From Acidobacteriota bacterium (GTDB lineage: Bacteria; Acidobacteriota; Thermoanaerobaculia; Multivoradales; UBA5704): a stretch of 64,000 bases of DNA. Made by a program: the position numbers and the translations under genes. The notes beneath the pieces are model-generated. The model made no database searches, was not told the DNA's origin, and saw only the letters and a list, made by a program, of their open reading frames with translations. Of this stretch, positions 1 through 64,000 are shown in pieces. Each line of letters begins with the position of its first letter. Positions within the stretch are counted from its first letter, which is position 1. The stretch covers positions 24,036-88,035 of the forward strand of contig JBEQUE010000218.1 of NCBI GenBank assembly GCA_040349255.1, written 5' to 3'.

Positions 1-2156
1 ACGCCGAAGGACTGGCACTCCGCGGGGATTGTTCTCAGGCGGCGCGCTTCTTCGAGCATTCCCGGGAACAGTTTTCTGCTACGGGCAGTCCGATGGCGAA
101 GGCGGCCCGATACCAGGAGCTCGTGTGCATCTATCGGAACCGCCCGGCCGACGCTGAAGAATCCCTGGCCGAGCTGGCCTCGGAGCTGGAAACTCAGCCC
201 TACCCTACGCTTCTGGCAAGGACCGAGGGGATTCGCGGTCTGTGTGAAATGGCCCATGGACAGCACTCCAAGGCCATCGCGCACTATGAACGGGCAATCC
301 AGCTCCTCAGGAACAGCGGAGACACCGATGTTTTGAATCTCCTGGGCATGCTCGACGAGGCCTGTCGCTTTCTTGGTGATCGGGAGCGCGAGTGGGGCTA
401 TCGTCTTGAGTCTCTGAAAGGCGCCGTGGCTGCCGGCGACCGCAGGCTCCGCCATGCTGTTCTCGCGGGATTGGCGCGTGAGCTCGTCGAGAAAGATCGC
501 CGCGAAGTCGCACGGGTGGTGCTGGATGAGATGCTGGCCAATGCGCGTGCCTGGTCCGAACCCGGCGCGGAGGCTGAGGCGCTGTTGCGCCGCATCCAGC
601 TCGGTATCCTGAGCGGATCCGACGAATCAGCCGCCGCCGATATCGTGACATGCAGCCGGTTGCTGGAGCAGTATCGGCAGCCAGCGGATCGCGAGCGTCT
701 CGAAACCGAGTTGATTCTTGCTTCCGCGGAACAGCAACTCGCCACGAAGCCGGACGAGAGTCTTAAGGCGTTCCAGGCCGTGGTGCCACAGCTCGAAGCC
801 AGTGGCGATGGTCTACTCCTGCCGCGGGCGCTTCTTGGCCTCGCACGAGCACGAGCCTCCGTCGGCGACTCCGCAGAAGCCGAGGAGGCCTTCGACCGGG
901 CGCTCAGGATCTACGAAGCCCACCGGGAGGGAACTGTCGGAGAGGAGCACCGGATCAGCTTCTTCGCCACGGTCCAGGCGAGCTTCGACGCCATGATCCG
1001 CTTTCAGGCCTTCGAGCGCAGAGACGCCCGGGCCGCCTTTGCTTATTCCGAGCGGGTCCGCGCGAGGGCCCTGCGCGACCGGGTGGCGGAGAGCGGAGCG
1101 AAGGAACCTCTGCCTTTCGACGAACAGATTGATCACATCCCCGTGAAGGTCGCCGTTCTGGCGTATACAGAGTTGCCCGAGGCGCTGCTGGTCTGGCGGC
1201 TACAGAAGAGCACGCTGAAGATGTATACGCTGCCGGTGGCACGGAGCCAGGTGGCAGACGTGGTGGGCTCGTTCCGAGCAGCCATGACCGGCGCAAGATC
1301 CCTCGAGGCTGGCCAAGCCGCTGCCGCAAAAGCTTTCGATCTGCTGCTTCGCTCCGCCTTGGAAGGTGTACCGGTAGGTACGGAGCTGGTCTTCCTGCCG
1401 GACCGCGAGCTCTATCAGGTTCCCTTCTCAGCTCTTTTCGATGCGTCGCGCCGGCGCTATCTGATCGAAGATCACGCGTGCTCCGTCAGCCCCAGCCTGG
1501 AACTCTATCTTGCGTCACAGGAGCGAAGCACCTCTGCCTCCTGGAAGCCGCGGAGGGTGCTCTCGGTGGGTGATCCGGCGTTCGATCGCGCGCGGTTCCC
1601 TGACCTGCCGCGACTGCCTTCCGCCCAGGAGGAGGCCTTGGCGGTCGCCGCGCTCTACAAGGAAGCCCCGCCAATCGTCGGACCGGATGCGACGCGGCAG
1701 CGCATTCTCGAAAGCCTTCCGGAGAGTGATGTGCTGCATCTGGCGGCTCACGTCGTAGTCGATCCGCGGAGTTCCTTGGATTCGCTTGTAGCCACTGCCG
1801 GTCCGGGTGGCGAGCCTCTGCGGGCCTCGGACCTGAATGCGGAGCGGCTGGCCAAGGTCCGGCTCGTATTTCTGGCTGCGTGCGATACCGCTCCCGGCTT
1901 CAACGATGGAGACAGGGAGGGCACGGCTGGCCTGGCCCGTGCCTTCCTCGCCTCTGGGATCCCCTCGGTAGTCGCCACTCTCTGGGCGGTAGATGATCAA
2001 GCCGCGGCCCGGCTTGCCACGGCGTTTCATACCCGGCTGCTGCAAGGCGAGTCGCCGGCCCGTGCCTTGCGTCTCTCACAGCTCGCTTTCCTTTCCGAGC
2101 CTTCGTCGTCCGCGCCGTTCGCGTGGGCTCCATTTCAACTCTTCCAAGGCCCTTGA
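1..2156 (+). CDS. TPR-repeat / CHAT-domain (caspase-like) protease, probably 5'-truncated by the window edge
   Basis: ORF track 93..2156. The frame stays open back to nt 3 with protein-like TPR-type sequence, and there is no Shine-Dalgarno before the ATG at 93. The C-terminal half carries CHAT His/Cys dyad contexts VLHLAAHVVVD and VRLVFLAACDTAPG. Confidence 0.8.
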   Translation, partial: AEGLALRGDCSQAARFFEHSREQFSATGSPMAKAARYQELVCIYRNRPADAEESLAELASELETQPYPTLLARTEGIRGLCEMAHGQHSKAIAHYERAIQLLRNSGDTDVLNLLGMLDEACRFLGDREREWGYRLESLKGAVAAGDRRLRHAVLAGLARELVEKDRREVARVVLDEMLANARAWSEPGAEAEALLRRIQLGILSGSDESAAADIVTCSRLLEQYRQPADRERLETELILASAEQQLATKPDESLKAFQAVVPQLEASGDGLLLPRALLGLARARASVGDSAEAEEAFDRALRIYEAHREGTVGEEHRISFFATVQASFDAMIRFQAFERRDARAAFAYSERVRARALRDRVAESGAKEPLPFDEQIDHIPVKVAVLAYTELPEALLVWRLQKSTLKMYTLPVARSQVADVVGSFRAAMTGARSLEAGQAAAAKAFDLLLRSALEGVPVGTELVFLPDRELYQVPFSALFDASRRRYLIEDHACSVSPSLELYLASQERSTSASWKPRRVLSVGDPAFDRARFPDLPRLPSAQEEALAVAALYKEAPPIVGPDATRQRILESLPESDVLHLAAHVVVDPRSSLDSLVATAGPGGEPLRASDLNAERLAKVRLVFLAACDTAPGFNDGDREGTAGLARAFLASGIPSVVATLWAVDDQAAARLATAFHTRLLQGESPARALRLSQLAFLSEPSSSAPFAWAPFQLFQGP

Positions 2157-2173
2157 GCCACTAGGAGGAATCC

Positions 2174-3070
2174 ATGGCTGCTGGCATTGACGTCTTCTTT
2201 ACCGGTCTGATGCTAATCTGCCTCGACGGTCAAGCGAACTGCCCTATCGAGAGGTACTACCCTAATACTGCCTGGATTGTAAAGGCGGATGGACCACGAA
2301 GGATCTGCGGATGGGATGACAGTACTAAGACTACTCTTGTGATGCGGTTCCTCAGAAGTGAGTTTATGCCTTCAAAAGCAATTACGTGTGAAGAGGACGA
2401 CGCCAATCCGAACTGCACTAGCGTGATACCAACTACGCAATCCAATATATGCGTTTACCCAGCGCCTGATCCCGATGAGCAACGGCTAGAAAGCAGCCTT
2501 CAATGGTTGCCAAGAATCTCTGAAATTGATGGACGTTTCAAAGCAGTTCGTCTAGAACATATTGGCGATCCTAGTTACACTCCGGTCAGCATCAATTTCG
2601 CAACCGGAGTGATTGGCGCCGGCGAGAAATGGCCGCCGGCGAACGCCGGCCTTGGCCCACCAAAACTGTGGCTTCGCTCGGACATGAAAGCCGCCGACAA
2701 CCTTCCGCGCGAGTTGTCGGATCGATTGCAGGTTAGCTACGGAGGGGCTACACAATTACATTTCACCTACTGCGACGGCCGGCCTTGGTTAACGCTTATG
2801 GCAAAGACACCACGGGCTAGCCTAACTATCCGAAACAGGGCCGAAACGTTCATCATTGATCGGTACAATGGCTACGATAATCTATCCAATCTTCTCTGGT
2901 ACTACCGTTTAGGGATCTGGGACACCACCTACGGCTCATGCCCGGAATACAGCGTAGACCGGAGAGATGCGGTCATACTTCGGTGCCGGCGAGACAATGG
3001 CCGCGCCTGCGCGTGCTATGACGATAACTGTAATCGCGAGTCTACGTTTTGGCCGCCGCTTTTGAGATAG
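2174..3070 (+). CDS. hypothetical Cys-rich protein, no recognisable family, compositional outlier
   Basis: ORF track 298 aa. AGGAGG lies 6 nt upstream of the ATG, 17 nt after the CHAT stop. The DNA is visibly much less G+C-rich than all flanking genes (by eye, not computed). About 14 Cys, no signal peptide seen. Confidence 0.6.
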   Translation: MAAGIDVFFTGLMLICLDGQANCPIERYYPNTAWIVKADGPRRICGWDDSTKTTLVMRFLRSEFMPSKAITCEEDDANPNCTSVIPTTQSNICVYPAPDPDEQRLESSLQWLPRISEIDGRFKAVRLEHIGDPSYTPVSINFATGVIGAGEKWPPANAGLGPPKLWLRSDMKAADNLPRELSDRLQVSYGGATQLHFTYCDGRPWLTLMAKTPRASLTIRNRAETFIIDRYNGYDNLSNLLWYYRLGIWDTTYGSCPEYSVDRRDAVILRCRRDNGRACACYDDNCNRESTFWPPLLR

Positions 3071-3086
3071 CAGCAAAGAGGGGAAA

Positions 3087-3159
3087 TGGCTAGAAGCCAG
3101 GGATTCGAACCTCGATTCTGCGGGTCAGAGCCGACTGTCCTACGCTGAAGGACCTCCCA
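3087..3159 (-). tRNA. tRNA-Gln(CUG)-like sequence with degenerate stems, possibly a pseudogene
   Basis: The reverse complement reads TGGGAGG TC CTTC AGCGTA GGAC A GTCGG CTCTGAC CCGCA GAAT CGAGG TTCGAAT CCCTG GCTTCTA G CCA (73 nt). The layout, T-loop and AGCCA end resemble bacterial tRNA-Gln. Hand folding gives 1 mismatch each in the acceptor, D and T stems and 2 in the anticodon stem. Confidence 0.45.
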
Positions 3160-3196
3160 GCAGGGCAGGCCCGGGAGGATAAACCTAACGGGCCTG

Positions 3197-4648
3197 TCAG
3201 CTCAGTCCCGGAGCGGCGCGGAGGAATTCCACGAACTTCGTCAGCCGCCGCTTCGTGGTCTCCCGGCCCATGACCTCGATCAAGTCGAAGAGCGGCGGGC
3301 CTCCGGTGGCGCCCGAAAGGGCCATCCGGGTCGGGTGGATCGGCACGCCCGCTTTCACGCCGCGCTCGTCGGCCAGCTTCCGCAGCTCGGCCTCCAGCGC
3401 CTCCTTCGTGAACTCCGGCAGCGCGTCGAAACGGTCCCGCAGGGTCTCCAGCAGCTCCGGCAGCGCCGGGTCCTTCAGGAACTTGGCGCAGGCCGCCGGG
3501 TCGTAGGCCGGCAGCTCCTGGAAGTAGGGCGTCACCTGCTCGGCCAGCTCCTTCAGGGTCTTGGCGCGCGGGCGGTGAAGCTCCAGCGCCTCGGACAGAC
3601 GCTCCGGATCCGCGTCCGTCAGCCCGTACTGGTCCAGGAAAGGCTCCAGGTAGGGCCGCAGCTCGGCGGTCTCCGTCTTCAGCATGTACTGGGAGTTCAT
3701 CCACAGCAGCTTCTCGCGGTCGAACACCGCCGCCGAGGCGTTCAGGCGGTCGACCGTGAAGAGCTGGATCATCTCCTCGCGCGCGAGGACCTCGCGGTCG
3801 TCGCCCGGGCTCCAGCCGAGGAGCGCCATGAAGTTGTAGAGCGCCTGCGGCAACATGCCCTCATTGCGGAACTCCTCGACCGAGGTGGCGCCGTAGCGCT
3901 TCGAGAGCCGCTTCTTGTCCGGCCCGAGGATCAGCGGCAGGTGGCCGAAGGTCGGCACCTGCCCGCCCAGGGCCTGGAACAGAGGGATGTGCTTCGGCGT
4001 GTTCGACAGGTGGTCCTCGCCCCGGATCACGTGGGTGATCCGCATGTCGATGTCGTCCACCACGACCGACATGTGGTAGGTCGGGGTGCCGTCGGAGCGC
4101 AGGAGCACGAAGTCGTCCAGGGCGTCCGGCGGGAAGTCCATGTCGCCGCGCACCATGTCGTGGAAGCGGATGTGGTCGTCCGGCATCCGGAAGCGGACCA
4201 CGAACGGGCGGCCCTCGGCGAGCCGCGCCTCGACCTCCTCCTTGGAAAGCTTGAGGCAGGTGCGCGGGTAGCGGAAGGCGGCGCCTCCCGCCTGCGCCTC
4301 GGCGCGCTGGGCCTCCAGCTCCTCCTGGGTGCAGAAGCAGCGATAGGCCCTGCCGTTGGCGAGCAGCTCCTCGGCGCGCTCGTGGTGGCGCGGCAGGCGC
4401 TCGCTCTGGAGGAACGGCCCCTCGTCCCAGACCACACCGATCCAGGCCAGGGCGGACTGGATCTGGAGGGTCATGGCCTCGTCCGAGCGCTCCTTGTCCG
4501 TGTCCTCGATGCGCAGGATGAAGGCGCCGCCCATCTTCTGGCGCAGCAGGTCGTTGTAGATGGCGGTGCGGACGCCGCCCAGGTGCAGGAAGCCGGTCGG
4601 GGAGGGTGCGAAGCGCACGCGGACCGGGCCGTTCATCTCCGTAGTCAT
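3197..4648 (-). CDS. gltX: glutamyl-tRNA synthetase
   Basis: C-terminal 483 codons of ORF 3197..5545. Starts MTTEMNGPVRVRFAPSPTGFLHLGG (HIGH motif) and has the KMSKS-type LSKRYG. The upstream part of the track ORF is antisense to the usp gene and low-complexity. Confidence 0.93.
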   Translation of the reverse strand: MTTEMNGPVRVRFAPSPTGFLHLGGVRTAIYNDLLRQKMGGAFILRIEDTDKERSDEAMTLQIQSALAWIGVVWDEGPFLQSERLPRHHERAEELLANGRAYRCFCTQEELEAQRAEAQAGGAAFRYPRTCLKLSKEEVEARLAEGRPFVVRFRMPDDHIRFHDMVRGDMDFPPDALDDFVLLRSDGTPTYHMSVVVDDIDMRITHVIRGEDHLSNTPKHIPLFQALGGQVPTFGHLPLILGPDKKRLSKRYGATSVEEFRNEGMLPQALYNFMALLGWSPGDDREVLAREEMIQLFTVDRLNASAAVFDREKLLWMNSQYMLKTETAELRPYLEPFLDQYGLTDADPERLSEALELHRPRAKTLKELAEQVTPYFQELPAYDPAACAKFLKDPALPELLETLRDRFDALPEFTKEALEAELRKLADERGVKAGVPIHPTRMALSGATGGPPLFDLIEVMGRETTKRRLTKFVEFLRAAPGLS

Positions 4649-4666
4649 AGCGATGGGCAAGGTATC

Positions 4667-5587
4667 ATGCGGTCCATGGAACCAGGAACTTCCCACCCCG
4701 TCATCCTTGCGGCCACCGACTTCTCGGAGACCGCCGAGGCCGCGCTGGACTGGGCCGCCGAGCTGGCCCGCCTCCAGGGGGCCCGGCTGGAGCTGATCCA
4801 TGCCGTGATGCTCCCTCCAGCGATGTCCGGCTTCGTGGCGCCCGGTCCCCTCTTCGACGAGGAGGTGCGCGCCGCCGCCGTCGCCCGGCTCGGCGAGGCC
4901 GCCGGCCGCCTCCGCCAGGCCTCTCCGGGGACCGAGGTCGCCACCCATCTCGCGATGGGCACGCCTTCCCAGGTCATCCTCCACCGCGCCGGAGAGCTGT
5001 CGGCGGCGGCCATCGTCATGGGCACCCGCGGCCTGACCGGCCTGCGCCACCTCCTCCTCGGGAGCACCACGGAACGGGTCATGCACCGGGCGCCGTGCCC
5101 GGTGCTCTCGGTCCACCCCGGCGACCGCGACCGCCACCGGCCGATCCGCTCGATCCTGGTGCCGACCGACTTCTCCAGGGACGCCGAGCTCGCCATCGAG
5201 GCCGCCCACCGGCTCCTCGCGCCCCTGGAGCAGGACGCGCGCCTGGTCCTCCTCCACGCCTTCAACCTGCCGATCGAGTACACCGCCTACGGGCCGATCC
5301 CGACCTCGGTGGACTATCTGAAGGACCGCGGTCTGGAGTCCGAGCGTCTCCTGGAGGAGATGCAGGAGCGGCTGCTGCGCGAGGGCCTGGCCGTGGAGAC
5401 GGTGGCCCGCGAAGGAGACCCGGCCGAGGTGATCGCCTCCGAGGCCGAGTCCCGCGGCGTGGATCTCATCGCCATGGGCACCCACGGGGGGTCCGCGCTC
5501 CGGCACCTGCTCCTCGGCAGCACCGCCGCGCGGGTGCTCCAGCACGCCGCCTGCCCGGTGATGACGATCCGGCGGCCGGAGGAGTAG
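4667..5587 (+). CDS. tandem universal stress protein (two UspA domains)
   Basis: Last 306 codons of ORF 3335..5587, starting MRSMEPGTSHPVILAATDFSE. Two repeats each end in the GxxG...LLGS(T)T..V motif (IVMGTRGLTGLRHLLLGSTTERV and IAMGTHGGSALRHLLLGSTAARV). Confidence 0.85.
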   Translation: MRSMEPGTSHPVILAATDFSETAEAALDWAAELARLQGARLELIHAVMLPPAMSGFVAPGPLFDEEVRAAAVARLGEAAGRLRQASPGTEVATHLAMGTPSQVILHRAGELSAAAIVMGTRGLTGLRHLLLGSTTERVMHRAPCPVLSVHPGDRDRHRPIRSILVPTDFSRDAELAIEAAHRLLAPLEQDARLVLLHAFNLPIEYTAYGPIPTSVDYLKDRGLESERLLEEMQERLLREGLAVETVAREGDPAEVIASEAESRGVDLIAMGTHGGSALRHLLLGSTAARVLQHAACPVMTIRRPEE

Positions 5588-5620
5588 AGCTCCGGCCGCC
5601 CGGACCGTTCCGAAAGACCG

Positions 5621-6430
5621 CTACTCGACGATCGGCAGGTCCAGGGGGGCCTCGTCGTCGCCCTTGACCCTGACGCGCACCGGGCGGCCGCCGTCGCCCT
5701 TCACCTTGAGACGCAGGACGCGGGTGGTCGCCTTCGAGCCGCCGACCTCGACACTGTCGTAGGGCTCGAGGACGAGCGCCTCGCCCTTCTCGTCGAGAAC
5801 GGAGATGTCGAGGGTCGCGGCCTTGCCTCCCGGCGCGCCGGCGTAGTGGAGGGACACGAGCCAGTCGCCGTCGTGGCGGGCGATGCGGACCAGCGGACGG
5901 CCGGCGGCGGCGAAGCTGGAGAAACGATAGGTGGTGACATCTTTCGGAATGGTGGCGCTCCCTTTGACTTTCCAGTCGGCCGTGGCAAGCACCTCGCTCG
6001 TGGAAGTGTTGATCAGCTCGCCATGGAAATCGAGGTTTATTTCAAGGGTCTGGCCGGAGCTTCCCGAGAGGCCCGGTTCGTCCGAGCCCTCGTAGGTGCA
6101 TCCCGTGTCCTGTGCAGGCAGATACTGATCGAGCGAAGAGGCCGGACAGGCCCGATAACCGTAGGCGGTACAGCCCTTTCCCGGCCCGCAGCCGTCGATG
6201 CGGAACTCGTCGGGGCTGAGCGTGACCGAACCGCAGAGCACATGCGTGATCGTGTTGCCGTCGACGGTGAAATAACCCTTCACATACTGGCGGTACTCGC
6301 CGGCGGCGCAGCTTCCGCCGTCGTTCTTGAGCTGCGCCTTCATGACGAACGGGACCGAGAGTTTTTTGCCCGAGAGCTGGGGAACCAGAGTGCCGCTCGG
6401 GATGTCGGTGAACTGACCTGTGAGAGCCAT
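5621..6430 (-). CDS. hypothetical protein (Cys-rich N-terminal half)
   Basis: ORF track 269 aa with protein-like composition, downstream and co-directional with the aldehyde dehydrogenase. I recognise no family. Confidence 0.55.
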   Translation of the reverse strand: MALTGQFTDIPSGTLVPQLSGKKLSVPFVMKAQLKNDGGSCAAGEYRQYVKGYFTVDGNTITHVLCGSVTLSPDEFRIDGCGPGKGCTAYGYRACPASSLDQYLPAQDTGCTYEGSDEPGLSGSSGQTLEINLDFHGELINTSTSEVLATADWKVKGSATIPKDVTTYRFSSFAAAGRPLVRIARHDGDWLVSLHYAGAPGGKAATLDISVLDEKGEALVLEPYDSVEVGGSKATTRVLRLKVKGDGGRPVRVRVKGDDEAPLDLPIVE

Positions 6431-6516
6431 GGCGATTGCGTCCTCCTTCCGGTTTTGAGGTCCTTCGGAAGGACGGCGCGCCGACGGCGCTGTGAACCCC
6501 GGCGGGCGGACGCCGG

Positions 6517-7877
6517 CTATTTCACCCAGACGGTCTTGATGTTCACGAACTCGCGGATGCCCACCTCGGACAGCTCGCGGCCGTAGCCCGAGCTCTTGAT
6601 GCCGCCGAACGGGAGCCGCGGGTCGGACTTGACGATCCCGTTCACGAAGACCGAGCCGGCCTCGATCTCCGCGGCCAGGGGGCCTCGGCGCGCGCCGGGT
6701 CGGAGGTCCAGACGCTCGCCCCGAGACCGTAGCGCGAGCGGTTCGCCAGCTCCACGGCCTCGGCCGCGTCGCGGACGCGGGTCACGGCCGCCACCGGCCC
6801 GAAGGTCTCCTCGTCGAAGGCCGGCATGCCGGGCTTCACCCCCGAGAGCAGGGTCGGCTCGTAGAACCAGCCACCCCCATCCCTGCGCCGGCCGCCGGTC
6901 CGCAGCACGGCGCCGGCCTCCACCGAGCGCCGCACCTGATCGTCCAGGTCGCCCAGCAGGTCCTCGCGCGCCATGGGCCCGACCTCGGTGCCGCGGTCGA
7001 GCGGGTCGCCGACCTTGAGCGCCTCCATCGCCTTGACCATCTCCTCCTCGAAGCGGTCGGCGACCGGCTCCTCGACGATGAAACGCTTGGCCGCGATGCA
7101 GCTCTGGCCCGAGTTGATGGTGCGCGCCTTGGCCGCCTGCTTCGCGGCTTCGACCGGATCGGCATCGGCGAGAACGAGGAACGGGTCCGAGCCACCGAGC
7201 TCGAGCACGGTCTTCTTGAGGTGACGGCCCGCCTCGGCGGCGACCTCCATGCCCGCCTTCTCGCTGCCGGTGAGAGTCACCGCCTTGATGGCCGGGTGGC
7301 GGATCAGCTCGGCCACCCGGGAGGACGGAACGAGGAGAGTCGTGAAGACGCCTTCGGGGAAGCCGGCGTCCCGGAAGACCTCCTCGATGGCGAGCGCCGT
7401 GCCCGGGACGTTGCCGGCGTGCTTGAGCAGGCCGACGTTGCCCGCCATGAGGGCCGGCGCGGCGAAGCGGAAGACCTGCCAGAACGGGAAGTTCCAGGGC
7501 ATGACCGCGAGCACCGGACCGATCGGGTCGTAGCGCACCAGGCTGCGGCTGGCGTCGGTGCCGACCGGCTCGGCGGAGAGGAAGCGCTCGGCGTGCTCGG
7601 CGTAGAACTCGCAGACCCAGGCGCACTTGTCGACCTCGCCCTCGGCGGCCGGGAGCGGCTTGCCCATCTCTTCGGTGATGAGGCGTCCGTAGTCGCCGGC
7701 GCGCTCGCGCAGGAGGTCGCCGGCCTGGGTCATGAGCTTCGCGCGCTCGGCGAACGGCACGCGGCGCCAGGAGGCGAAGGCCGCCTCGGCGCGCTCCAGC
7801 CGCTCGGCGGCCGCGGCCTCGTCATGGTCGGGGTACTCCCGGATCAGCTCGCCCGTCGCGGGGTTGATGGCTTTCAT
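6517..7877 (-). pseudogene. NAD(P)-dependent aldehyde / succinate-semialdehyde dehydrogenase, reading frame broken once
   Basis: ORF 6642..7925 carries MKAINPATGE... with ALDH motifs ([29 protein letters not shown]). The family C-terminus [14 protein letters not shown]...[13 protein letters not shown] lies in a different frame (end of ORF 6517..7626). The switch maps to a G5 run at 6678-6682. Confidence 0.8.
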
Positions 7878-7923
7878 GAAGGCGCTCCCACCCGGTTCCG
7901 GTATTACGTCTTTCAAGGAAGGC

Positions 7924-8017
<94 letters not shown>

Positions 8018-8141
8018 TGCGGTCCGGCAGGGGTCCTCATTGTATGGGCCCGAGGCCCCGGAGTCAAAAAGGCCCCATCCGGTGCAGGAAGGATAAACTA
8101 GCACCCCCTGTCGGGTATTCCTCTTGGAGGAGGGAGAGATC

Positions 8142-10151
8142 ATGGGTGACGAACCGAAGAATCAGGACCGGCTGGCGATCGACACCATCCGGTTCCTTGC
8201 CGTGGACATGGTGGAAAAGGCGCAGTCCGGGCACCCCGGCGCGCCGCTGGGCCAGGCGCCGCTCGCGTATCTGATCTGGACGCGCCACATGCGCCACAAC
8301 CCGGACAACCCGGACTGGCCGAACCGTGACCGCTTCGTGCTCTCCTGCGGCCACGCCTCGGCCCTGCTCTACGCGCTGCTCCACCTCGGCGGCTACGGCC
8401 TGCCCATGGAGGAGCTGCAGCGCTTCCGCCAGCTCGGCTCGAAGACGCCCGGCCATCCCGAGCACGAGCTGACCCGCGGCGTCGAGACCACGACCGGGCC
8501 GCTCGGCCAGGGGCTCGGCAACGCGGTCGGCATGGCGATCGCGGAGAAGCTCGGCGCCGCCCACTTCAACCGCGACGGCTTCCCGCTCTTCGACCACAAC
8601 ATCTGGGTGATCGCGAGCGACGGCGACATGATGGAAGGCGTGGCCTCCGAAGCCTGCTCGCTCGCCGGCCACCTGAAGCTCGGCCGGCTCAAGGTGTTCT
8701 ACGACGACAACGAGATCTCGATCGACGGCCCCACCTCGCTCGCCTTCACCGAGGACGTCGGCAAGCGCTTCGAGGCCTACGGATGGAACGTCCTCCGGGT
8801 CGGAGACGGCAACGACCTCGAAGCCCTGGAGGCGGCGATCGGCAAGGCCGAGGCCGAGACCGAGCGGCCGACGCTCGTGGTCGTCCGGACGGTGATCGGC
8901 TACGGCAGTCCGCACAAGGGCGGCACGGCCGAGGCGCACGGCGCGCCGCTCGGAGCCGACGAGGTCGTGGCCACGAAGAAGGCGCTCGGCTGGCCGACGG
9001 AGCCGACCTTCCTGGTGCCGGACGGCGCCACGGAGCCGTTCGAGGGCGCCCGCGAGCGCGGCCGCAAGGCCGAGCAGGAGTGGAACGACCTGCTGAAGCG
9101 CTACCGCGAGGCCCACCCCGAAGCCGCCGCCGACCTCGACGGCCGGCTCGCGAACCGCCTGTCGGACGGCTGGCAGGACGCGCTGCCGAAGTTCAAGCCG
9201 GAGGACAAGCCGGTCGCGACCCGCGCCGCCTCCGGCCAGGTGCTCAACGCGCTGGCCGCGAAGATCCCGCTTCTCACCGGCGGCTCGGCGGACCTGACGC
9301 CGTCGAACAACACCTTCCTCAAGGGTCTGCCCAACTTCGAATCCGAGACCCCTGGCGGCCGGAACCTGCGCTTCGGGGTGCGCGAGCACGGCATGGGCTC
9401 GGTGATGAACGGCATCGCCCTGTCGCGCCTGTGGATCCCGTACGGCGGCACCTTCCTGATCTTCTCGGACTACATGCGTCCGCCGATCCGCCTGGCCTGC
9501 CTGATGAAGATCCAGGCGATCTACGTCTTCACCCACGACTCGATCTTCCTGGGTGAGGACGGTCCGACCCACCAGCCGATCGAGCAGCTCTCCGCGCTCC
9601 GGGCCATCCCTGCGTTGCGCGTCATCCGGCCGGCCGACGCGAACGAGACCGCCGAGGCCTGGCGTCTGGCGATCGAGCACCGGCACGGCCCCACGGCCCT
9701 CGCCCTGACCCGCCAGAACCTGCCGATCCTGGCCGAGGCCGTGGACAAGGCCCGCGAAGGCGTGGCGAAGGGCGCCTACATCCTCCTGGACTCCGAAGAC
9801 CCCGAGCTGATCCTGATCGCCACGGGCTCCGAGGTCTCGGCCACGCTGGAAGCCGCCAAGTCGCTCCAGGGCAAGGGCAAGCGCGTCCGGGTGGTGAGCA
9901 TGCCGTGCTGGGAGCTGTTCGACGAGCAGCCGAAGGAGTACCAGGACAGCGTGCTGCCGCCCGCGGTCCGCAAGCGCCTGGCCGTCGAAGCCGGCTCCCC
10001 GATGGGCTGGGAACGGTATGTGGGGCTTGACGGCGAGGTCCACGGCATCGAGCGCTTCGGAGCCTCGGCGCCGGCCAAGGACCTGGCGCGCGAGTTCGGC
10101 TTCACGCCGGAGGCGATCGCGGAGCACGCGGAGGGGATGCTGGGGAGGTAG
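8142..10151 (+). CDS. tkt: transketolase
   Basis: ORF track 8124..10151. [21 protein letters not shown] (ThDP motif) and full-length similarity to Tkt. The ATG at 8142 is preferred because GGAGGAGGGAG lies just upstream. Confidence 0.95.
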
Positions 10152-10163
10152 ACTGGAGGTCCG

Positions 10164-11330
10164 GTGAAAAAGTCTGCGAAAAGCCAGGCGCTGCGCTTCA
10201 CCCTGGTAGAGATCCAGAACTGGCGGAATTTCACCAAGGTTCGGGTCCCGCTCCGGGATCGGGCGTTCCTGGTGGGCCCGAATGCTTCCGGGAAGTCGAA
10301 CTTCCTGGATGTCTTCCGCTACCTGCACGACATTGTCTCGATCGGTGGTGGATTCCGGGAGGCGACCGGCCGGCGCGGAGGCGTGACGAAGCTGCGCTCG
10401 CTCGCGGCTCGAGGACAGCAAACCCAGATCAAGCTTCTCGTCCAGATCGGGAGCGTGGAACGGCCCACTGCCTGGGAGTACGAGATCTGGTTCACCCAGG
10501 ATATTCTGCGGCGGCCAATCCTCAAGCGCGAGCGTGTCGCTCGGGACGGGCAGGATCTCTTCATACGCCCCGACGACCAGGACAAGGCCGACACGGAACG
10601 GCTCACCCAGACCTATCTGGAGCAGGTGAACGTCAACCGGGATTTCCGTGAGGTGGTCGAGTTTCTATCGGCAGTCCGGTACCTCCACGTCGTCCCGCAG
10701 CTCATCCGGGAACCGGAGCGTTCGGTGGGCCGCCAGAACGATCCGTACGGAGGGGACTTCCTGGAGCAGATCGCCCGCAGTCAGAAGACGACGCGAGACG
10801 CACGTCTCCGCCGCATTTTGCAGGCATTGCGGGTCGCCGTTCCCCAGCTCGAAGATTTACAACTCTCCCGGGACGAGGTCGGAACGCCTCATTTGCGAGG
10901 CAAGTACCGTCATTGGCGGCCCCAGGGTGCCTGGCAGACGGAGGAGGACTTCTCGGACGGCACTCTGCGTCTTATCGGCCTGCTCTGGGCAGTGCTCGAC
11001 GGTTCCGGTCCCCTTCTCCTGGAAGAGCCGGAGCTTTCGCTTCATCCGGAGGTCGTCCGCTACCTTCCGCAGCTCCTGGCCAGGGTCCAGCGGCAGTCCG
11101 GGAGACAGGTGATGATCAGTACTCACTCCAAGGACCTTCTGGACGACGGAGGGATCGGGTTGGACGAGGTCCTCCTTCTCCACACGGGAGGCGAAGGGAC
11201 CGAGGTCCGCCGTGCCGACTCTCAGGACGAGGTACGCACGCTCCTGGAAGGCGGCCTTTCGCTGGCGGAAGTGGTGATCCCGCGGACCCGTCCCGAGCGA
11301 GCGGAGCAACTCGCCTTGTTCGACACCTGA
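10164..11330 (+). CDS. ABC/SMC-type (AAA_15/AAA_21-like) ATPase, candidate defence ATPase
   Basis: 388 aa. Walker A GPNASGKSN, signature-like FSDGTLRLIGLL, Walker B LLLEEPELSLHP, H-loop ISTHS. The GTG start is 12 nt after the tkt stop. Confidence 0.8.
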   Translation: MKKSAKSQALRFTLVEIQNWRNFTKVRVPLRDRAFLVGPNASGKSNFLDVFRYLHDIVSIGGGFREATGRRGGVTKLRSLAARGQQTQIKLLVQIGSVERPTAWEYEIWFTQDILRRPILKRERVARDGQDLFIRPDDQDKADTERLTQTYLEQVNVNRDFREVVEFLSAVRYLHVVPQLIREPERSVGRQNDPYGGDFLEQIARSQKTTRDARLRRILQALRVAVPQLEDLQLSRDEVGTPHLRGKYRHWRPQGAWQTEEDFSDGTLRLIGLLWAVLDGSGPLLLEEPELSLHPEVVRYLPQLLARVQRQSGRQVMISTHSKDLLDDGGIGLDEVLLLHTGGEGTEVRRADSQDEVRTLLEGGLSLAEVVIPRTRPERAEQLALFDT

Positions 11331-11333
11331 TCC

Positions 11334-11945
11334 ATGGCCGAGAGCATCGTCATCTCGGGAGCCGTCGAGGGTCCGGTGGATGAGGCCGTGCTTCGCCGTC
11401 TCGTCCGGGATTCCGGGGCCGTACCTGGAACGTTTTACGGCAAGAAGGGCAAGGATCGGCTCGTGCAGCAGGTTTCCGCCTACAACCACGCGGCGCGCCT
11501 CTCCCCGTGGATCGTCCTCATGGACCTTGATCGCGACGCTGACTGCGCCGCCGGGCTCAGAAATCGTCTGCTTCCAAATGAGCCGGTCCCCAATCTCTGC
11601 CTCCGAATTGCGGTCCGGACGGTTGAAGCGTGGCTTCTGGCGGACCGGGAGCGTTTCTCCGATTTCTTCGCCGTCGCTGCTTCCAAGGTGCCTCCGAGTC
11701 CTGAATTCCTCCCGGATCCGAAGAGGACGATCATTGAGTTGGCCCGCTCCTCACGCAGGAAGGAGATTCGCAGCGACATGATACCGAGACCCGAAAGCGG
11801 CCGGCCCGTCGGTCCTGCCTATACCTCTCGAATGATCGAGTACATTGAAAGCGCGAAGGGATGGCGTCCGGCGGTTGCCGCAGAGGCTGCGGACAGCCTT
11901 CGCCGATGCCTGAAGTGTATCCAGCGGCTGATCCGACAGAGCTGA
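11334..11945 (+). CDS. small Toprim-like protein (DUF4276/RloB/DUF4435-type), partner of the ATPase
   Basis: 203 aa, starting 3 nt after the ATPase stop. N-terminal strand IVISGAVEGPVDE (Toprim Glu), LMDLDRD (DxD), VRTVEAWLLAD. It ends 1 nt before tRNA-Ser. Confidence 0.65.
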   Translation: MAESIVISGAVEGPVDEAVLRRLVRDSGAVPGTFYGKKGKDRLVQQVSAYNHAARLSPWIVLMDLDRDADCAAGLRNRLLPNEPVPNLCLRIAVRTVEAWLLADRERFSDFFAVAASKVPPSPEFLPDPKRTIIELARSSRRKEIRSDMIPRPESGRPVGPAYTSRMIEYIESAKGWRPAVAAEAADSLRRCLKCIQRLIRQS

Positions 11946-11946
11946 T

Positions 11947-12035
11947 TGGCGGAGGGGGTGGGATTCGAACCCACGGGCCCTTGCGGGCCGACGGTTTTCA
12001 AGACCGTTGCTATCGACCGCTCAGCCACCCCTCCG
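11947..12035 (-). tRNA. tRNA-Ser (anticodon UGA), CCA encoded
   Basis: The reverse complement reads CGGAGGGGTGGCTGAGCGG...ACGGT CTTGAAA ACCGT...long arm...GGGTTCGAATCCCACCCCCTCCGCCA. Confidence 0.9.
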
Positions 12036-12046
12036 GTGCTTCAAGC

Positions 12047-13342
<1,296 letters not shown>

Positions 13343-13374
13343 TTATCGCAGGGAACGCAGGATTCCGTCATCCC

Positions 13375-13403
13375 TTGATCGGGATTCCCCAGGCGCCTAG
13401 AAT
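13375..13403 (+). promoter_or_regulatory. sigma70-type promoter of vapBC-1 (TTGATC-17-TAGAAT), possibly giving a leaderless transcript
   Basis: TTGATC at 13375-13380, a 17-nt spacer and TAGAAT at 13398-13403. The vapB ATG is at 13411, 7 nt after the -10 box, with no room for an SD. Confidence 0.4.
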
Positions 13404-13410
13404 CGATGGC

Positions 13411-13614
13411 ATGAAGACGACGCTGGATATTCCGGAGGACGAGCTGCAGGAAGCCATCCAGCACACCGGAGCGAAGACGAAGCGTGATGCCGTCGTCATC
13501 GCGATCTCCGAATTCAACCGGCGGAGGAGACTTCAAAAACTCGTCGAGAAGTTCGGGACCCTGGACGGATTCATGACCCAGGAGGAGTTGCGTCGGATGC
13601 GGGAGGAGTCCTGA
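13411..13614 (+). CDS. vapB: type II antitoxin, VapB family (MKTTLDIPEDE... type)
   Basis: In-frame part of ORF 13375..13614. The N-terminus MKTTLDIPEDELQEAIQHTG is typical of this VapB family. It sits immediately upstream of a PIN gene. Confidence 0.75.
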   Translation: MKTTLDIPEDELQEAIQHTGAKTKRDAVVIAISEFNRRRRLQKLVEKFGTLDGFMTQEELRRMREES

Positions 13615-14009
13615 GCTCGGGTCAACGCTTTCTCGTCGACACGTCCGCCTGGGTCGAGACGCTTCGGAAGAGCGGCGACGCAGTCATCCGGGCTCGGGTC
13701 AGCGAGGCCACGGCCGATGACCGGGCGGTGCTTTGCGACATGGTACGCGTCGAGCTCTGGAACGGAGCCCGCGATGCCAGGGACCAGAAGCTGCTCAGGG
13801 AGATTGAAGAGCAGCTCCAGAGTGTTCCGACGACGCCGGAGGTCTGGGCTCGAGCGCGGGACCTCGCGCGTCTCGCCCGTGCCAAGGGCGTCACCGTGCC
13901 CGCAGCCGACCTCCTGATCGCCGCCTGTGCCCAGCAGCATCAGCTTCAACTCATCCACAACGATACCCACTTCGACAAGCTGGAGACACTCGAGAGCGAC
14001 GACCTGTAA
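13611..14009 (+). CDS. vapC: PIN-domain toxin VapC; start codon uncertain (only CTG is available)
   Basis: The frame of ORF 13728..14009 extended upstream gives LSSGQRFLVDTSAWVE...MVRVELWNG...IHNDTHFD (PIN acidic residues). There is no in-frame ATG/GTG/TTG between the upstream stop at 13485 and the conserved VDTS. The junction with the vapB stop is CTGAGC. Confidence 0.7.
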   Translation: MSSGQRFLVDTSAWVETLRKSGDAVIRARVSEATADDRAVLCDMVRVELWNGARDARDQKLLREIEEQLQSVPTTPEVWARARDLARLARAKGVTVPAADLLIAACAQQHQLQLIHNDTHFDKLETLESDDL

Positions 14010-14073
14010 GGAAGGTCCTTCAAACGCAGGGCGCCGTGCATCCGTAGGAAGGGATAACATCCCGCCGGCTCCT

Positions 14074-17000
14074 ATGCGCAACCTGCTCACCCGCTTTCTC
14101 CTACCCCTGGCCGTGCTGGGCGCCATCGCGGCGTTCTCGGTCCGCGAGGCCGGCCCCGCGGCGGGCGAGGGTCTGTTCCTGGGGGAGCTGGCGGCGGCGG
14201 TGCTCCTGGTGGTGGCCGCCCTGGCCCCGGGTCCCGCGGCCGAGCTCGGCCTGGGCGCCACGCTCGCGGTGACCGCGGTGTGGTCCCTGCCTCCGGGGCC
14301 GGGACGGGGCGCGACGGTCGTGCTCCTTCTTCTCGCCACGTTCGGGATCTCGGCGGTTCAGCGCCTCTCCCGGGTTCTTCCCGAGCTGCCGGCGGCGGTG
14401 ACGATCCCCCTGGCCCTTGGGGCCCAGCTTTTCCTGCGGAGCGAGCTGCTCTTCGAGCCGGTCACGGTCCGGACGCTCGTCGCCCTGCTGGCTCTGCCGG
14501 TGGTTGCCGGTCTCGCGTTGACGGTCGCGGCCCGGCGCATCGAGGGGCCGCTCGTCCTGATCGCCGCGGCCGTGGCTCTCGCCCTGGGACCGGGCTGGAA
14601 TGTGAGGACGACGGCCGCCGTGATCGTTCTCGGCGCCGCGAGTCTCCTTCTGAAGCGGCGGATCGGACGGCTGCCGGCGTCCGTGGCGGTTCCGGCCGGA
14701 ACCCTGCTCGCGGTTCTGCTCGCGGTCATGGCCCTGCTCGACGCCTACCCCTGGCGCCGGGAGCAGCCGTTGCGCGACGCGCTCGGCCTAGCCCGATCCA
14801 TCCCGGACCTGTTCGCCGCCGGAACGCCGCTGCTCGATCCGGAGACGTCGATCCCGTTCGACGCCGACCGGCCGACGCGCGACAAGGACCTCCCTCTCGA
14901 ACCGATCACATCGATCGTGATCGAGTCGGCGCTCTCGAACGGCGCTCCGCTCGCGGACGGCACTCCGGTCGCCGTGATCCGCCTGACGGACGAGGAGGGG
15001 CGGAGCGTCGAGCGCACCCTCCGCGCCGGCTCGGATACCGGCGAGTGGGCGGCCCGGCGGAGCGACGTGCTGCGGACCGCCCGGCTCCGCTCTCCCGGAC
15101 CCTGGATCACCTGGATCGCCGGCGACTTCTTCGCCCAGCGCTACCGCTGCCGGTGGGACCTCCCTCCCGGCCGCTACACGCGGATGCGGATCGAGCGGAG
15201 CCCCGGCCTGCCGCGGAACGTCAGCCTCGCCGTGCACCAGGTGGAGCTGCGCGGTCCCGGTCTCGCGCGGGCCCTGTCGCTCGCTCCGGGCGATCCGTTC
15301 CGGGGCACGCTCCTGGTTCTGCCCTTGATCCTCGCGGCGCTCGCCTGGATCCACCGCCGGTCGATCCGCCAGGGCGCATTGCCTCTCGACCGGCGCGGGA
15401 CCTTCGGCGAGATCGCGGCGCTCGCCGGGCTCGTCCTGTTGATCTGGATGCGGCCGCACCTGAACCTCGGACGGGCCGACGAGGTCCTGGCCGCCGGGCT
15501 GCTCCTGGTGCTCGGCCATCGCGTCCTCCGGCAGGTCCTCGCGCTTCGCCCCCTCCTCGGCGAGCGCGTGCCGGACTGGCCTTCGGCCGCATTCTTCCTC
15601 TTGCCGCTGGCGGCCTATCTCGCGATCCTCCCCTGGTCGACCTTCCACCGCCAGCCGGACGGCGACGAGCCCTACAACCTGCTCATCACCCACAGCCTGG
15701 CCTACGATTTCGACGCCGACCTGACCAACAACTACGCGGACGGCGACTGGCGGCACTTCATGGACCGGCCGATCGCGCCGCAGCCCGGCGATCCGGTCGA
15801 TCCGGATGGCAGGCTCTACTCCCGGCACAACGAGGCGCTGCCCATGGTGCTGGCGCCCGCCTACCGGCTGGCGGGCAAGACCGGGGCGTTGGCGGTCATG
15901 GCGGCGTTCACCGCGGCCCTGGCCTGGATGACGCTCCGCCTGGCCCGGAGGTATGTGCCGGACCGGCCGGGCGAGGTCCTCGCGGTCTGGGCGCTGGCGG
16001 CGTTCGCGCCTCCTCTCCTCCTCTACTCGTACCAGGTCTGGGTGGAGGTGCCGGCGACGCTGCTCCTGGTCGTGGCGCTCGACCGCATCCTGGGTTTCGA
16101 CGGCCGGCGCTGGGACTGGGCCGAGTGGCTCGGGATCGGCCTGCCGGTTCTGCTGCTGCCACTGGTCAAGATGCGTTTCATGCTCATCGCCGTCCCGCTG
16201 GTGGCCATGGCCTGGTGGTACAGCGGCCGGCCGCGCAAGCCGATCCTGATCCTGTCGGGGCTGCTGTCGGCGCTCGGCGCGGGCATGCTGCTCTACAACC
16301 AGTTCGTCTACTCGAACCCACTCAAGATCCACTCCTGGGAGGAGATCGACCCGCAGCGCCACACCTGGATCCACTATCTGCAAGGCGGCCTCGGCCTGTT
16401 CTGGGATACGGCGTTCGGGCTGTTCGGCTGCGCGCCGGTCTGGATGCTCCTGCTGCCCGCGGCGGTGCTGCTCCTGGCGCGGCGCAGCCGTCTCCTGGTC
16501 CATCTCGCGGTGCTGAGCGCGCCCTACCTGCTCATTGTGGCGCCGCGCACGGAGTGGTACGGCGGATGGTCGCCGCCGTTCCGCTATGCGCTGATCGCGC
16601 TGCCCCTCCTCGCGCTCGGCCTGGTGCCGCTGCTCGCCGGCCGGCGCGGGCCGGGCGCGCGGGCGCTGATCGCCGGGCTCGCGACGCTCACCCTGGCGCT
16701 CACGCTGGTCTGGGTGGTGGTGCCGGGCTGGACCTACAACTTCGCGAACGGCAGGACGTATCCCCTCGATCACCTGGGCGAGAGACTGGGCGAGGACCTG
16801 GCGCGGTTCTTCCCCAGCTCGGTCCGGCCGCGGCCGGCCACCTGGATCTGGCCGCCGGTCTCGCTCGGTCTGGCGGCGCTGGCCTGGTGGCTGCCGCTCC
16901 GGAAGAGGAGCCGGGAGGGATCGGCGCTCGCGGGTGTGGCGCTGGCGATCGCCGGAGCCGCGGCGCTGCCGGCGGTGGCGGCCCGGATGCCCACTCGCAC

Positions 17001-17397
17001 CGTGGAGATGGAGGACGCAGAGGTCTCGAAGAGCGGCGGCCACGTCCATCCCGACCTCTGGATCATCGAGCGGGCGCGCTACCGCGGCGGCTGGGTGCTG
17101 CGCATCGACGAGACGCTGAAGGCGCCGGTCAACCCGGGCGGATCGAAGGTGACGCTCGCGCTCCATGGCGAATTCATCCGCAACCAACCGGTGTCGTTCC
17201 GCCTCGACGTGCGGGCCGGGGACCGGCTGCTGGCGATCTGGACGCCGGGCCGGAGCCGCGTCTGGGAGAAGGTCGTGCTCGGGCCCTTCGACTGGCCGGC
17301 CGGAGAGCCGCTCGTGCTGGCCGCCTACGGACCCCATCCGCCGGGAGCGCTCAACGGCGCGATCCTGGACCGGGTGGACTTCCACTGGGAGAAGTAG
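14074..17397 (+). CDS. very large polytopic membrane protein with a GT-C (ArnT/PMT-like) glycosyltransferase core
   Basis: Part of ORF 13927..17397, starting MRNLLTRFLLPLAVLGAIAAF. Many hydrophobic helices and a periplasmic-loop motif QPDGDEPYNLLITHSLAYDFD. Soluble segments sit in the middle and at the C-terminus. GT genes follow it. Confidence 0.75.
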   Translation: MRNLLTRFLLPLAVLGAIAAFSVREAGPAAGEGLFLGELAAAVLLVVAALAPGPAAELGLGATLAVTAVWSLPPGPGRGATVVLLLLATFGISAVQRLSRVLPELPAAVTIPLALGAQLFLRSELLFEPVTVRTLVALLALPVVAGLALTVAARRIEGPLVLIAAAVALALGPGWNVRTTAAVIVLGAASLLLKRRIGRLPASVAVPAGTLLAVLLAVMALLDAYPWRREQPLRDALGLARSIPDLFAAGTPLLDPETSIPFDADRPTRDKDLPLEPITSIVIESALSNGAPLADGTPVAVIRLTDEEGRSVERTLRAGSDTGEWAARRSDVLRTARLRSPGPWITWIAGDFFAQRYRCRWDLPPGRYTRMRIERSPGLPRNVSLAVHQVELRGPGLARALSLAPGDPFRGTLLVLPLILAALAWIHRRSIRQGALPLDRRGTFGEIAALAGLVLLIWMRPHLNLGRADEVLAAGLLLVLGHRVLRQVLALRPLLGERVPDWPSAAFFLLPLAAYLAILPWSTFHRQPDGDEPYNLLITHSLAYDFDADLTNNYADGDWRHFMDRPIAPQPGDPVDPDGRLYSRHNEALPMVLAPAYRLAGKTGALAVMAAFTAALAWMTLRLARRYVPDRPGEVLAVWALAAFAPPLLLYSYQVWVEVPATLLLVVALDRILGFDGRRWDWAEWLGIGLPVLLLPLVKMRFMLIAVPLVAMAWWYSGRPRKPILILSGLLSALGAGMLLYNQFVYSNPLKIHSWEEIDPQRHTWIHYLQGGLGLFWDTAFGLFGCAPVWMLLLPAAVLLLARRSRLLVHLAVLSAPYLLIVAPRTEWYGGWSPPFRYALIALPLLALGLVPLLAGRRGPGARALIAGLATLTLALTLVWVVVPGWTYNFANGRTYPLDHLGERLGEDLARFFPSSVRPRPATWIWPPVSLGLAALAWWLPLRKRSREGSALAGVALAIAGAAALPAVAARMPTRTVEMEDAEVSKSGGHVHPDLWIIERARYRGGWVLRIDETLKAPVNPGGSKVTLALHGEFIRNQPVSFRLDVRAGDRLLAIWTPGRSRVWEKVVLGPFDWPAGEPLVLAAYGPHPPGALNGAILDRVDFHWEK

Positions 17398-18237
17398 GTG
17401 GCATCCTCGGATTCACGCGTGACGGCTGTGATCCCGACCCTCGGCCGCAGCCCGTGGCTCCTGCCGTGCCTGGAAGCCCTGCGCAAGGACGCGCCGGAGA
17501 TCGAGATCGTCCTGATCGATCAGGGCGAGACGCCCATCCAGACCGATCTGGCCGACAAGATCCTCCGGCTGGGTCGGAACCTCGGGTTCGCCTCGGCCAC
17601 GAACCTCGGGATCGCCGCCTCGAACCGGGAGTTTGTCGCGACGGTCAACGACGACGCCCTGGTCGAACCGGGTTGGACTGGCCGGCTGATCGAAGCCCTC
17701 GACCGCGAGCCGCGGGCCGCGGCGGCGCAGGGGGTGAACCTGATCCTGGGCGCTCCGGATCTCGCCGACGGCTGCGGCATCGCCTGGAACCGCTGGACCC
17801 AGGCAGTCCAGGTCGGCCACGGCGAGCCGGCGCCGGGCGGCTCGGAACCGATCCGGGAGGTGCTCGGCGTCTCGGCCACGGCGGCGATCTACCGGCGCGA
17901 GGCCCTGCCCTCCCACCCCTTCGATCCGGACCTGGTCTCCTACTATGAGGATGTGGACCTCGCCGTCCGCCTCCGCGCCGAGGGGTGGAAGGCCCTGCTG
18001 GTCCCCGCCGCCCGTGCCCGGCACGCCGGGTCCTCGACCGGAAGCACCATGAGCCGGGAGCGGTGGCGGCTGCTCTACGGCAACCGCTGGATCGTCGCCC
18101 GGCGGGCTTTCGGCCGGCGGGGCCGGCTCCGGATGGCCGTGCGCGACCTGCTCGACCTCCTCCGGGCCGCGCTCTCCCTGGATGGCGCCCGGGTCGCGGG
18201 CATCCTGGGCGGGTGGGTGCGGGCTGTTCGTTCTTGA
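17398..18237 (+). CDS. family 2 glycosyltransferase
   Basis: ORF track 279 aa. VTAVIPTLGRSPWLLPCLEAL...IVLIDQG...NLGFASATNLG...DDD. The GTG start abuts the previous stop. Confidence 0.85.
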   Translation: MASSDSRVTAVIPTLGRSPWLLPCLEALRKDAPEIEIVLIDQGETPIQTDLADKILRLGRNLGFASATNLGIAASNREFVATVNDDALVEPGWTGRLIEALDREPRAAAAQGVNLILGAPDLADGCGIAWNRWTQAVQVGHGEPAPGGSEPIREVLGVSATAAIYRREALPSHPFDPDLVSYYEDVDLAVRLRAEGWKALLVPAARARHAGSSTGSTMSRERWRLLYGNRWIVARRAFGRRGRLRMAVRDLLDLLRAALSLDGARVAGILGGWVRAVRS

Positions 18238-18246
18238 GCTTTTGCG

Positions 18247-18459
18247 CGCCACGACACGTGGCGACTCGCCACGAGGTGTGGCGTCGCGCAGCAGGGCGTG
18301 GCGAGACCATCCCCTGTTGTGGCGCCTCGCCACAACACGTGGCGGAGCGCCACAAGGCGTGGCGAGGCGCGGAGAGACGTGGCGAGGCCATCCCCGACCG
18401 TGGCGCCTCGCCACAGCGCGTGGCGCGGCGCCACGAGGCGTGGCGGGTTCCCCCCGGTG
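18247..18459. repeat. intergenic array of CGCCAC-N5-GTGGCG palindromes, including an 81-bp tandem duplication (18298-18378 / 18379-18459)
   Basis: Six 17-bp palindromes at 18247, 18267, 18328, 18348, 18409 and 18429, plus GTGGCG-cct-CGCCAC junctions. The two 81-bp units align base for base with scattered substitutions. Confidence 0.85.
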
Positions 18460-18461
18460 CG

Positions 18462-18510
18462 TTGACAGTCCTGGCAGGCGGAGTAAGAATCCAGGAAGTA
18501 TGATTCTTAC
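18462..18510 (+). promoter_or_regulatory. putative vapBC-2 promoter with overlapping operator palindrome
   Basis: TTGACA at 18462-18467, 16-17 nt spacer, TAAGAAT at 18484-18490. A perfect inverted repeat GTAAGAATC-N10-GATTCTTAC (18483-18510) overlaps the -10. GGGAGG precedes the ATG at 18528. Confidence 0.5.
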
Positions 18511-18527
18511 CGAGGCCGGGAGGTCGC

Positions 18528-18758
18528 ATGCGCATCACCAGCAAGGGACAGGTCACCATTCCCATCGAGATCCGGGAACGGCTGGGGCTTCTGCCTCACA
18601 CCGAGGTGCGGTTCGAAGTGGATGGGAACGCCGTGCGGATTCTCCGGGAGAAGACTTCCGATGGGCGGGGCCAGCGGCTGGTCGAGCGGATGCGGGGCCG
18701 GGCGACCTCGAAGATGAGCACCGAGGAGATCCTCGCCCTGACCCGCGGAGAGAGCTGA
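18528..18758 (+). CDS. vapB: AbrB/MazE/SpoVT-type antitoxin (VapB)
   Basis: ORF track 76 aa. MRITSKGQVTIPIEIRERLGL is the swapped-hairpin AbrB-type motif. Confidence 0.85.
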   Translation: MRITSKGQVTIPIEIRERLGLLPHTEVRFEVDGNAVRILREKTSDGRGQRLVERMRGRATSKMSTEEILALTRGES

Positions 18759-19177
18759 GCGGCGTCCTCGTCGATGCCAATGTGATCCTCGACGTCGCGA
18801 CCGAGGATCCGCTGTGGAGCGAATGGTCCGCGACGATGCTCGCTCGCTGCGCCGACAGCGGCCTGCTCATCATCAATCCCATCATCTACGCGGAGGTCTC
18901 CGTCGGCTTCGACCGCATCGAAGAGCTCGACGAGGTGCTCCCCGCGGATGCGTTCCGCCGCGATCCTCTCCCCTGGGAGGCCGCCTTCCTGGCCGGCAAA
19001 TGCTTCCTCGCCTATCGCCGCAGGGGCGGCGCCCGCCGGTCGCCTCTTCCCGACTTCTACATCGGCGCGCACGCGGCGGTCAAAGGACTGCCACTGCTGA
19101 CCCGCGACCCCAGACGGTACCGCACCTACTTCCCCCATCTGAGCCTTCTGGCTCCCGATGAGGAGAGTCCCGAATAG
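18755..19177 (+). CDS. vapC: PIN-domain toxin VapC; start codon uncertain (only CTG is available)
   Basis: C-terminal 140 codons of ORF 18182..19177: LSGVLVDANVILD...INPIIYAEV...DFYIGAHAAVKGLPLLTRD. The rest of that ORF reads through the palindrome array and the antitoxin gene in another frame. The junction with the vapB stop is again CTGAGC. Confidence 0.7.
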   Translation: MSGVLVDANVILDVATEDPLWSEWSATMLARCADSGLLIINPIIYAEVSVGFDRIEELDEVLPADAFRRDPLPWEAAFLAGKCFLAYRRRGGARRSPLPDFYIGAHAAVKGLPLLTRDPRRYRTYFPHLSLLAPDEESPE

Positions 19178-19188
19178 CCGCTTCGTCC

Positions 19189-20076
19189 ATGCCCCGGCTG
19201 ACCGGCATCGTCGTCCACTGGCGCAATGAAGAGCCTCTTGCGGAGCTGACCGCCGCCTGGCCCAGCGACCCGCGGTTCGAGCTGATCGTGGTGGATAACG
19301 AATCGTCGGAGCCCCTGGCGCTCGGCCCGGGCCGGCTGGTCCAGCCTGGACGAAACCTGGGCTTCGCGGGAGGAGCCAACGCCGGGGCCGCCGAAGCGCA
19401 GGGAGAAATCCTCCTGATCCTCAACCCCGACGCCGTGCCCGAGCCGGGCGCGCTCGACCGGCTGCTCGAAGGCTTCGAGGCTCATCCCGAGTCCGCCGGC
19501 CTCGCGCCTCGCCTGGTGGGATCGGACGGCCGGTCCCAGGCGGGATGGCAGCTCCGGCGTCTTCCTTCTCCATGGCAGCTCCTTCTCCAGGCATTTCCGT
19601 TCACCGGCACTTCCGAGGCTGGACCCGAGCCGCCGGTCGGGTCGCCGGTCGAGCAGCCGGCGGCGGCGGCTTTGGCTCTGAGACGAAGCGTCTTCGAGGC
19701 GGTCGGCGGGTTCGACACCGCGTTCCATCCGGCCTGGTTCGAGGACGTGGACCTCGCCGCCCGACTCAAGCAGACCGGGCATGTCCTTCTCTACTGGCCG
19801 GCGGCCGTGTTCCGGCATGGCCTGGGAAGCACCGTACCCCGGCTTGGCTACGGACGGTTCCTCTGGATCTACTACCGGAACCTGATGCTCTATCTCGGCC
19901 GGCATCATGGAGCGCTCTGGTCGCTGGCTGCCCGGATGGCGCTGGTGCCGGGGATGACGATCCGGCTGCTCCTCCTTCCTTTCTATAGGCCACGGCGCGC
20001 GGCTTCCCGGTCCGAAGCCTTTCGCGGCCTCCTGATGGTCCTCGCCGGAGCCGTCACGGATTGGAAACGGCCATGA
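19189..20076 (+). CDS. family 2 glycosyltransferase
   Basis: ORF track 295 aa. IVVHWRN...LIVVDNES...NLGFAGGANAG...WFEDVDL. Confidence 0.8.
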   Translation: MPRLTGIVVHWRNEEPLAELTAAWPSDPRFELIVVDNESSEPLALGPGRLVQPGRNLGFAGGANAGAAEAQGEILLILNPDAVPEPGALDRLLEGFEAHPESAGLAPRLVGSDGRSQAGWQLRRLPSPWQLLLQAFPFTGTSEAGPEPPVGSPVEQPAAAALALRRSVFEAVGGFDTAFHPAWFEDVDLAARLKQTGHVLLYWPAAVFRHGLGSTVPRLGYGRFLWIYYRNLMLYLGRHHGALWSLAARMALVPGMTIRLLLLPFYRPRRAASRSEAFRGLLMVLAGAVTDWKRP

Positions 20077-21002
20077 CGGAGGTCTCCGTCTGCATCGTGA
20101 CCTTCAACTCCGCGGCCGACCTGCCCGGCTGCCTGGAGTCGGTGGCCTCCCTGCCGGTGGTCGTCGTGGACTGCGCGAGCACGGATGACACCGTGGCGGT
20201 CGCCCGCCGCTATCCGGTTGAGCTCGTCGAGCTGAAGGAGAACCGCGGCTTCGCGGGCGGCATGAACGAGGCAATCTCGCACACCTCGGCGCCGTTCGTG
20301 CTGACCCTCAACGCCGACGCCCGGCCGGCTCCGGATTTCGTCAGCCGGCTCCTCGCCCGCATGGACCAGCCGAAAGCCGGAGCCGTCACGGGACGGTTGG
20401 TTCGGCCAAACGGGCATCTCGACGCCTGCGGCATGCGGTTGACCTCCTCCTGGCGCCACCTGGACCGGGGCTCCGGCGAGGTGGACCGCGGCCAGCTCTC
20501 CCAGCCGGAGCGGGTCTTCGGCGCGACCGGCGCGGCCACCCTGTTCCGCCGCGAGGCCCTGGAGGACGTGGCGGTCGAGGGCGAGGTCTTCGACTCCCGG
20601 TTCCACTCCTTCCGCGAGGACGCCGAGCTCGCCTTCCGGCTGCGCGAGCGCGGCTGGGAGATCCTCTACGAGCCGGCCGCCGTCTGCGAGCACCGCCGGT
20701 TCAACCTGCCCGAGCGCCGTTCCGCCATGCCGCCGATCGTCAACTACCACTCGCTCAAGAACCGCTATCTGCTCCGGATCTATCACCAGACCGCGGGCAA
20801 CCTGCTCCGGACGCTGATCCCGACCGCCTTCCGGGATCTCCAGGCGCTCGGCTACGTCCTGCTTCGCGAGCACACCTCCATCCCGGCCTACTCCTGGCTG
20901 TGGCGGAACCGCCGCGAGCTGTGGCGGCGGCGGCGGGTCATCCAGGGACGGAAGACCACGGAGATCGAGCGCTGGTTCCGCGTCCAGGGGATTCCTCTGT
21001 GA
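20061..21002 (+). CDS. family 2 glycosyltransferase
   Basis: ORF track 313 aa. VSVCIVTFNS...VVVVDCASTDDT...NRGFAGGMNEA...FREDAELAFRLRERGW. Confidence 0.85.
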   Translation: METAMTEVSVCIVTFNSAADLPGCLESVASLPVVVVDCASTDDTVAVARRYPVELVELKENRGFAGGMNEAISHTSAPFVLTLNADARPAPDFVSRLLARMDQPKAGAVTGRLVRPNGHLDACGMRLTSSWRHLDRGSGEVDRGQLSQPERVFGATGAATLFRREALEDVAVEGEVFDSRFHSFREDAELAFRLRERGWEILYEPAAVCEHRRFNLPERRSAMPPIVNYHSLKNRYLLRIYHQTAGNLLRTLIPTAFRDLQALGYVLLREHTSIPAYSWLWRNRRELWRRRRVIQGRKTTEIERWFRVQGIPL

Positions 21003-22096
21003 AGGTGGCCCTGATCGGCAGCCGGGGGATCCCGAACCGCTACGGCGGCTACGAGACGCTCATGGAGGAGCTGGCCACCCGGCTCGTGGCGCGCGGGTTC
21101 CAGGTGACCGTCTACTGCCGGTCGCACTCGACTCCGCGCTCTCTGAAGGAATACCGCGGCGCCGAGCTGGTCGTTCTGCCCACGATCCGCACCAAGTACC
21201 TGGACACGCCGGTCCATACCTTCCTCTCCTGCCTGCACGCGTCGCGGGCCGGGTACGACGCGGCGCTCGTGGTGAACTCGGCGAACGCGATCTTCGTCCC
21301 CCTGCTGCGGATCGGCGGCGTGCCGGTGGCGCTCCATGTGGACGGGATCGAGAAACGGCGCGCCAAGTGGGGGCCGGCCGGCCGGTTCGTCTATGCGCTG
21401 TCTGAGCGGCTCGCCTGCGCCCTGCCCGACATCCTGGTCACCGACGCCGAGGTCATCCGGCGGCACTACCTCGACCGCTACCGCGCCGAGTCGGTGCCGA
21501 TCGCCTACGGCGTCGAGCCGCGCCCGCCGGCTGAAGAGGGGGTACTCGCGCGGCTGGGTCTCTCCCACCGCCGCTACTTCCTCTACGTGAGCCGGTTCGA
21601 GCCGGAGAACAATCCGCACCGCGTGGCCGAGGCCTACCGCCAGGTCGGCGGCGATCTGCCGCTGGTCATGGTCGGCGGCGCACCCTACGCGGGCGAGTTC
21701 ATCCGCGGCTTCACCCAGGGCGCGGACCCGCGCATCCTCTTTCCCGGGGCGATCTATGGCGAGGGCTATCGCGAGCTTCTGTCCCACGCTCTGGCCTATG
21801 TCCACGCCACCGAGGTGGGAGGCACCCACCCGGCGCTCGTGGAGGCCATGGGTTACGGCAACTGTCCGGTCGTCAACGACACGCCGGAGAACCGGGAGGT
21901 GGCCGGCGGCGTCGGCCTCTACTTCCGCGCCGAGACCCCCTCGACCCTGGCCGACCAGCTCGATTGGGTGCGCCGAAACCCGGGCCGGGCGGCGGCCCGC
22001 GGACGCGCCGCGGCCCGCCGCGCCAGGCTCCTCTATTCCTGGGATCGGGTCACGGAGCGGTACGCCGAGCTGTTCCGGAGATTGTCATCTCGCTAA
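20999..22096 (+). CDS. GT4-type glycosyltransferase with a DUF1972-like N-terminus
   Basis: Frame of ORF 20900..22096. The GTG at 20999 overlaps the previous stop (GTGA). VKVALIGSRGIPNRYGGYETLMEEL, and a C-terminal EVGGTHPALVEAMGYG (GT1/GT4 motif). Confidence 0.8.
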   Translation: MKVALIGSRGIPNRYGGYETLMEELATRLVARGFQVTVYCRSHSTPRSLKEYRGAELVVLPTIRTKYLDTPVHTFLSCLHASRAGYDAALVVNSANAIFVPLLRIGGVPVALHVDGIEKRRAKWGPAGRFVYALSERLACALPDILVTDAEVIRRHYLDRYRAESVPIAYGVEPRPPAEEGVLARLGLSHRRYFLYVSRFEPENNPHRVAEAYRQVGGDLPLVMVGGAPYAGEFIRGFTQGADPRILFPGAIYGEGYRELLSHALAYVHATEVGGTHPALVEAMGYGNCPVVNDTPENREVAGGVGLYFRAETPSTLADQLDWVRRNPGRAAARGRAAARRARLLYSWDRVTERYAELFRRLSSR

Positions 22097-22187
22097 AATA
22101 CCAGGGGAGCATAGATGCAACTCGCGCGTCGCACGTTAGAATAGCGGGCGGCATGACGAGGCCGCTCCGGAGAGAACTCCCCATTCC

Positions 22188-23642
22188 ATGCTGAAAGAAC
22201 GAGCCCGGATCCTCGCGGTCGGAATCTTCCTGCTGGATCTCGCTCTTGTCGCGGCCGCATTTCTCTCGGCGTTCGCGATACGGAGCTGGTTCCTCCCCTG
22301 GTTGGCTCCGAAGACGTTCCCGAGCCACCTGTACCCGCTTTCCGAGTACCTGCCGCTGCTGCCGCTGGCGCTCGCGATCTGGGGCGGACTGCTGCTGTCC
22401 TCGGGCCGCTACCGCTCGCACCGCACGGTGCCGATCCTCGACGAGGCCTGGGCCATCCTGCGGGTCTGCCTGTCGGGAGCGGTGATCTTCACGCTGGTCC
22501 TCTACATCGCCCGGGTGGACGAGCACCTGCTCGGCAACGACCGCATCAGCCGCTTCTGGGTCTTCCTGTTCGCGGCCTTCGCCTGCCTCTTCCTGCTCGC
22601 CGAGAAGCTGGGCATCCGCACGACGGCCCGGTACGTGCGCTCCCATGGCTTCAATTACCGAGCGGTGCTGATCGTCGGCACGAGCCCCACGGCCCACCGC
22701 ATCGCCGAGTCGATCCGCGTCCATCGCTTCTGGGGCTTCCGCGTGCTCGGGTTCATCGGCATCGGGGACGGAGGGAGCGAGCCGTGGACCGGGCGCTATC
22801 CGCTGCTCGGCCAGGTGGAAGACATCCCGCGCATCGTCGAGAGCAACGTGGTGGACGACGTGATCTTCGCGGTCCACCGCCGCGAGCTCGACCGGCTGGA
22901 GGACCTCTTCCTCAGCCTCCAGGAGCAGGGCATCCGCACCCGGTTCGCGCTCGATCTGTTCCCGCACGCCCTGGCCCGGGTCGAGATGGAAGAGCTGGAC
23001 GGCATGCCGCTGCTGTCCTTCGCCACGACGCCGACGAGCCAGCTCCAGCTCATGGCGAAGCGGGTCCTGGACATCGCGCTCGCTTCACTCCTCCTGCTGC
23101 TCGGCCTGCCGGTGGTGACCATGATCGCGCTGGCGATCAAGATCACCTCGGGCGGCACGGTGTTCTTCCGCCAGACCCGCTGCGGCCTGAACGGGCGTTT
23201 CTTCACGCTCTACAAGTTCCGCACGATGGTCGAGGACGCCGAGGAGCGGCGCCGCGAGCTGCTGCACTTGAACGAGATGCAGGGCCCGGTGTTCAAGCTG
23301 AAGAGCGATCCGCGGGTGACGCTGCTCGGCCGCTTCCTGCGCCGCTTCAGCCTGGACGAGTTCCCGCAGTTCTGGAACGTGCTGCGCGGCGACATGAGCC
23401 TGGTCGGCCCCCGGCCGCCGATCCCCGAGGAGGTCGCGCAGTACAAGCGCTGGCAGCGCCGCCGCCTCGCCATGAAGCCGGGCCTCACCTGCCTGTGGCA
23501 GATCAGCGGCCGGAACAACATCGACTTCGACCGCTGGATGCAGCTCGATCTCGAATACATCGACTCCTGGTCGCCGATGCTCGACCTGAAGATCCTGCTG
23601 AAGACGATCCCGGTGGTGCTTACGGGAAAAGGCGCTTCGTAG
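22188..23642 (+). CDS. polyprenyl-phosphate glycosyl-1-phosphate transferase (WbaP / exopolysaccharide priming enzyme)
   Basis: ORF track 484 aa. N-terminal TM helices and a C-terminal bacterial sugar transferase domain ([18 protein letters not shown]...[21 protein letters not shown]...[21 protein letters not shown]). Confidence 0.9.
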
Positions 23643-24636
23643 GAAGCCGGCCCGCGATCAGCCCCAGCGTCGCCTCCACCACCTCCGCCAGCGGCTTCTC
23701 GTCGGCCAGGCCCTTGCCGGCCAGGGGGAAGGCGGTGCCGTGATCGACCGAGGTCCTCAGGAACGGCAGGCCCAGGGTCCAGTTGGTCGCCAAGCCAAAG
23801 GCGGCGGTCTTCACGGCGATCAGTCCCTGGTCGTGGTAGAGGGCGAGGACCCAGTCGAACTCGCCGCGCCGGGCGCGGGCGAAGAGCGAATCGGCGCTCT
23901 CGGGACCGTGGACGTCCAGCCCCCGCTCGCGCGCCGCGGCCACGGCGGGCGCCAGGATGCGGCCGTCCTCCTCGCCGAGCAGTCCGCCCTCTCCGGCGTG
24001 TGGGTTCAAACCGGCCAGCGCGATCTTCCCGCCGGCGTGGCGGTGGAGACAGTCGAGCGCCTCGGCGATCGTGTCGCCGCGGATCCCGTCCAGGGCCTCG
24101 CGGATCGGCAGGTGGACGTTGAGGAGCGCCACCTGGAGCCCGGGCGCCAGGAAGGCCATCAGGTAGTCGCGGCCGTAGCGCTCCAGGCCGCAGGCCTCGG
24201 CCAGGTAGTCGGTGTGGCCCTTGAAGCCGGGCAGGACGTGCCGGGCGATCGACTCCTTGCTGACCGGCGCCGTGACCAGCGCGTCGGCCGCTCCGGAGCG
24301 GACCAGCGAGATGCCGGCGTCGAGCGCGGCCATGGCGCCGGCCGCGTCCGCGAGCCCGGACGCGCCGAGCGTGATCGACCGGCGGTCGCCGACCGGATCC
24401 AGTATCGGGATCAAATCGGGAATGAAGTCGCCCTCCTCCACGGCTCCGGCGACGTACCGCAGACGGTCCCAGGGGAAGTCCGGGAGCGACGGGCGGAGCG
24501 CGTCGAGCGCCGACCGCTCGGCGATCAGGAGCGGTCGCCAGCCGGCAGGCGGGCCGGGCGCGAGGAGCTTGAGCAGGATTTCGGGGCCGATCCCGGCGGG
24601 ATCACCCTGGGTGAGCACGAGACGAGGAAGAGGCAT
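23620..24636 (-). CDS. pdxA: 4-hydroxythreonine-4-phosphate dehydrogenase
   Basis: Last 338 codons of ORF 23620..24795: [20 protein letters not shown]...[10 protein letters not shown]...VDHGTAF. Confidence 0.9.
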
Positions 24637-24992
24637 CAGTCGCGGTCGAATTCGCTGTCCACCACGCGCTTGCCCCGCCGCTGCTTGAGCTCCTCCTCCT
24701 TGAACATGTAGCGGATGAAGTGCTTCTGGATCAGCAGGTTGGGCCCGACGTGGCGGTTCAGCTTGATCGCCCCCTTGTCGTACCACTCGATCCACCCGCG
24801 CAGTTCCTCGCCGTCGGTCAGGACCACCACCATCGGGGTCTTCGACGCCATCTGCTTGAGGTAGTAGAACTCCTCGGCGTTGGTCTGCTCGGGCGGGCTC
24901 TGCTTGCGCCGCACGCTGCGCGCAGGCATCTCCTTCTTGAGCTCGTTCATGTCGGGGCGGATCAGTTTGCGGTTCGCCATGTTTGGGTCCAT
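24636..24992 (-). CDS. Sm-fold, Hfq-like RNA-binding protein with an N-terminal extension
   Basis: Last 118 codons of ORF 24636..25454. [28 protein letters not shown]...[12 protein letters not shown] resembles the Hfq Sm1/Sm2 pattern. Its stop overlaps the pdxA ATG. Confidence 0.55.
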
Positions 24993-25003
24993 GCCGGGTC
25001 CTT

Positions 25004-25732
25004 TCAGGCCGGCGGCGGTGCCGACGGCCGGTCCTGACCCTTGTTGGTCTTGTAGTTGTCGTCCTCGTAGGCCAGGCAGCAGAGCAGCCGCCCGCACTGG
25101 CCCGAGATCTTGGACGGGTTCAGGCTCAGGTTCTGACGCTTGGCCATCTGGATCGAGATCGGCCGGAAGTCCTTGAGCCAGGTCGAGCAGCAGAGCGTGC
25201 GCCCGCAGACGCCGATGCCGCCGATCAGTCCGGCCTCGTCCCGCGCCCCGACCTGCACCATCTTCACCCTCACGGAGAAGCGGCTCGACAGGTCGCGCAC
25301 GAGTTGCCGGAAGTCCACCCGCCCGTCCGACGTGAAGTAGAAGGTTGCCTTCTTTCCGCTCAGGGAGAAGTCGACCAGGGAGATCTTCATGTCCAGGCTG
25401 AGCGCCCGCGAGCGCTCCTGCGCGAAGACCTTTCCTGTCATCTCGTTCTGACACTGCCGGTCATAGGCCGCCATGTCCGAGTCGTCCGCGCCGCGCAGGA
25501 TCGGGCGCGCGCTCGACTTCTGGCACGGCTTGAACACCGGCATCGGCGATTGCTCGACATGGCCGAGCGCCGGACCCGACTCCAGATCCACGACCACCCG
25601 GGCCCCGCGGGCGAAGATCTTCCCACCCGTCGTGCAGAGCGTCAGGTTCGTCTCGTCCCGGAACCGCACCCCGACGAACGCGTCCTCGACCGCCGTCGAC
25701 ATGCCCTTGAAAGCACAACCGCTACAGCTCAT
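25004..25732 (-). CDS. PSP1-domain protein (YaaT/RicT-like)
   Basis: ORF track 242 aa. [49 protein letters not shown] is the PSP1 C-terminal Cys pattern. Confidence 0.85.
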
Positions 25733-25864
25733 GGTTCATCCCAGTCCCTTGCGACAGCGTTGCAGCCTCTTGCACGATGAATACCAGCTCCGCCGGCCCG
25801 CCGCCGAGGCGCAAGGGGAAGTCGAGCTCGGTACGACCGGAGGAGAAAATCGGGCGTTACGGTA

Positions 25865-27172
25865 TCACGAACCCGAAGCGAGCGCCTTCTCGACCACCCT
25901 CCGGCCGATGTCGCGCCGGTAGACCTTGCCCGGCCAGTCCACCCGCTCCGCCGCCACGTAGGCCTTGCGCAGCGCTCCCGCCAGGTCGGGGTCGGTGGCG
26001 CAGACCGAGAGCACCCGACCCCCGGCGCTGACCAGCTCGCCAGTCTCTCCTATGGCCCCGGCGGTCAAGGCAGTCCCGGCGTGGAAGATCTCCACTCCGG
26101 GCACCTCGGCGGCGTGGTCCAGCCCGCGGATCGGCTCGCCCGTGACCGGCCGGCCCGGATAGCCCGGGCTCGCCAGCACGAGGCAGGCCGAGACCTCCTT
26201 GCGGAACGAGAGCCGGCGGACGTCGAACTCTCCGCGCGCGCCCGCGGCGAGCACCGGCAGCAGGTCGTCCTCCAGACGCAGCAGGATCGCCTGGCACTCG
26301 GGATCGCCGAAGCGGGCGTTGAACTCGAGGACGCGCGGACCGTCCTTGGTGAGGATCAGGCCGGCGTAGAGGACGCCCACGAACCGCCGCCCCTCGGCCG
26401 CCATCCCGGCCACGGTCGGGTGGATGATCTTCTCCAGCACCTCGGCGGCGGTCTCGGCGGGGAGCACCCCGGCCGGGCTGTGCGAGCCCATGCCGCCGGT
26501 GTTCGGACCGGTGTCGTCGTCGCCGATCCGCTTGTAGTCCTTGGCGGTGGCGAGCGGCAGGACGCGCTCGCCGTCCGAGAGCGCCATGAAGGAGACCTCC
26601 TCGCCGTCCAGGAAGGCCTCGACGATCGCGCGGTCGCCGCTCGCGCCAAAACGGCGGTCCTCGAAGAGGTCGCGGACCGCGGCGTCGTACTCGGCCTCGT
26701 CGGCCGCGATCACCACACCCTTGCCGGCGGCGAGGCCGTCGGCCTTGATCACCACCGGCCAGCCGAAGCGGCCCCGGACCTCGCGCGCCTGCTCGGCGCC
26801 GTGCACCACCACGAACGGCGCGGTCGGGATGCCGTGGCGCTGCATGAGCTCCTTGGAGAAGACCTTGCTGCCTTCGAGCTCCGCGGCAAGCAGGGTGGGG
26901 CCGAACGCCTTCAGGCCGCGGGCCGTGAGCTCGTCCACGAGCCCGAGGGTGAGCGGCAGCTCGGGGCCGACGACGGTGAGGTCGATCTTCATCTCGGTCG
27001 CGAAGTCGGCGAGGCGCTGGACCTCCTCGGCCGCGATCGGCACCAGGTCGGCCACCCGCGCGATGCCGGGGTTGCCCGGCGCGCAGTAGAGCTCGGTCAG
27101 GAGCGGGCTCTGGCGCAGCTTCCAGCACAGGGCATGCTCGCGGCCTCCGCCGCCCACGACCAGCACTCTCAT
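25865..27172 (-). CDS. purD: phosphoribosylamine--glycine ligase
   Basis: Last 435 codons of ORF 25865..27247, starting [22 protein letters not shown]-grasp core. Confidence 0.93.
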
Positions 27173-28185
27173 GAAGGCCTCCGATCCGCCGCGGCCGCGG
27201 AGAGCGCGGTCACGGCCATCGCATCGAGGATGTCCTCGGCCGAGCACCCCCGAGACAGGTCGTTGATCGGCCGGTCGAGACCCTGGAGCAGCGGTCCCAC
27301 CGCCCGCGCCCCGGCCAGCCTTTCGGTCAGCTTGTAGGAGATGTTCCCGGCGTCGAGGTCCGGGAACACGAGGACGTTGGCCCGGCCGGCGACCGGGCTG
27401 CCGGGTGCCTTGCGGCCGGCCACGTCCGGCACCAGGGCGGCGTCGGCCTGCAGCTCGCCGTCCACCTGGAAGTCCACGCCGCGCCCGCGCAGGACCTCCA
27501 GAGCCGCCCGCACCTTCTCGACCCGCGGATGGCGGGCGCTGCCATGGGTCGAGAACGAGAGCAGGGCCACGAGCGGCTCCTCGTCGAGCAGCGTGCGGCA
27601 GCTCCCCGCCGCGGCCTCCGCGATGTCGGCCAGTTGCTCGGGGTCGGGATCGGGGACCACGCCGCAGTCGCTGTAGATCAGCGCTCGGCCTCCGCGATCG
27701 GCAGGCAGCACCATCAGGAAGCAGGAGGAGACGGTCTTGAGGCCGGGCCTCGGGCCGATCACCCGCAGCGCGGCCCGCATGGTGTCAGCCGTGGTCGCCA
27801 CCGCGCCCATGACCGCGCCGTCCGCGCGCCGCGAGGCGACCCGCAGGCAGGCGTAGTAGAGCGGGTCGAGCGCCAGGCTGCCGGCGTCGGCCGGGTCGAG
27901 GCCGCGGGCCGCGAGGCGCTCGGAGAGGCGGGCCGTGAGGTGATGGAGGTCGGGCTCGGCGATCGGCTCCAGGACCGGGACGCTGAGAGAAAGGCCGGCC
28001 TCGGCCGCGACCCGCGCCACCTCCTCGCGCCGGCCGACGACGTTCACCCGGCAGAGGCCCGAGGCCGCGGCGCGCTCGGCGGCGGTGAGGACGCGCGGGT
28101 CCTCGCCCTCGGCGAGCACGATCGTGGCTCCGACCTGACTGGCCCGTTCGCGCAGGCGGTGCAGAAGGTTGCCGGGACCGAACAT
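27169..28185 (-). CDS. pta: phosphate acetyltransferase (short PTA_PTB form)
   Basis: ORF track 338 aa. [12 protein letters not shown]...SFSTHGS...[16 protein letters not shown]...NDLSRGCS. Confidence 0.85.
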
Positions 28186-28203
28186 CGGGTCCCGGATTCT
28201 AGC

Positions 28204-29010
28204 CTATCCCTTGAGGACCATGGTGCCGGTCGGCTGCGGCACGCCACCCTCGGGCTCGACCGTCACGGCCCAGGCCTGGATCTGGCCGGGCGGCGCCACG
28301 TTCTCCACCCGCAGGTTGCCGCTGCCCTGCTCGTCCACGTCGAACGTGCCGGCCGAGATCGGCTTGCCGTCCTGGATCCACCAGAGCTGGTAGGTCTTGC
28401 CCGGCTCGGAGGCCGGCAGGCCGGAGGCATAGAACACGGCCGCGCCGCGCTGTGGGCTGATGAAGGTGTGGCCGCTCGCCTGCGGGGTCGTTTCAAGGCC
28501 GGCGAGCTGGACCAAGCGCGAGTCGGGCGAGGTGATGATCGACAGCGACTCCGCCAGGCGCTGCGACTCGGCGCGGGCGAGGCCGAGCTGCTGGTCGAGG
28601 CCGGCGACCTCGCGGGCCAGGCGGTCGCGATCGGCGCCGACCTGGTCCAACTGCCGGCCGAGCTGCGCCTGGCGCCAGAGCGATCCGGCCGCGATCAGCA
28701 GGCAGGCCGCGGCCGCGAGCCCGGCCCAGCGGGTGACCGGGGACCGCCGGATCGCTACGACCGGCGCGGGGGCGGCCGGCGCCGGGGCCAGCCGCTGGAT
28801 GCGCCTCCGGGTCGTTTCCGAGGGCTCGACCGGCTCGACCGAGGCCGCCAGCTCCTCGACGTCGCCCTGCCACAGGTCGAGCAGGCGGCGGCACTCCTCG
28901 CAGCCGGCGGCCAGGTGGGCCTCCAGCTCGCGCAGCTCCCCGCCGTCCAGCGCGCCGAGGGCGTACGCCGGCAGGAGCTCTTCGTGGCGGGTGGAGTGGC
29001 CCGGTGTCAT
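28204..29010 (-). CDS. anti-sigma factor (zf-HC2 N-terminus, single TM, RskA-like C-terminal domain)
   Basis: Last 268 codons of ORF 28204..29637. HLAAGCEECRRLL zinc motif and TM helix WAGLAAAACLLIAAGSLW. The ATGA overlaps the sigma gene stop. Confidence 0.8.
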   Translation of the reverse strand: MTPGHSTRHEELLPAYALGALDGGELRELEAHLAAGCEECRRLLDLWQGDVEELAASVEPVEPSETTRRRIQRLAPAPAAPAPVVAIRRSPVTRWAGLAAAACLLIAAGSLWRQAQLGRQLDQVGADRDRLAREVAGLDQQLGLARAESQRLAESLSIITSPDSRLVQLAGLETTPQASGHTFISPQRGAAVFYASGLPASEPGKTYQLWWIQDGKPISAGTFDVDEQGSGNLRVENVAPPGQIQAWAVTVEPEGGVPQPTGTMVLKG

Positions 29011-29570
29011 GACGTGCTCAACGCCTGCCGCAGCTTGTTCATGCCCAGCAGGATCCGGGATTTGATCGTCCCGAGCGGAGCTTTCAAACGCTCGGCGATC
29101 TGGGTGTGGGTGAGGCCCTCGAAGAAGGCCAGCTCGATGCAGTGGCGCTGCTCGGGCGACAGGACGCCGAGGGCCGAACTGACGCGGCTCTTGCGCTCCG
29201 CCGCCTCCAGCCGGCCGGTGCCGTCGGGCTCGATCCGGTCGAGACGGGTCTCCTCCTCGACCGACTCCTCCTCGCGCCGCCGCCGCGCTTCCCGGCGCCG
29301 CAGGCGGTCCAGGGCGCGGGAGCGGGCCAGCATCAGGAGCCAGCCGCGCGGCGAGGAGCGCTCCGCGTCGTAGCGGTCGGCCTGGGTCCAGACCTGGAGG
29401 AAGACCTCCTGCAGGACCTCCTCGGCCTCGGCCCGGTCGCCCAGGATGCGGACGAGCAGGCCCAGGGCGACCGGCGAATGCAGGTCGAAGAGCCGCGTAA
29501 GCGCTTCGCCGTCGCCCGACGCGATCCGGTGGATCAGGGCGGGCTCGGTGTCCGGAGGCGGGCTTGTCAT
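29007..29570 (-). CDS. ECF (sigma-70 family group 4) sigma factor
   Basis: Last 187 codons of ORF 29007..30368. Region 2 is EVLQEVFLQVWTQADRYD. Region 4 HTH is ELAFFEGLTHTQIAERLKAPLGTIKSRI. Confidence 0.9.
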   Translation of the reverse strand: MTSPPPDTEPALIHRIASGDGEALTRLFDLHSPVALGLLVRILGDRAEAEEVLQEVFLQVWTQADRYDAERSSPRGWLLMLARSRALDRLRRREARRRREEESVEEETRLDRIEPDGTGRLEAAERKSRVSSALGVLSPEQRHCIELAFFEGLTHTQIAERLKAPLGTIKSRILLGMNKLRQALSTS

Positions 29571-29640
29571 TGAGAAAGGGACCGGCAGCGGCGACGGTCC
29601 CGGGGAGTCTAGCAAGAGTCGCCCCCCTTTTCCGCAAAAA

Positions 29641-30435
29641 CTACCGCGCCGGGAGCTCGAAGGTGAGAGAAGCCCAGAGGCTCTCCCACTCGGCTCCGCT
29701 GCCGGCCGGGGCCGGCACCATGTGGACGGCCTTGACCAGCCAGAGGCCCGGACGGTCGAGGCGCAGCGCCGCCTTGCCATGGCGGTCGGAACGGGCGGAA
29801 GCCCGGGCGTCCGGAGCGCCCTTCGGAATCGCCACCAGGAGAGCGCCGTCGAGAGGCTTGCCGTGGTAGAGCAGCCGCAGCGGCAGCTCCTCTCCGGGCT
29901 TGAGAGCGTAGGGGTTCTTCTCCGCGACCAGCTCCAGCTCGAGGCCGAGCACCCGGTCCCAGCCCGTGCCCGGACCAGAGCCCACCGCCAGCAGCGACTT
30001 GGCGCACCGGGAGTAGATCTCGTTGACCGGAGTCGCCCTGGAGCCGCGGAGAGCGCGGATGCGCTCCAGGCCCTCTTCTCCGAGGTACCGGTCGAACTTG
30101 GCGGAGTCGAGCTGGACGGTTTCATGGCCGCTGTCGTAGACGATCCAGAGAAGTCCGGGAGAGGACGGGGTTGCGAAGCCCGCCGGGTCCATGCCCGGCA
30201 CGCCCGGCACCCCCGTCTCTCCCTGGGGTCCCACCGTCGCGAAGCGCTCGATCCGCTGTGGCTCCCTGGGCACCGGGTCTCCCACCAGCCCCTGGCCGAC
30301 CCGCAGCCGGACCGCGACTCGGCCGCCCGGCGCGGGCCGGAACGTCGAAGGCTCGATCCAGAAGTCATGGGCCCGTCCGGGAGCCGACAGGAGAAGTCCC
30401 AGGAGAACGGCGGCGAACGCTCGCGTCGGAGTCAT
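29641..30435 (-). CDS. secreted DUF4198-like protein, copy A
   Basis: Last 264 codons of ORF 29641..30540. Signal peptide, then AHDFWIEPS. Paralog of 32067..32870. Confidence 0.7.
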   Translation of the reverse strand: MTPTRAFAAVLLGLLLSAPGRAHDFWIEPSTFRPAPGGRVAVRLRVGQGLVGDPVPREPQRIERFATVGPQGETGVPGVPGMDPAGFATPSSPGLLWIVYDSGHETVQLDSAKFDRYLGEEGLERIRALRGSRATPVNEIYSRCAKSLLAVGSGPGTGWDRVLGLELELVAEKNPYALKPGEELPLRLLYHGKPLDGALLVAIPKGAPDARASARSDRHGKAALRLDRPGLWLVKAVHMVPAPAGSGAEWESLWASLTFELPAR

Positions 30436-30439
30436 CGTT

Positions 30440-31942
30440 TCAATCGCCCTCCCCGTTGGCGCCGTTCGGCGAGCCCGGCAGCGGCGACTTGAGATACGGG
30501 AAGATGCTGTCGAACTGGCTGGCGTCCTGCAGCGTGCCATCCGTGAACGGCAGGTTGCCCGAGGGCGCGTCCGACGGGTTGCAGCCGAAGGTGCCCGGGA
30601 ACGCGTGGCAGAGCACGCCCATGGCGACCCGCAGCTCGGCGTCGACCACGTCGTCGCCCGGCCGGCGGCCGTTCGGGAAGCCGGCGTTGTCGCCGCCCAG
30701 CACGCCCAGGTTGTTCTGCGACCCCGCCGGGGTCGGCGCGATCGAGGTGTTGAGGCGCAGCATCTCGTGCGGCCGGCCGTCGGAGAGGAAGTTCAGACCC
30801 TGGACGCCGGTGGCGAAGGCCGCCACCAGGTCGAGGCGCGGGAAGTTGTTCGGAGCGCGCACGCCGACCGAGCCGAACAGGATCTCCAGCAGCTCGGGCA
30901 GCGTCGGGTTCGTGACATAGGTGGCCAGCGCCGCGTCGCCCTCCGGGGTGGCGGCGTTGAACAGGTTCTTGTCCTTGAGGCCGATCACCACCTCGTTGAC
31001 GAGCGGCATGCCGAGACGCGAGACCTGCACGAAGTCGCCGCTCAGGGTCGCCGGGTCCTCGTAGGTGGGGGTGGAGCTCAGCGAGCGGTTGCGCGGCAGG
31101 AGCGCCGTCGTCCAGCCGCCGATCACCGGGCCGTTGCCCGTGAGACAGGCGATCGGGACCTCCAGGATGATCGAGGTGATGTTCTTGTCCTCGAGCAGAT
31201 TGGGCTCCGCGTCGCGGGGTCCGAGCGGGTTCTCGATGTTGACCAGGTCGAAGATCTCGCCCAGGTTGACCGCGAACGACTCCTTGCGCTGGCCGACGAA
31301 GAAGCGGGCCGGGATCGAGTCGCAGCCCGGGATGTCGATGTTCTTGATGAACTGGCGCGCGTAGGCCTCGTAGTCCGGGATCGACTTCTGGCCGATGTTG
31401 TCCACCGGCTTGCCGAAGCGCGAGCCGCCGCCGCCGGTCTCCGTGGCGAACTGCCAGTGCGTGCCGTTCGTGATCCGCCCCCGGGCCACGCCGAGGGTGC
31501 AGCTCTCCAGCCGGTTGAGCGTGGCGTCGCGCATGCCCGGGCCGCCCGAGATCTGGCCGACGTTGATCAGCGGCACCGAGACCATCTGCGAGCCGACCGG
31601 GATCTGGATGTCGGTGATGATGTCCGCGCAGCGGAGCTGGAAGCTGACATCCTCCACTCCGTCGCCACTGTTGTCGATCAGGATCCGGTAGCGGGCGTCC
31701 TCGTCCAGGTTGAAATAGTTCGGCCCGCCGTAGGCGTCCTGGAGCGGCAGATAGTTGGCGATCAGCGTGACGTAATCCTGGCGGCCGGCCTCATAGCTGC
31801 GGAACATGTAGAAATCCGTTCCGTCCACCTTCGGCATCTGGGTGATCGCGGGCGCCTCGCGGTGGCTCGACGCACCGGCGGGCAAGGCCGGGATCAGCAC
31901 GGCGGCGGCGAGCAGACCTGCGGCGACACAACGACTCTTCAT
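30440..31942 (-). CDS. secreted DUF4331-like protein, copy A
   Basis: ORF track 500 aa. Signal peptide followed by ASSHREAPAI, the N-terminal hallmark of DUF4331. Confidence 0.75.
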   Translation of the reverse strand: MKSRCVAAGLLAAAVLIPALPAGASSHREAPAITQMPKVDGTDFYMFRSYEAGRQDYVTLIANYLPLQDAYGGPNYFNLDEDARYRILIDNSGDGVEDVSFQLRCADIITDIQIPVGSQMVSVPLINVGQISGGPGMRDATLNRLESCTLGVARGRITNGTHWQFATETGGGGSRFGKPVDNIGQKSIPDYEAYARQFIKNIDIPGCDSIPARFFVGQRKESFAVNLGEIFDLVNIENPLGPRDAEPNLLEDKNITSIILEVPIACLTGNGPVIGGWTTALLPRNRSLSSTPTYEDPATLSGDFVQVSRLGMPLVNEVVIGLKDKNLFNAATPEGDAALATYVTNPTLPELLEILFGSVGVRAPNNFPRLDLVAAFATGVQGLNFLSDGRPHEMLRLNTSIAPTPAGSQNNLGVLGGDNAGFPNGRRPGDDVVDAELRVAMGVLCHAFPGTFGCNPSDAPSGNLPFTDGTLQDASQFDSIFPYLKSPLPGSPNGANGEGD

Positions 31943-32066
31943 GGAGATGAACCTCCTTCATCCGAATCCGTTTTGGGGTCTGGGCTTCCGCGGGGCGCCG
32001 GCCGGCTCTCGCGTTCTTCAGCAGGGATTACGAAGCGGCCCTGGGATCGGATGAGTGGAACCGGCC

Positions 32067-32870
32067 TCAACGGTTCGGCAGCTCGAAAGTGAGAGAAGCC
32101 CACAGGCTCTCCCAATCCGCACCGCTGTCCGCCGGGGCGGGCACCATGTGGACGGCCTTGACCAGCCAGAGCCCGGAGCGGTCGAGGCGCAGCCCGGCCC
32201 GGCCCGAGCCGTCCGAACGCGCGGCGACCTGCGCGCCCGGAGCGCCGGCCGGGATCGCCACCACGAGCGCGCCGGCCAGGGGCTTGCCGTGGTAGAGCAG
32301 CCGCAGGGGCAGCTCCTCTCCGGGCTTCAGGGCGTAGGGGTTCCTCTCCGGCACCAGCTCCAGCTCGAGCCCCAGCACCTTGTCGTAGCCCGGCCCGGAG
32401 CCGTCCCCCACGGCGATCAGCGACTTGGCGCAGCGGGAGAACATCTCCTCGACGGGCCCGTCCCCGGCGCGGCGCGCGGTCCGCAGCTTGCGGATCCGCT
32501 CCAGCCCCTCCTCGCCGAGGTAACGGTCGAACTTCGCGGCGTCGAGCTGGAGCCGGCCGTGGCTGCTGCCGTAGACGAGCCAATAGGTCCCCGGCAGCAG
32601 AAACGCCGCATATCCCGCCGGCTCTCCCCCGGAAAGTCCTCGGATCTCCATCTCGCCGCGCACGCCCACCGCCGAGAAGCGCTCGATATAGCGCGGATCG
32701 CGGGGCACCGGATCGCCCTGGAGGCCCTGCCCGACCCGCAGCCGGACCGAGATCCGGGCGCCCGGCTGCGGATGGAAGCTCGACGGCTCGATCCAGAAGT
32801 CGTGCGCCGGAAGCGGAGCGCACATCACGCCGAGCAGCGCGGCGAAGACGAAAGGCCCGGCGGTTCGCAT
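32067..32870 (-). CDS. secreted DUF4198-like protein, copy B
   Basis: ORF track 267 aa. Signal peptide, then AHDFWIEPS. Long near-identical blocks with copy A (LGLELELV..NPYALKPGEELPLRLLYHGKPL, LWLVKAVHMVPAPA, ESLWASLTFELP). Confidence 0.75.
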   Translation of the reverse strand: MRTAGPFVFAALLGVMCAPLPAHDFWIEPSSFHPQPGARISVRLRVGQGLQGDPVPRDPRYIERFSAVGVRGEMEIRGLSGGEPAGYAAFLLPGTYWLVYGSSHGRLQLDAAKFDRYLGEEGLERIRKLRTARRAGDGPVEEMFSRCAKSLIAVGDGSGPGYDKVLGLELELVPERNPYALKPGEELPLRLLYHGKPLAGALVVAIPAGAPGAQVAARSDGSGRAGLRLDRSGLWLVKAVHMVPAPADSGADWESLWASLTFELPNR

Positions 32871-32900
32871 GGTCTCTCTCCTGTCGGCAGACCGGCCGGG

Positions 32901-34400
32901 TCAGGGGATGTCGGGCACCGGCGGCGTGTTGATGCCACCGTGGCCCTGGAAGACGCCGTTGTGGGCTGGAGCGAGGAACGGGAACCGCGGGAGGAAGTCC
33001 TTGTCGTTGACCTCGACGCCCTTGAAGAGCCCGGCGGCCGGATCGCCGGCGGCGATCAGGCTCAGCAGCACGCTGTTCACGTTGACCTGATGGGAGCTCG
33101 GCGTCGGCCCGCCCCCGAGGCGGCGGCCGTTGGGGAAGCTGGAGTCGATGGCGGCATCGAGCGTGATGACGTCACCCGTGAAGCCATCGGCGACGGGAAT
33201 CGGGCGGCCCAGGTTGACGGCGGTGATGATGTCGGCGCGGGGACCCTTGAGAGTTGCGACCGTGGCGGGGGGAACCCCCAGCGCCGCGTAGATGCCGAGC
33301 GCCTCGGCGTCGCGCACCAGCACCGGGAAGAGGATGTCCGCCCCGAAGTTGCTCACGTCGGTCAGCGGGGTGCTGCGCAGGTACCGGGTATGACGCTGCG
33401 TGCCGACCAGGCCGGCGTTGAAGAGCGGGAGGGCGTTGCGCCCCACCTGGACGAACTTCCCGGAGCCCTTGAGACCGGTGATGATGTTGGTGGGATCGAC
33501 GGTCTGCGTCTCCCGCCGCGAGATGCTGGCCCAGACCCGCAGCAGGCTGTCCGTCGAGCTCGCCCTGAGCTCGTTGTTGTGGGGGATGCCCCCGGGGAAG
33601 AGGTCGGTGATCGGGATCTCCAGGGCGATCGAGAAGACGTTGAAGCCGGTGAAGACGTCCTCCGCCGGGTCCCGGCGTGCGCCCGGGATGCCGCCGAGGT
33701 CGCCCCTGGCCAGGTTGACGAGGTCGAAGATGCCCTTCTCGTCGAGTTGATAGGGATCGTCGAACTGGCCGGCGATGATCCGCCCGCCGTTCGAGAGGGT
33801 GTGAATGAACCGGTCGACGAACGCCTGGTCGTAGAGAGCGTCCTCGCGGCTGCCGGGATCGCCGCTGCTGTAGGGCGCAAAGTCGTCGAGCCCGTAGATC
33901 AGCCGGTCGGTCTGGGGGCCGTGGTTGTTGGGCAGCACCGTCAGGTTGCTGCCCAGAGTCTCGGGGTGCGGGCTCACCGGCGCCACGAGCCGTTTCACGG
34001 TCATGGTCTCGGTGCCGCCGGTGAGCTGCCAGAGCAGCTCGTTGCCGCCGCCCAGCGGGTCGCCCGCGCTCGGGGCCGCCTCGGGCGTCAGCCGGTTGGT
34101 GAACTCGATGCGGTAGACCGCCCTGTCCTTGAGGCTCGCTCCCATTGCGATGTGAAAATCGTAGCGGTAGCCGTTGCAGGCGCGGAAACCCTGGTTGCCC
34201 TGGCCCGGCTCGTGGAGCGGGTTGAAGTCCATGATCAGGTAGAGCTTGTCGTGGGTGCCGGGCTTCACCCAGGCGTAGGTGTCGGTGTTGTCGGCGCAGG
34301 GCTCGTTGAGGACCGCGAGAGCCTCGCGGTGGCTGGAGGCGGCGGCCGGCAGGGCAGCCAGCAAAGAGAGCCCTGCGGCCACAATCGTGTTCCTTCTCAT
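32901..34400 (-). CDS. secreted DUF4331-like protein, copy B (divergent)
   Basis: ORF track 499 aa. Signal peptide followed by ASSHREALAV. Otherwise only loosely similar to copy A. Confidence 0.7.
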   Translation of the reverse strand: MRRNTIVAAGLSLLAALPAAASSHREALAVLNEPCADNTDTYAWVKPGTHDKLYLIMDFNPLHEPGQGNQGFRACNGYRYDFHIAMGASLKDRAVYRIEFTNRLTPEAAPSAGDPLGGGNELLWQLTGGTETMTVKRLVAPVSPHPETLGSNLTVLPNNHGPQTDRLIYGLDDFAPYSSGDPGSREDALYDQAFVDRFIHTLSNGGRIIAGQFDDPYQLDEKGIFDLVNLARGDLGGIPGARRDPAEDVFTGFNVFSIALEIPITDLFPGGIPHNNELRASSTDSLLRVWASISRRETQTVDPTNIITGLKGSGKFVQVGRNALPLFNAGLVGTQRHTRYLRSTPLTDVSNFGADILFPVLVRDAEALGIYAALGVPPATVATLKGPRADIITAVNLGRPIPVADGFTGDVITLDAAIDSSFPNGRRLGGGPTPSSHQVNVNSVLLSLIAAGDPAAGLFKGVEVNDKDFLPRFPFLAPAHNGVFQGHGGINTPPVPDIP

Positions 34401-34497
34401 CTTTCATTCCTTTCTCAAGCCCGCTCGTCAGGCTCGTTAGCAGGCTCTACGGGGAACCGCGTCCGTCCGGATGAGAGGAAAGCACTAGAATGCGCCC

Positions 34498-35334
34498 ATG
34501 AACGAAACACCTGCGTCCTCCGATGCCACCCGCCGTCCCGACGGCCGCGCCGCCGACGCCCTCCGCCCCGTGCACATCCGGACCGGAGCCCTCAAGTTCG
34601 CCGAAGGATCGGTCCAGATCGAGGTCGGAGACACCAGGGTCCTGGTGGCGGCGAGCGTGGAGAACCGGGTGCCGCCGTTCCTCAAGGACAAGGGCCAGGG
34701 CTGGGTGACCGCCGAGTACTCGATGCTGCCGCGCGCCACGCACACGCGCAGCTCGCGCGAGGTCTCCCAGGGCCGGCCCTCCGGCCGCACGGCGGAGATC
34801 CAGCGCCTGATCGGCCGCAGCCTGCGCGCCGTGATCGACATGACGAAGATGCCGGACCGCACCCTGACCCTCGACTGCGACGTCCTGCAGGCCGACGGCG
34901 GCACCCGCACCGCGGCGATCACCGGCGCCTACGTGGCCGCGGGCCTCGCCCTCGGCCGCCTCCTGCTCACCGGCGACATCTCCGAGTGGCCGATCACCGA
35001 CCCGCTCGCCGCGGTCTCGGTCGGCATCGTCGGCGGGACGCCGCTCCTCGATCTCGAATACGTCGAGGACCAGGTGGCCGAGGTGGACATGAATGTGATC
35101 GCCACGGCCGGCGGCAGGCTGGTGGAGATCCAGGGCACCGGCGAGAAGCGCAGCTTCCGGCGCGAGGAGATGGACGCGCTCGTCGATCTGGCCTTCAAGG
35201 GCATCGGCGAGCTGGCCCAGGCGCAGGCAGCGGCCCTCGCGCCGACGATGGAAGAGGTCCGCCAGATCCTCGCCCGGGGCCGCCGCCGCCAGGCGCCGGC
35301 CAAGTCCGAGAAGGACCTCTGGGGCCGGCCCTAG
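34498..35334 (+). CDS. rph: ribonuclease PH (with a C-terminal extension)
   Basis: ORF track 278 aa. [13 protein letters not shown]...[13 protein letters not shown]...[14 protein letters not shown]...[16 protein letters not shown]. Confidence 0.92.
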
Positions 35335-35540
35335 AGTCGGGTCGAAGGGTACTGACCCCGGATCTCGTTGGCGAAGAACCGCCCGACCGACGGCGCCTCC
35401 AGCAGCGCCTGGAAGACCTCCGGCGGCACTTCCTCGTAGTCGTAGACCGAGCCGCTGTGGAACTCCAGCTCCAGGGTCCGGGTTTCCGGATCGTAACCGA
35501 CCGACGACACCGACGAAGACGAGACAGGCTTCCTGCGCAT
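35331..35540 (-). CDS. KTSC-domain protein
   Basis: Last 69 codons of ORF 35331..35633. [46 protein letters not shown] matches the KTSC pattern. Confidence 0.7.
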
Positions 35541-35715
35541 CGCCAAGCCCTCCTGGTTCCGTGACGGGAGCACCAGAAGCTCCCGATGCATCACCGGCAG
35601 ATGCAACCAGGATACCAGAATGCGCGGAGTCACGCATCTTGTAACTTCCGGAGATGAATCATCTCCGTTCCGGCGATGGTTTTCAGACAGGAATCAGAAG
35701 GGAGGGTCGGGGGCG

Positions 35716-35743
35716 CCCTCTCCCTCGCGAGCGAGGGAGAGGG
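35716..35743 (-). terminator. GC-rich hairpin downstream of the DUF1573 gene (CCCTCTCCCTCGC/GCGAGGGAGAGGG)
   Basis: Near-perfect 28-nt palindrome about 22 nt past the stop at 35765. No U-tract, so intrinsic-terminator function is uncertain. Confidence 0.35.
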
Positions 35744-35764
35744 ACGGGGAGAGGGAGGACGGGA

Positions 35765-36787
35765 TCAGATGGCCGTTCCGGTGAGCTCGATCTCGATGCG
35801 CGGGATCTTGACGCTGTCCGTGGTCAGGAACAGCTTGCCGTCGAACTTGCCCTTGACGATCTCGGGCTTCACCGTGACCCAGACCTGGTACTCGCGGCCA
35901 TCCTCGACCGGCTCGATCCGGGCATCGATCCCTTCGACGCTGCTCTGCACGCCCGTGAGCTTGATCGGCTCGGTCGCGAAGCTCTTCACGTTGATCGACT
36001 TGCGCAGCGGCTCCTTGATCGTGACCGGGCCGAAGTTCGCGATCGGCGGCGTCACGGCGACGATCGGCCGGACGAAGCCGGAGATCGGGATCTGCACCAG
36101 CTTCTGCTTCGGGCTGTCGGTGTAGACCTTCACCGTCTCGGTGAGCGGGCCGACCGGCGCCTCGTTCATGAGATGCATCTCGACCTTCCACTGCTGCTGG
36201 TCCTCGATCTCCTTGAGCTTCTCCTCCGCCTTCGCCTCGTGGAACTCCACCTTGAGGTAGGGGTACGGCGATTCGACCTTCACGATCTTCATGGGCGACT
36301 TGTCGGGCGTCCAGAGGGTCTGGACGATCGTGCCTTCCTTGGACTCGCCCTGGACCGTGATGAAGCGGGCGTAGCCGGGCTTCGCCTTGATGAACGGCTC
36401 GACCTGGGCCCGGATGGTCAGCTCCATCTGCGGGGTGGCCGGATCGTTCAGGAACACGGTCACGCCCTTGGCGATGGCGCCGTTGAAGGTGGTGGTATCC
36501 ACCGAGACGCGGATCTTGCCGGTCTGGCCGGGAGCGATCACCTTGTCATAGTCCGCCACCGTGCAGCCGCAGGCCGCACGGACCTCCTGGACCTGCAGGG
36601 GGGCGTCCCCTTCGTTGCGGATCGCGAAGTCATAGGCGGCCTTCTCGCCCTTCGCGACGACCCCGATATCCTTGATGGGCTCGGTCGCGACGGCCTTGGG
36701 CGTGCCGGTGCCCTGGGCGAAGAGGCTCGCCGCGACAAGCAAGGCGCAGCAGAGTGCCAGATTGGCGGTCCTGAGGTGACGTTTCAT
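35765..36787 (-). CDS. secreted DUF1573-domain protein
   Basis: Last 340 codons of ORF 35765..36850. Signal peptide MKRHLRTANLALCCALLVAASLFAQ and the hallmark VRAACGCTVADYD. Confidence 0.8.
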   Translation of the reverse strand: MKRHLRTANLALCCALLVAASLFAQGTGTPKAVATEPIKDIGVVAKGEKAAYDFAIRNEGDAPLQVQEVRAACGCTVADYDKVIAPGQTGKIRVSVDTTTFNGAIAKGVTVFLNDPATPQMELTIRAQVEPFIKAKPGYARFITVQGESKEGTIVQTLWTPDKSPMKIVKVESPYPYLKVEFHEAKAEEKLKEIEDQQQWKVEMHLMNEAPVGPLTETVKVYTDSPKQKLVQIPISGFVRPIVAVTPPIANFGPVTIKEPLRKSINVKSFATEPIKLTGVQSSVEGIDARIEPVEDGREYQVWVTVKPEIVKGKFDGKLFLTTDSVKIPRIEIELTGTAI

Positions 36788-36891
36788 ACGGCCTGCTCCT
36801 TTGGAAAGCGTTGGATTCGATCCGGTCAATGCTACACTCTGGCGCCCCAAAACACGAGAAACAGCCTGGAAAATCCACGAGAAAACGCCCC

Positions 36892-38298
36892 GTGAAGATC
36901 ACTCCACTCGACATCTACTGCATAGCCATCGGTGGTACAGGAATGGCGCCGCTCGCCTGCCTTCTGCAAGAGCAGGGCCACCGGGTGAGAGGGGTCGACG
37001 GACCTCTCTATCCGCCCATGAGCACCCTGCTCGAGCGGGCCGGCATCCAGCCGGCCCTCGGCTACGACCCCGCCCACCTCGAGTCCCGTCCCGACCTGGT
37101 GATCATCGGCAACTCGGTCCACCGCAACAACGCGGAGGCGGTCGAAGCCGAGCGCCTGGGCCTGTCCCTGATCTCCATGCCGCAGGCGATCTCCCGGTTC
37201 TTCCTCGACCGGCACCGCCCCCTCGTGGTCGCCGGCACCCACGGCAAGACCACGACCACGGCCATGGCGGCCTGGGTGTACGCGGACTGCGGCGCCGATC
37301 CCGGCTACCTGATCGGCGGCGCGCCCCGCGACCTGCCGGCGAGCTTCCACGACGGCGCCGGCGAGCGCTTCGTGATCGAGGGCGACGAATACAACGCGGC
37401 CTACTTCGACCGCGGCCCGAAGTTCCTCCACTACCAGCCGGAGACGCTGATCCTCACCAGCGTCGAGTACGACCACGCCGATCTCTACGCGAGCCCCGAG
37501 TCGCTCTGGGAGGCCTACGCGAAGCTCCTCCGCCTGCTGCCGGAGGACGGCTTCCTGGTGGCCTGCGGCGACGACCCCAAGATCCGCGAGCTGGCGGCCC
37601 TGGCCCGCTGCCGCGTCCTCTTCTATGGCCTGGACCCCGCCAACGAGCTGCATCCGGAGTCGATCGAGACGACACCGGAAGGCAGCCGCGTCCGGGTGCG
37701 CGATATCGAAGGGGAGATCGAGATCCCGCTCAACCTGGCTGGCGGGCACAACGTCTCGAACGCGCTCGCCGTCTGGGCCGCGGCGCGGCGGGACGGCCTG
37801 TCCGCCCGGGACGTGGCCGCCGCCTTCTCGCGCTTCCATGGCGTCAAGCGCCGCCTGGAGGAGCTGGGCACCGCCCGCGGGGTCACCGTGGTGGACGATT
37901 TCGCCCACCATCCCACGGCCGTCGACAAGACCCTGGTCGCCCTGCGCCAGCGTTATCCCGGCCGCCGCCTGGTGGTCCTCTTCGAGCCCCGCAGCCTGAC
38001 CGCCGGGCGCTACTTCTTCTACGAGCCGTACCGCCAGGCCTTCAGCCGGGCCGACCGCGTCCTGGTCGCCCCCACCTTCCACGCGGGCCGCCTGAGCGAC
38101 GACGAGCGCCTCGACTTCGGAGCCCTGGCCGGCGAGGTCACCGCGGCCGGCGTCCCCACCACCCTCTGCACCGACACCGCCGAGGTCCTGCGCCGGGCGA
38201 CGGAAGAGGCCCGGGAGGGCGACGTCATCGTGACCATGTCGTCCGGGTCGTTCGAGGGGATGCCGTACCGGGTCTACGAGGCGCTCGGCGCCGCCTGA
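36892..38298 (+). CDS. mpl: UDP-N-acetylmuramate:L-alanyl-gamma-D-glutamyl-meso-diaminopimelate ligase
   Basis: Frame of ORF 36811..38298. IAIGGTGMAPLACLLQEQGHRVRGVDGPLYPPMSTLLERAGI parallels the E. coli Mpl N-terminus. The GTG at 36892 was chosen by N-terminal alignment; an earlier start is possible. Confidence 0.88.
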   Translation: MKITPLDIYCIAIGGTGMAPLACLLQEQGHRVRGVDGPLYPPMSTLLERAGIQPALGYDPAHLESRPDLVIIGNSVHRNNAEAVEAERLGLSLISMPQAISRFFLDRHRPLVVAGTHGKTTTTAMAAWVYADCGADPGYLIGGAPRDLPASFHDGAGERFVIEGDEYNAAYFDRGPKFLHYQPETLILTSVEYDHADLYASPESLWEAYAKLLRLLPEDGFLVACGDDPKIRELAALARCRVLFYGLDPANELHPESIETTPEGSRVRVRDIEGEIEIPLNLAGGHNVSNALAVWAAARRDGLSARDVAAAFSRFHGVKRRLEELGTARGVTVVDDFAHHPTAVDKTLVALRQRYPGRRLVVLFEPRSLTAGRYFFYEPYRQAFSRADRVLVAPTFHAGRLSDDERLDFGALAGEVTAAGVPTTLCTDTAEVLRRATEEAREGDVIVTMSSGSFEGMPYRVYEALGAA

Positions 38299-38461
38299 CG
38301 GGAGAAGATTGACCCCGGCGGATGGGCGTTCCCGTGACCTGAACCGGGAAATGGACGACGTCACCCTGCAACAATCTGGTGGCTTCCTACGAGATTTCCC
38401 AGCCTTTCCTGCCGATCCGTGAGTTTGCCGCACCGGTCTTCTTCTCCTACGATCCCGGTCC

Positions 38462-39028
38462 GTGAAATACCGCACCCGTGATCTGGGCTCCAAGTATTTT
38501 GGCCGTGCCATCAGGAAATGGCGTCTTTTTGCAGGACTCTCGCAGGAGGAGCTGGCCGGGGTGGCCGGGATGAGCGTCACGCTGCTCGGAACCATCGAGA
38601 GAGAGCGCGGGCACATCTCGGAGGAGATCCTGAGCCGGCTCTGCCTCGGCCTGGAGTCGGCGCTGGGCAAGCCGATGCTGGGCCACGTCTTCTATGAGGG
38701 CATCGAGGCGATGTGGAAGGACCTCCTGAAGAGCGAGAGGGGCCTGAGGCAGGAAAAGGGCTGGGCCGTGGTCGAGTACGAGACCTCGAATCTGGCCGAG
38801 GAGGATCTCGAGCAGGCCTTCGATTCCGCGCTGACCGAGCTCAAGAAGTGCGGCCTGCTCCTCTACCGGGCCATGGGCTTCCGGAAGACGGGAGAGGGCT
38901 GGACGCCGGCCTCGCGCACCGACCTGCCACCCGAAGGCCCCCGCATCCCCGCCGAAACCGGCAAGGTCCGCGTACGGAGAGTGGCCCAGGGAGCCGGCCA
39001 ACGGCAGCCAGGCAAGAGAATTCGCTGA
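38462..39028 (+). CDS. XRE-family helix-turn-helix regulator with a ~110-aa C-terminal extension
   Basis: ORF track 188 aa. IRKWRLFAGLSQEELAGVAGMSVTLLGTIERERGHIS is an HTH_3 motif. Confidence 0.75.
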   Translation: MKYRTRDLGSKYFGRAIRKWRLFAGLSQEELAGVAGMSVTLLGTIERERGHISEEILSRLCLGLESALGKPMLGHVFYEGIEAMWKDLLKSERGLRQEKGWAVVEYETSNLAEEDLEQAFDSALTELKKCGLLLYRAMGFRKTGEGWTPASRTDLPPEGPRIPAETGKVRVRRVAQGAGQRQPGKRIR

Positions 39029-39175
39029 TCCGAAAACGATCCTCGTCGGGCGGCTCGGTTTTTTCTCGGAGCCGCACGGAAGAGAGTGAAGGCCCTGTGA
39101 ATTTCTCCAACGGCGCCATCTCAGCGGCGTCGGATGGAGGTGCGCTCAACGAAGTTTGGACGAGGAGATGGCCGG

Positions 39176-39829
39176 ATGAGAAACTTCGTTCTCGGATGGG
39201 GCGTGGTCGGTGCCGTTTTCTTCCTTGGCTGTCTCCCTGCGCGAGTCGTGGCCCAGGGAGGAAACGAGAGTTGGACAGGCGCGGTGGTTCTCGAGAGCGT
39301 CGAGGCGGACCAGATCCTGGTCGCCGTGGACACGCTCAACGAGGGCCGGCCCGCGGACGGAATCGTGGATCGAGTCTTCTGGTATACCGCGCAGTCGCCG
39401 CTGGAGGCGCCCCTCTCGGAGAGGATCGAGAGAGCCAACCTGGAACTCGGGGCGGGCGTCCTGCGGGTGACCTCTCCGGAGGATCCGGAGGTCTTCTTCC
39501 TGTTCTCGGTGAGAGGAAGGCAGCGGGAGCGCTCTTCGCCGGCCGCCGGCAGCCGGGCCAATGTCTTCACGAACGGGCTGGCGCTCGCCACCTACACCTT
39601 GGCTCCGGACAGGGCCAGCCTGGACAACCTGAAGTCCATCATCGAGGCGGATACCGAATACCAGGACTACACCCCCGGCGGATCCGGCGGGACGATCTGC
39701 ACCGCGGGCGGAGTGGGCTCGACGTCCTGCTCGATCACCTGCTCCGGGCTGAGCTGCTCCGTCTCCTGTGGAGCGGGATATTCCTGCTGCAGTTGCAGCG
39801 GAGGCTCCCCGAGTTGCCGCTGCAAGTGA
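39176..39829 (+). CDS. predicted lipoprotein with a Cys/Ser/Gly-rich C-terminal tail
   Basis: Frame of ORF 39134..39829. MRNFVLGWGVVGAVFFLGC has a lipobox-like FLGC. The last ~50 aa are GGSGGTICTAGGVGSTSCSITCSGLSCSVSCGAGYSCCSCSGGSPSCRCK. Confidence 0.65.
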   Translation: MRNFVLGWGVVGAVFFLGCLPARVVAQGGNESWTGAVVLESVEADQILVAVDTLNEGRPADGIVDRVFWYTAQSPLEAPLSERIERANLELGAGVLRVTSPEDPEVFFLFSVRGRQRERSSPAAGSRANVFTNGLALATYTLAPDRASLDNLKSIIEADTEYQDYTPGGSGGTICTAGGVGSTSCSITCSGLSCSVSCGAGYSCCSCSGGSPSCRCK

Positions 39830-39880
39830 CTGGGCGCGAAGGGACACAGACAGGTGCCCTCCGGCCCGCGCGGCGCCGAT

Positions 39881-40140
39881 AACCTTGAATCGCCGCGGAC
39901 TGCGCTGATCTGGCGCGGATGAGCTGGTTTTGCCGTGGATGGGCTTTTTCCGGCCTGGATCAGCTTGCTTTGGCGCAGATAAGCCCGTCCTGCCCTGGAT
40001 GGCTCGGTTTTACGGCGGATCAGCTCGTCTTGCGCTCGATAAGGTGATTTTGCCGCGGATGAGCTTGTTCCGCGCCGGATAACCTCGAATCGGCAGGGAT
40101 AAGGCCGTTTTGTCCTGGATAAGCTCGAATCGCCTTGGAT
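39881..40140. repeat. 13 head-to-tail copies of a degenerate 20-bp unit (consensus about RAGCTYGTTTTGCCNYGGAT), perfectly phased, non-coding
   Basis: Read directly from the sequence. Every 20th base block ends in GGAT in 10 of 13 units (AGAT, CGAT, GGAC in the others), with no indels between units. No ORF of 60 aa or more on either strand, and 20 is not a multiple of 3. Confidence 0.9.
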
Positions 40141-40158
40141 TACGTTGAAACGCCTCCT

Positions 40159-40193
40159 GGCGGCCAGCCGCGCGTCTGCGCGCGCCGGCCGCC
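40159..40193. terminator. long GC-rich hairpin between the repeat array and the VOC gene stop
   Basis: GGCGGCC...CGCGCG tctg CGCGCG...GGCCGCC. Outer 7-bp and inner 6-bp stems, 18 nt past the stop at 40211 (minus strand), and no U-tract. Confidence 0.35.
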
Positions 40194-40210
40194 TCGACCG
40201 CGAGGCGCCT

Positions 40211-40708
40211 CTACCCCTCGTAAGCCTGCTTCAGCTCGGCGATGTCGAGCTTCTTCGAGCGCATCACGACCTCCATCACCCGCCTGGACTTCCCGGGGTC
40301 CGGATCCTTCAACATCTCGGCCACGACACGAGGGACCACCTGCCAGCAGAGTCCGAACCTGTCCTTCAGCCAGCCGCACTGCCTTGCGTTCTCGTCTCCG
40401 CCCTCCGACAGCTTCTCCCAGTAGTAGTCCACCTCTTCCTGGGTATCGCAGTTGACCTGGAACGAGACGGCCTCGTTGAACTTGAACTGCGGGCCGCCGT
40501 TGAGCGCGGTGAACGTGTGGCCGTCCAGCTCGAAGGCCACGGTCAGCACCGCGCCCGCCGGCTTGCCATGGATCTCCTGGCCCGCCTCGCTGTAGCGGGC
40601 GATGCTGGTGATCCGCGAATTCCTGAAGATGCCCGTATAGAGCTTGGCGGCCTCCTCGGCCTGGTCGTCGAACCACAAGCAGGGGGTAATCGTTTGAATG
40701 AGTTGCAT
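40211..40708 (-). CDS. VOC-superfamily protein (PhnB / 3-demethylubiquinone-9 3-methyltransferase-like domain)
   Basis: Last 165 codons of ORF 40211..40786. MQLIQTITPCLWFDDQAEEAAKLYTGIF...CGWLKDRFGLCWQVVP is typical of this family. Confidence 0.8.
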   Translation of the reverse strand: MQLIQTITPCLWFDDQAEEAAKLYTGIFRNSRITSIARYSEAGQEIHGKPAGAVLTVAFELDGHTFTALNGGPQFKFNEAVSFQVNCDTQEEVDYYWEKLSEGGDENARQCGWLKDRFGLCWQVVPRVVAEMLKDPDPGKSRRVMEVVMRSKKLDIAELKQAYEG

Positions 40709-40789
40709 GACGCCTCCCGGTCTCCCGGCGCGGTGGAAATCACCGCGCCCATCCTGTTGTCGTTCGAGGAGGCGGGAAATCGACAAGGT

Positions 40790-40899
40790 CTAGCAGTCTG
40801 CGCGGCAGAACCGAACCGGGGTCCTTGCTTTTCGCTGGGACCGCCGGCTTCCCAGCCGGCCAAGCCGGAGCGCCAGATGGAGATGACCGTGGCGCGGTC
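40790..40899. repeat. left arm of a ~110-bp imperfect inverted repeat
   Basis: Hand alignment with the reverse complement of 41274..41381 gives about 7 substitutions and 3 single-base gaps, with the innermost 36 bp identical. It contains GGAG-N7-ATG GAG ATG ACC GTG GCG CGG (MEMTVAR) reading inward. Confidence 0.85.
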
Positions 40900-40917
40900 G
40901 TTTCGGGCCGCGCCGAC

Positions 40918-41272
40918 GGCCGGTTCATCGAGCTCGTCGGAGGATCCGAAGAGTTTCCTGAGCCTCTCGACAAGGCCGATGAACGGTCCGTCAAGGTCGC
41001 CGGACGGCCCATCGAGGTCGATGAACAGTCCGTCGAGGTTTCCGGACGATCCGAAGAGGTTCCCGAAGGCCCGAAGAGCCCGACGAACGGCTCACCAAGG
41101 TCGTCGAATGGCTCGTCAAGGTCGCCGGACGGTCCGGAGGGTTCGACGAGAGGCTCGTCGAGCTTCCCGGACAGCTCGTCGAGGTCGTCGGACGATCCGA
41201 CGAGGTCCTCGAACGGTCGTCGAGAGGGATGAACGGCTCATCGAGGCCGTCGGACGCCTCGTCGAGATCGAC
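40918..41272. repeat. 17 tandem units of 21 bp (two units are 20 bp), a heptad-coding repeat
   Basis: Units such as GAACGGCTCGTCAAGGTCGCC. The minus strand reads heptads VDLDEAS DGLDEPF ... GDLDEPF DDLGEPF, and the plus strand reads ERSVKVA GRPIEVD EQSVEVS. The 20-bp units at 41065-41084 and 41211-41230 break every frame. Confidence 0.85.
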
Positions 41273-41273
41273 G

Positions 41274-41381
41274 GACCGCGCCACGGTCATCTCCATCTGG
41301 CGCTCCGGCCTGGCCGGCTGGAAGCCGGCGGTCCCAGCAAAAGCAAGAACCTCCGGTGCGTTTCTTCCGCGCAGCTCCTAG
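41274..41381. repeat. right arm of the inverted repeat (overlaps the pyrF stop codon)
   Basis: See the left arm. On the minus strand it carries the same MEMTVAR start at 41296, reading inward. Confidence 0.85.
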
Positions 41382-42163
41382 CCGCTCAGGAACAGACCCT
41401 GGAGCGTGCCCTGGATCTGCATGGCGGCTTCGTAGGGATCCGGGGCGTTGCGGATAGGACGGCCGACGACGATGTAGTCGGCGCCGTTGCGGATCGCCTC
41501 CTCGACCGTGACCACCCGCTTCTGGTCGTCCGCCGGGCGGTTCCCGGCCGGGCGGATGCCGGGCGTCACCAGGATCAGGCTCTCGCCGAAGGCGTCCTTG
41601 AGCGCGCGCGCCTCCTGGCCGGAGGCGACCACTCCGTCGCAGCCGATCTCCAGGGCGCGCCGGGCGCGCGACAGCACGAGAGCGTGGACGTCGACCTCGA
41701 AGCCGAGGTCCTTCGAAAAGTCCGTCCGATCCAGGCTGGTCAGGACCGTCACCGCCAGGATGCCGAGGTCGCCCTTCTCCCGGACGGCGGCCTCCAGGAT
41801 GCCGTCGCTGCCGTGCACGGTGGTCAGGGTGATGCGCCGCTTGCGGAGCTGGCGCACGGCCGAGGCCACGGTCTCGGGCACGTCGTAGAGCTTCAAGTCG
41901 GCGAAGACCTTCTTGCCCTGGTCCACCAGCCAGTCGATGAGATCGAAGCCGCCGCCGGAGGTGATCAGCTCCAGGCCGACCTTGTAGAACTGGACCGACT
42001 CGCGCAGGCTCGCCACCAGGCGCTTCGCCTCCTCCGCGCCCGGCACGTCCAGGGCGAAGATCAGCCGGTCCTCGGGCGGGATCTCCTTGGTCGAGATGCG
42101 GATCGGATCGCCCGCCTCGGGCTCCAGGTTCGGGGCGTCTTCCATGGCGCCGCAGGCTAGCAT
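41378..42163 (-). CDS. pyrF: orotidine 5'-phosphate decarboxylase
   Basis: ORF track 261 aa. LIFALDV...FYKVGLEL...VFADLKLYDVPETV...LTTVHG...IVVGRPI. The true start may be the ATG at 42145. Confidence 0.92.
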   Translation of the reverse strand: MLACGAMEDAPNLEPEAGDPIRISTKEIPPEDRLIFALDVPGAEEAKRLVASLRESVQFYKVGLELITSGGGFDLIDWLVDQGKKVFADLKLYDVPETVASAVRQLRKRRITLTTVHGSDGILEAAVREKGDLGILAVTVLTSLDRTDFSKDLGFEVDVHALVLSRARRALEIGCDGVVASGQEARALKDAFGESLILVTPGIRPAGNRPADDQKRVVTVEEAIRNGADYIVVGRPIRNAPDPYEAAMQIQGTLQGLFLSG

Positions 42164-42169
42164 GAAACT

Positions 42170-44029
42170 TCAGGCGAGCAGGCGGCGGAGCTGGGCCGGA
42201 TCGACCGGCTTGGTCAGGTGGAGGTCGAAGCCGGCTTCCTTGGACTTGCGGCGGTCCTCGTCGCGGCCGTAGCCGGTGACGGCGATCAGCTTGGCCGAGG
42301 CGGTGTCGGGGTCCTTCCTCAACGCGGCCGCCACCTGATAGCCGTCCATGCCCGGCAGGCCCAGGTCGCAGAGCACGATCTCCGGATGGAACTGGCGGGC
42401 CGCCTTGACGCCGTCCGCGCCGGAGCTGGCGAGCTCGACCTCGTGGCCCGAAAGCTCCAGGAAGTCGCGCAGGGTGGCCGCGGCGTCGGCGTTGTCCTCG
42501 ACCACCAGGATCCGGCGGGCGGCAATATCGGCGGTACCGGCGGCATTCGCGGTAGCGGCGTGCGCGGCCTCGGCGGACCGGGCCTCCGACGGCGCGGCCC
42601 CCTCCTCGGCCGGCAGCAGCAGGGTGACCTCGGTCCCCAGGCCCTCGCCCTCGCTCTCCGCCCGCACCTCGCCGCCGTGCATCCCGACCAATCCCTTGAC
42701 CACCGCGAGGCCGATCCCGAGACCGCCCTGGGCCCGGTCCAGGCTCTGGTCGGCCTGGGTGAAGACCTCGAAGACGTGCGGCAGGACGTCGGGCCCGATC
42801 CCCTGGCCGCTGTCCCGCACAGAGAGCTCGATCCGGCCGTCGGCCGTGTGGCGCGCCCGCACCCGGACGGAGCCGCCGGGCGGCGTGAACTTGACCGCGT
42901 TCTGGAGCAGGTTGGCCAGGGCCTGGGAGAGCCGCATCCGGTCGCCGCGCACGGGCAGGGGCTCGTCCGGCAGGTCCAGCTCCAGATCGAGGCGGGCGAC
43001 GCGGATCGTCTCCCGATAGCCTTCGACGGTCTCGCGGGCGAGCTGCGCCAGGTCGAGGCTCTCGCAGTGGAGCTCGACCTCGCCGCGGGTCACCCGGGAC
43101 ACTTCGAGGAGATCGTCCACCAGGAGAGCCTGGTGGAGCACCTGGCGCTCGGCCGCCTCGATCGCCCGCCGCCAGGTCTCGTCGCCCTCTCCCTTGAGCC
43201 GCAGGACCTGGATCGCGTTGCTGATCGTGCCGAGAGGATTGCGCAGCTCGTGCGCGAGCATGGTCAGGAACTCCTCCTTGGCCCGGTCGGCCCGCCGCAG
43301 CGCCGCCCCCTTCCGGGCCAGGCGGTAGCTGAGCTGCTCCAGCTTCTCCTCGCTGGCCCGGGCGCGGCGGATCTGCGCGATCATCCAGTCGATCCGCTCC
43401 TCCTCCTCCCGGGGATGGCCGCGGCCGACGGCCATCGACGGCGGCTCGTAGAAGGCGTTCGGGCAGACCTCGTTGCCGAGCAGTGCGAGGGGATGGGTGC
43501 GCAGGACGGCCTGGAGCCTCTCGGGCGGCGTGCCGTGCCGGCCGTAGCGGCAGAGCGCGCAGGTGCGGCTGCCGGCGAGAAACCGGTTCATCTCCGCCTC
43601 GAACGCGATCCAGCCCTCGGCTCCAGGCACGCCGTCGAGGAGCCAGGCCACATCCCAGGTCACGCGCAGGCCCGAGAAACCGTCTTCGAGGGCCTGCTGC
43701 TCCAGGCGCCGCAGCAGGTCCTTCATCGAGTTCGCTTCGAAGCGCGCCTCTGCCTGGGAATGATCCAGGCAGCATCCGCGGTCGCTCAGCAGGATGAGGG
43801 CTCCCCGGTCGGTCTCGCGGTCGACCGGAACGCCGGCGCCCGCCAGGGCGCGCTCGACGGCGAGGCAGCTCCCGGGCGGACCCAGGAACAAGGCCCGCTC
43901 CCCGGCCGCCAGGCCCATCCTGAGAAACGGCACCAGCGCCGCGAGCCTCTCGGCGTCGCTGTCATGGATCAGGCAGAGATGATCCCCCCTGCCGAGTTGG
44001 CCGATCCGCCGTTCCTGCTGGACTGACAC
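42170..44029 (-). CDS. hybrid sensor histidine kinase / response regulator with an N-terminal MEDS-like domain
   Basis: Frame of ORF 42170..44146. GDHLCLIHDSDAERLAALVPFLRMGLAAGERALFLG is MEDS-like. HisKA is FLTMLAHELRNPL, with a HATPase_c domain (DSGQGI, GGLGIGLAVV). The C-terminal REC is RILVVEDNADA...VLCDLGLPGMDG. The GTG at 44029 was chosen because AGGAGG lies 7 nt upstream. Confidence 0.85.
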   Translation of the reverse strand: MSVQQERRIGQLGRGDHLCLIHDSDAERLAALVPFLRMGLAAGERALFLGPPGSCLAVERALAGAGVPVDRETDRGALILLSDRGCCLDHSQAEARFEANSMKDLLRRLEQQALEDGFSGLRVTWDVAWLLDGVPGAEGWIAFEAEMNRFLAGSRTCALCRYGRHGTPPERLQAVLRTHPLALLGNEVCPNAFYEPPSMAVGRGHPREEEERIDWMIAQIRRARASEEKLEQLSYRLARKGAALRRADRAKEEFLTMLAHELRNPLGTISNAIQVLRLKGEGDETWRRAIEAAERQVLHQALLVDDLLEVSRVTRGEVELHCESLDLAQLARETVEGYRETIRVARLDLELDLPDEPLPVRGDRMRLSQALANLLQNAVKFTPPGGSVRVRARHTADGRIELSVRDSGQGIGPDVLPHVFEVFTQADQSLDRAQGGLGIGLAVVKGLVGMHGGEVRAESEGEGLGTEVTLLLPAEEGAAPSEARSAEAAHAATANAAGTADIAARRILVVEDNADAAATLRDFLELSGHEVELASSGADGVKAARQFHPEIVLCDLGLPGMDGYQVAAALRKDPDTASAKLIAVTGYGRDEDRRKSKEAGFDLHLTKPVDPAQLRRLLA

Positions 44030-44176
44030 GGGCACGCCTCCTGATTCCCAGGCCGCGGGCTCCGTGACTCGCGGCCAAGGCAGCCGGGCGTGCAAGAACC
44101 GTGCACAGAAGAAAAGACCCCGCCGGAAGGTGCGCCGGCGGCGCACCCGGGCGGGGTTCGTCCGGCCTGACGGACG

Positions 44177-44656
44177 TCAGGTCGGTTGATCTTCCGGCTC
44201 GGGCTCCGGCGGCAGAGCCTGCGAGACCGTGTCGTGGAAGTAGCGGACGAGTTTGTGGAAGCCCTGCAGCATTTCGCCGAGGGCCTGCTCCTCGATGGGC
44301 GGGATCGGACGGTTGATACCCAGGACATGGTAGACATCCGGGCCGGACCGCTCGCCCGCAAACATGTCCTGATCCCGACGACCTGTCATCCAGCCCCCGT
44401 CGCGTCCGGACGTGCGACGGATCGCCTCCGGGCGCTCGTTGACGATCTGGAGCGAGTTGTGCAGATCGTTGAGATTGCAGTCGAGGGCGTCGAGGATCTT
44501 TTCCAGCGTGTCGAGAGACGGCTTCTGCTTGCCCGTCTCGTACGCCGACAGCATCGCCTTCGTGATCCCCGCCGCGTCCGCGACCTGGTACTGCCGCTTG
44601 CCCTGCCTATCACGGAGCCAACGGAGGGCTCTACCTAGACCTTGGAAGGTGGACAT
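44177..44656 (-). CDS. XRE-family helix-turn-helix regulator with a C-terminal extension
   Basis: Last 159 codons of ORF 44177..44698. LRWLRDRQGKRQYQVADAAGITKAMLSAYETGKQKPSLDTLEKIL is an HTH_3 motif. Confidence 0.75.
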   Translation of the reverse strand: MSTFQGLGRALRWLRDRQGKRQYQVADAAGITKAMLSAYETGKQKPSLDTLEKILDALDCNLNDLHNSLQIVNERPEAIRRTSGRDGGWMTGRRDQDMFAGERSGPDVYHVLGINRPIPPIEEQALGEMLQGFHKLVRYFHDTVSQALPPEPEPEDQPT

Positions 44657-45155
44657 GCGAGGAAATGTACCCTCTCCGCGGCTTTCTGGCAAGCACAAAC
44701 TTTTTCAAGGCAATGACTTAGATCGATAAAGGGTGTTCTCTTGGATCACCCTTTCGTGCTGGAGAGCGCTACAAATTACGGGCTCCGGTTTCCATCCGGG
44801 ACAAGATATACCCGGTGCGCGGGCCAAATCTCAGGTTGCGGGATCTGAACTCAACCACCCTTCGAGCCGATCTTCCGCGCTTCCGGAGGGGTCGAAAGGC
44901 TTCTTCGCGGCGCATCCGGAGGGCCCGGAACGATGATCGGCAGCATTCGCCGGGATCGGAAAAGGCGAGTGAAAGCACCGTGAGAGGATACCACTCCGCC
45001 GCCCGGCACCCTGGAGAGTTTCTGCTCACCGCCAGGCTCCGGCCGGCGCGGCGACATCGGCTGAAGGATCGGCTTCTTTCCCGTTCGGGGAATCCGCGCG
45101 ACGGCTGGAAGATCGACCGGAACATCGAAACATCGGCCTGCGTTGGTAGACTGAG

Positions 45156-47612
45156 ATGATGCACGTCGAGCTCCCCGGCTCCATTCTCTCGGACGCGACC
45201 GCCCAGGCCCTGGAGCTGCCCGGCCTGCTGGCCGTGATCTCGCGCCTGGCTTCCAGCGACCTCGGGCGCGACCGCGTCCTGGCCCTGGCGCCGTACGAGG
45301 ACGAGGCCGCGCTCCGGCTCCAGCGGCGGCGCTTCGAGGAGACCGCGCGGCTCCTCGCCGAGCGCTCGCTGGTGCCGGACTTCGACGTGCCGCTGGGCTC
45401 CCTCCTCGACCGGCTGTCGAGCGGCCGGCCGCCCATCGAGGGGGCCGACCTGGTCCGCCTCGCCGACCTCGGCCGCGCCACGCGGGGAGCGGCGGCGCGC
45501 ATCCGCGAGGCCGCGCCCCCCTGCCCGGAGCTGGCCCGGCTGGCCGAGATGACTGCGGGGCTCAACGACGTCGAGCCTCTGCTGCGGCGCATCGACCGCA
45601 CGCTCGACCGCCGCGGCGAGGTTCGCGAGGACGCCAGCCCGCGGCTCGCCGCCCTGCGCCAGCAGATCCGCCGGACGCGCGACCAGCTCTACCGCGACCT
45701 CGGCGAGTTCGTGGCCGGGCACAAGGAGGAGCTGTCCGAGGAGACCATCCCGATGCGCGGCGGCCGGCTGGTCGTCGTGCTCCAGGCCGGCGCCCGCGGC
45801 AGGAGCGGCGGCCTCGTGCACGGCCGGTCGGCCACCGGCAAGAGCTTCTACTTCGAGCCGCTCCAGGTGGTCGAGACGAACAACACCCTGCAGCAGTCCT
45901 CCGAGGACGAGGAGGCCGAGCGCCGGCGCATCCTGATCGAGCTGCTGACCGAGGCGCGCGCGGCGCTGCCGGCGCTGCACCGGCACGCGGCGTTCCTGGC
46001 CGAGCTCGACCTGCTCCAGGTCTCGGTGCGCTTCGGCCAGCGCTGCGACGGCCACCTCCCCGAGATCGGCCCGCGGCACGACCTGCGGCTCCACGGCGCC
46101 CGCCATCCGCTCCTCGACGCGTGCCTGGCCGACCTGCGGGCCGAGGCGCTCGGCCAGGCCGGGCATTCCGGAGATATCGTGCCGCTGGAGGCCGAGCTCA
46201 GCCCGGCGCGCCGCATCCTGGTGGTGACCGGCCCGAACGCGGGCGGCAAGACGGTGGCGCTCAAGACGGTCGGGCTCCTCGCGCTCCTCGCGCAGTGCGG
46301 CCTGCCGATCCCGGCCGCCGCCGGCAGCCGGACGCCGTTCCTCCGCCGGCTGGTCGCGACGGTCGGCGACGAGCAGGACCTCCTCGCGGACCGCTCCACG
46401 TTCAGCGGTCGGCTGCTGCGCCTCAAGGAGGCCTGGGAGGCCGCGGGCCCGGACAGCCTGGTGCTGGTCGACGAGCTGGGCTCGGGCACCGATCCCGAGG
46501 AGGGCGCGGCGCTCGCGGTGGCGCTCCTCGAAGGGCTGCTCGAGAAGGGCAGCCTGTCGGTGATCACGACCCACCTGACGCAGCTCGCCGCCGCGGCTCT
46601 GGAGATGGGCGGCGCCTCGTGCGCAGCCATGGAGTTCGACTCGCACACCGGCCGGCCGACGTTCCGGCTGGTGCCCGGTCCGCCGGGCGGCAGCGAGGCG
46701 CTCGCGCTCGGCCGCCGTCTCGGGCTGCCGGCCGAGTGGCTCGACCGGGCCGAGGCCCGCCTGGGCTCCGAGCACCGCGACCTCCGCCGGCTGATCGCCG
46801 AGGTCGAGCGCGTGCGCCAGGAGCTGGGCGAGACCCGCGACCGCCTGGCCGTGGAGGCCGCGGACGCCGAGAAGCTCCGCCGGCGCCTCGAAGCCGAGCG
46901 CGGCGCCATGGAGGAGGAGCGCCGGAACGTCGGGAAGAAGCTCAGGACGGAGCTCGACTCCTTCCGCCGCGAGACCACGGAGCGCCTGCGCCGCGAGGTC
47001 GACCGCATGCAGGAGCGCTTCGAGGAAGGCCGGCGCCGCGGTCTCGCGGCCGAGGCCGTGGAGTCGCTCTTCTCCGCGGCGCCGCGCTTCGAGGAAGAGA
47101 CAGAGCCGGAGGCGGAGGGGCCGCTGGTCGTCGGCGCCGCGGTCCGCCACCTCGGCCTCGGCTGGCAGGGGACGCTCGACAAGCTGGAGCCCGGCCGCGC
47201 CGAGGTCCTGGTGCGCGGCAAGCGGGTGCGTTGCCGCCCCGAGGAGCTGGCCCCGGCGGGCAACTCCAGGCCCGTCCTGTCCAAGGCCGAACGGATCGCG
47301 GCCGAAGCCGATCCCGGATCGCGTCGCAACACCCGGAGCTCCCGCGACGCCGAGGAGTCCGTCGCCGTGCCGCCGGAGCTGAACCTGATCGGCCAGCGGG
47401 TCGAGCCGGCGCTGGAGGAGCTGGAGTCGTACATCGACCGCGCCCTCCTCGCCGCGCGCAAGGAGATCCGGATCGTGCACGGCCACGGCTCGGGCCGGCT
47501 GCGGCAGGCGGTGCGCGAGCGGCTGCGGGCCCATCGCGGCGTGGATTCGATGCGTCCGGGAGCGCCGAACGAAGGCGGCGACGGCGCCACGGTGGTGCAG
47601 CTCCGGGCCTGA
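45156..47612 (+). CDS. mutS2: endonuclease MutS2 (MutS domain V ATPase plus C-terminal Smr)
   Basis: ORF track 818 aa. Walker A VVTGPNAGGKTV, DELGSGTDP, and Smr ELNLIGQRVEPALEELESYIDRALLAARKEIRIVHGHGSGRLRQAV. Confidence 0.92.
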   Translation: MMHVELPGSILSDATAQALELPGLLAVISRLASSDLGRDRVLALAPYEDEAALRLQRRRFEETARLLAERSLVPDFDVPLGSLLDRLSSGRPPIEGADLVRLADLGRATRGAAARIREAAPPCPELARLAEMTAGLNDVEPLLRRIDRTLDRRGEVREDASPRLAALRQQIRRTRDQLYRDLGEFVAGHKEELSEETIPMRGGRLVVVLQAGARGRSGGLVHGRSATGKSFYFEPLQVVETNNTLQQSSEDEEAERRRILIELLTEARAALPALHRHAAFLAELDLLQVSVRFGQRCDGHLPEIGPRHDLRLHGARHPLLDACLADLRAEALGQAGHSGDIVPLEAELSPARRILVVTGPNAGGKTVALKTVGLLALLAQCGLPIPAAAGSRTPFLRRLVATVGDEQDLLADRSTFSGRLLRLKEAWEAAGPDSLVLVDELGSGTDPEEGAALAVALLEGLLEKGSLSVITTHLTQLAAAALEMGGASCAAMEFDSHTGRPTFRLVPGPPGGSEALALGRRLGLPAEWLDRAEARLGSEHRDLRRLIAEVERVRQELGETRDRLAVEAADAEKLRRRLEAERGAMEEERRNVGKKLRTELDSFRRETTERLRREVDRMQERFEEGRRRGLAAEAVESLFSAAPRFEEETEPEAEGPLVVGAAVRHLGLGWQGTLDKLEPGRAEVLVRGKRVRCRPEELAPAGNSRPVLSKAERIAAEADPGSRRNTRSSRDAEESVAVPPELNLIGQRVEPALEELESYIDRALLAARKEIRIVHGHGSGRLRQAVRERLRAHRGVDSMRPGAPNEGGDGATVVQLRA

Positions 47613-47687
47613 GCCGGGCCGGCTGTCCCGGCGTCGGCGTTCCGCACACCAGAAACAAGTAGGGGTTCTCTTTCACTTCCTTCCACG

Positions 47688-49490
47688 ATGGCTCTCGGCA
47701 ACGTCCACCTCACTCCCCAGCTCGTGCAGGCGGTGCGCGACGCGGCGGACATCGTCTCCATCGCCTCCGAGCACACGAAGCTGCGCAAGGCGGGCCGGCG
47801 CTACCAGGGCCTGTGCCCGATCCACAAGGAGAAGACGCCGTCCTTCAGCGTCGATCCGGTCCAGGGCCTGTTCTACTGCTTCGGCTGCGGCGCGGGCGGC
47901 GACGCGATCAAGCTCCACATGCTCTCGACCGGCGACGACTTCCCGGCCGCCATCGAGTCGCTCGCCACCCGCTACGGCATCCCGCTGCCGAGCCGGGAGA
48001 CGAAAGCCGGCGCGAGGACGGAGCGCGACCTCGAAGGCGCGCTCGAGGCCGCCCAGACCTTCTTCACGGACCAGCTCCGGAAATCGTCCTTCGCCCTGGA
48101 GTACCTGGAGCGCCGGCGCATCCCGCCCGACCTGATCACCCGCTTCGGCCTGGGCTATGCGCCGGACTCCTGGCGCGCCCTGCTCCAGTCGCTCACGCCG
48201 CGCGTCCCGCTCGCGGACCTGGAGGCGGCCGGCCTCGTCGCCCGCCCGGAGCGAGGCGGAGAGCCTTACGACCGCTTCCGGAACCGCCTCATGTTCCCCA
48301 TCCACAACGCTTCCGGCCGCCTGGTCGGCTTCGGCGGGCGCACCCTGGGCGACGACAAGGCGAAGTACATCAACTCGAATGAAACAGACCGCTTCCACAA
48401 GGGTCTACTCCTGTATGGGCTGCACCACGCCAAGAAGGAGATCCGGGAGAGCGGCCGGGCCGTGCTCTGCGAGGGGTACTTCGACGTGATCGGCGCCGTG
48501 GCCTGCGGCCTCGACGGCGCGGTGGCCGGCATGGGCACGGCGCTGACCCCGGAGCAGACGAAGCAGCTCGCCCGCTTCGCGGAAGAGGTGGTGGTGTCCT
48601 ACGACGGCGACAGCGCGGGCGAGAACGCCTTCCGCCGCGCGCTGCCGCTCCTGCTCGGCGAGGGCCTCGCGGTGCGCCGCGCCCGCTTCCCCGGCGGCCA
48701 CGACCCCGACTCGCTGCGGCTGGAGGCGGGAATCGAAGCGGTGGCCGCGGCGGTTCAGGAGTCGGGCGACGCCGTGGTCGCCGAGATCGAGAGGCTGGCG
48801 CCGCCGGAGGCCGGCCGGGAGCCGCAGACCCAGGCCAAGGCGGCGGGGGCGGTGGCCGAGCTGCTGCGGCCGATCCCGGACCCGATTCTGCGTTTCAGCT
48901 ACGCGCGGATCGCGGCCGAGCGCCTGGGAGTGCCGGTCGAGATGCTGTCGAGACGGGTCGGAGCCGGCCCCTCGGCCCAGGCCGGCGCCGGCCGGCCGGC
49001 CGCGGGACCGAGGCGCGAGGAGGGGCTGTCGTGGAACGTCGAGAAGCTGGTCCTGGCCCAGCTCCTGGAGGGCGCGGAGGCGATTCCGCCCGCCGGGGAT
49101 CTCCCGCCTCCCGAGGCGTTCCTCGACCCGGAGTGCAGGAATATTTATCAGACCTTCTGCACTCTATATGCAGAAGGGACGGGCTCCCCCCCGGACGCCC
49201 GGGTGGTGCTGGCCGCGCTGGGAGCCGAAGGACGAACGGTTGACCTGATGGCCGGTATTCTGTTAGAAAGAAATTTTACGTCCGGAGTGTCTGGGAGATC
49301 GGGTCTTTTGGAGTCCCTCGAAAAGTTGGAGGACCGCTGGCGCAAGCAGCGGAACCGCGAGCTGGCGGCCTGGATCCGTGAAGCGGAGATCCGGAAGGAT
49401 TCGGCACGCCTGGAGACCCTGCTGCAGGAGAAGGACCGGTTGAACCAGGGTCTGCATCGGGGATTCCGCTGGAGCCGCGAGGGTGTCTGA
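47688..49490 (+). CDS. dnaG: DNA primase
   Basis: ORF track 600 aa. Zinc ribbon CPIHKEKTPSFSVDPVQGLFYCFGCGAGGD and Toprim AVLCEGYFDVI...VSYDGDSAG. Confidence 0.95.
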   Translation: MALGNVHLTPQLVQAVRDAADIVSIASEHTKLRKAGRRYQGLCPIHKEKTPSFSVDPVQGLFYCFGCGAGGDAIKLHMLSTGDDFPAAIESLATRYGIPLPSRETKAGARTERDLEGALEAAQTFFTDQLRKSSFALEYLERRRIPPDLITRFGLGYAPDSWRALLQSLTPRVPLADLEAAGLVARPERGGEPYDRFRNRLMFPIHNASGRLVGFGGRTLGDDKAKYINSNETDRFHKGLLLYGLHHAKKEIRESGRAVLCEGYFDVIGAVACGLDGAVAGMGTALTPEQTKQLARFAEEVVVSYDGDSAGENAFRRALPLLLGEGLAVRRARFPGGHDPDSLRLEAGIEAVAAAVQESGDAVVAEIERLAPPEAGREPQTQAKAAGAVAELLRPIPDPILRFSYARIAAERLGVPVEMLSRRVGAGPSAQAGAGRPAAGPRREEGLSWNVEKLVLAQLLEGAEAIPPAGDLPPPEAFLDPECRNIYQTFCTLYAEGTGSPPDARVVLAALGAEGRTVDLMAGILLERNFTSGVSGRSGLLESLEKLEDRWRKQRNRELAAWIREAEIRKDSARLETLLQEKDRLNQGLHRGFRWSREGV

Positions 49491-49508
49491 TCCTCATAGG
49501 AGAGCACT

Positions 49509-51215
<1,707 letters not shown>

Positions 51216-51240
51216 TTGATCCCGTTCCCCCTCTCCCTAG

Positions 51241-51270
51241 CCCTCTCCCCCAGTCACCTGGGGGAGAGGG
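51241..51270 (+). terminator. perfect 12-bp-stem hairpin downstream of rpoD (CCCTCTCCCCCA gtcacc TGGGGGAGAGGG)
   Basis: Read from the sequence, 26 nt after the rpoD stop. No U-tract follows. Confidence 0.45.
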
Positions 51271-51286
51271 AACGCGACCCAAACGG

Positions 51287-51316
51287 TTGACAGGGCGCGC
51301 GGGTTCGCCCTAACAT
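51287..51316 (+). promoter_or_regulatory. sigma70-type promoter for tRNA-Asn (TTGACA-18-TAACAT)
   Basis: TTGACA at 51287-51292 and TAACAT at 51311-51316. The tRNA starts 30 nt downstream. Confidence 0.5.
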
Positions 51317-51345
51317 TCCGCCTCCCGGGAAACCGGCTTGTTTGA

Positions 51346-51420
51346 TCCTCGGTAGCTCAACGGTAGAGCGTTCGGCTGTTAACCGAAATGTTGGGGGTTC
51401 GAATCCCTCCCGAGGAGCCA
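51346..51420 (+). tRNA. tRNA-Asn (anticodon GUU), CCA encoded
   Basis: TCCTCGG TA GCTC AACGGTA GAGC G TTCGG CTGTTAA CCGAA ATGTT GGGGG TTCGAAT CCCTC CCGAGGA G CCA. All stems pair. Confidence 0.92.
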
Positions 51421-51430
51421 TTTCCTTCCT

Positions 51431-53323
51431 TCACGCCTCGGCCAGAATCCTCCTCAGCAGGATCAGCAGCCACACGGCCGCCGCGGTGACCGCGGCCGGC
51501 ATCACCCAGCGGTTCCACCAGGGTGGCTCCGGCGCCTCGCCCTCGCTGCGGATCCCGGCCGGCTCCCAGGCATGGCCGAGCAGCGCCGGTCCGAGCGCGG
51601 CCAGGTCGTAGCGCGGCGCCTCCAGCGTCGCGGCTCCGGCGAGCAGCCGCACCTCCTCCCCCTTCGCCACGTCCGGCCAGACGAACAGCAGCACGTCCTG
51701 CCGCCGCCAGACCGCCACGTCCACCGCGGACAGCCGCGGGTTGTCGCCGTCGCGGAAGCGGACCGTCAGGAGACGCGGCGCCGTGCCGCGCAGGGCCAGT
51801 TGCTCGCGGCACGGGAGCGGCGGCTGCGGCGAACAGCTCCAGGTGCCTTTCGCGGCCGGCTCGCGCGCCGCCCGGCCGCTCCGCGGAGAGCGGCGGTCCG
51901 GATCCACGAACATCACGGTGATCGCCCGGCGCAGGAGCGACCCGGGAGCCATCAGATCGATCTGGGTGAGGGGCAGATTCTCGGTCGGCAGCGACACCAC
52001 GACCCGGCTTTCGCCGGGCCGCTCGGACTCGGTCGGTCGCAGGCCCTTGGGACCGGCCGTCAGGGCCGGGGCCGGCGGGGACCAGCGGTAGAACGGCACC
52101 TGCCGGCCGGCCACCGTCAACCTGAGGTCGGCCAGATCCTCGCGCGCCGCCGCATAGACCGCCGCCGGCAGCTCCAGGCGGACGAGCGTGCCGAGCTCGG
52201 CATTCGGCGCGGTCACCCTCCAGGAGCCCGAGAAGCGGATGCGGTCGAGCTGCGCGCCCGGCTCCCGCGGCAGCGGTGGCGACGGGCTCTCCTGCTCCGG
52301 TCCGGGCTCCACCCAGACCGCCGCGCCGGGAAGGCCCGCGGACGCGCTCGACAGGCTCGTCCCGCCATAAGCCAGCGTGTACCGGCCCGCCTCGGCGGCC
52401 TGGAAGAGGACCGTGGGCACCGCGAGGTCGAGCACATAGCCGTCGAGCTTCGGCGCCTCGTCCGGCGCGTAGAGCTCCAGGCGCAGGAGCGAGCCTGCGA
52501 GCGGCCGAGGCCAACCTGGCACCACATGGCGCCGCGGGTCGCCTTCGCGGCCCGGCTGCCAGACGCCTTCGGCGAGAAGCTCCCAGCGGGCGTCGCGCGG
52601 TTCGTAAAGGCGGTAGCCGACCGGCCCCGCGCCTTCCAGCTCCACCGCGATCCGGCGGACGATCTGAGACGCCGGCAGCTCCAGCGTGCACACCGCGCCG
52701 GTGGCGGTGTCCTCGCACCGGGCGCCGCGGATGGCCAGCGCGAGGGTCGGGCCGGTGACCGTCTCCACCTCGGCAGCCGTGATGGCGGGAGGAGCGGAGC
52801 CGGCAGGCCAGTGGAGGCGGAGGAAGCGGTCCGAGGTGGACGGGTAGGACAGGGCGACCCGCTGCAGTCCCTCCAGCGCTCCGAGCTCGACCGGCACGCC
52901 GGACGCGAGAGGCTGCCAGCCGGCGCCGTCGGGGCTCCCTTCGAGGCTCAGCGCGGGCACCGGGCCGCCGGCCGGCAGATCGAGGATCAGCCGCTCGTGC
53001 GGAGCCGGCGCACCGGGGCCGGCCTCGAGCTGCTGTACCCATCCTCCCTCTTCGGCTTCGGGGCCTCGGACCGCCAGAGGCTGCCGGCCGCTCCCAGGGA
53101 GCGCCACGCCGAGGCGGAACGGCACCACGGCGCCGCTGGGAGAGAGGACGCGCACGTCCGCGCCGCCGGGAGCCATGTGCCGGAGCGCAGCCAGGTCCAG
53201 AGGCACCCGCACCCAGCCGGCGGCGGGCACATTCAGGTCGCGCGAGTAGGCGAATCCGGGGAGAGCCTGGAGCGGACCGGCGAGGAGGAGGAGACCGGCG
53301 AGAAGCGACAGGATTGAGGCCAT
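51431..53323 (-). CDS. hypothetical exported protein with a C-terminal TM anchor (possibly DUF3999-like modules)
   Basis: Last 630 codons of ORF 51431..53401. Signal peptide MASILSLLAGLLLLAGPLQA. Internal repeats of the ...DLRL..AG..VPF type. C-terminal helix VMPAAVTAAAVWLLILL. Confidence 0.55.
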   Translation of the reverse strand: MASILSLLAGLLLLAGPLQALPGFAYSRDLNVPAAGWVRVPLDLAALRHMAPGGADVRVLSPSGAVVPFRLGVALPGSGRQPLAVRGPEAEEGGWVQQLEAGPGAPAPHERLILDLPAGGPVPALSLEGSPDGAGWQPLASGVPVELGALEGLQRVALSYPSTSDRFLRLHWPAGSAPPAITAAEVETVTGPTLALAIRGARCEDTATGAVCTLELPASQIVRRIAVELEGAGPVGYRLYEPRDARWELLAEGVWQPGREGDPRRHVVPGWPRPLAGSLLRLELYAPDEAPKLDGYVLDLAVPTVLFQAAEAGRYTLAYGGTSLSSASAGLPGAAVWVEPGPEQESPSPPLPREPGAQLDRIRFSGSWRVTAPNAELGTLVRLELPAAVYAAAREDLADLRLTVAGRQVPFYRWSPPAPALTAGPKGLRPTESERPGESRVVVSLPTENLPLTQIDLMAPGSLLRRAITVMFVDPDRRSPRSGRAAREPAAKGTWSCSPQPPLPCREQLALRGTAPRLLTVRFRDGDNPRLSAVDVAVWRRQDVLLFVWPDVAKGEEVRLLAGAATLEAPRYDLAALGPALLGHAWEPAGIRSEGEAPEPPWWNRWVMPAAVTAAAVWLLILLRRILAEA

Positions 53324-53460
53324 GCTGGGGAAGCCGAACGCTCGTTCAGGCGTACGAGACCTGTCAGGAGCTTCCGCACCAACCGGAGAGAGGGGCCTCA
53401 TGCAAGTAACGCTGAAAGAATTCTACCACCAACCCGGCCTTCTTTGTAAAGCCCCCCTCT

Positions 53461-55398
<1,938 letters not shown>

Positions 55399-55419
55399 GG
55401 CTCCTCCTCCGGTGAGATC

Positions 55420-56121
55420 TTACAGAAGATCGTCCAGCGAAGCCCCGCTCCTCCGTTCCTCGGGCTCGCGGTCGCGGCGGAAGATCCGGGCGCCGTTGGC
55501 GCCGCCGAGCACGGCCCGCCGGTCCTCGACCCGGATCCAGGCGCCTTCGCGCAGGCCGACCACCGGCGTCTCGTTCTCCTCGTGGAACTCGCGGAGGCGC
55601 TGCTCGCGGGTCTCGCCCATGTGGGTCGAGCCGGAATCGGGATCGATGTAGTGCGGGTTGATCTGGAATGGCACCAGGCCGAGGGCGTCGAACGACACGG
55701 GCTGGACGATCGGCATGTCGTTCGTCGTCCGGATCGTGGGCGTGGCGAGGTTGGTGCCCGCGCTGCTGCCGATGTACGGCATGCCGGCCAGCGCGCGCTC
55801 CCGGAGCGCCGCCAACAGCCCGGTCTCCTGGAGCGTCCTGAGCAGCCGAAAGGTATTGCCGCCGCCGGTGAACACCGCCTCGGCCTCGCGGATCATCCCC
55901 AGCCCCGCCTCGTCCGCGGTCAGCGTCGTCGCCCGGACGCCGATGTCCGCCAGCCGCTCGGCGGACCGCGCACCGTAGATCTCGCGCTCCTTCAGGGCGA
56001 AAGGGATGAAGACCAGGCTCCGGACCGGGCCCAGGAAATCGTCGATCTCGGCCAGGCAGTGATCCAGGAACCCCTGACCGTGATTCGTGGAGTTGCTGAT
56101 GAGCAGCAGGCGTCTCGGCAT
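55420..56121 (-). CDS. pepE: dipeptidase E (peptidase S51)
   Basis: ORF track 233 aa. LLLISNST...FTGGGNTFRLL...YIGSSAGTN. Confidence 0.85.
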   Translation of the reverse strand: MPRRLLLISNSTNHGQGFLDHCLAEIDDFLGPVRSLVFIPFALKEREIYGARSAERLADIGVRATTLTADEAGLGMIREAEAVFTGGGNTFRLLRTLQETGLLAALRERALAGMPYIGSSAGTNLATPTIRTTNDMPIVQPVSFDALGLVPFQINPHYIDPDSGSTHMGETREQRLREFHEENETPVVGLREGAWIRVEDRRAVLGGANGARIFRRDREPEERRSGASLDDLL

Positions 56122-56163
56122 CTCAGACCCTCTCTGGAGGCCGGAATCCTACGTCAGGAAGGG

Positions 56164-56712
56164 ATGGTTGCAACTGCCAACCATTTCGTCTATCCTCTCT
56201 CCATGGACGCGGCGACCCTCCTCCCCGTGCTGGCCACGGACCCCGATCTGGAGCGGGATTCGGCGGATCTGTATGACGCCCTGTCCAACCTGGTGCGGGT
56301 CTACCAGTTCCGGGACCGGGACCGGATCTGTTGCTACGACGTCTCGGTCACCCAGTGCTACGCGCTGGAGGGGCTGATCCGCGTGGGCAGCATGACGCTC
56401 AACGAGCTGGCGGCCCATCTCTTCCTCGACAAGAGCACGGCGAGCCGGGTGGTGGACGCCCTGGAACGGAAAGGCTACGTGGCCCGCACTCCGCACCCCA
56501 GGGACCGCCGCGCCGTGCTCTTGGAGGCGACCCCGAACGGCCGCGCCCTGGAAAACAGGATCCGCGAGGAGATCCTGGCCGAGGAGCAGCAGCTCCTCGC
56601 CGACTTCCCGCACGAGGTTCGCCGGGCCATGACCGAGCTCCTCTCCCGCCTCGGCCGCGCCGCGAACAGCCGCGTCGAGGCCGGAGGAGGAACCTGCTGC
56701 CGTCTCCCCTGA
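56164..56712 (+). CDS. MarR-family transcriptional regulator
   Basis: Last 182 codons of ORF 53479..56712. VTQCYALEGLIRVGSMTLNELAAHLFLDKSTASRVVDALERKGYVARTPHPRDRRAV. The rest of that ORF is antisense to acs and pepE. Confidence 0.8.
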   Translation: MVATANHFVYPLSMDAATLLPVLATDPDLERDSADLYDALSNLVRVYQFRDRDRICCYDVSVTQCYALEGLIRVGSMTLNELAAHLFLDKSTASRVVDALERKGYVARTPHPRDRRAVLLEATPNGRALENRIREEILAEEQQLLADFPHEVRRAMTELLSRLGRAANSRVEAGGGTCCRLP

Positions 56713-56761
56713 TCCCTTTTTTTGGACTGATAGTTGTCACTGACAACGAAAGGAGACAAAC

Positions 56762-57604
56762 TTGAGCATCCAGACTCTCGACCCTTCTGCCCTGCGTGAA
56801 GTCGTTCAGGCGAAGTACGGCGAAGCCGCGCGCACCGCCCGCGACGGAGCCGCCTCCTCCTGCGGTTGCGGCTGTAGCACATCGGCGGGCACCGCCAAGG
56901 ACCCCATCACCTCCGACCTCTACAGCGCGACCGAGACCGCCGACCTGCCGACCGCCGCGGTGCTGGCCTCGCTCGGCTGCGGCAACCCCACAGCGCTCGC
57001 CGAGCTGCGCGAAGGAGAGACCGTGCTCGACCTGGGCTCCGGAGGCGGCATCGACGTCCTCCTCTCGGCCCGCCGGGTCGGCCCCACGAGCAAGGCCTAC
57101 GGCCTGGACATGACCGACGACATGCTGGCGCTGGCGCGCGAGAACCAGAGGAAGGCCGGGGTGGAGAACGTCGAGTTCCTGAAGGGCGAGATCGAGTCGA
57201 TCCCGCTGCCCGGCTCGGCGGTGGACGTGATCATCTCCAACTGCGTGATCAACCTCTCGGCGGACAAACGGCGGGTGCTCGCCGAGGCCTTCCGGGTCCT
57301 CAAGCCCGGCGGCCGCTTCGCGGTCTCCGACGTGGTGATGCGGGGAGAGATGCCAGAAGCCCTGCGCCGCAATGTGGAGCTCTGGATCGGCTGCGTGGCC
57401 GGCGCCCTCCAGGAGACCGATTACCGGAGCCTCCTTGCCGAGGTCGGCTTCGAGGAGATCGACGTCGAGCCCACCCGTGTCTACCGGGTCGAGGACGCCC
57501 GCGAGTTCCTGAAGGAAGCCGGCATCGACCCCGACACCGTCGCGCCCGAGGTGGACGGCAAGGTCATGAGCGCCTTCGTGAGAGCCCGTAAGCCCTTGGC
57601 GTGA
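56762..57604 (+). CDS. arsM: arsenite S-adenosylmethionine methyltransferase
   Basis: ORF track 280 aa, TTG start. N-terminal Cys cluster [19 protein letters not shown] motif [12 protein letters not shown], and NCVINLS. Confidence 0.85.
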
Positions 57605-57756
57605 CGAGGTTTCGATTCGGGAGAGGCCGCACGGCCTCCCCCGCCTCAGTCTCGGCGCCTTGCCGAGAGGTCTCGGCGGGCCCCGAGAGTCTTCGGCGAG
57701 GCGTTCAGAGCCTTGATGTGGCATGCTGAAGGCCGTCGGCTGAAAGGGAGAGACCA

Positions 57757-58320
57757 ATGCCACGGATCACCGTGCAGGAGCCGTCCGGCAGGGAAGAGAT
57801 CATCCGCGAGCTTCAGAGCGTGCAGAGTCAAGGCCGGGATTTCTGGAATTCCTTCTCCACGGCCGAGTTCTTCTCTCCCTTCGGCGACGCCTGGTCGCCG
57901 GCGGACAACGTCCGCCATCTGTTGAAATCGACCCGGCCGGTGGCCGGGGCTCTCGCGATGCCCAAGGCGCTGCTGGCGATCCGGTTCGGAGCGGCCCTTC
58001 GGGACTCGGTCACATACTCGCAGCTTCGAGAGAGATACCAGTCGATCCTGGCGACGGGGTTCAAGGCCGGCCGGTTCACGCCGGCTCCGCTGAAGCCCTC
58101 CGAGATTTCGGAGGAACACCGCCGATCGATGATGGCCTCTCTGGATACGACCTTCGAAAACCTTCTCTCCGCGGCGGCTCGCTGGCGGGAGTGGCAGTTG
58201 GATCGCTTGCGACTCCCCCATCCGGCGCTCGGCCATCTCACGGTCCGGGAGATGCTCTTCTTCACGATCTATCATCATGTCCATCACGTGGAGAACGTCG
58301 TCCGCCGCATGGCTGCATGA
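57757..58320 (+). CDS. DinB-superfamily protein
   Basis: ORF track 187 aa. His-rich four-helix pattern ending REMLFFTIYHHVHHVENV. Confidence 0.7.
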   Translation: MPRITVQEPSGREEIIRELQSVQSQGRDFWNSFSTAEFFSPFGDAWSPADNVRHLLKSTRPVAGALAMPKALLAIRFGAALRDSVTYSQLRERYQSILATGFKAGRFTPAPLKPSEISEEHRRSMMASLDTTFENLLSAAARWREWQLDRLRLPHPALGHLTVREMLFFTIYHHVHHVENVVRRMAA

Positions 58321-58952
58321 ACGCGTACCAGAGGCTTCTGCTCTCAACGGGGGCGGTCCTGCTCGTGCTCGGGTGCATCGGGGCGCCGTACCCCGAGCAG
58401 ATGTACCTGCAACACATTCCGACCGTCGTCGCCCTTGTCGCTCTCGCGGCGTCGAGCCGATGGTATCCGCTTTCCAATGCGGCGTTCACGTGCCTCATCC
58501 TCTTCCTGCTGCTTCACATCCTGGGCGCGAGGTACATCTACTCGTATGTACCCTATGACGAATGGTTGAGGGCTCTGGTCGGCACGGATCTGATATCCAT
58601 CTTTTATTTCCAAAGAAATCATTACGATCGGCTCGTTCACTTCGCGTTCGGTCTGCTCTGGGTGCTGCCGGTGCGGGAGGTGTGCGTCCGCTACTTCAAG
58701 GTGCCCCGCCGGTTCGCGTTCTACGTGGCTTTCGAGTTCGTGCTCTCGGCCAGCGCGCTGTACGAGCTGTTCGAGTGGGGTCTCACGATGGTCCTTTCGC
58801 CGAACGACGCGGACGCCTACAACGGGCAGCAGGGCGACATGTGGGACGCCCATAAGGACATGGCTCTCGCCGTGCTCGGTTCGGTGGTGGCTCTGGGATT
58901 CCTCTACCTGCGCAGGTATGATTCCCGCCATGCGCCTGAGACTCTTCCGTAA
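58317..58952 (+). CDS. DUF2238 (YjdF-like) membrane protein
   Basis: Last 211 codons of ORF 58191..58952. The ATGA overlaps the dinB-like stop. LLHILGARYIYSYVPYDEWL...NHYDRLVHFAFG...ELFEW. Confidence 0.7.
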   Translation: MNAYQRLLLSTGAVLLVLGCIGAPYPEQMYLQHIPTVVALVALAASSRWYPLSNAAFTCLILFLLLHILGARYIYSYVPYDEWLRALVGTDLISIFYFQRNHYDRLVHFAFGLLWVLPVREVCVRYFKVPRRFAFYVAFEFVLSASALYELFEWGLTMVLSPNDADAYNGQQGDMWDAHKDMALAVLGSVVALGFLYLRRYDSRHAPETLP

Positions 58953-59682
58953 CGCCACCCAGCGCCTCCGGTACGCCGGGCACGAGTTGCTGCTCGATCC
59001 CTACTTCGCTCCGAAACACTCGCGGCCATCTTTCGCGGGCCGGTCTCCCAATCCTCTCGTGGACCTTCCTTGTCCTCCCGAGGAGATCCTGGCCGGGGCC
59101 GAGCTTTTGATCGTCTCTCACCTGCACTCCGATCATTACGATCCCGAGGCCCAGCATCTCCTTCCCAAGGCTCTGCCCGTGCTGTGTCAGCCGGGAGACG
59201 AGGAGACCATCCGGAGCCACGGTTTCGAGCGGGTGACCCCGGTTGTCGATTCGGTCGAGTGGCAAGGCATCACGATCACCCGCACGCCGGGTCAGCATGG
59301 AACCTACCCGGCGGAGCTGGCGGACATGGGACAGGTCTCGGGTTTCGTCTTCCAGGCTTCGGGAGAGCCCACGGTCTACTGGACCGGGGACACCATCCTT
59401 TATGAAGCGGTGTTGCAGGTGATCGAGCGGTTCCGACCGAATGTGATCATCACCCACTCTTCAGGCGCGATGTGGAAGGGATCCGGCCCGATCGTGATGG
59501 ATGCCGACCAGACGCTCGCCGTCTGCAAGGCCGCTCCGCAGAGCCTCGTGGTCGCGATCCATCTCGACTCTCTCGATCACGGCGAGGTGTCGCGCCAGGA
59601 TCTCCATGCCCGCGCGGCGGGGATTTCCCAGCTTCTGATCCCCGAAGACGGCGAGACGCTTCAGTTCCCGATCTCGTTGTAG
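58918..59682 (+). CDS. MBL-fold metallo-hydrolase
   Basis: ORF track 254 aa. LIVSHLHSDHYD motif. Confidence 0.75.
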   Translation: MIPAMRLRLFRNATQRLRYAGHELLLDPYFAPKHSRPSFAGRSPNPLVDLPCPPEEILAGAELLIVSHLHSDHYDPEAQHLLPKALPVLCQPGDEETIRSHGFERVTPVVDSVEWQGITITRTPGQHGTYPAELADMGQVSGFVFQASGEPTVYWTGDTILYEAVLQVIERFRPNVIITHSSGAMWKGSGPIVMDADQTLAVCKAAPQSLVVAIHLDSLDHGEVSRQDLHARAAGISQLLIPEDGETLQFPISL

Positions 59683-60632
59683 TCGGGCACGAAGGTCGCC
59701 AGACCCTTGTCCGGAAGGGTGCGCGAGAACCCCGCCACCAATTGCCGGTCGAAGTGGTTCGGCGACATCAGGAGGGCGTCCTTCGGGTCCTGGTCGATGA
59801 TCTGAAGGTCGGCCCCGTGCATGGTGAGCTTGCCGAAGCTCAACTCCCCGCCGCGGAAGAAGATGTAATGGGCCGCGTCCGGGAAGGATGGCTTCAGGGT
59901 TGTCGCTTTCGCGCCTCCGAAGATCTGGACGAGATGATCCTTTTCCAGGCGGACCGCGACCACGCGGCCGAGCATCCGGGGCGAAGGTCCCAGCTTTTCA
60001 GGGTCGAGGATGAAATCGTTCTCGACGATCCGCACGCCTTTCGATTCCTGGGATTTGATCATCTCGGACAGCTCGACGTCGAACAGGTCGAGGAGCCCTT
60101 TGACCGGCAATCCTTCAGCCTTGATCCTCGTGGGGTGCAGCCGGATGTCCCCCTCGGGCGTTACGGAGAGATCGCCTTCTATCGTGGTCTTGACCGGGAT
60201 CTTCTTCTTGAGCGTCGCCGTCTGCTTGACGTGGCCGTTCTCGATCTCGATCTTCACGTCCTTGACCGGCGCGGACGCGTCGTTGAAGACATAGCCGTTC
60301 AACAGGGCGCTGAGCGATTCGGGCGTCATCGCGATCTCGCCCTGATCGATCCTCACCCGGAACGAGGCGGGATCGTCGAAGAACGGCGGCTCCCCTTCCT
60401 TGTTGGACAGCAGCTCGCCGTGAAGCTCGCGGACCTCCAGGACCACCTTGGGATCGACCAGGAGGTTGACACCCTTCATCTCGGTGCGGACGTGGCCGGC
60501 CGAAGGCTCCGGCCTGGGAGCTCCTTTCGGATTCGCGGTCGGAACGGAGGACGCCGGATCAGCGGCCCGGCTGTGACAGGCTGCCAGGAGACAAAGAAGG
60601 GCCAGGTGGGGTACATACGCTCTCCGCCACAC
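59661..60632 (-). CDS. hypothetical lipoprotein
   Basis: ORF track 323 aa. LALLCLLAAC lipobox and protein-like composition. No family recognised. Confidence 0.6.
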   Translation of the reverse strand: MWRRAYVPHLALLCLLAACHSRAADPASSVPTANPKGAPRPEPSAGHVRTEMKGVNLLVDPKVVLEVRELHGELLSNKEGEPPFFDDPASFRVRIDQGEIAMTPESLSALLNGYVFNDASAPVKDVKIEIENGHVKQTATLKKKIPVKTTIEGDLSVTPEGDIRLHPTRIKAEGLPVKGLLDLFDVELSEMIKSQESKGVRIVENDFILDPEKLGPSPRMLGRVVAVRLEKDHLVQIFGGAKATTLKPSFPDAAHYIFFRGGELSFGKLTMHGADLQIIDQDPKDALLMSPNHFDRQLVAGFSRTLPDKGLATFVPDYNEIGN

Positions 60633-60669
60633 ACATCAGGGTTTTGCATGCCCTGTGCCAAACGTCCAG

Positions 60670-62256
60670 CTACGGGCTGATCCGATAGACGAAGATTCCG
60701 CCGCCCAGGTCGGCCACCCGTGGATACCGGGCGAGCCACGAGAACGCATCCGGCGGGATCGGCACCATCCGGCCGTTTGCGTAGGTGGCGTAGGGATAGC
60801 CGTGCAGGAAGTTGGCGCTCACCGCCACGAAGCCCGGCCGGTCGGGTCGCGGGAAACCCCAGTCGATGCCATAGATCGCGGGGTCCACGTGGCCGAAGTA
60901 GGCGAGCCCGATCTGATCGATCCCTTCGCGGTCCATGAAGGCGCGGACGCGCTTCAAACCCTGGCCCCAATCGATGTTCGAATCGAGGAGGATGCGGTCG
61001 CCGTGGCCGCCGGCCAGGAGGTTGAAGTAGGAGATCGTGTCCGGCGTCGAGGTCAGGGCCGAGAGCGGATAGATTAGGAGAAGCGCCACGGCAACCTTGC
61101 GCGTCCGGATCCAGGGCACGAGACGGCCCGCGTAGACGAAGAGCAGCGGAAAGATCGGCAGGATGTATCGGATGCCGTAGTGAACCTTCGAGGTCGAGAA
61201 GAAGATCAGGAGCACGAGCGTCGGCAGCCAGAGAAAGGTTTCTTCGCGGCGCTTTTCATTGCGCACGAAGGGAGCCAGCAGCAGGCCGAGGAGGAGCGGC
61301 AGAGGCGTCTTGAAAAGGATGACCATCAGGTAATAGAACGGCGAGCCTTCGCGCGACCAGCGGCCCATCAGGTATTCGGGATATTCGCCGACGTCGTTGA
61401 TGAGCTGCAGCGCGTCGAGCCCTTCCAGGTAGGAGGCCGGAAGGGGCACCGGAAGAGCACCGGGAAGAACGGCGGTGGCTTTGAGAAGCTTGCTTTCAAA
61501 CCGGAACGAGCCGAGCGGGCGGCCGACGTCCTGGAAGAGATAGCCGGCGTCGATCACGATCAGGCTGATCAGGAAGATCAGGAGCACGGAGGCGAGCCGG
61601 CGCCCCCGGAGGAAGATCAGGGCGAGCAGGACGAAGACCGGATAGAGCAGCAGGGCCGTGAACTTGGAGAGCTGAGCCAACCCCAGAGCCAGGCCGCAGA
61701 AGAGAAGACTGGCTCGGGTCGGATTGCGGACGAACCGCTGAAAGAGATGGAGGGCCAGGACAAAGAAGAACGCCGACCCCACATCCACGGTGGCGAGATG
61801 GGCGTGGGCGATCAGCGACGGAAAGAAAACCGTGAGGAACAGCGACACGAGGCCGGCCTCTTCGCCGTAAAGCTCCCGCGACCAGAGGAAGACGAGCCAG
61901 CCCAGCAATATCCCGAGCACCACGACCGGCAGCCGGCCGAAAAGAAAGATCCGGTCGTAGATCGGCCGGTTCCTCTCCATGAAGCCGGTGCCATAGACCC
62001 ACGGATACCAGCCGGTGTTCTCGATCCGGGCCTCGGGATCGAGAGACGGCTGGAGCGCGAGCAGCGGGATCGCCGAGAGGACCTTGACCAGCGGCGGGTT
62101 CAGCGGAAAGAGATCGAACCGGCCGGTGGTCAGGGTGTAGTAGCCGGAAGGCAGATGGGCGAACTCGTCGACGGTCGGCGTATCCCAGCGTAGCCCGTGA
62201 ACGCAGAGGATTGCGAAGAGAACGAGGAGAAGACCGGCGGCGAGACGGGCGCTCAC
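60670..62256 (-). CDS. GT-C family (ArnT/PMT-like, GT39/GT83-type) glycosyltransferase
   Basis: ORF track 528 aa. About 11 hydrophobic helices and a first-loop motif TPTVDEFAHLPSGYY. Confidence 0.75.
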   Translation of the reverse strand: MSARLAAGLLLVLFAILCVHGLRWDTPTVDEFAHLPSGYYTLTTGRFDLFPLNPPLVKVLSAIPLLALQPSLDPEARIENTGWYPWVYGTGFMERNRPIYDRIFLFGRLPVVVLGILLGWLVFLWSRELYGEEAGLVSLFLTVFFPSLIAHAHLATVDVGSAFFFVLALHLFQRFVRNPTRASLLFCGLALGLAQLSKFTALLLYPVFVLLALIFLRGRRLASVLLIFLISLIVIDAGYLFQDVGRPLGSFRFESKLLKATAVLPGALPVPLPASYLEGLDALQLINDVGEYPEYLMGRWSREGSPFYYLMVILFKTPLPLLLGLLLAPFVRNEKRREETFLWLPTLVLLIFFSTSKVHYGIRYILPIFPLLFVYAGRLVPWIRTRKVAVALLLIYPLSALTSTPDTISYFNLLAGGHGDRILLDSNIDWGQGLKRVRAFMDREGIDQIGLAYFGHVDPAIYGIDWGFPRPDRPGFVAVSANFLHGYPYATYANGRMVPIPPDAFSWLARYPRVADLGGGIFVYRISP

Positions 62257-62259
62257 GCG

Positions 62260-62760
62260 TCAGTCCATCTCGAAGAGCGGATCGCCCCCTTCGACGGCCT
62301 GCCCGGGCTGGACGTGGATGCGCGTGATCTTGCCGTCGTGCTCGGCCCGGATCTCGTTCTGCATCTTCATGGCCTCCAGCACGACGACGCCCTGGCCCGC
62401 GGTGACCTCCTGGCCTTCCTCGACCAGCAGCGCGACCACCCGGCCGGGCATATAGGCGTTGATCTTCTGGCGCCGCTTGCCGCCGCCTCCGGCGCGAGTC
62501 TGGGAGGCGAGGTGGGTCAGCGGATCGGTGACCGCCACCGGGCCGCCACCATCCCGGGTGCTCACCCAGTAGTCCTCGCCGCGCAGGGAGACCGCGACCT
62601 CGTGGTGCGCGCCGTCGATCAACAGCGACCGGAGCCCGCCGCGGGCGGTCTTCGCGTCCACCGTCCAGGTGCGCTCGCCGATCTTGACCTCGTAGCGGTC
62701 GCCGTCCTTCCGGACCCGGACCTTCTCCTCGCGCTCTCCCTGGCGGACGATCAGCTCCAC
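62260..62760 (-). CDS. biotin carboxyl carrier / biotinyl-domain protein of an acyl-CoA carboxylase
   Basis: ORF track 166 aa. VVVLEAMKMQNEIRAEHDGKI biotinylation motif. Confidence 0.85.
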   Translation of the reverse strand: MELIVRQGEREEKVRVRKDGDRYEVKIGERTWTVDAKTARGGLRSLLIDGAHHEVAVSLRGEDYWVSTRDGGGPVAVTDPLTHLASQTRAGGGGKRRQKINAYMPGRVVALLVEEGQEVTAGQGVVVLEAMKMQNEIRAEHDGKITRIHVQPGQAVEGGDPLFEMD

Positions 62761-64000
62761 GAGCCACCCCTCAGCGCCTCGCGCCGGCCGGCGGACGCCC
62801 AGCGAGTGCGCAGCCCGGCTCCGGTCGAGCCGGTCGCGGTGCGGTGCGCGCGGTCGTAGTGCTCGATGGCGGCGGCGATGAACGACAGATCCTCGTTCGA
62901 GCCTTCAGGGGAACCGGGAGGATGGAGCTGCCCGTCGGCCAGCTTGCGGTCGAGCATGGCGATGTCCATGTTGCCGGAGAGGAAGTCGGGATCTGCGAGC
63001 AACGCCTGGAAGAGCGGCACCGTGGTGCGGATGCCCTCGATCCGCAGCTCGCCCAGGGCGCGGCGGAGGCGGTCGAGCGCGGTCGGCCGGTCCGCGGCCC
63101 AGACGATCAGCTTGGCGAGCATCGGGTCGTAGTGGATGCTCACCTCGGAGCCCTCGTAGACCCCGGCGTCGTTGCGGATGCCCGGCCCCGCGGGCCAGCG
63201 CAGCAGGGTGATCCGGCCCGGCGACGGCGCGAAGCGCTGGAACGGGTCCTCGGCGTAGAGGCGGACCTCGACGGCGTGCCCGCGCGGGTGGACGTCCTCG
63301 AACTCCGGACCGAGCGGCTCGCCCTGAGCCACCCGGATCTGCCAGTGGACGAGGTCGATGCCGGTCACCAGCTCGGTGACCGGGTGCTCCACTTGGAGGC
63401 GGGTGTTCATCTCCAGGAAGTAGAACTTCTGGTCGCGGTCGAGGAGGAACTCGCAGGTGCCGGCATTCGAGTAGCCGACCGCGGAGGCGGCGAGGACCGC
63501 GGCCTCGCCCATGCGGCGGCGCAGGTCGGGACCGACGACCGGCGACGGCGCCTCCTCCACGACCTTCTGGTGCCGGCGCTGGAGCGAGCACTCGCGCTCG
63601 CCGAGCGAGACCACGCGGCCGTGGAGGTCGCCCATGACCTGGATCTCCACGTGGCGCGGCTCGACGATGTACTTCTCCAGGTAGACCGAGTCGTCGCCGA
63701 AGCTCGCGCCGGCCTCGGAGCGGGCGGCGCGGTAGGCCGAAGCGAAGTCGGCCGCGGAGTCGATCCGCCGCATGCCCTTGCCGCCGCCGCCGGCCGCGGC
63801 CTTGAGCATGACCGGGTAGCCGATCCCTTCGGCAGCGGTCTGGGCCGTCTCCAGGTCGGGCAGCGGATCGCGGCCGCCCGGCACGACCGGCACGCCGGCG
63901 TCGATCATCAGCCGCCGGCTCTCGACCTTGGAGCCCATGGCGTCGATCGCCTCGGGCGACGGGCCGATGAAGGTGACGCCGGCCTCGCGGCAGAGGCGGG
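62751..64000 (-). CDS. biotin carboxylase subunit of acetyl/propionyl-CoA carboxylase (5' end outside the window)
   Basis: ORF 62751..63938 with the frame open to the window edge. ATP-grasp motifs YPVMLKAAAGGGGKGMR, EMNTRLQVEHPVTE. Confidence 0.9.
   Translation of the reverse strand, partial: RLCREAGVTFIGPSPEAIDAMGSKVESRRLMIDAGVPVVPGGRDPLPDLETAQTAAEGIGYPVMLKAAAGGGGKGMRRIDSAADFASAYRAARSEAGASFGDDSVYLEKYIVEPRHVEIQVMGDLHGRVVSLGERECSLQRRHQKVVEEAPSPVVGPDLRRRMGEAAVLAASAVGYSNAGTCEFLLDRDQKFYFLEMNTRLQVEHPVTELVTGIDLVHWQIRVAQGEPLGPEFEDVHPRGHAVEVRLYAEDPFQRFAPSPGRITLLRWPAGPGIRNDAGVYEGSEVSIHYDPMLAKLIVWAADRPTALDRLRRALGELRIEGIRTTVPLFQALLADPDFLSGNMDIAMLDRKLADGQLHPPGSPEGSNEDLSFIAAAIEHYDRAHRTATGSTGAGLRTRWASAGRREALRGGSWS

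Follow-up and report, generated by a model that had tools for sequence, protein, structure and literature searches.

The window, i.e. the whole 64,000-nt stretch of Acidobacteriota DNA that was analysed, carries two adjoining genes, denoted A and B, which lie directly downstream of the transketolase gene tkt and run towards a serine tRNA gene. The following features were located in this part of the window:

8124..10151, plus strand: tkt (transketolase), an ORF; conserved upstream partner of the pair, with Pfam transketolase domains found in its orthologs.
10152..10163, plus strand: spacer between tkt and A, 12 nt, with GGAGG at 10155-10159, read from the sequence.
10164..11330, plus strand: gene A, an ORF of 388 aa with a GTG start; predicted ABC-type (SMC/Rad50-head-like) ATPase, PADLOC HEC-01A.
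11334..11945, plus strand: gene B, an ORF of 203 aa with an ATG start; Toprim-like, divergent DUF4276 protein by prediction, PADLOC HEC-01B.
11947..12034, minus strand: tRNA-Ser(UGA), detected with ARAGORN and convergent with B.
12047-13330, minus strand: serS, beyond tRNA-Ser(UGA).

The ORF calls and ARAGORN agree with the layout described in an earlier, sequence-only reading of this DNA, which had placed ORFs of 388 and 203 aa 3 nt apart, with a gap of 12 nt to tkt on one side and of 1 nt to tRNA-Ser on the other. A stop codon stands between the two ORFs, and it is the 3′ end of tRNA-Ser(UGA) that lies 1 nt from the stop of B. A GTG or ATG start at the position of the gene A start is kept among relatives. 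The neighbours of the pair in the window are an aldehyde dehydrogenase, tkt, tRNA-Ser, serS and a large protein without a Pfam match.

Four motifs were read from the sequence of gene A:

10275..10298, plus strand: Walker A (P-loop) GPNASGKS, residues G38-S45.
10950..10964, plus strand: ABC signature-like motif FSDGT, residues 263-267.
11013..11033, plus strand: Walker B LLLEEPE, residues 284-290.
11118..11129, plus strand: H-loop STHS, residues 319-322.

All of them had been picked out in the sequence-only reading, and all proved to be mostly invariant in the family alignments. Among 49 homologs, no variation was seen at G38, P39, N40, A41, G43, K44 and S45 of Walker A, at F263, S264, D265, G266 and T267 of the signature-like motif, or at L285, E287, E288, P289 and E290 of Walker B, where a Glu replaces the usual Asp and the catalytic Glu comes next. 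In the H-loop, S319 and T320 are invariant, while H321 is present in at least 90% of the sequences, not in all. Pfam searches matched A to AAA_21 (E 6.5e-34) and AAA_15 (3.9e-16). The top PDB matches of its AF2 model (pLDDT 74.5) in Foldseek were PtuA, an SMC head, Rad50, RecN and OLD, with E values of 1e-13 to 1e-10, and in PHROGs it matched only ATPase families of unknown function. Gene A encodes an ABC ATPase of the SMC/Rad50-head type, and none of the motifs for ATP binding and hydrolysis is missing from it.

For gene B, three acidic positions are of relevance:

11367..11369, plus strand: Glu12 of VEG, where strand 1 ends; predicted to be the catalytic/metal-binding glutamate of Toprim.
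11523..11537, plus strand: D64-L-D66-R-D68 after strand 3, predicted Toprim DxD-type metal-binding motif.
11625..11627, plus strand: Glu98 (VEAWLLAD) after strand 4, a further conserved acidic residue.

The Toprim-like succession of E, DxD and E proposed earlier for B was confirmed: E12, D64 and E98, together with W100, are invariant in 51 homologs, and D66 is mostly D and sometimes N. The AF2 model of B (pLDDT 94, pTM 0.90) has a beta-alpha-beta-alpha-beta-alpha-beta core with strands at residues 6-10, 30-35, 59-65 and 88-94 and helices between them. Glu12 follows directly on strand 6-10 and the DxD motif forms the end of strand 59-65, so that the Toprim pattern (Glu after strand 1, DxD after strand 3, alpha/beta core) is found in B. 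The invariant residues E12, D64 and E98 are positioned like those of metal-dependent Toprim nucleases. The DLDRD segment aligns with the MRDQD motif of the DUF4276 protein HEC-01B from P. agarici, and the Glu98 segment with ELEAFYLAD of the same protein. Structural comparison gave a divided answer on the fold. The model is confident, and its top PDB matches in Foldseek were the OLD C-terminal regions 6njw and 6nk8 (weak; E 0.025-0.034, TM 0.37-0.38), with an RloB-like protein as the top viral match (weak; TM 0.48, prob 0.87); yet no match reached E 0.001, and the TM scores to Toprim proteins stayed between 0.37 and 0.48. A PDB sequence search with the B profile returned a single match, a sheath initiator at E 0.16, which was discarded as spurious, and PHROGs gave no viral family for B.

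DUF4276 is assigned to the Toprim superfamily, and an E and a DxD are conserved in it (PMC12065111). The Pfam model of this family (PF14103) scores window B below threshold (19 bits against a cutoff of 30.2, E 0.0017), and 42 of the 51 B homologs match it at E 0.01 or better (best 5.4e-8). Searches of B against PADLOC gave matches to HEC-01 models only, those against NCBIfam nothing meaningful. Our prediction for B is a free-standing Toprim-superfamily protein (about 200 aa) on a divergent branch of DUF4276, and a putative metal-dependent nuclease effector.

Both proteins match the profiles of one PADLOC candidate family nearly from end to end. HEC-01A (PDLC04180) matched A at E 4.8e-155 (residues 11-385, profile positions 2-380 of 382) and HEC-01B (PDLC04194) matched B at E 1e-59 (residues 5-201, profile positions 4-199 of 204), which puts the pair far beyond chance. 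HEC-01 is defined by an ATPase with the HEC-01A profile and an adjacent, co-directional HEC-01B protein, and both are present here; A and B are adjacent, co-directional and a few nt apart at every locus with an intact B. On profile matches and gene order, the pair is a two-gene module of HEC-01, consisting of an ABC ATPase followed by a small DUF4276/Toprim-like putative nuclease, i.e. it has the same architecture as the catalogued systems. The sequence-only reading had placed the pair in the class of ABC ATPases with Toprim partners (OLD, Gabija, PARIS, AbiL), and the HEC-01 matches bear out that class. It had also refrained from assigning the pair to any of these four, which was right, as B has no AriB/DUF4435, RloB/AbiLii, Toprim_Old or GajA matches; it could name no system for the pair, and HEC-01 is a named candidate family that fits.

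HEC-01 stands for Hma-embedded candidate 01, and its HEC-01B metal site was aligned to that of Bp OLD (Payne et al., bioRxiv 10.1101/2024.01.29.577857). In its discovery context the pair is embedded in Hma (helicase-methylase-ATPase) or another defence system, an embedding that the PADLOC model does not require and that is absent at the window. In contrast, the window pair lies outside such loci and descends vertically within a housekeeping operon, that of tkt. The P. agarici HEC-01 pair gave no protection against the phages tested (bioRxiv 10.1101/2024.01.29.577857). It belongs to a different, distant subfamily: its A is about 25% identical to window A, and its B is barely alignable (hhalign probability just 33%). 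In cold-seep genomes HEC-01 ranked in the top 12, and one cold-seep representative made E. coli B less susceptible to one or more of the phages T4, T5 and T7 (PMC12881386). That test was reported without a sequence or a fold-reduction (PMC12881386), which we count against a defence reading.

Among the known systems, PARIS is the likely working model for the pair, with an ATPase scaffold that restrains a nuclease until a trigger. Its ABC ATPase (AriA) and Toprim-class effector (AriB) are encoded by separate genes, as are A and B, and short stretches of A near the signature and Walker B match AriA in sequence (E 1.6e-4). However, B has 203 aa against the 35 kDa of AriB, and A (388 aa) is shorter than AriA (464 aa) and has PtuA and SMC heads as its best structural neighbours. 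Neither AriB nor DUF4435 matched B in Pfam and PADLOC at E up to 1. The PADLOC matches of A labeled AriA have the profile lengths of Pfam AAA_21 and AAA_15 (304 and 373-374 positions), and these profiles look like those same generic ATPase profiles. OLD and GajA share the logic of an ABC ATPase combined with Toprim catalysis: the Walker A region of A matches GajA, its Walker B region matches Ts OLD, and the OLD regions closest to the B model, albeit weakly, are those of class 2. In these proteins, however, ATPase and Toprim are fused in one polypeptide, whereas the window pair consists of two genes, and Gabija adds the UvrD-like helicase GajB, while no helicase gene adjoins the window pair.

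AbiL also consists of two genes, an AAA_21-type ATPase (AbiLi) and a small Toprim-superfamily protein (AbiLii). The AbiLi model matched A at 1.2e-22, far below the HEC-01A score, and the RloB (PF13707) and AbiLii profiles of Pfam and PADLOC gave no matches to B. MADS likewise pairs an ATPase (Mad3) with a DUF4276 protein (Mad4), but it is an eight-gene system as opposed to the two-gene module described here. The mad3 models matched A at 2.2e-19 in PADLOC and at 80 bits in NCBIfam (MAD3, cutoff 420), i.e. not as an equivalog, and no other MADS genes (methyltransferase etc.) were found in the neighbourhood of the pair. The closest solved structures to A are PtuA proteins of Septu and retron type I-A (E 2.8e-13 to 1e-10, TM about 0.5). 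PtuA is also an ABC ATPase with a separate nuclease partner, but that partner, PtuB, is an HNH nuclease and not a Toprim protein, and the NCBIfam PtuA model scores A negligibly (18 bits, cutoff 500). PARIS, AbiL, OLD/Gabija, MADS and Menshen were each rejected as the identity of the pair, as each is without a defining feature here.

Ten related loci, each with an A of 74% or more identity to window A, were examined. At all ten tkt lies immediately upstream of A, and an intact B follows at 9/10. At six loci the spacing between tkt and A was 12, 5, 5, 5, -4 and 39 nt, and the junctions of tkt, A and B showed neither promoter-like nor terminator-like sites. As the 12-nt spacer leaves no room for a promoter, we infer that A and B are co-transcribed with tkt, and the pair is probably also translationally coupled with it. 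The downstream flank, in turn, varies. tRNA-Ser(tga) adjoins B or a B remnant in the window and at L001, L167 and L168, is absent from L003 and lies about 3.3 kb away in L169. At L003, L169, L172 and L173 the order tkt-A-B is kept, while tRNA-Ser(tga)/serS is absent or kilobases off. tRNA-Ser(UGA) is not a conserved boundary of the pair.

These data bear on the proposal in the sequence-only reading that the pair is an islet which recently entered the genome by site-specific integration at the tRNA-Ser(UGA) 3′ end. Besides the 1-nt distance between the B stop and the tRNA 3′ end and the lower G+C of the pair relative to its flanks, this proposal could draw on a 12-nt direct repeat (11/12 matches) shared by the 3′ ends of tkt (10128-10139) and of the tRNA (11949-11960). 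However, 15 direct-repeat families of this kind, the repeat itself included, occur in 2.3 kb, which is chance level, and it falls in the tkt coding sequence; moreover, the islet contains no integrase or recombinase, and the four loci without an adjacent tRNA-Ser(tga)/serS keep the linkage to tkt. The identity of tkt correlates with that of A (r 0.91) and of B (r 0.95), and the co-divergence of both genes with tkt reaches down to 72% tkt identity, which indicates an ancient acquisition. Recent integration at the tRNA is highly improbable, and the reading of the pair as a tRNA-Ser insertion is refuted by synteny and co-divergence. The dN/dS values (about 0.05-0.12 for A, 0.13-0.17 for B) indicate purifying selection. 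The history of the pair comprises a single acquisition downstream of tkt, then vertical descent under purifying selection, interrupted now and then by loss.

A metagenome scan with tkt retrieved two loci without the pair, L087 (75% tkt identity) and L088 (67%). L087 was considered as an outgroup and rejected as such, because a tkt tree nests it within the pair-bearing clade; the pair was thus lost in this lineage and is dispensable. Wider relatives (L088, L007, L017) are also without it. At L167 the catalytic half of B is deleted with synteny otherwise kept, and at L170 B is frameshifted. The seeming absence of B in L169 and L172 was a gene-calling gap, and B is intact in both. A search of GTDB representative genomes with tkt found none of A, B, serS and aldehyde dehydrogenase beside tkt (0/80 loci), which says little on recent history, since the nearest tkt is just 64% identical and hence no close relative is included.

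The composition of the pair sets it apart as well. The values bear out the lower G+C noted by eye in the sequence-only reading: the pair has 0.62-0.64, and tkt, serS and the aldehyde dehydrogenase have about 0.70. For GC3, A has 0.77 and B 0.71 vs. 0.93-0.95 in the same three genes, and over 46 gene-like ORFs of the window (median 0.90) B has the lowest value. By its own account, the proposal of the sequence-only reading would be refuted if every relative kept the pair in this place and its codon usage resembled that of housekeeping genes. Half of this is found: the subclade keeps the locus, but the codon usage of the pair is atypical, and a lineage nested in the clade is pair-less. Despite vertical inheritance, the pair is still accessory.

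We consider the best explanation, with a probability of roughly 60%, to be an HEC-01 ATPase-nuclease defence module that was acquired once after tkt and has since been vertically inherited. The A-B complex, the nuclease activity, its substrate and the defence role are all drawn from analogy with OLD, Gabija and PARIS. By this analogy, A would dimerise or oligomerise on ATP and bind B, and would hold B inactive, or direct it, until a phage or mobile element enters and supplies the cue. The Mg2+-dependent nuclease of B would then cut nucleic acid, either DNA, as OLD and GajA do, or tRNA, as AriB does. Such cleavage may block the invader, possibly at a cost to the cell.

Several observations count against a defence role. 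No defence genes were found beside the pair, where GlnRS, Usp, aldehyde dehydrogenase, tkt and serS are encoded instead, and defence Pfam families are absent among the gene calls of the syntenic locus L001. B had no matches in 50,697 phage records, and the plasmid collection yielded one distant match, on a megaplasmid. A has a dN similar to that of tkt, and its homologs are 65-70% identical across Acidobacteriota, Poribacteria, Anaerolineae, Delta- and Alphaproteobacteria (72% mean column identity); a protein as slow as tkt and so unusually conserved across phyla is atypical of phage sensors. The same slow evolution, the co-variation with tkt, the fixed and tightly spaced or overlapping tkt-A-B order without promoter or terminator signals, the lack of defence or mobile genes beside the pair and the negative outcome of the sole well-documented HEC-01 phage test could be explained if the pair were a domesticated housekeeping module. 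Such a module would no longer serve, or would never have served, in defence, and would carry out a cellular nucleic-acid task (DNA repair, RNA processing), akin to RecF/RecN/SbcC-type ATPases and to RecR or RNase M5 Toprim proteins, with constitutive expression from the tkt operon. Yet the pair is dispensable in L087 and missing from the wider relatives, L167 has lost the catalytic half of B, and GC3 lies 0.15-0.3 below that of the neighbours at all loci. In other phyla the pair stands in unrelated contexts, an integrative element among them: at L171 it lies beside an integrase, an excisionase and a resolvase. Finally, NCBIfam holds no housekeeping equivalog for the pair, and its family-level matches are solely to defence-candidate models. 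We consider a housekeeping role improbable.

The alleles that drop B and keep A (the L167 deletion and the L170 frameshift) represent the direction of loss allowed for a toxin, and together with the tight coupling of two genes with the putative effector downstream they are consistent with a selfish, toxin-antitoxin-like addiction module. Here B would be a toxic nuclease and A its ATP-dependent neutraliser, such that loss of A kills, with no net anti-phage benefit. Genes of toxin-antitoxin type gather around the serS region (VapBC in the window, SocA_Panacea in L175), the Pfam text for AAA_21 reads 'putative AbiEii toxin, Type IV TA system', and PDB entries label AriA as 'AriA antitoxin'. However, the clean loss of the pair in L087 argues against pure addiction, as do the strong purifying selection on both genes and their long vertical history. 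This possibility also overlaps with defence, because toxin-antitoxin-like behaviour and abortive infection are compatible, PARIS being both. On balance, addiction is an unlikely account of the pair.

The conservation of A across at least five phyla, its rate no faster than that of transketolase and its wiring into the tkt operon may also suggest that this HEC-01 subfamily acts as a 'guard' of a conserved host process, or that it was exapted to constitutive nucleic-acid processing. We regard this as a speculative and rather doubtful idea; if true, it would be a case of an ATPase/Toprim pair of defence type that has taken on a housekeeping role.

HEC-01 is among the most abundant PADLOC candidate defence types, and its record in phage tests consists of one negative and one positive result. 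The family is already catalogued, and the window pair is an added member, which has long travelled with the tkt operon by vertical descent. In annotation, the pair should be called HEC-01-like (ABC ATPase + DUF4276/Toprim) and not PARIS, AbiL, OLD or a tRNA-integrated island. The locus defines a large and very conserved HEC-01 subfamily, with 2,623 B representatives at 50% clustering, in which the natural B-loss alleles can serve as comparators. It shows an HEC-01 pair that has been fixed in the long term in a housekeeping operon under purifying selection and is nevertheless dispensable.

ORF and tRNA calls confirmed the sizes, spacings and neighbours of the two genes exactly as the sequence-only reading had given them. 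We refer to the 388-aa ABC ATPase gene as A, to the 203-aa Toprim-like gene as B and to both as the pair.

Features of the locus
7925–8017, minus strand: tRNA-Ser(gct), directly upstream of tkt and divergent from it
10164–11330, plus strand: ORF A, 388 aa, GTG start
11334–11945, plus strand: ORF B, 203 aa
11947–12034, minus strand: tRNA-Ser(tga), 1 nt from the B stop
12047–13330, minus strand: serS, next after tRNA-Ser(tga)
13375–13614, plus strand: VapB antitoxin gene (Pfam VapB_antitoxin, 2.6e-8)
13375–14009 together with VapB, plus strand: PIN/VapC gene (PF01850, 1.7e-12)

The transketolase gene tkt ends at 10151, 12 nt from A; this spacer, ACTGGAGGTCCG, contains a Shine-Dalgarno-like GGAGG, and 3 nt separate A from B. 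The NCBI protein for A has 379 aa; its start lies 9 codons further downstream than the GTG at 10164. A GTG or ATG at this position and the Lys/Arg-rich N-terminus after it are kept in six loci compared; the conserved start and the GGAGG before it in the window thus favour the 388-aa form. The lower G+C content of the pair, previously judged by eye, was borne out by measurement (0.62–0.64 vs. about 0.70 in flanking genes). GC3 amounted to 0.77 for A and 0.71 for B, vs. 0.93–0.95 for tkt, serS and the aldehyde dehydrogenase gene, so the deficit resides in third codon positions. The median GC3 of 46 gene-like ORFs in the window was 0.90, with B as the minimum. Further gene-like ORFs with similarly low GC3 (0.71–0.79) were seen at 93–2156, 18596–20076, 56149–56613 and 58191–59682; these may be additional foreign genes or spurious ORFs.

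Profile searches against Pfam and PADLOC, the check that the sequence-only reading had proposed, assigned the pair to HEC-01, a PADLOC candidate defence family, and all motifs quoted there were found in A and B. A matched AAA_21 (6.5e-34) and also AAA_15 in Pfam, and the ATPase model HEC-01A (PDLC04180) end to end with an E-value of 4.8e-155, a score far exceeding those of the AriA, AbiLi, mad3, Old, GajA and NsnB models in PADLOC-DB. In an alignment of 49 homologs (mean column identity 72%), Walker A (G38–S45), the signature FSDGT, Walker B LLLEEPE and the H-loop were invariant or nearly so. The AF2 model of A (pLDDT 74.5) had ABC ATPase heads as structural neighbours, namely PtuA (Septu, retron I-A), SMC, Rad50, RecN and OLD (E 2.8e-13 to 1e-10, TM about 0.5). 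A therefore has the full motif set and fold of an ABC ATPase.

B matched the Toprim-like model HEC-01B (PDLC04194) over its full length (1e-59). Its Pfam DUF4276 score of 19 bits lay below the 30.2 threshold; this family was matched by 42 of 51 aligned B homologs (best 5.4e-8). None of the DUF4435/AriB, RloB and Toprim_Old models was matched by B in the Pfam and PADLOC searches. Residues invariant among the aligned homologs include E12, D16, K40, D64, C71, E98, W100, K130 and Y163. In the very confident AF2 model (pLDDT 94, pTM 0.90), a beta-alpha-beta-alpha-beta-alpha-beta core precedes a helical C-terminal half, with E12 after strand 1 and D64xD66 at the end of strand 3. Foldseek placed C-terminal regions of class 2 OLD proteins first and second in PDB (6njw and 6nk8; weak, E 0.025–0.034, TM 0.37–0.38) and an RloB-like protein first in a viral library (weak, TM 0.48, probability 0.87). 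These matches are consistent with one another and with published work, which places DUF4276 and RloB, with conserved E and DxD, in the Toprim superfamily (PMC12065111) and aligns the metal site of HEC-01B with that of Bp OLD (Payne et al., bioRxiv 10.1101/2024.01.29.577857). The core of B is thus Toprim-like and carries invariant acidic residues. Clustering at 50% gave 2,623 B representatives (E 0.001 or better), of which the best 150 were nearly all stand-alone proteins of about 200 aa. Searches with B found no match in the phage collection and one distant match among plasmids, on a megaplasmid.

HEC-01 (Hma-embedded candidate 01) was described as an ABC ATPase with a TOPRIM protein (bioRxiv 10.1101/2024.01.29.577857), and judged by sequence the window pair has both components. 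PARIS is defined by a DUF4435 effector, which the pair lacks, and AbiL by an RloB partner, whose profiles B does not match; OLD and Gabija have both activities fused in one polypeptide, and Gabija adds a helicase, whereas here two unfused genes occur without a helicase. As for MADS, A scored only 80 bits against the NCBIfam MAD3 model (cutoff 420) and other mad genes were absent from the neighbourhood. Since the pair matches HEC-01 and lacks the features of these systems, it is a new member of a known candidate kind. The HEC-01 pair of Pseudomonas agarici protected E. coli against none of the phages tested (bioRxiv 10.1101/2024.01.29.577857). Its A protein is only 25% identical to the window A (E 7e-20), and its B gave a marginal hhalign alignment (probability 33%, E 4.7e-4) that set MRDQD on MDLDRD and ELEAFYLAD on VEAWLLAD. 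The lack of protection thus applies to a distant subfamily, and the subfamily of the window pair is well removed from this one, which was tested in detail. A cold-seep survey reports protection of E. coli B by a HEC-01 cluster picked at random, effective against at least one of the phages T4, T5 and T7 (PMC12881386).

The window, which comes from an Acidobacteriota MAG, was compared with homologous loci on long contigs. The order aldehyde dehydrogenase (−), tRNA-Ser(gct) (−), tkt (+), A (+), B (+) was found in the window and nine further loci.

Identity to the window (%) at the nine tkt-linked loci
L001: tkt 87, A 90, B 80
L167: tkt 89, A 94, B remnant (N-terminal part deleted)
L168: tkt 81, A 86, B 69
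L003: tkt 78, A 77, B 64
L169: tkt 72, A 75, B 56 (intact B missed by gene calling)
L172: tkt 73, A 76, B 58 (intact B missed by gene calling)
L173: tkt 72, A 76, B 59
L174: tkt 77, A 79, B 63
L175: tkt 80, A 77, B 69

Linkage to tkt held in 10 of 10 loci whose A reaches 74% identity or more, window included. Downstream, tRNA-Ser(tga) and serS follow in the window, L001, L167 and L168, serS in L174 (from gene order alone), a SocA_Panacea gene (4374–4907) and then serS in L175, DUF455 in L003, and other genes in L169, L172 and L173; the conserved junction is thus tkt and not the tRNA. The tkt–A spacing in six loci was 12, 5, 5, 5, −4 (overlap) and 39 nt, and no promoter- or terminator-like sites were found between tkt, A and B, so the three genes are likely co-transcribed and translationally coupled. 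The tRNA-Ser(gct)–tkt arrangement was kept in 11 of 11 loci scanned for tRNAs, including L007 and L017 (tkt 63–64%), and is thus much older than the insertion of A and B.

Pairwise identities of tkt correlated with those of A (r 0.91, 28 pairs) and B (r 0.95, 21 pairs), dN of A about equalled that of tkt, and dN/dS was about 0.05–0.12 for A and 0.13–0.17 for B. Such co-divergence with low dN/dS marks a pair that was acquired once, long ago, and then passed on vertically under purifying selection; A and B are strictly paired and evolve together. The sequence-only reading was right about the ATPase/Toprim class, for which HEC-01 is the named family, and wrong in suggesting integration at the 3′ side of tRNA-Ser. 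Linkage follows tkt, ORF calls gave no integrase at the window locus, and a repeat search around the pair gave no att-like repeat above chance; a tRNA-Ser island is essentially refuted and highly improbable.

Despite this vertical history in the tkt clade, the pair is still accessory. L088, L007 and L017 (tkt 63–70%) keep tRNA-Ser(gct)–tkt with neither A nor B. L087, a relative without the pair, has a tkt nested inside the pair-bearing clade, and monophyly of the pair-bearing tkt received 0/100 bootstrap support, which points to secondary loss. L167 shows a natural loss of B: a clean deletion has taken away its first ~119 codons, with E12, DxD and E98 (all catalytic residues), residues ~120–202 remain directly after the A stop (9139–9390, 75% identical to the window B), and A is intact. 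The low GC3 of the pair persists in every locus compared (0.61 to 0.86). Outside the clade, the pair stands in unrelated surroundings: it follows an apiosidase gene in L005 and hydantoinase genes in L170, where B is split over two frames (HSPs 11183–11371 and 11349–11780) by a frameshift or sequencing error. In this stretch of L170 (11165–13673), a gene for an RVT_1 reverse transcriptase of 598 aa comes after B, and an IS66/IS240 transposase fragment lies upstream. In L171 (4502–11855), a distant genome likewise outside the clade, the neighbours of the pair (A 67%) are an integrase of phage type, an HTH_17 protein resembling excisionases, an AAA_25 protein and a resolvase. With such neighbours, the pair is apparently carried there as cargo by an integrative mobile element. 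A different case is L004, a short Logan assembly whose B protein is the same as in L003: A was called there as two ORFs (253–1421; 270 and 112 aa), so that either the allele is frameshifted or the assembly is wrong. Homologs of A that are 65–70% identical in Poribacteria, Anaerolineae, Delta- and Alphaproteobacteria imply horizontal spread.

The VapB/PIN genes lie between serS and a large downstream ORF (13927–17397) and are missing from L001, where synteny is otherwise kept, and so appear to be an insertion in the window genome. The PIN frame, already open before 13599, takes in the catalytic LVDTSAW motif; its first canonical start, GTG 13728, lies downstream of this motif. At the VapB stop one would expect an overlap of the ATGA type, and the overlapping codon is CTG (cCTGAg). 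Together with the gene for the toxin–antitoxin-associated SocA_Panacea domain, inserted between B and serS in one relative, L175, this suggests that the serS side collects small accessory genes.

By analogy with OLD, GajA and PARIS, A would form dimers or oligomers in an ATP-dependent manner and thereby control B, which may be a metal-dependent nuclease cutting DNA or tRNA upon sensing an invader. We consider such a defence-type ATP-gated nuclease the probable nature of the pair (roughly 60%). A toxin–antitoxin-like addiction module, which overlaps with defence, seems unlikely, and a domesticated cellular function is about as doubtful, if slightly more so; these two take up most of the probability that is left, and the balance is assigned to no reading. 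Two features take the candidate defence pair beyond routine annotation: it has long been fixed in the tkt operon, and A evolves unusually slowly.

Follow-up and report, generated by a model that had tools for sequence, protein, structure and literature searches.

What holds 13 poorly matched copies of a 20-bp unit in exact register, in a gap between genes that encodes nothing? The question is raised by positions 39881-40140 of a 64-kb stretch of DNA (64,000 nucleotides, here called the window) from an acidobacterium of the class Thermoanaerobaculia, an assignment supported by the relatives of its PyrF. An original prediction, made from the letters of the window alone, had offered three answers, namely an iteron-like set of protein-binding sites, a small RNA displaying GGA motifs at regular spacing, and a minisatellite generated by slippage. 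The same prediction took strict phasing in the face of sequence divergence as a sign of selection on spacing. In what follows, the array itself is described, and these answers are weighed against its neighbourhood, its distribution in relatives and the behaviour of similar arrays elsewhere in the lineage.

Sequence and Authenticity of the Array

On direct inspection, positions 39881-40140 of the plus strand consist of 13 abutting 20-bp units with no indel between them. A repeat search recovered the same stretch in an ungapped 20/40-bp register, and autocorrelation gave a lag-20 identity of 0.542, versus 0.262 +/- 0.028 in 5000 shuffles (z ~10), a value above the 99.9th percentile of all 240-bp stretches in the window. 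The 13 phased units and the absence of indels were thus correctly described at the outset. Degenerate partial units carry the plus-strand array somewhat further at both ends, to approximately 39874-40160, with a partial unit (CGCCGAT) at the left edge and a decayed 14th unit (TACGTTGAAACGCCTCCTGG) at the right. The GC content of the array is 58%, and its flanks are GC-rich.

The units share the consensus AAGCTTGTTTTGCCGCGGAT, and their pairwise identity averages 57.5%. Two sub-types can be recognized, consisting of GTTTTG units and GAATCG units (units 1, 11 and 13), and the A-type unit pattern reads AGCT-N-GTTTTGCSGYGGA. Conservation among the columns is uneven, with a dispersion about twice that of a uniform-decay null (p=0.004). 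Columns G18 and A19 show no variation, and T20 and G12 are each present in 12 of the 13 units, as opposed to columns 1, 6, 13 and 15, which are close to random. GGA is found in 11 units and GGAT in 10, and all 13 end in GA(T/C). There is also a weak 40-bp higher order, identity being 0.61 at a distance of two units versus 0.54 at one. The only palindromic element in the unit is a 4-6-bp AGCT/AAGCTT core, and no other unit-like site was found elsewhere within the 64-kb window. Among other repeat types, a CRISPR array was considered and rejected, as the units abut and show no repeat-spacer periodicity.

An assembly artefact, which the original prediction had named as a possible undoing of its own case, is unlikely because an independent Logan assembly of SRR29434313 (contig L081) matches base for base, with 100% identity over 1182 bp that include the whole array. 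The array is also non-coding, as first claimed, although the argument from stop codons needed correction. Stops were said to occur in all frames; they do so in five of the six, and minus-strand frame 0 is free of them over all 260 bp. This open frame raises the possibility of a coding region or pseudogene remnant, either in the open minus-strand frame itself or as a decayed repeat protein. Such an origin is barely credible, however. The frame is open simply because the reverse complement of the consensus contains no stop triplets, and a 20-bp period can give a repeated peptide only at a period of 60 bp. No ORF of at least 40 aa with a start codon exists in that frame, no gene was called at the array in L081, and the terminator of the upstream minus-strand gene lies directly before the array. 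Given the lack of such an ORF and of a gene call, the array stays non-coding, and it is both real and non-coding.

Genomic Setting and Presence in Relatives

The array is placed between the 3' ends of two convergent genes, a lipoprotein-like gene on the plus strand and a PF06983 gene on the minus strand. Its surroundings had been described as a Cys-rich lipoprotein gene with an XRE gene upstream and a GC hairpin beyond, and all of these coordinates hold. The lipoprotein-like ORF (39134..39829, plus strand) stops about 50 nt before the array and encodes a signal peptide and a lipobox. It has no Pfam match and just seven homologues in a collection of 5.8 billion proteins, in which its Cys/Ser/Gly-rich C-terminal tail (...CSITCSGLSCSVSCGAGYSCCSCSGGSPSCRCK) is kept. 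Upstream of it lies an XRE-type HTH gene (HTH_3/31 by Pfam; 38462..39028, plus strand), and an exact-protein look-up gave no record for its product. On the other side of the array, a strong GC hairpin on the minus strand (40142..40206, with its core at 40159-40196; dG -49.6, z -4.5) is followed by GUUUC. It serves as terminator for the convergent PF06983 gene on the minus strand and marks the right-hand limit of the array. The PF06983 gene itself (40211..40708, minus strand) is assigned by Pfam to a 3-demethylubiquinone-9 3-methyltransferase or glyoxalase/VOC-like family, and the neighbouring ORFs as a whole match Mur ligase, HTH_3/31, PF06983, OMPdecase (pyrF) and histidine kinase. A 12-nt direct repeat, CCGCG(C/A)GGCGCC, is present at 39866-39877 and again at 40198-40209, where it brackets the array together with the terminator hairpin. 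It may be a chance occurrence in GC-rich DNA or the footprint of a duplication.

The array is missing from the closest relative and from the loci of lipoprotein homologues. In L001, the closest GTDB relative, with 85% nucleotide identity over pyrF and the histidine kinase gene, the PF06983 gene comes directly after pyrF and is followed by a HigB/HigA-like toxin-antitoxin pair, with no array after the PF06983 gene. Three loci with a lipoprotein homologue (L082, L083 and L084; 72-79% identity) likewise carry no such array downstream of that homologue, and the pairing of XRE and lipoprotein genes is retained in L082 and L084. The array is therefore strain- or species-specific and not tied to the XRE gene. 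Judged by gene order, its site is a synteny breakpoint near pyrF. A role as the operator of the XRE gene was likewise rejected, there being no unit-like site upstream of that gene, and the XRE/lipoprotein pairs of L082 and L084 do without the array. The only other copy of the array that was found is the identical one in L081, and a pattern scan for A-type arrays in metagenomes returned only unrelated 20-bp repeats among the matches listed.

Readings as RNA or as Part of a Replicon

One way in which the array could conceivably function is as RNA. It would be transcribed as a long 3' UTR of the lipoprotein gene, or as an sRNA derived from it, and its approximately 12 GGA/GGAU motifs would titrate an RNA-binding protein such as CsrA. 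In such a transcript, 10 of the 13 units would end in GGAU and all 13 in GA(U/C). Plus-strand read-through into the array is possible because the hairpin after the lipoprotein stop (39832..39867, plus strand) is weak, being no better than shuffles (z -0.8), and has no U-tract; transcription from the lipoprotein stop to the hairpin at 40159-40196 is thus plausible. A related array in the genome L037, discussed below, also lies about 40 nt after a stop codon on the same strand, but a shared orientation in two of two arrays has p=0.25 by chance.

The remaining evidence makes a function as RNA improbable. An Rfam search, which had been suggested as a check, gave no match to the array at the gathering threshold or even at E<=10, and no array was matched when the window and ten array-bearing loci were searched. 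RNAalifold shows no consensus structure for the unit on either strand. In the MFE fold of the array, for which z is only -2.5, most of the GGA motifs are paired in long-range stems, and whole-region folds reach only modest z-scores, which are due to the flanking terminators. No sigma-70-like promoter was found for the array, and the strong hairpin lies downstream. In tblastn searches of the window and the fetched loci no csrA was found, a weakly informative result as these represent part of the genome. Furthermore, most of the sister arrays with this period contain no GGA motifs, and such arrays are found in divergent promoter regions. The CsrB/RsmZ-like sRNA of the original prediction, left with neither an Rfam match nor a GGA-presenting hairpin nor a promoter, is not supported.

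Another reading holds that the units are iterons, or a partition centromere, of a replicon that is integrated or cryptic. Iterons are characteristically direct repeats of 17-22 bp with two-turn spacing, and the parC centromere of pSK41 consists of 20-bp tandem repeats; the confirmed 20-bp direct-repeat period of the 13 units speaks for this reading. However, the array lies among housekeeping genes of the chromosome (a Mur-ligase-family gene, pyrF and a histidine kinase gene), and the flanks are syntenic with those of relatives. No rep, parA, parM, parR or parG gene occurs within several kb, an AT-rich unwinding element is absent, and the window contains no GC-skew turn. The array has one DnaA-box-like site only (TTATCCACA-like, with at most two mismatches), and blastn gave no match among 72,556 plasmids (PLSDB) or 50,697 phages (INPHARED). 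A replicon origin is accordingly very improbable. A datA-like cluster of DnaA boxes was also rejected, there being just the one site with at most two mismatches.

A Class of Two-Turn Arrays in the Lineage

The array can also be considered in the light of similar arrays in related genomes. When all of the fetched loci were scanned by sliding autocorrelation and by TRF at lenient settings, those from Thermoanaerobaculia and related organisms (492 kb) yielded approximately 24 non-coding arrays whose fundamental period is 20, 21, 41 or 42 bp, whereas pyrF loci of other phyla (466 kb), searched with the same methods, yielded approximately one. An array in L032 departs from this rule, with a period of 29 bp. 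Almost all of the arrays (24 of 26) are wholly intergenic, in tandem, convergent and divergent settings alike. Their GC content ranges from 0.46 to 0.75, and most sister arrays have a short palindrome in each unit. The units themselves are unrelated; no 6-mer recurring at least 4 times was present in more than 4 of 23 arrays, and no motif common to every array of the class was found. Literature searches returned no account of such arrays in this lineage. It is with moderate confidence that the array at 39881-40140 can be regarded as one member of an intergenic, two-helical-turn class that is common in Thermoanaerobaculia.

How common this class is depends on where one looks. Out-of-sample acetyl-CoA synthetase loci (~88 kb, non-redundant) added a single array, of 21 bp, to the class; any other period seen there was a multiple of 3. 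With approximately one array per 88 kb out of sample, the density away from pyrF is below 1 per 20 kb, and because density drops away from pyrF, the estimate of abundance is sample-dependent. The flanks of pyrF are in fact a hot spot, where differing arrays occupy the same site in L006, L012, L029 and the window. Arrays in pyrF flanks were observed in L002, L006, L012, L029, L032 and L034 and at 40798-41374 of the window. The one in L006 has a 41-bp period and 94% identity, and the one in L012 consists of 26 units of 21 bp with GGAAGCTTCC palindromes.

The window itself carries three members of the class, at 18245-18445, 39881-40140 and 40914-41276. The first of these (18245..18445, plus strand) repeats every 20 bp, with an unrelated, palindromic unit (GTGGCG..CGCCAC) and a higher order of 81 bp. 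It begins 8 bp past one gene, and 17 bp separate its end from a TTGACA-17-AAGAAT promoter-like site of a small ORF at 18504-18758. The third, detected by autocorrelation and TRF, has approximately 17 units of 21 bp (40914-41276) and is contained within a 575-bp palindromic element at 40798..41374 that fills the spacer between pyrF and the PF06983 gene. Terminal inverted repeats of 103 bp, 92% identical, flank the 21-bp array in this element, which, taken as single-stranded DNA, folds up into one giant hairpin (z -19). The element is missing from L001, where pyrF and the PF06983 gene abut, and Logan contig L081 ends inside its left arm.

Structures of other kinds adjoin some of the arrays. In L034, an Acido-Lenti-1 RNA motif (RF01687, 39.2 bits) is located at 1397-1442 between a 20-bp array and pyrF, and array and motif together are bracketed by 49-bp inverted repeats (790-838 / 1443-1491). 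A boundary of terminal inverted repeats, as in a mobile element, is thus true of 40798-41374 and of the L034 array, and was rejected for the array at 39881-40140 and for 20 others. A boxA-like sequence, TTCTTTGACAACTGAAG, adjoins arrays in two unrelated loci, one represented by L022, L030 and L020 (~7480-7640 in L022) and the other by L082 (~4965-4985). In L020, L022 and L030 a long and highly conserved hairpin (GGGTGCCAGCC...GGCTGGCACCC) comes after the boxA-like sequence, and a perfect TTGACA-19-TATAAT site is found at the other end of the array. This boxA-hairpin stretch is possibly a leader or ncRNA that has escaped annotation. Strong promoters adjoin three of the sister arrays, which is no more than expected of intergenic DNA, and the array at 39881-40140 has no adjacent promoter, so that a promoter-associated upstream element was rejected as well.

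Evolution of the Arrays

Orthologous arrays that can be aligned were available for three sisters of the array, in L022, L030 and L020. Between L022 and L030 the arrays are 90.5% identical with no gaps in 316 columns, and the flanking genes agree at 87-93% of their third codon positions. Between L020 and L022 the arrays are 72% identical, and third codon positions 77-87.5%. By these alignments, orthologous sister arrays are diverging at or above the synonymous rate. No purifying selection on the unit core was detected in them, and the substitutions in the L020-L022 array do not spare it.

Changes in length follow a different rule. Gaps between L020 and L022/L030 measure 21, 20 and 42 nt, with one single-base gap in addition (L020 vs L022). 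Because orthologous arrays change by 20-, 21- and 42-bp steps, selection on spacing is not needed to explain a strict register, and the inference first drawn from the phasing can be set aside. Nor are zero indels in 260 bp worthy of remark, since the sister arrays of L012 and L083 show approximately one off-register indel per 200-250 bp. Whole-unit turnover is directly visible in the sister array and would, by extension, apply to 39881-40140. The third of the original answers, a minisatellite, is therefore right in kind, as the array consists of non-coding, head-to-tail repeats and its sisters step by whole units.

A Distant Relative and Action at the DNA Level

One array in another genome does resemble the unit. 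The array at 11587-11815 of L037, with 21/42-bp units, has AGCT and a 13-nt core, GTTTTGCSGCGGA, in common with the array of the window, and it starts approximately 40 nt past a same-strand stop codon. The genome is a distant one, its PyrF being only 70% identical. The alignment score of the two arrays is 19, which was reached by none of 300 shuffles; for 35 shuffled consensus units, the best score under the null is 10.6 +/- 1.9. If arrays of this class drift at the synonymous rate, the likeness to L037 needs selection, mobility or a common source. Taken together, the conservation of GGAT and the occurrence of GTTTTGCSGCGGA in a distant array show that the unit family is not fully free to drift. 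The L083 array was also tried as a homologue and rejected, its alignment score not rising above background.

These features bring up another means by which the array might function, namely as DNA. The 13 units would be phased weak binding sites, comprising GGAT, AGCT and a T-tract, for a protein, sequence-specific or architectural, that would cover the DNA along one side of the helix. The resulting complex could serve as an element of nucleoid organization or topology, such as a platform for gyrase or a nucleoid-associated protein (NAP) between convergent units, in the manner of REP/BIME clusters. Such a function fits the two-helical-turn period seen in the array and throughout the class, as well as the uneven columns with their conserved GGAT, the core held in common with L037 across deep divergence, the absence of RNA structure, and the position between convergent terminators. 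On the other hand, no candidate binder was found, the array is missing in the nearest relative, L001, and the units of sister arrays are unrelated, so that no single sequence-specific protein can serve all of the arrays. Moreover, the orthologous sisters evolve at or above the synonymous rate without sparing the unit core. Phased weak binding sites are the main rival explanation, possible though doubtful. What is left of the first of the original answers is the generic possibility of action at the DNA level; its more specific form, with a rep, par or DnaA cluster, a likeness to plasmids or phages, or a link to the XRE gene, fell away. Should the array be functional at all, it would most likely act on DNA, through phased weak sites or through bendability confined to one face of the helix. 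We infer that such an element, architectural or topological, would resemble the REP/BIME clusters.

A broader and more speculative proposal concerns the class as a whole. Thermoanaerobaculia chromosomes could carry a bacterial form of 'satellite DNA', with unrelated units and a period locked to integral helical turns (20-21, 41-42 bp), although this is on balance unlikely. By extrapolation from the sampled loci, a genome might hold as many as some hundreds of such arrays between its genes. Locking of the period would then reflect selection on the shape of the DNA and not on its sequence, and the array at 39881-40140 would count among the working copies. Candidate roles for a locked period include phased bendability for a nucleoid protein, gyrase, and the pinning of supercoils. 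An alternative to selection on shape is a dedicated, ruler-like mechanism of amplification.

The Preferred Explanation and Its Relation to Known Repeats

There is about an even chance that the array is a lineage-typical, two-helical-turn minisatellite whose phase is kept by whole-unit turnover, without a locus-specific regulatory role. Under this explanation, arrays would originate and alter their length in whole-unit steps, by slipped-strand mispairing or unequal recombination, and single units would meanwhile drift through point substitution at an approximately neutral rate. Whole-unit turnover, rather than selection on spacing by a locus-specific binder, would preserve the register despite a unit identity of 57%. 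The copy described here would occupy a harmless spot, the gap between convergent 3' ends at a synteny breakpoint next to the pyrF hot spot. Several findings weigh against this explanation. Uneven column conservation (p=0.004) and the conserved GGAT run counter to pure neutral decay, the core held in common with L037 is likewise at odds with free drift, and the fact that nearly all periods are ~20.5 bp or multiples thereof is unexplained by simple slippage.

The closest known counterparts of the array are bacterial minisatellites or VNTRs, such as the MIRU of mycobacteria. Like these, the array consists of non-coding, intergenic, head-to-tail repeats whose presence varies among relatives. Their change in length by whole units is matched by the gaps of 21, 20 and 42 nt in the sister arrays, and their lack of sequence conservation at orthologous sites is matched by the absence of the array from L001 and L082-L084. 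Unlike minisatellites and MIRU, however, the array has a shorter unit (20-21 bp) and far more diverged copies (57% identity), and many unrelated units share one two-turn period within a single lineage.

Enterobacteria carry REP/BIME clusters, among them REP325/naRNA4 (PMC4550694); these extragenic repeats are abundant and lineage-specific, and they often occur at the 3' ends of genes or between convergent genes. The array is similarly extragenic and located between convergent genes, and most of its sisters are palindromic in each unit. It differs from REP/BIME in that its units are direct, abutting and strictly periodic, in that its AGCT/AAGCTT core provides no hairpin potential, and in that no RAYT transposase is known for it. 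Compared with the dispersed copies of REP/BIME, it also has no second copy in 64 kb and one related array in another genome, L037.

With plasmid iterons (RK2, F, P1 and pPS10) and pSK41 parC, the array shares non-coding direct repeats of ~20 bp at two-turn spacing. It is unlike them in lacking Rep or Par genes, an unwinding element, DnaA boxes and any database similarity, and in being chromosomal, with 13 highly degenerate copies. A likeness to CsrB, RsmY and RsmZ consists in the many GGA(U) motifs within a few hundred nucleotides. The array departs from these RNAs in its rigid spacing, in the lack of GGA-presenting stem-loops and of a promoter or Rfam match, and in having sisters without GGA.

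Taken by itself, the array looks like an ordinary minisatellite of bacteria, and no role for it can be demonstrated. What merits attention is the class, in that arrays of an uncultured and poorly studied lineage have nearly all a period of about two turns, whatever their sequence, and recur at common intergenic hot spots such as the pyrF flanks with units that differ by species. If the preference for this period should prove to be genome-wide, it would point to a DNA-structural constraint or a mechanism of amplification not described for bacteria, and questions about satellite DNA would become testable in a prokaryote. If the preference fails, the array is simply junk DNA at a synteny breakpoint.

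Other 20-bp Repeats in Metagenomes

A separate family of repeats was encountered among the metagenome matches. Near-perfect 20-bp tandem repeats of 2.5-13 copies occur in L096, L123, L128, L150, L165 and at least ~60 other metagenome loci. Repeats of the L096 type consist of a common core, GCTCAGGATGAC, plus 8 variable bases, and form a family of repeats that is widespread and has no relation to the array at 39881-40140. The contigs that carry them range from 38 to 71% GC, and the repeats adjoin GTCATCCTGAGCG.AGCGAAGGATC palindromes.

Follow-up and report, generated by a model that had tools for sequence, protein, structure and literature searches.

BOX elements of S. pneumoniae and S. suis follow the order boxA - boxB x n - boxC with a boxB unit of 45 bp, have boxE/boxF variants of 115 and 133 nt and are present in more than 100 copies per genome. 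REP heads of Pseudomonas are of the GTGGGAGC type and resemble the head CTGGGA[CG]C found in the repeat that is described here. MIRUs are, like this repeat, tandem repeats between co-oriented genes which touch the upstream stop codon and carry small ORFs; their units measure 46-101 bp, they have no flanking inverted repeats and they occupy many loci. Most MITEs are best conserved at their tips. The terminal modules of pneumococcal BOX pair with one another and enclose a variable tandem array, and MITEs are usually described as AT-rich (PMC3049150). The preliminary description of the present locus had stated that no element with such a layout was described; this was too strong as pneumococcal BOX is comparable (PMC3049150).

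The window, which is the whole 64-kb stretch of DNA that was analysed and comes from a soil Acidobacteriota genome, contains a repeat of ~590 bp in which two long inverted arms enclose 21-bp tandem units and which abuts the stop codon of pyrF. It is built as CTAG / 106-nt arm / degenerate 21-bp minisatellite / 104-nt inverted arm / CTAG. Compared to the closest syntenic relative, L003, the insert has a size of 592 bp (window 40786-41377). The locus has the following features, L001 and L002 being Logan short-read contigs and L003, L086 and L132 relatives:

40211-40708, minus strand: PhnB/VOC-like downstream gene (Pfam 3-dmu-9_3-mt, E 9.2e-47), exact in L002
40709-40789, minus strand: conserved VOC-gene upstream block (TGTCGATTTC...), common to the window, L003, L086 and L132
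40790-40793, no strand: VOC-side junction CTAG, second of the two tetranucleotide copies; L003 homology resumes at 40785
40794-40899, plus strand: left arm, ending in GGTC; its outer part matches L002 exactly
40835-40842, plus strand: head CTGGGACC of the left arm, preceded by ~40 nt of outer arm
40843-40860, plus strand: left-arm hairpin 1 GCCGGCTTCCCAGCCGGC, then linker CAAGCCGGA
40870-40895, plus strand: left-arm hairpin 2 with an ATG at 40877 in its loop
40900-40916, no strand: linker from the left arm to the first recognisable unit, read from the sequence
40917-41272, no strand: degenerate minisatellite of 17 units of ~21 bp, minus-strand consensus GTCGACCTCGACGAGCCGTTC
41274-41377, minus strand: right arm, ending in GGTC (5'->3' on minus)
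41303-41278, minus strand: right-arm hairpin 2 GCGCCA[GATGGAGATGACCG]TGGCGC with an ATG at 41296
41329-41313, minus strand: right-arm hairpin 1 GCCGGCTTCCAGCCGGC, then linker and hairpin 2
41337-41330, minus strand: head CTGGGACC of the right arm, with ~40 nt of outer arm 5' of it
41378-41381, no strand: CTAG junction on the pyrF side, the target or duplication copy, holding the pyrF stop TAG; single GGCTAG in L003, blastn break at 41378
41378-42163, minus strand: pyrF (orotidine-5'-phosphate decarboxylase; Pfam OMPdecase, E 6.5e-48), exact match to L001

The reported structure is real. Positions 40790-40899 (110 nt) and the reverse complement of 41274-41381 (108 nt) share 101 identities (92%). 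The alignment span of about 110 bp and the identical innermost 36 nt (40864-40899 and 41274-41309) were borne out, while the differences, formerly counted as about 7 substitutions and 3 gaps, are 6 substitutions and 4 one-base gaps. Identity between the arms peaks at their inner ends (36-48 nt) and is only 78% at the tips, and 48 nt of the arms are 98% complementary. A 27-mer derived from the arms occurs exactly twice in the window compared to 0.00 expected occurrences (100 shuffles). GGAGCGCCAGATGGAGATGACCGTGGCGCGG is present in both arms and the inward-facing starts were found as described, only that their spacing is GGAG-N6-ATG instead of N7. These MEMTVAR ATGs fall within the loop of hairpin 2 in both arms. 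The right arm does overlap the pyrF stop, as its terminal CTAG (41378-41381) contains TAG. In the predicted fold of the whole element (-413 kcal/mol, z = -22), the arms pair over ~105 nt.

Two Logan short-read contigs (SRR29434312 and SRR29434313) are identical to the window as far as 41309 and 40853, positions that lie inside the arms. They confirm the outer arms; the inner arms and the array are outside their coverage, and therefore the 20-bp units of the array are read from the window assembly only. It is extremely improbable that an assembler created the element by joining chimeric or folded-back sequence. Assemblers classically break at inverted repeats and it is the interior that the independent contigs leave uncovered, but the outer arms together with their unique flanks were reproduced exactly in two independent short-read assemblies and the flanks are collinear with L003. 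Moreover, the arms differ at 10 positions and are therefore not one sequence that was used twice.

The pyrF of L003 is 90% identical on the amino acid level and has the same neighbour gene. The whole 592 bp are missing in this relative, and only ~95 bp separate its pyrF from the VOC-type gene. In blastn of L003 against the window, homology extends to 41378 and resumes from 40785 with collinear flanks, the 592 bp of the window standing in place of 12 bp. L003 has a single GGCTAG that is directly followed by the VOC upstream region; in the window, CTAG brackets the insert on both sides and the TAG stop of pyrF is therefore preserved or regenerated. As CTAG is palindromic, a target duplication is indistinguishable from the tips of an inverted repeat. 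Only one junction is clean because of an 8-nt indel relative to L003 on the VOC side. L086 and L132 are also devoid of the element and share the VOC upstream block, and no copy was found in any of the three pyrF relatives L130-L132. The empty site is defined by one close syntenic relative (L003) and two rearranged ones. Both arms and the array are parts of one insertion. A native pyrF-downstream sequence that was copied in inverse was considered as origin of the right arm and rejected, the arm being unlike the downstream sequence of L003.

The element is probably a non-coding, non-autonomous repeat of the MITE/REPIN/BOX kind that was inserted into the spacer between pyrF and the following gene in a Thermoanaerobaculia lineage. 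Among the four possibilities proposed initially, the best fit is a non-autonomous mobile element bounded by long terminal inverted repeats; the empty site, the CTAG/CTAG junctions and the presence of the arm motif in 43 other contigs speak for it, and against it speaks that no second copy was found in the sequences searched. In agreement with the definition of MITEs (PMC3049150), the element is shorter than 1 kb (592 bp), has terminal inverted repeats and holds no transposase gene inside. It shares with them a highly base-paired fold and an intergenic position. CTAG lies at either junction and the site is empty in a relative, as would suit a MITE insertion; still, the palindromic CTAG could be the tips of the inverted repeat. 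It differs from MITEs such as Correia and Nezha in its interior, which is a tandem array, and its terminal inverted repeats measure ~106 nt compared to 26 nt in Correia elements. It is also GC-rich and its tips are less conserved than the inner arm. A parent IS with matching ends was not identified, and no IS was seen in the 64-kb window.

With BOX, the element has only the architecture in common, namely, a composite intergenic repeat with paired end modules that enclose an array. Further shared traits are the variable unit number, the strong predicted stem-loop if transcribed, the spurious ORFs and the uncertain mobilising enzyme (PMC3049150). The arms pair over ~105 nt around 17 units and a related array has 5 units. 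In contrast to BOX, the units are 21 bp long and very degenerate (61%), and the arms are near-perfect inverted copies of one sequence and not two modules. There is no sequence relation, and one copy is known, in a GC-rich Acidobacteriota genome. Given a GC content of 66% and a host from another phylum, it is very unlikely that the boxA, boxB and boxC modules are homologous.

Each arm combines ~40 nt of unique sequence with a complete REPIN-like double hairpin of the order CTGGGACC-hairpin-linker-hairpin-GGTC(C). Its core of 25-28 nt (CTGGGACC and the GCCGGCTTCCAGCCGGC hairpin; pattern GCTGGGACCGCCGGCTT[N]CCAGCCGG) was found in 43 metagenome contigs, mostly in inverted doublets of 58-285 nt with variable spacers. 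Heads occur in these contigs with a density of 4.2 per 10 kb compared to 0.17 per 10 kb in pyrF loci. The partner hairpins stay paired via compensatory changes (GCCGGCT/AGCCGGC, GCCGCCA/TGGCGGC and GCCAGCA/TGCTGGC). JAEPEX010000115.1 is one example of a sequence rich in the doublets. In many high-GC genomes besides this one, the arm core is an interspersed repeat that conserves its structure. The 64-kb window has two heads, both within the element, and Thermoanaerobaculia pyrF loci are at background level; no further core motif was found in the window, nor in Thermoanaerobaculia loci totalling 0.47 Mb. The element links a widespread family of REPIN-like hairpins (CTGGGACC head), absent from Rfam, to an Acidobacteriota class that is uncultivated. 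An Rfam scan of the element and 11 motif loci returned only sub-threshold, miRNA-like hairpin matches and no family, and a text search for the motif sequence gave no relevant match in the literature.

The arm core resembles a REP sequence in being an imperfect palindrome of short length whose 5' head is conserved, and the doublets in the 43 other contigs, with variable spacers and preserved hairpin potential, fit the definition of REPINs (PMC3337134). The head tetranucleotide is CTGG here and GT[AG]G in REPINs. The two heads of the window are 503 nt apart compared to 34-110 bp in Pseudomonas fluorescens SBW25 and are separated by a minisatellite in place of a hairpin-forming spacer, so that the window itself holds no inverted doublet of the REPIN type. 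Furthermore, the inverted repeat extends beyond the heads by ~44 nt. REPINs are extragenic and reach tens to hundreds of copies in a genome; such an abundance is not seen in the window but is matched by the density in other genomes (4.2 per 10 kb). REPINs are mobilised by a RAYT, a Y1 HUH transposase whose gene is flanked by REPs. No RAYT gene was found in the sequence searched: with an approximate E. coli RayT probe, tblastn detected nothing below E 0.15 in 1.2 Mb of sequence, and neither a transposase nor a RAYT gene is linked to the element.

MITE-like multiplicity of the arms, which the preliminary description had suggested to look for, was not observed. Relaxed searches for a second copy of the outer arm, the inner arm or the array found none in the 64-kb window or in ~0.95 Mb of related loci, and multiplicity, a trait that defines MITEs, was therefore not seen for the element in the sequences searched; only the core motif of 25-28 nt is multi-copy, and this in other genomes. 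An inner-arm 31-mer had 0 matches in JGI metagenomes, an arm-tip 22-mer and the hairpin motif had 0 matches in viral contigs, and the whole element had no blastn match among plasmids.

The array was parsed on the minus strand into 17 units from 41272 down to 40917, the last of which parses as 22 bp. This agrees with the earlier count of 17 units of ~21 bp including two of 20 bp (41211-41230 and 41065-41084). Tandem Repeats Finder reported a period of 21 with 63-64% matches, and the mean pairwise identity among units is 61%. Each unit contains the near-palindrome CTCGaCGAG, and unit columns 7, 13 and 21 are invariant. The xDLDEPF-type frame on the minus strand, broken twice, was seen in the six-frame translation as described.

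It was previously considered that the element could be a decayed repeat-protein gene, i.e. the remnant of a gene downstream of pyrF for an acidic xDLDEPF heptad protein, in which the frame was shifted twice and the 5' end was copied in inverse. The minus-strand ORF opens with GGAG-N6-ATG and runs directly into the heptad frame, and some differences between units look synonymous (CTC/CTT, GAC/GAT, CCG/CCT/CCA). Furthermore, an annotated ORF of 53 aa in another Acidobacteriota MAG reads five related units in frame (P0121, MES1240406.1, locus tag ABUT39_02200, hypothetical protein; E 3.7e-6). It matches units 1, 2, 15, 16 and 17 only, and was the sole protein homologue in an exhaustive search. 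The unit number varies among relatives of the array, with 5 in P0121 and 17 here. Beyond this single ORF, no protein family was found in 5.8 billion clusters / 1.84 billion representatives. The frame-corrected heptad protein had 0 matches in a protein search and a six-frame concatenate of the element 0 matches at E<=10. None of six element ORFs was present in a collection of 15 billion proteins by exact look-up, and no Pfam family scored above the cut-off for the element ORFs.

The entropy per codon position in the units is 0.69/1.02/0.93 and there is therefore no third-position excess; the array was rejected as a coding heptad repeat under selection on this basis. When its frame is restored, the minus-strand ORF runs antisense through the left arm to a stop at 40543 and would overlap the VOC gene by ~165 nt. 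The 592 bp that L003, L086 and L132 lack include the start, the element being a single insertion, and the ATGs lie in a hairpin loop characteristic of the motif family. Spurious ORFs are a known by-product of repeat elements (PMC3049150). A gene remnant is thus very improbable. Nothing supports coding, and there is no evidence for a protein from the element.

An invertible or recombining switch was proposed as well. Recombination between the arms would flip the array so that the start on the pyrF side reads either strand, and slippage between 20- and 21-bp units would shift the frame. The arms, 92% identical with 36-48 near-perfect inner nucleotides and drifted tips, look as if they were homogenised by recombination, and the identical RBS-like GGAG-N6-ATG motifs face inward from both ends. 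The Logan contigs end at or beside an SNP and an indel that distinguish the arms, which could reflect arm polymorphism, and their ends differ from the break points of a k=31 graph of the window sequence alone. However, no recombinase or invertase was found within ~8 kb of the element or among the 25 families listed of the 83 matched for the window's large ORFs. Both reading directions yield broken ORFs without homologues, the plus-strand ATG lies outside the heptad-like frame, both ATGs are part of the family-typical hairpin loop, and neither orientation has an obvious output. The arms are also far longer than the sites of known invertases, which counts against inversion. A switch is therefore rather improbable. 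If inversion or variation of the unit number does occur, the element would be a candidate for a recombination-based switch.

A functional cis element instead of selfish DNA is unlikely. It could be a protein-binding array, with 17 near-palindromic CTCGaCGAG sites two helical turns apart that are insulated by the hairpin-forming arms, or a structured RNA, a terminator or a site for RNase III by which pyrF is uncoupled from the gene that follows. The fold predicted for the element is very stable, three unit columns never vary, and arrays with periods of 20, 21, 41 or 42 bp and regularly spaced short motifs recur in the clade, one unit family (GGATAA...) being kept between the window and L132. 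Nevertheless, the closest syntenic relative, L003, does without the element, the units share only 61% identity, no candidate for a binding protein was found and no Rfam family was assigned. Neither a sigma-70-like promoter nor an intrinsic terminator consensus was detected in 40500-41600. Equally, a cis role could be secondary, taken on by an element after its insertion.

For a non-autonomous mobile repeat, the following course is proposed. The element would have arrived as one unit, mobilised in trans by a transposase that creates a duplication of CTAG (or of its central TA) or, alternatively, by a single-strand HUH-type enzyme that cleaves beside CTAG. The array may have grown and shrunk by slippage, and pairing or gene conversion between the arms may uphold the near-identity of their inner parts. 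Transcription from pyrF would yield a stem of ~105 bp; it is speculated that this stem could separate the downstream gene from pyrF, acting by termination or through cleavage of the RNase III type. As a single locus, the element is of little weight, being most likely selfish or neutral DNA with two mirror-image start codons, and it cautions that genes or switches are easily misread into GC-rich repeats.

Capped arrays of unrelated sequence were found at two other Thermoanaerobaculia loci. At 771-1510 of L036, inverted repeats of 68 nt (94% identity) surround an array of 20 bp x 15, and at 5220-5932 of L034, inverted repeats of 57 nt (96%) surround an array of 29 bp x 20. The capped array of L034 is missing from its relatives L029 and L028. 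Arrays with a period of 20, 21, 41 or 42 bp are located at 18247-18450 and 39878-40140 of the window and in L013, L014, L025, L036, L039 and L132. The L013 array was checked as a homologue of the array of the element and rejected; it is a separate intergenic 21-bp array with CGGCGA every 21 bp. Tentatively, Thermoanaerobaculia may carry an undescribed class of intergenic elements with one architecture, i.e. degenerate tandem arrays of which several are capped by long inverted repeats. The units of this possible class would measure 20-21 bp (about two helical turns), sometimes 29 or 41-42 bp, and the capping inverted repeats would be 92-97% identical, with unrelated sequences and a fast turnover between close relatives. 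If the class is real, the element would be more than a one-off MITE. A common generating mechanism, e.g. array growth in the loop of a hairpin-forming mobile palindrome, could then be assumed or, alternatively, a common function as protein-binding arrays or RNA processing modules. The recurrence of capped arrays with unrelated sequence points to a general building process.

The spacer between pyrF and the VOC gene has four different contents in four close relatives, and the conserved VOC upstream block forms the far edge of this variable slot. The spacer is a natural system for studying intergenic turnover.

The window is from a Thermoanaerobaculia (Acidobacteriota) genome and covers a stretch of housekeeping genes; all pyrF relatives found were MAGs of this class. 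The element, a 592-bp insert (40786-41377), lies between pyrF and a PhnB/VOC-like gene. On the VOC side, the gene order is RNase PH, Mur ligase, HTH protein, a 231-aa unknown protein and the PhnB/VOC-like protein up to the element; beyond it follow pyrF, a MEDS histidine kinase/receiver hybrid, a second HTH protein, MutS2, DnaG and RpoD. No recombinase or transposase was detected within ~8 kb by Pfam and gene content.

40211-40708, minus strand, PhnB/VOC-like gene (Pfam)
40790-40899, left arm of the element
40917-41272, 21-bp tandem array
41274-41381, right arm of the element
41378-42163, minus strand, pyrF (Pfam OMPdecase)

The long inverted arms of the preliminary description were confirmed. 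Aligned end to end with the reverse-complemented right arm (41274-41381), the left arm (40790-40899) has 101 identical positions and differs by 6 substitutions and 4 one-base gaps, and the innermost 36 nt are identical. A repeat search returned an inner pair of 48 nt (40852-40899 and 41274-41321, 98% complementary) and a 55-nt pair at 78% extending the pairing outward to 40798 and 41374. A 27-mer of the arm was present at precisely two places in the window and in none of 100 shuffles. Parsing of the minus strand between 41272 and 40917 likewise recovered the 17 units, including the two of 20 bp (41211-41230 and 41065-41084); Tandem Repeats Finder reported a period of 21 with 63-64% matches. 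The start motif was present in both arms as GGAG-N6-ATGGAGATGACCGTGGCGCGG, so that only the spacing, previously given as N7, had to be corrected. The right arm does overlap the pyrF stop, as its terminal CTAG contains the TAG of pyrF. The predicted fold of the whole element has -413 kcal/mol (z = -22) with the arms paired over ~105 nt.

Two Logan contigs from independent short-read assemblies (SRR29434312 and SRR29434313) are identical to the window from the flanks into the arms, where they end at 41309 (L001) and 40853 (L002), and therefore the outer arms and the flank joins are real; the inner arms and the array are known from the window assembly only. Both contigs end at or beside a SNP and a one-base indel separating the two arms and not at the branch points expected for a k=31 graph built solely from the window sequence. 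The end positions might reflect arm polymorphism or exchange in these samples.

The closest syntenic relative, L003, has the gene order of the window with 90% amino acid identity for pyrF and 77.5% for VOC. Its pyrF ends with GGCTAG and is directly followed by ATCAGGATCGCCTGTCGATTTC..., with the VOC start ~95 bp further. With blastn, L003 aligned to the window down to 41378 and resumed from 40785, leaving 12 bp in L003 versus 592 bp in the window. Across the junctions (slashes), the minus strand of the window reads GGCTAG / GAGCTGCGCGG...CCGCGCAGACTG / CTAG / ACCTTGTCGATTTC; thus, CTAG flanks the insert on both sides and the pyrF stop is restored. The junction is exact on the pyrF side, while the VOC-side junction is offset by an 8-nt indel. 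An inverted duplication of a gene's 5' end had been considered as origin of the arms, but the right arm does not resemble the native sequence that follows pyrF in L003 and hence both arms arrived with the insert and not by local inverted duplication. It weighs on the reading as a mobile-element insertion that no second copy was found, that conservation is lower at the arm tips than further inside, that CTAG is palindromic and that only one junction is clean.

A VOC upstream block starting with TGTCGAT is common to the window, L003 and two further relatives, L086 and L132. The gap between the pyrF stop and this block is a slot with changing content, since the four close relatives hold four different contents. 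L003 has nothing extra in it (6781-6876). L086 lacks the element; at 1857-2400 it carries a membrane-like ORF of 148 aa between duplicated copies of CCTGAGCGGCT[A/G]G, and the 5' end of its VOC gene is deleted. L132, also without the element, contains a 20-bp array and a PemK toxin-antitoxin pair at 1080-2150. Elsewhere in the window, two short GGGACCG...CGGTCCC hairpins (28174-28200 and 29578-29615) both have TCTAGC less than or at most 10 nt downstream. This hexamer is also found at the VOC-side junction of the element (40789-40794), which may be chance or a -10-like motif.

The heptads encoded by the array had suggested a decayed repeat-protein gene. On the minus strand, the heptad frame needs two corrections and would then run antisense through the left arm, overlapping the VOC gene by ~165 nt. 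The corrected protein had no match in 5.8 billion clusters, and a six-frame concatenate of the element none at E<=10. The element's ORFs were absent from the protein collection by exact look-up and matched no Pfam family above cut-off. Mean entropy over the 17 units was 0.69, 1.02 and 0.93 for the three codon positions, with no third-position excess in this or any other frame. When 1.84 billion representatives were searched exhaustively with HMMER, there was a single match, MES1240406.1, a 53-aa hypothetical protein from an Acidobacteriota MAG (E 3.7e-6, 71% over 38 aa). It resembles units 1, 2, 15, 16 and 17 joined, followed by unrelated sequence; therefore, there is a related, much shorter array elsewhere, known from this protein sequence, which apparently lacks the same arm on the side of the unrelated sequence. 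Neither a heptad-repeat gene nor its decayed form with a duplicated 5' end is supported by the broken frame, the protein searches, the Pfam scan or the codon-position entropy.

The arms, in turn, contain a hairpin unit that occurs elsewhere. While an inner-arm 31-mer had no exact match in JGI metagenomes, a mid-arm stretch of 25 nt, GCTGGGACCGCCGGCTT[N]CCAGCCGG, matched 43 metagenome contigs, all with 60-71% GC. The head CTGGGA[CG]CGC occurs 112 times in 265 kb of these contigs and 15 times in 885 kb of pyrF loci, there never with the family's post-head hairpin sequence. In the metagenome contigs, heads mainly form inverted pairs of 58-285 nt, CTGGGACC-hairpin ... hairpin-GGTCCCAG, frequently directly after stop codons and with spacers and flanks unrelated between copies. 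The partner hairpins vary with pairing kept (GCCGGCT-TCC-AGCCGGC, GCCGCCA-TCT-TGGCGGC, GCCAGCA-TCC-TGCTGGC and GCCGGCA-TCT-TGCCGGC). Rfam has no model for the motif.

Each window arm comprises CTGGGACC, hairpin 1 (GCCGGCTTCC[C]AGCCGGC), a 9-nt linker, hairpin 2 (GCGCCA-GATGGAGATGACCG-TGGCGC) and GGTC(C), of which only ~28 nt are the shared family core. The outer ~40 nt beyond the head, mutual inverted copies, had no match elsewhere in the window or the related loci. The two ATGs of the mirrored "MEM" starts sit within the loop of hairpin 2, and loops with ...AAGATG... or ...AGGATG... are typical for partner hairpins of the family; the mirrored starts are thus a by-product of the mirrored hairpin. 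The family also builds higher-order structures (e.g. L096 17-1185, L100, L103, L111 and L128 818-999 among the metagenome contigs L087-L129). Several contigs of Ga0194120, Ga0194121 and Ga0194131 contain ~194-nt tandem units, each with an inverted doublet, and the 3.5-Mb contig JAEPEX010000115.1 has head-to-tail runs of a 29-nt unit (CTGGGAGCGCCGGCTTTCCAGCCGGCCTA) resembling BIME-like clusters.

Among described elements, the pneumococcal BOX element comes closest in layout: boxA and boxC pair with each other around tandem boxB units, the number of which varies. BOX elements fold into strong stem-loops, vary from strain to strain in their unit number and sometimes give rise to ORFs, and their end modules in S. 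suis measure 115 and 133 nt (PMC3049150). The likeness is architectural and not one of homology. The metagenome head doublets match the description of REP doublets and REPINs (PMC3337134), with the head CTGG instead of GT[AG]G. A RAYT gene was not found by tblastn with an E. coli RayT probe, which gave nothing below E 0.15 in 1.2 Mb of sequence. The arm core acts like a REP/REPIN, whereas the whole element departs from REPINs in spacing, copy number and, within the sequence searched, RAYT. It agrees with MITEs in size, TIR, fold and, arguably, TSD, but not in multiplicity: no second copy was found in the window, related loci, plasmids, viral contigs or, by the inner 31-mer, JGI metagenomes.

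Given the empty site in L003, the CTAG on either side of the insert, the interspersed repeat with conserved structure at the centre of the arms, the missing coding signal and the stable fold, the element is most likely a non-autonomous insertion of the MITE/REPIN/BOX kind. Of the four readings initially proposed, the non-autonomous mobile element fits best. It would have been mobilised in trans, units would be gained and lost by slippage, as the five-unit relative MES1240406.1 suggests, and pairing or gene conversion would preserve the inner-arm identity. If CTAG was duplicated, this fits IS5-group transposases, and a TA duplication within CTAG fits IS630/Tc1-like enzymes; CTAG at the two ends would also result from an HUH enzyme cleaving beside a tetranucleotide.

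Of most interest are the uncatalogued CTGGGACC hairpin family and the recurrence of capped 20-29-bp arrays in the clade. Among 0.47 Mb of Thermoanaerobaculia loci, tandem arrays with a period of 20, 21, 41 or 42 bp were frequent, with examples in L006, L008 (6810-7100), L013 (8420-8640), L014 (6830-7305), L025, L027 (2940-3296), L029, L036, L039 (11615-11815) and L132. The unit sequence is distinct for each array, often with a 6-8-nt motif at fixed spacing, and 20-21 bp correspond to two helical turns. Besides the window's, three arrays carry long inverted-repeat caps (39-68 nt, 90-97% identity):

L036, 771-1510, 68-nt arms at 94%, 20 bp x 15
L034, 5220-5932, 57-62-nt arms at 96%, 29 bp x 20
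L025, 1477-1783, 21 bp x 5, a weaker case

Their sequences are unrelated to the window element and to one another, and in every capped array the arms are far more similar than the enclosed units. The L034 and L036 arrays are located immediately upstream of pyrF, and relatives lack them. The L034 element is missing in L029 and L028 (flanks 87-92% identical), which have other hairpin-rich sequence at the site, and L036 has ~1.1 kb of extra sequence versus ~100 bp in relatives.

The window contains two more arrays. At 18247-18450, ~10 units of 20-21 bp, each a palindrome CGCCAC-N4-GTGGCG (TRF period 81, i.e. four units), are located directly upstream of a promoter-like TTGACA...TAAGAAT and a gene starting with MRITSKGQVTI, presumably encoding an AbrB/SpoVT-type antitoxin. 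The units may form an operator or binding-site array. At 39878-40140, ~13 units of 20 bp (GGATAAGCTCGAATCGCCTT type and GGATAAGC type, with GGAT[A/G]AG conserved) occupy the space that separates the VOC gene from the convergent 231-aa ORF, and the stretch is identical in the Logan contig L002. Units of this family (GGATAACGCTG..., CAAACAACC...) also occur in L132 at ~1190-1450, between pyrF and the PemK pair.
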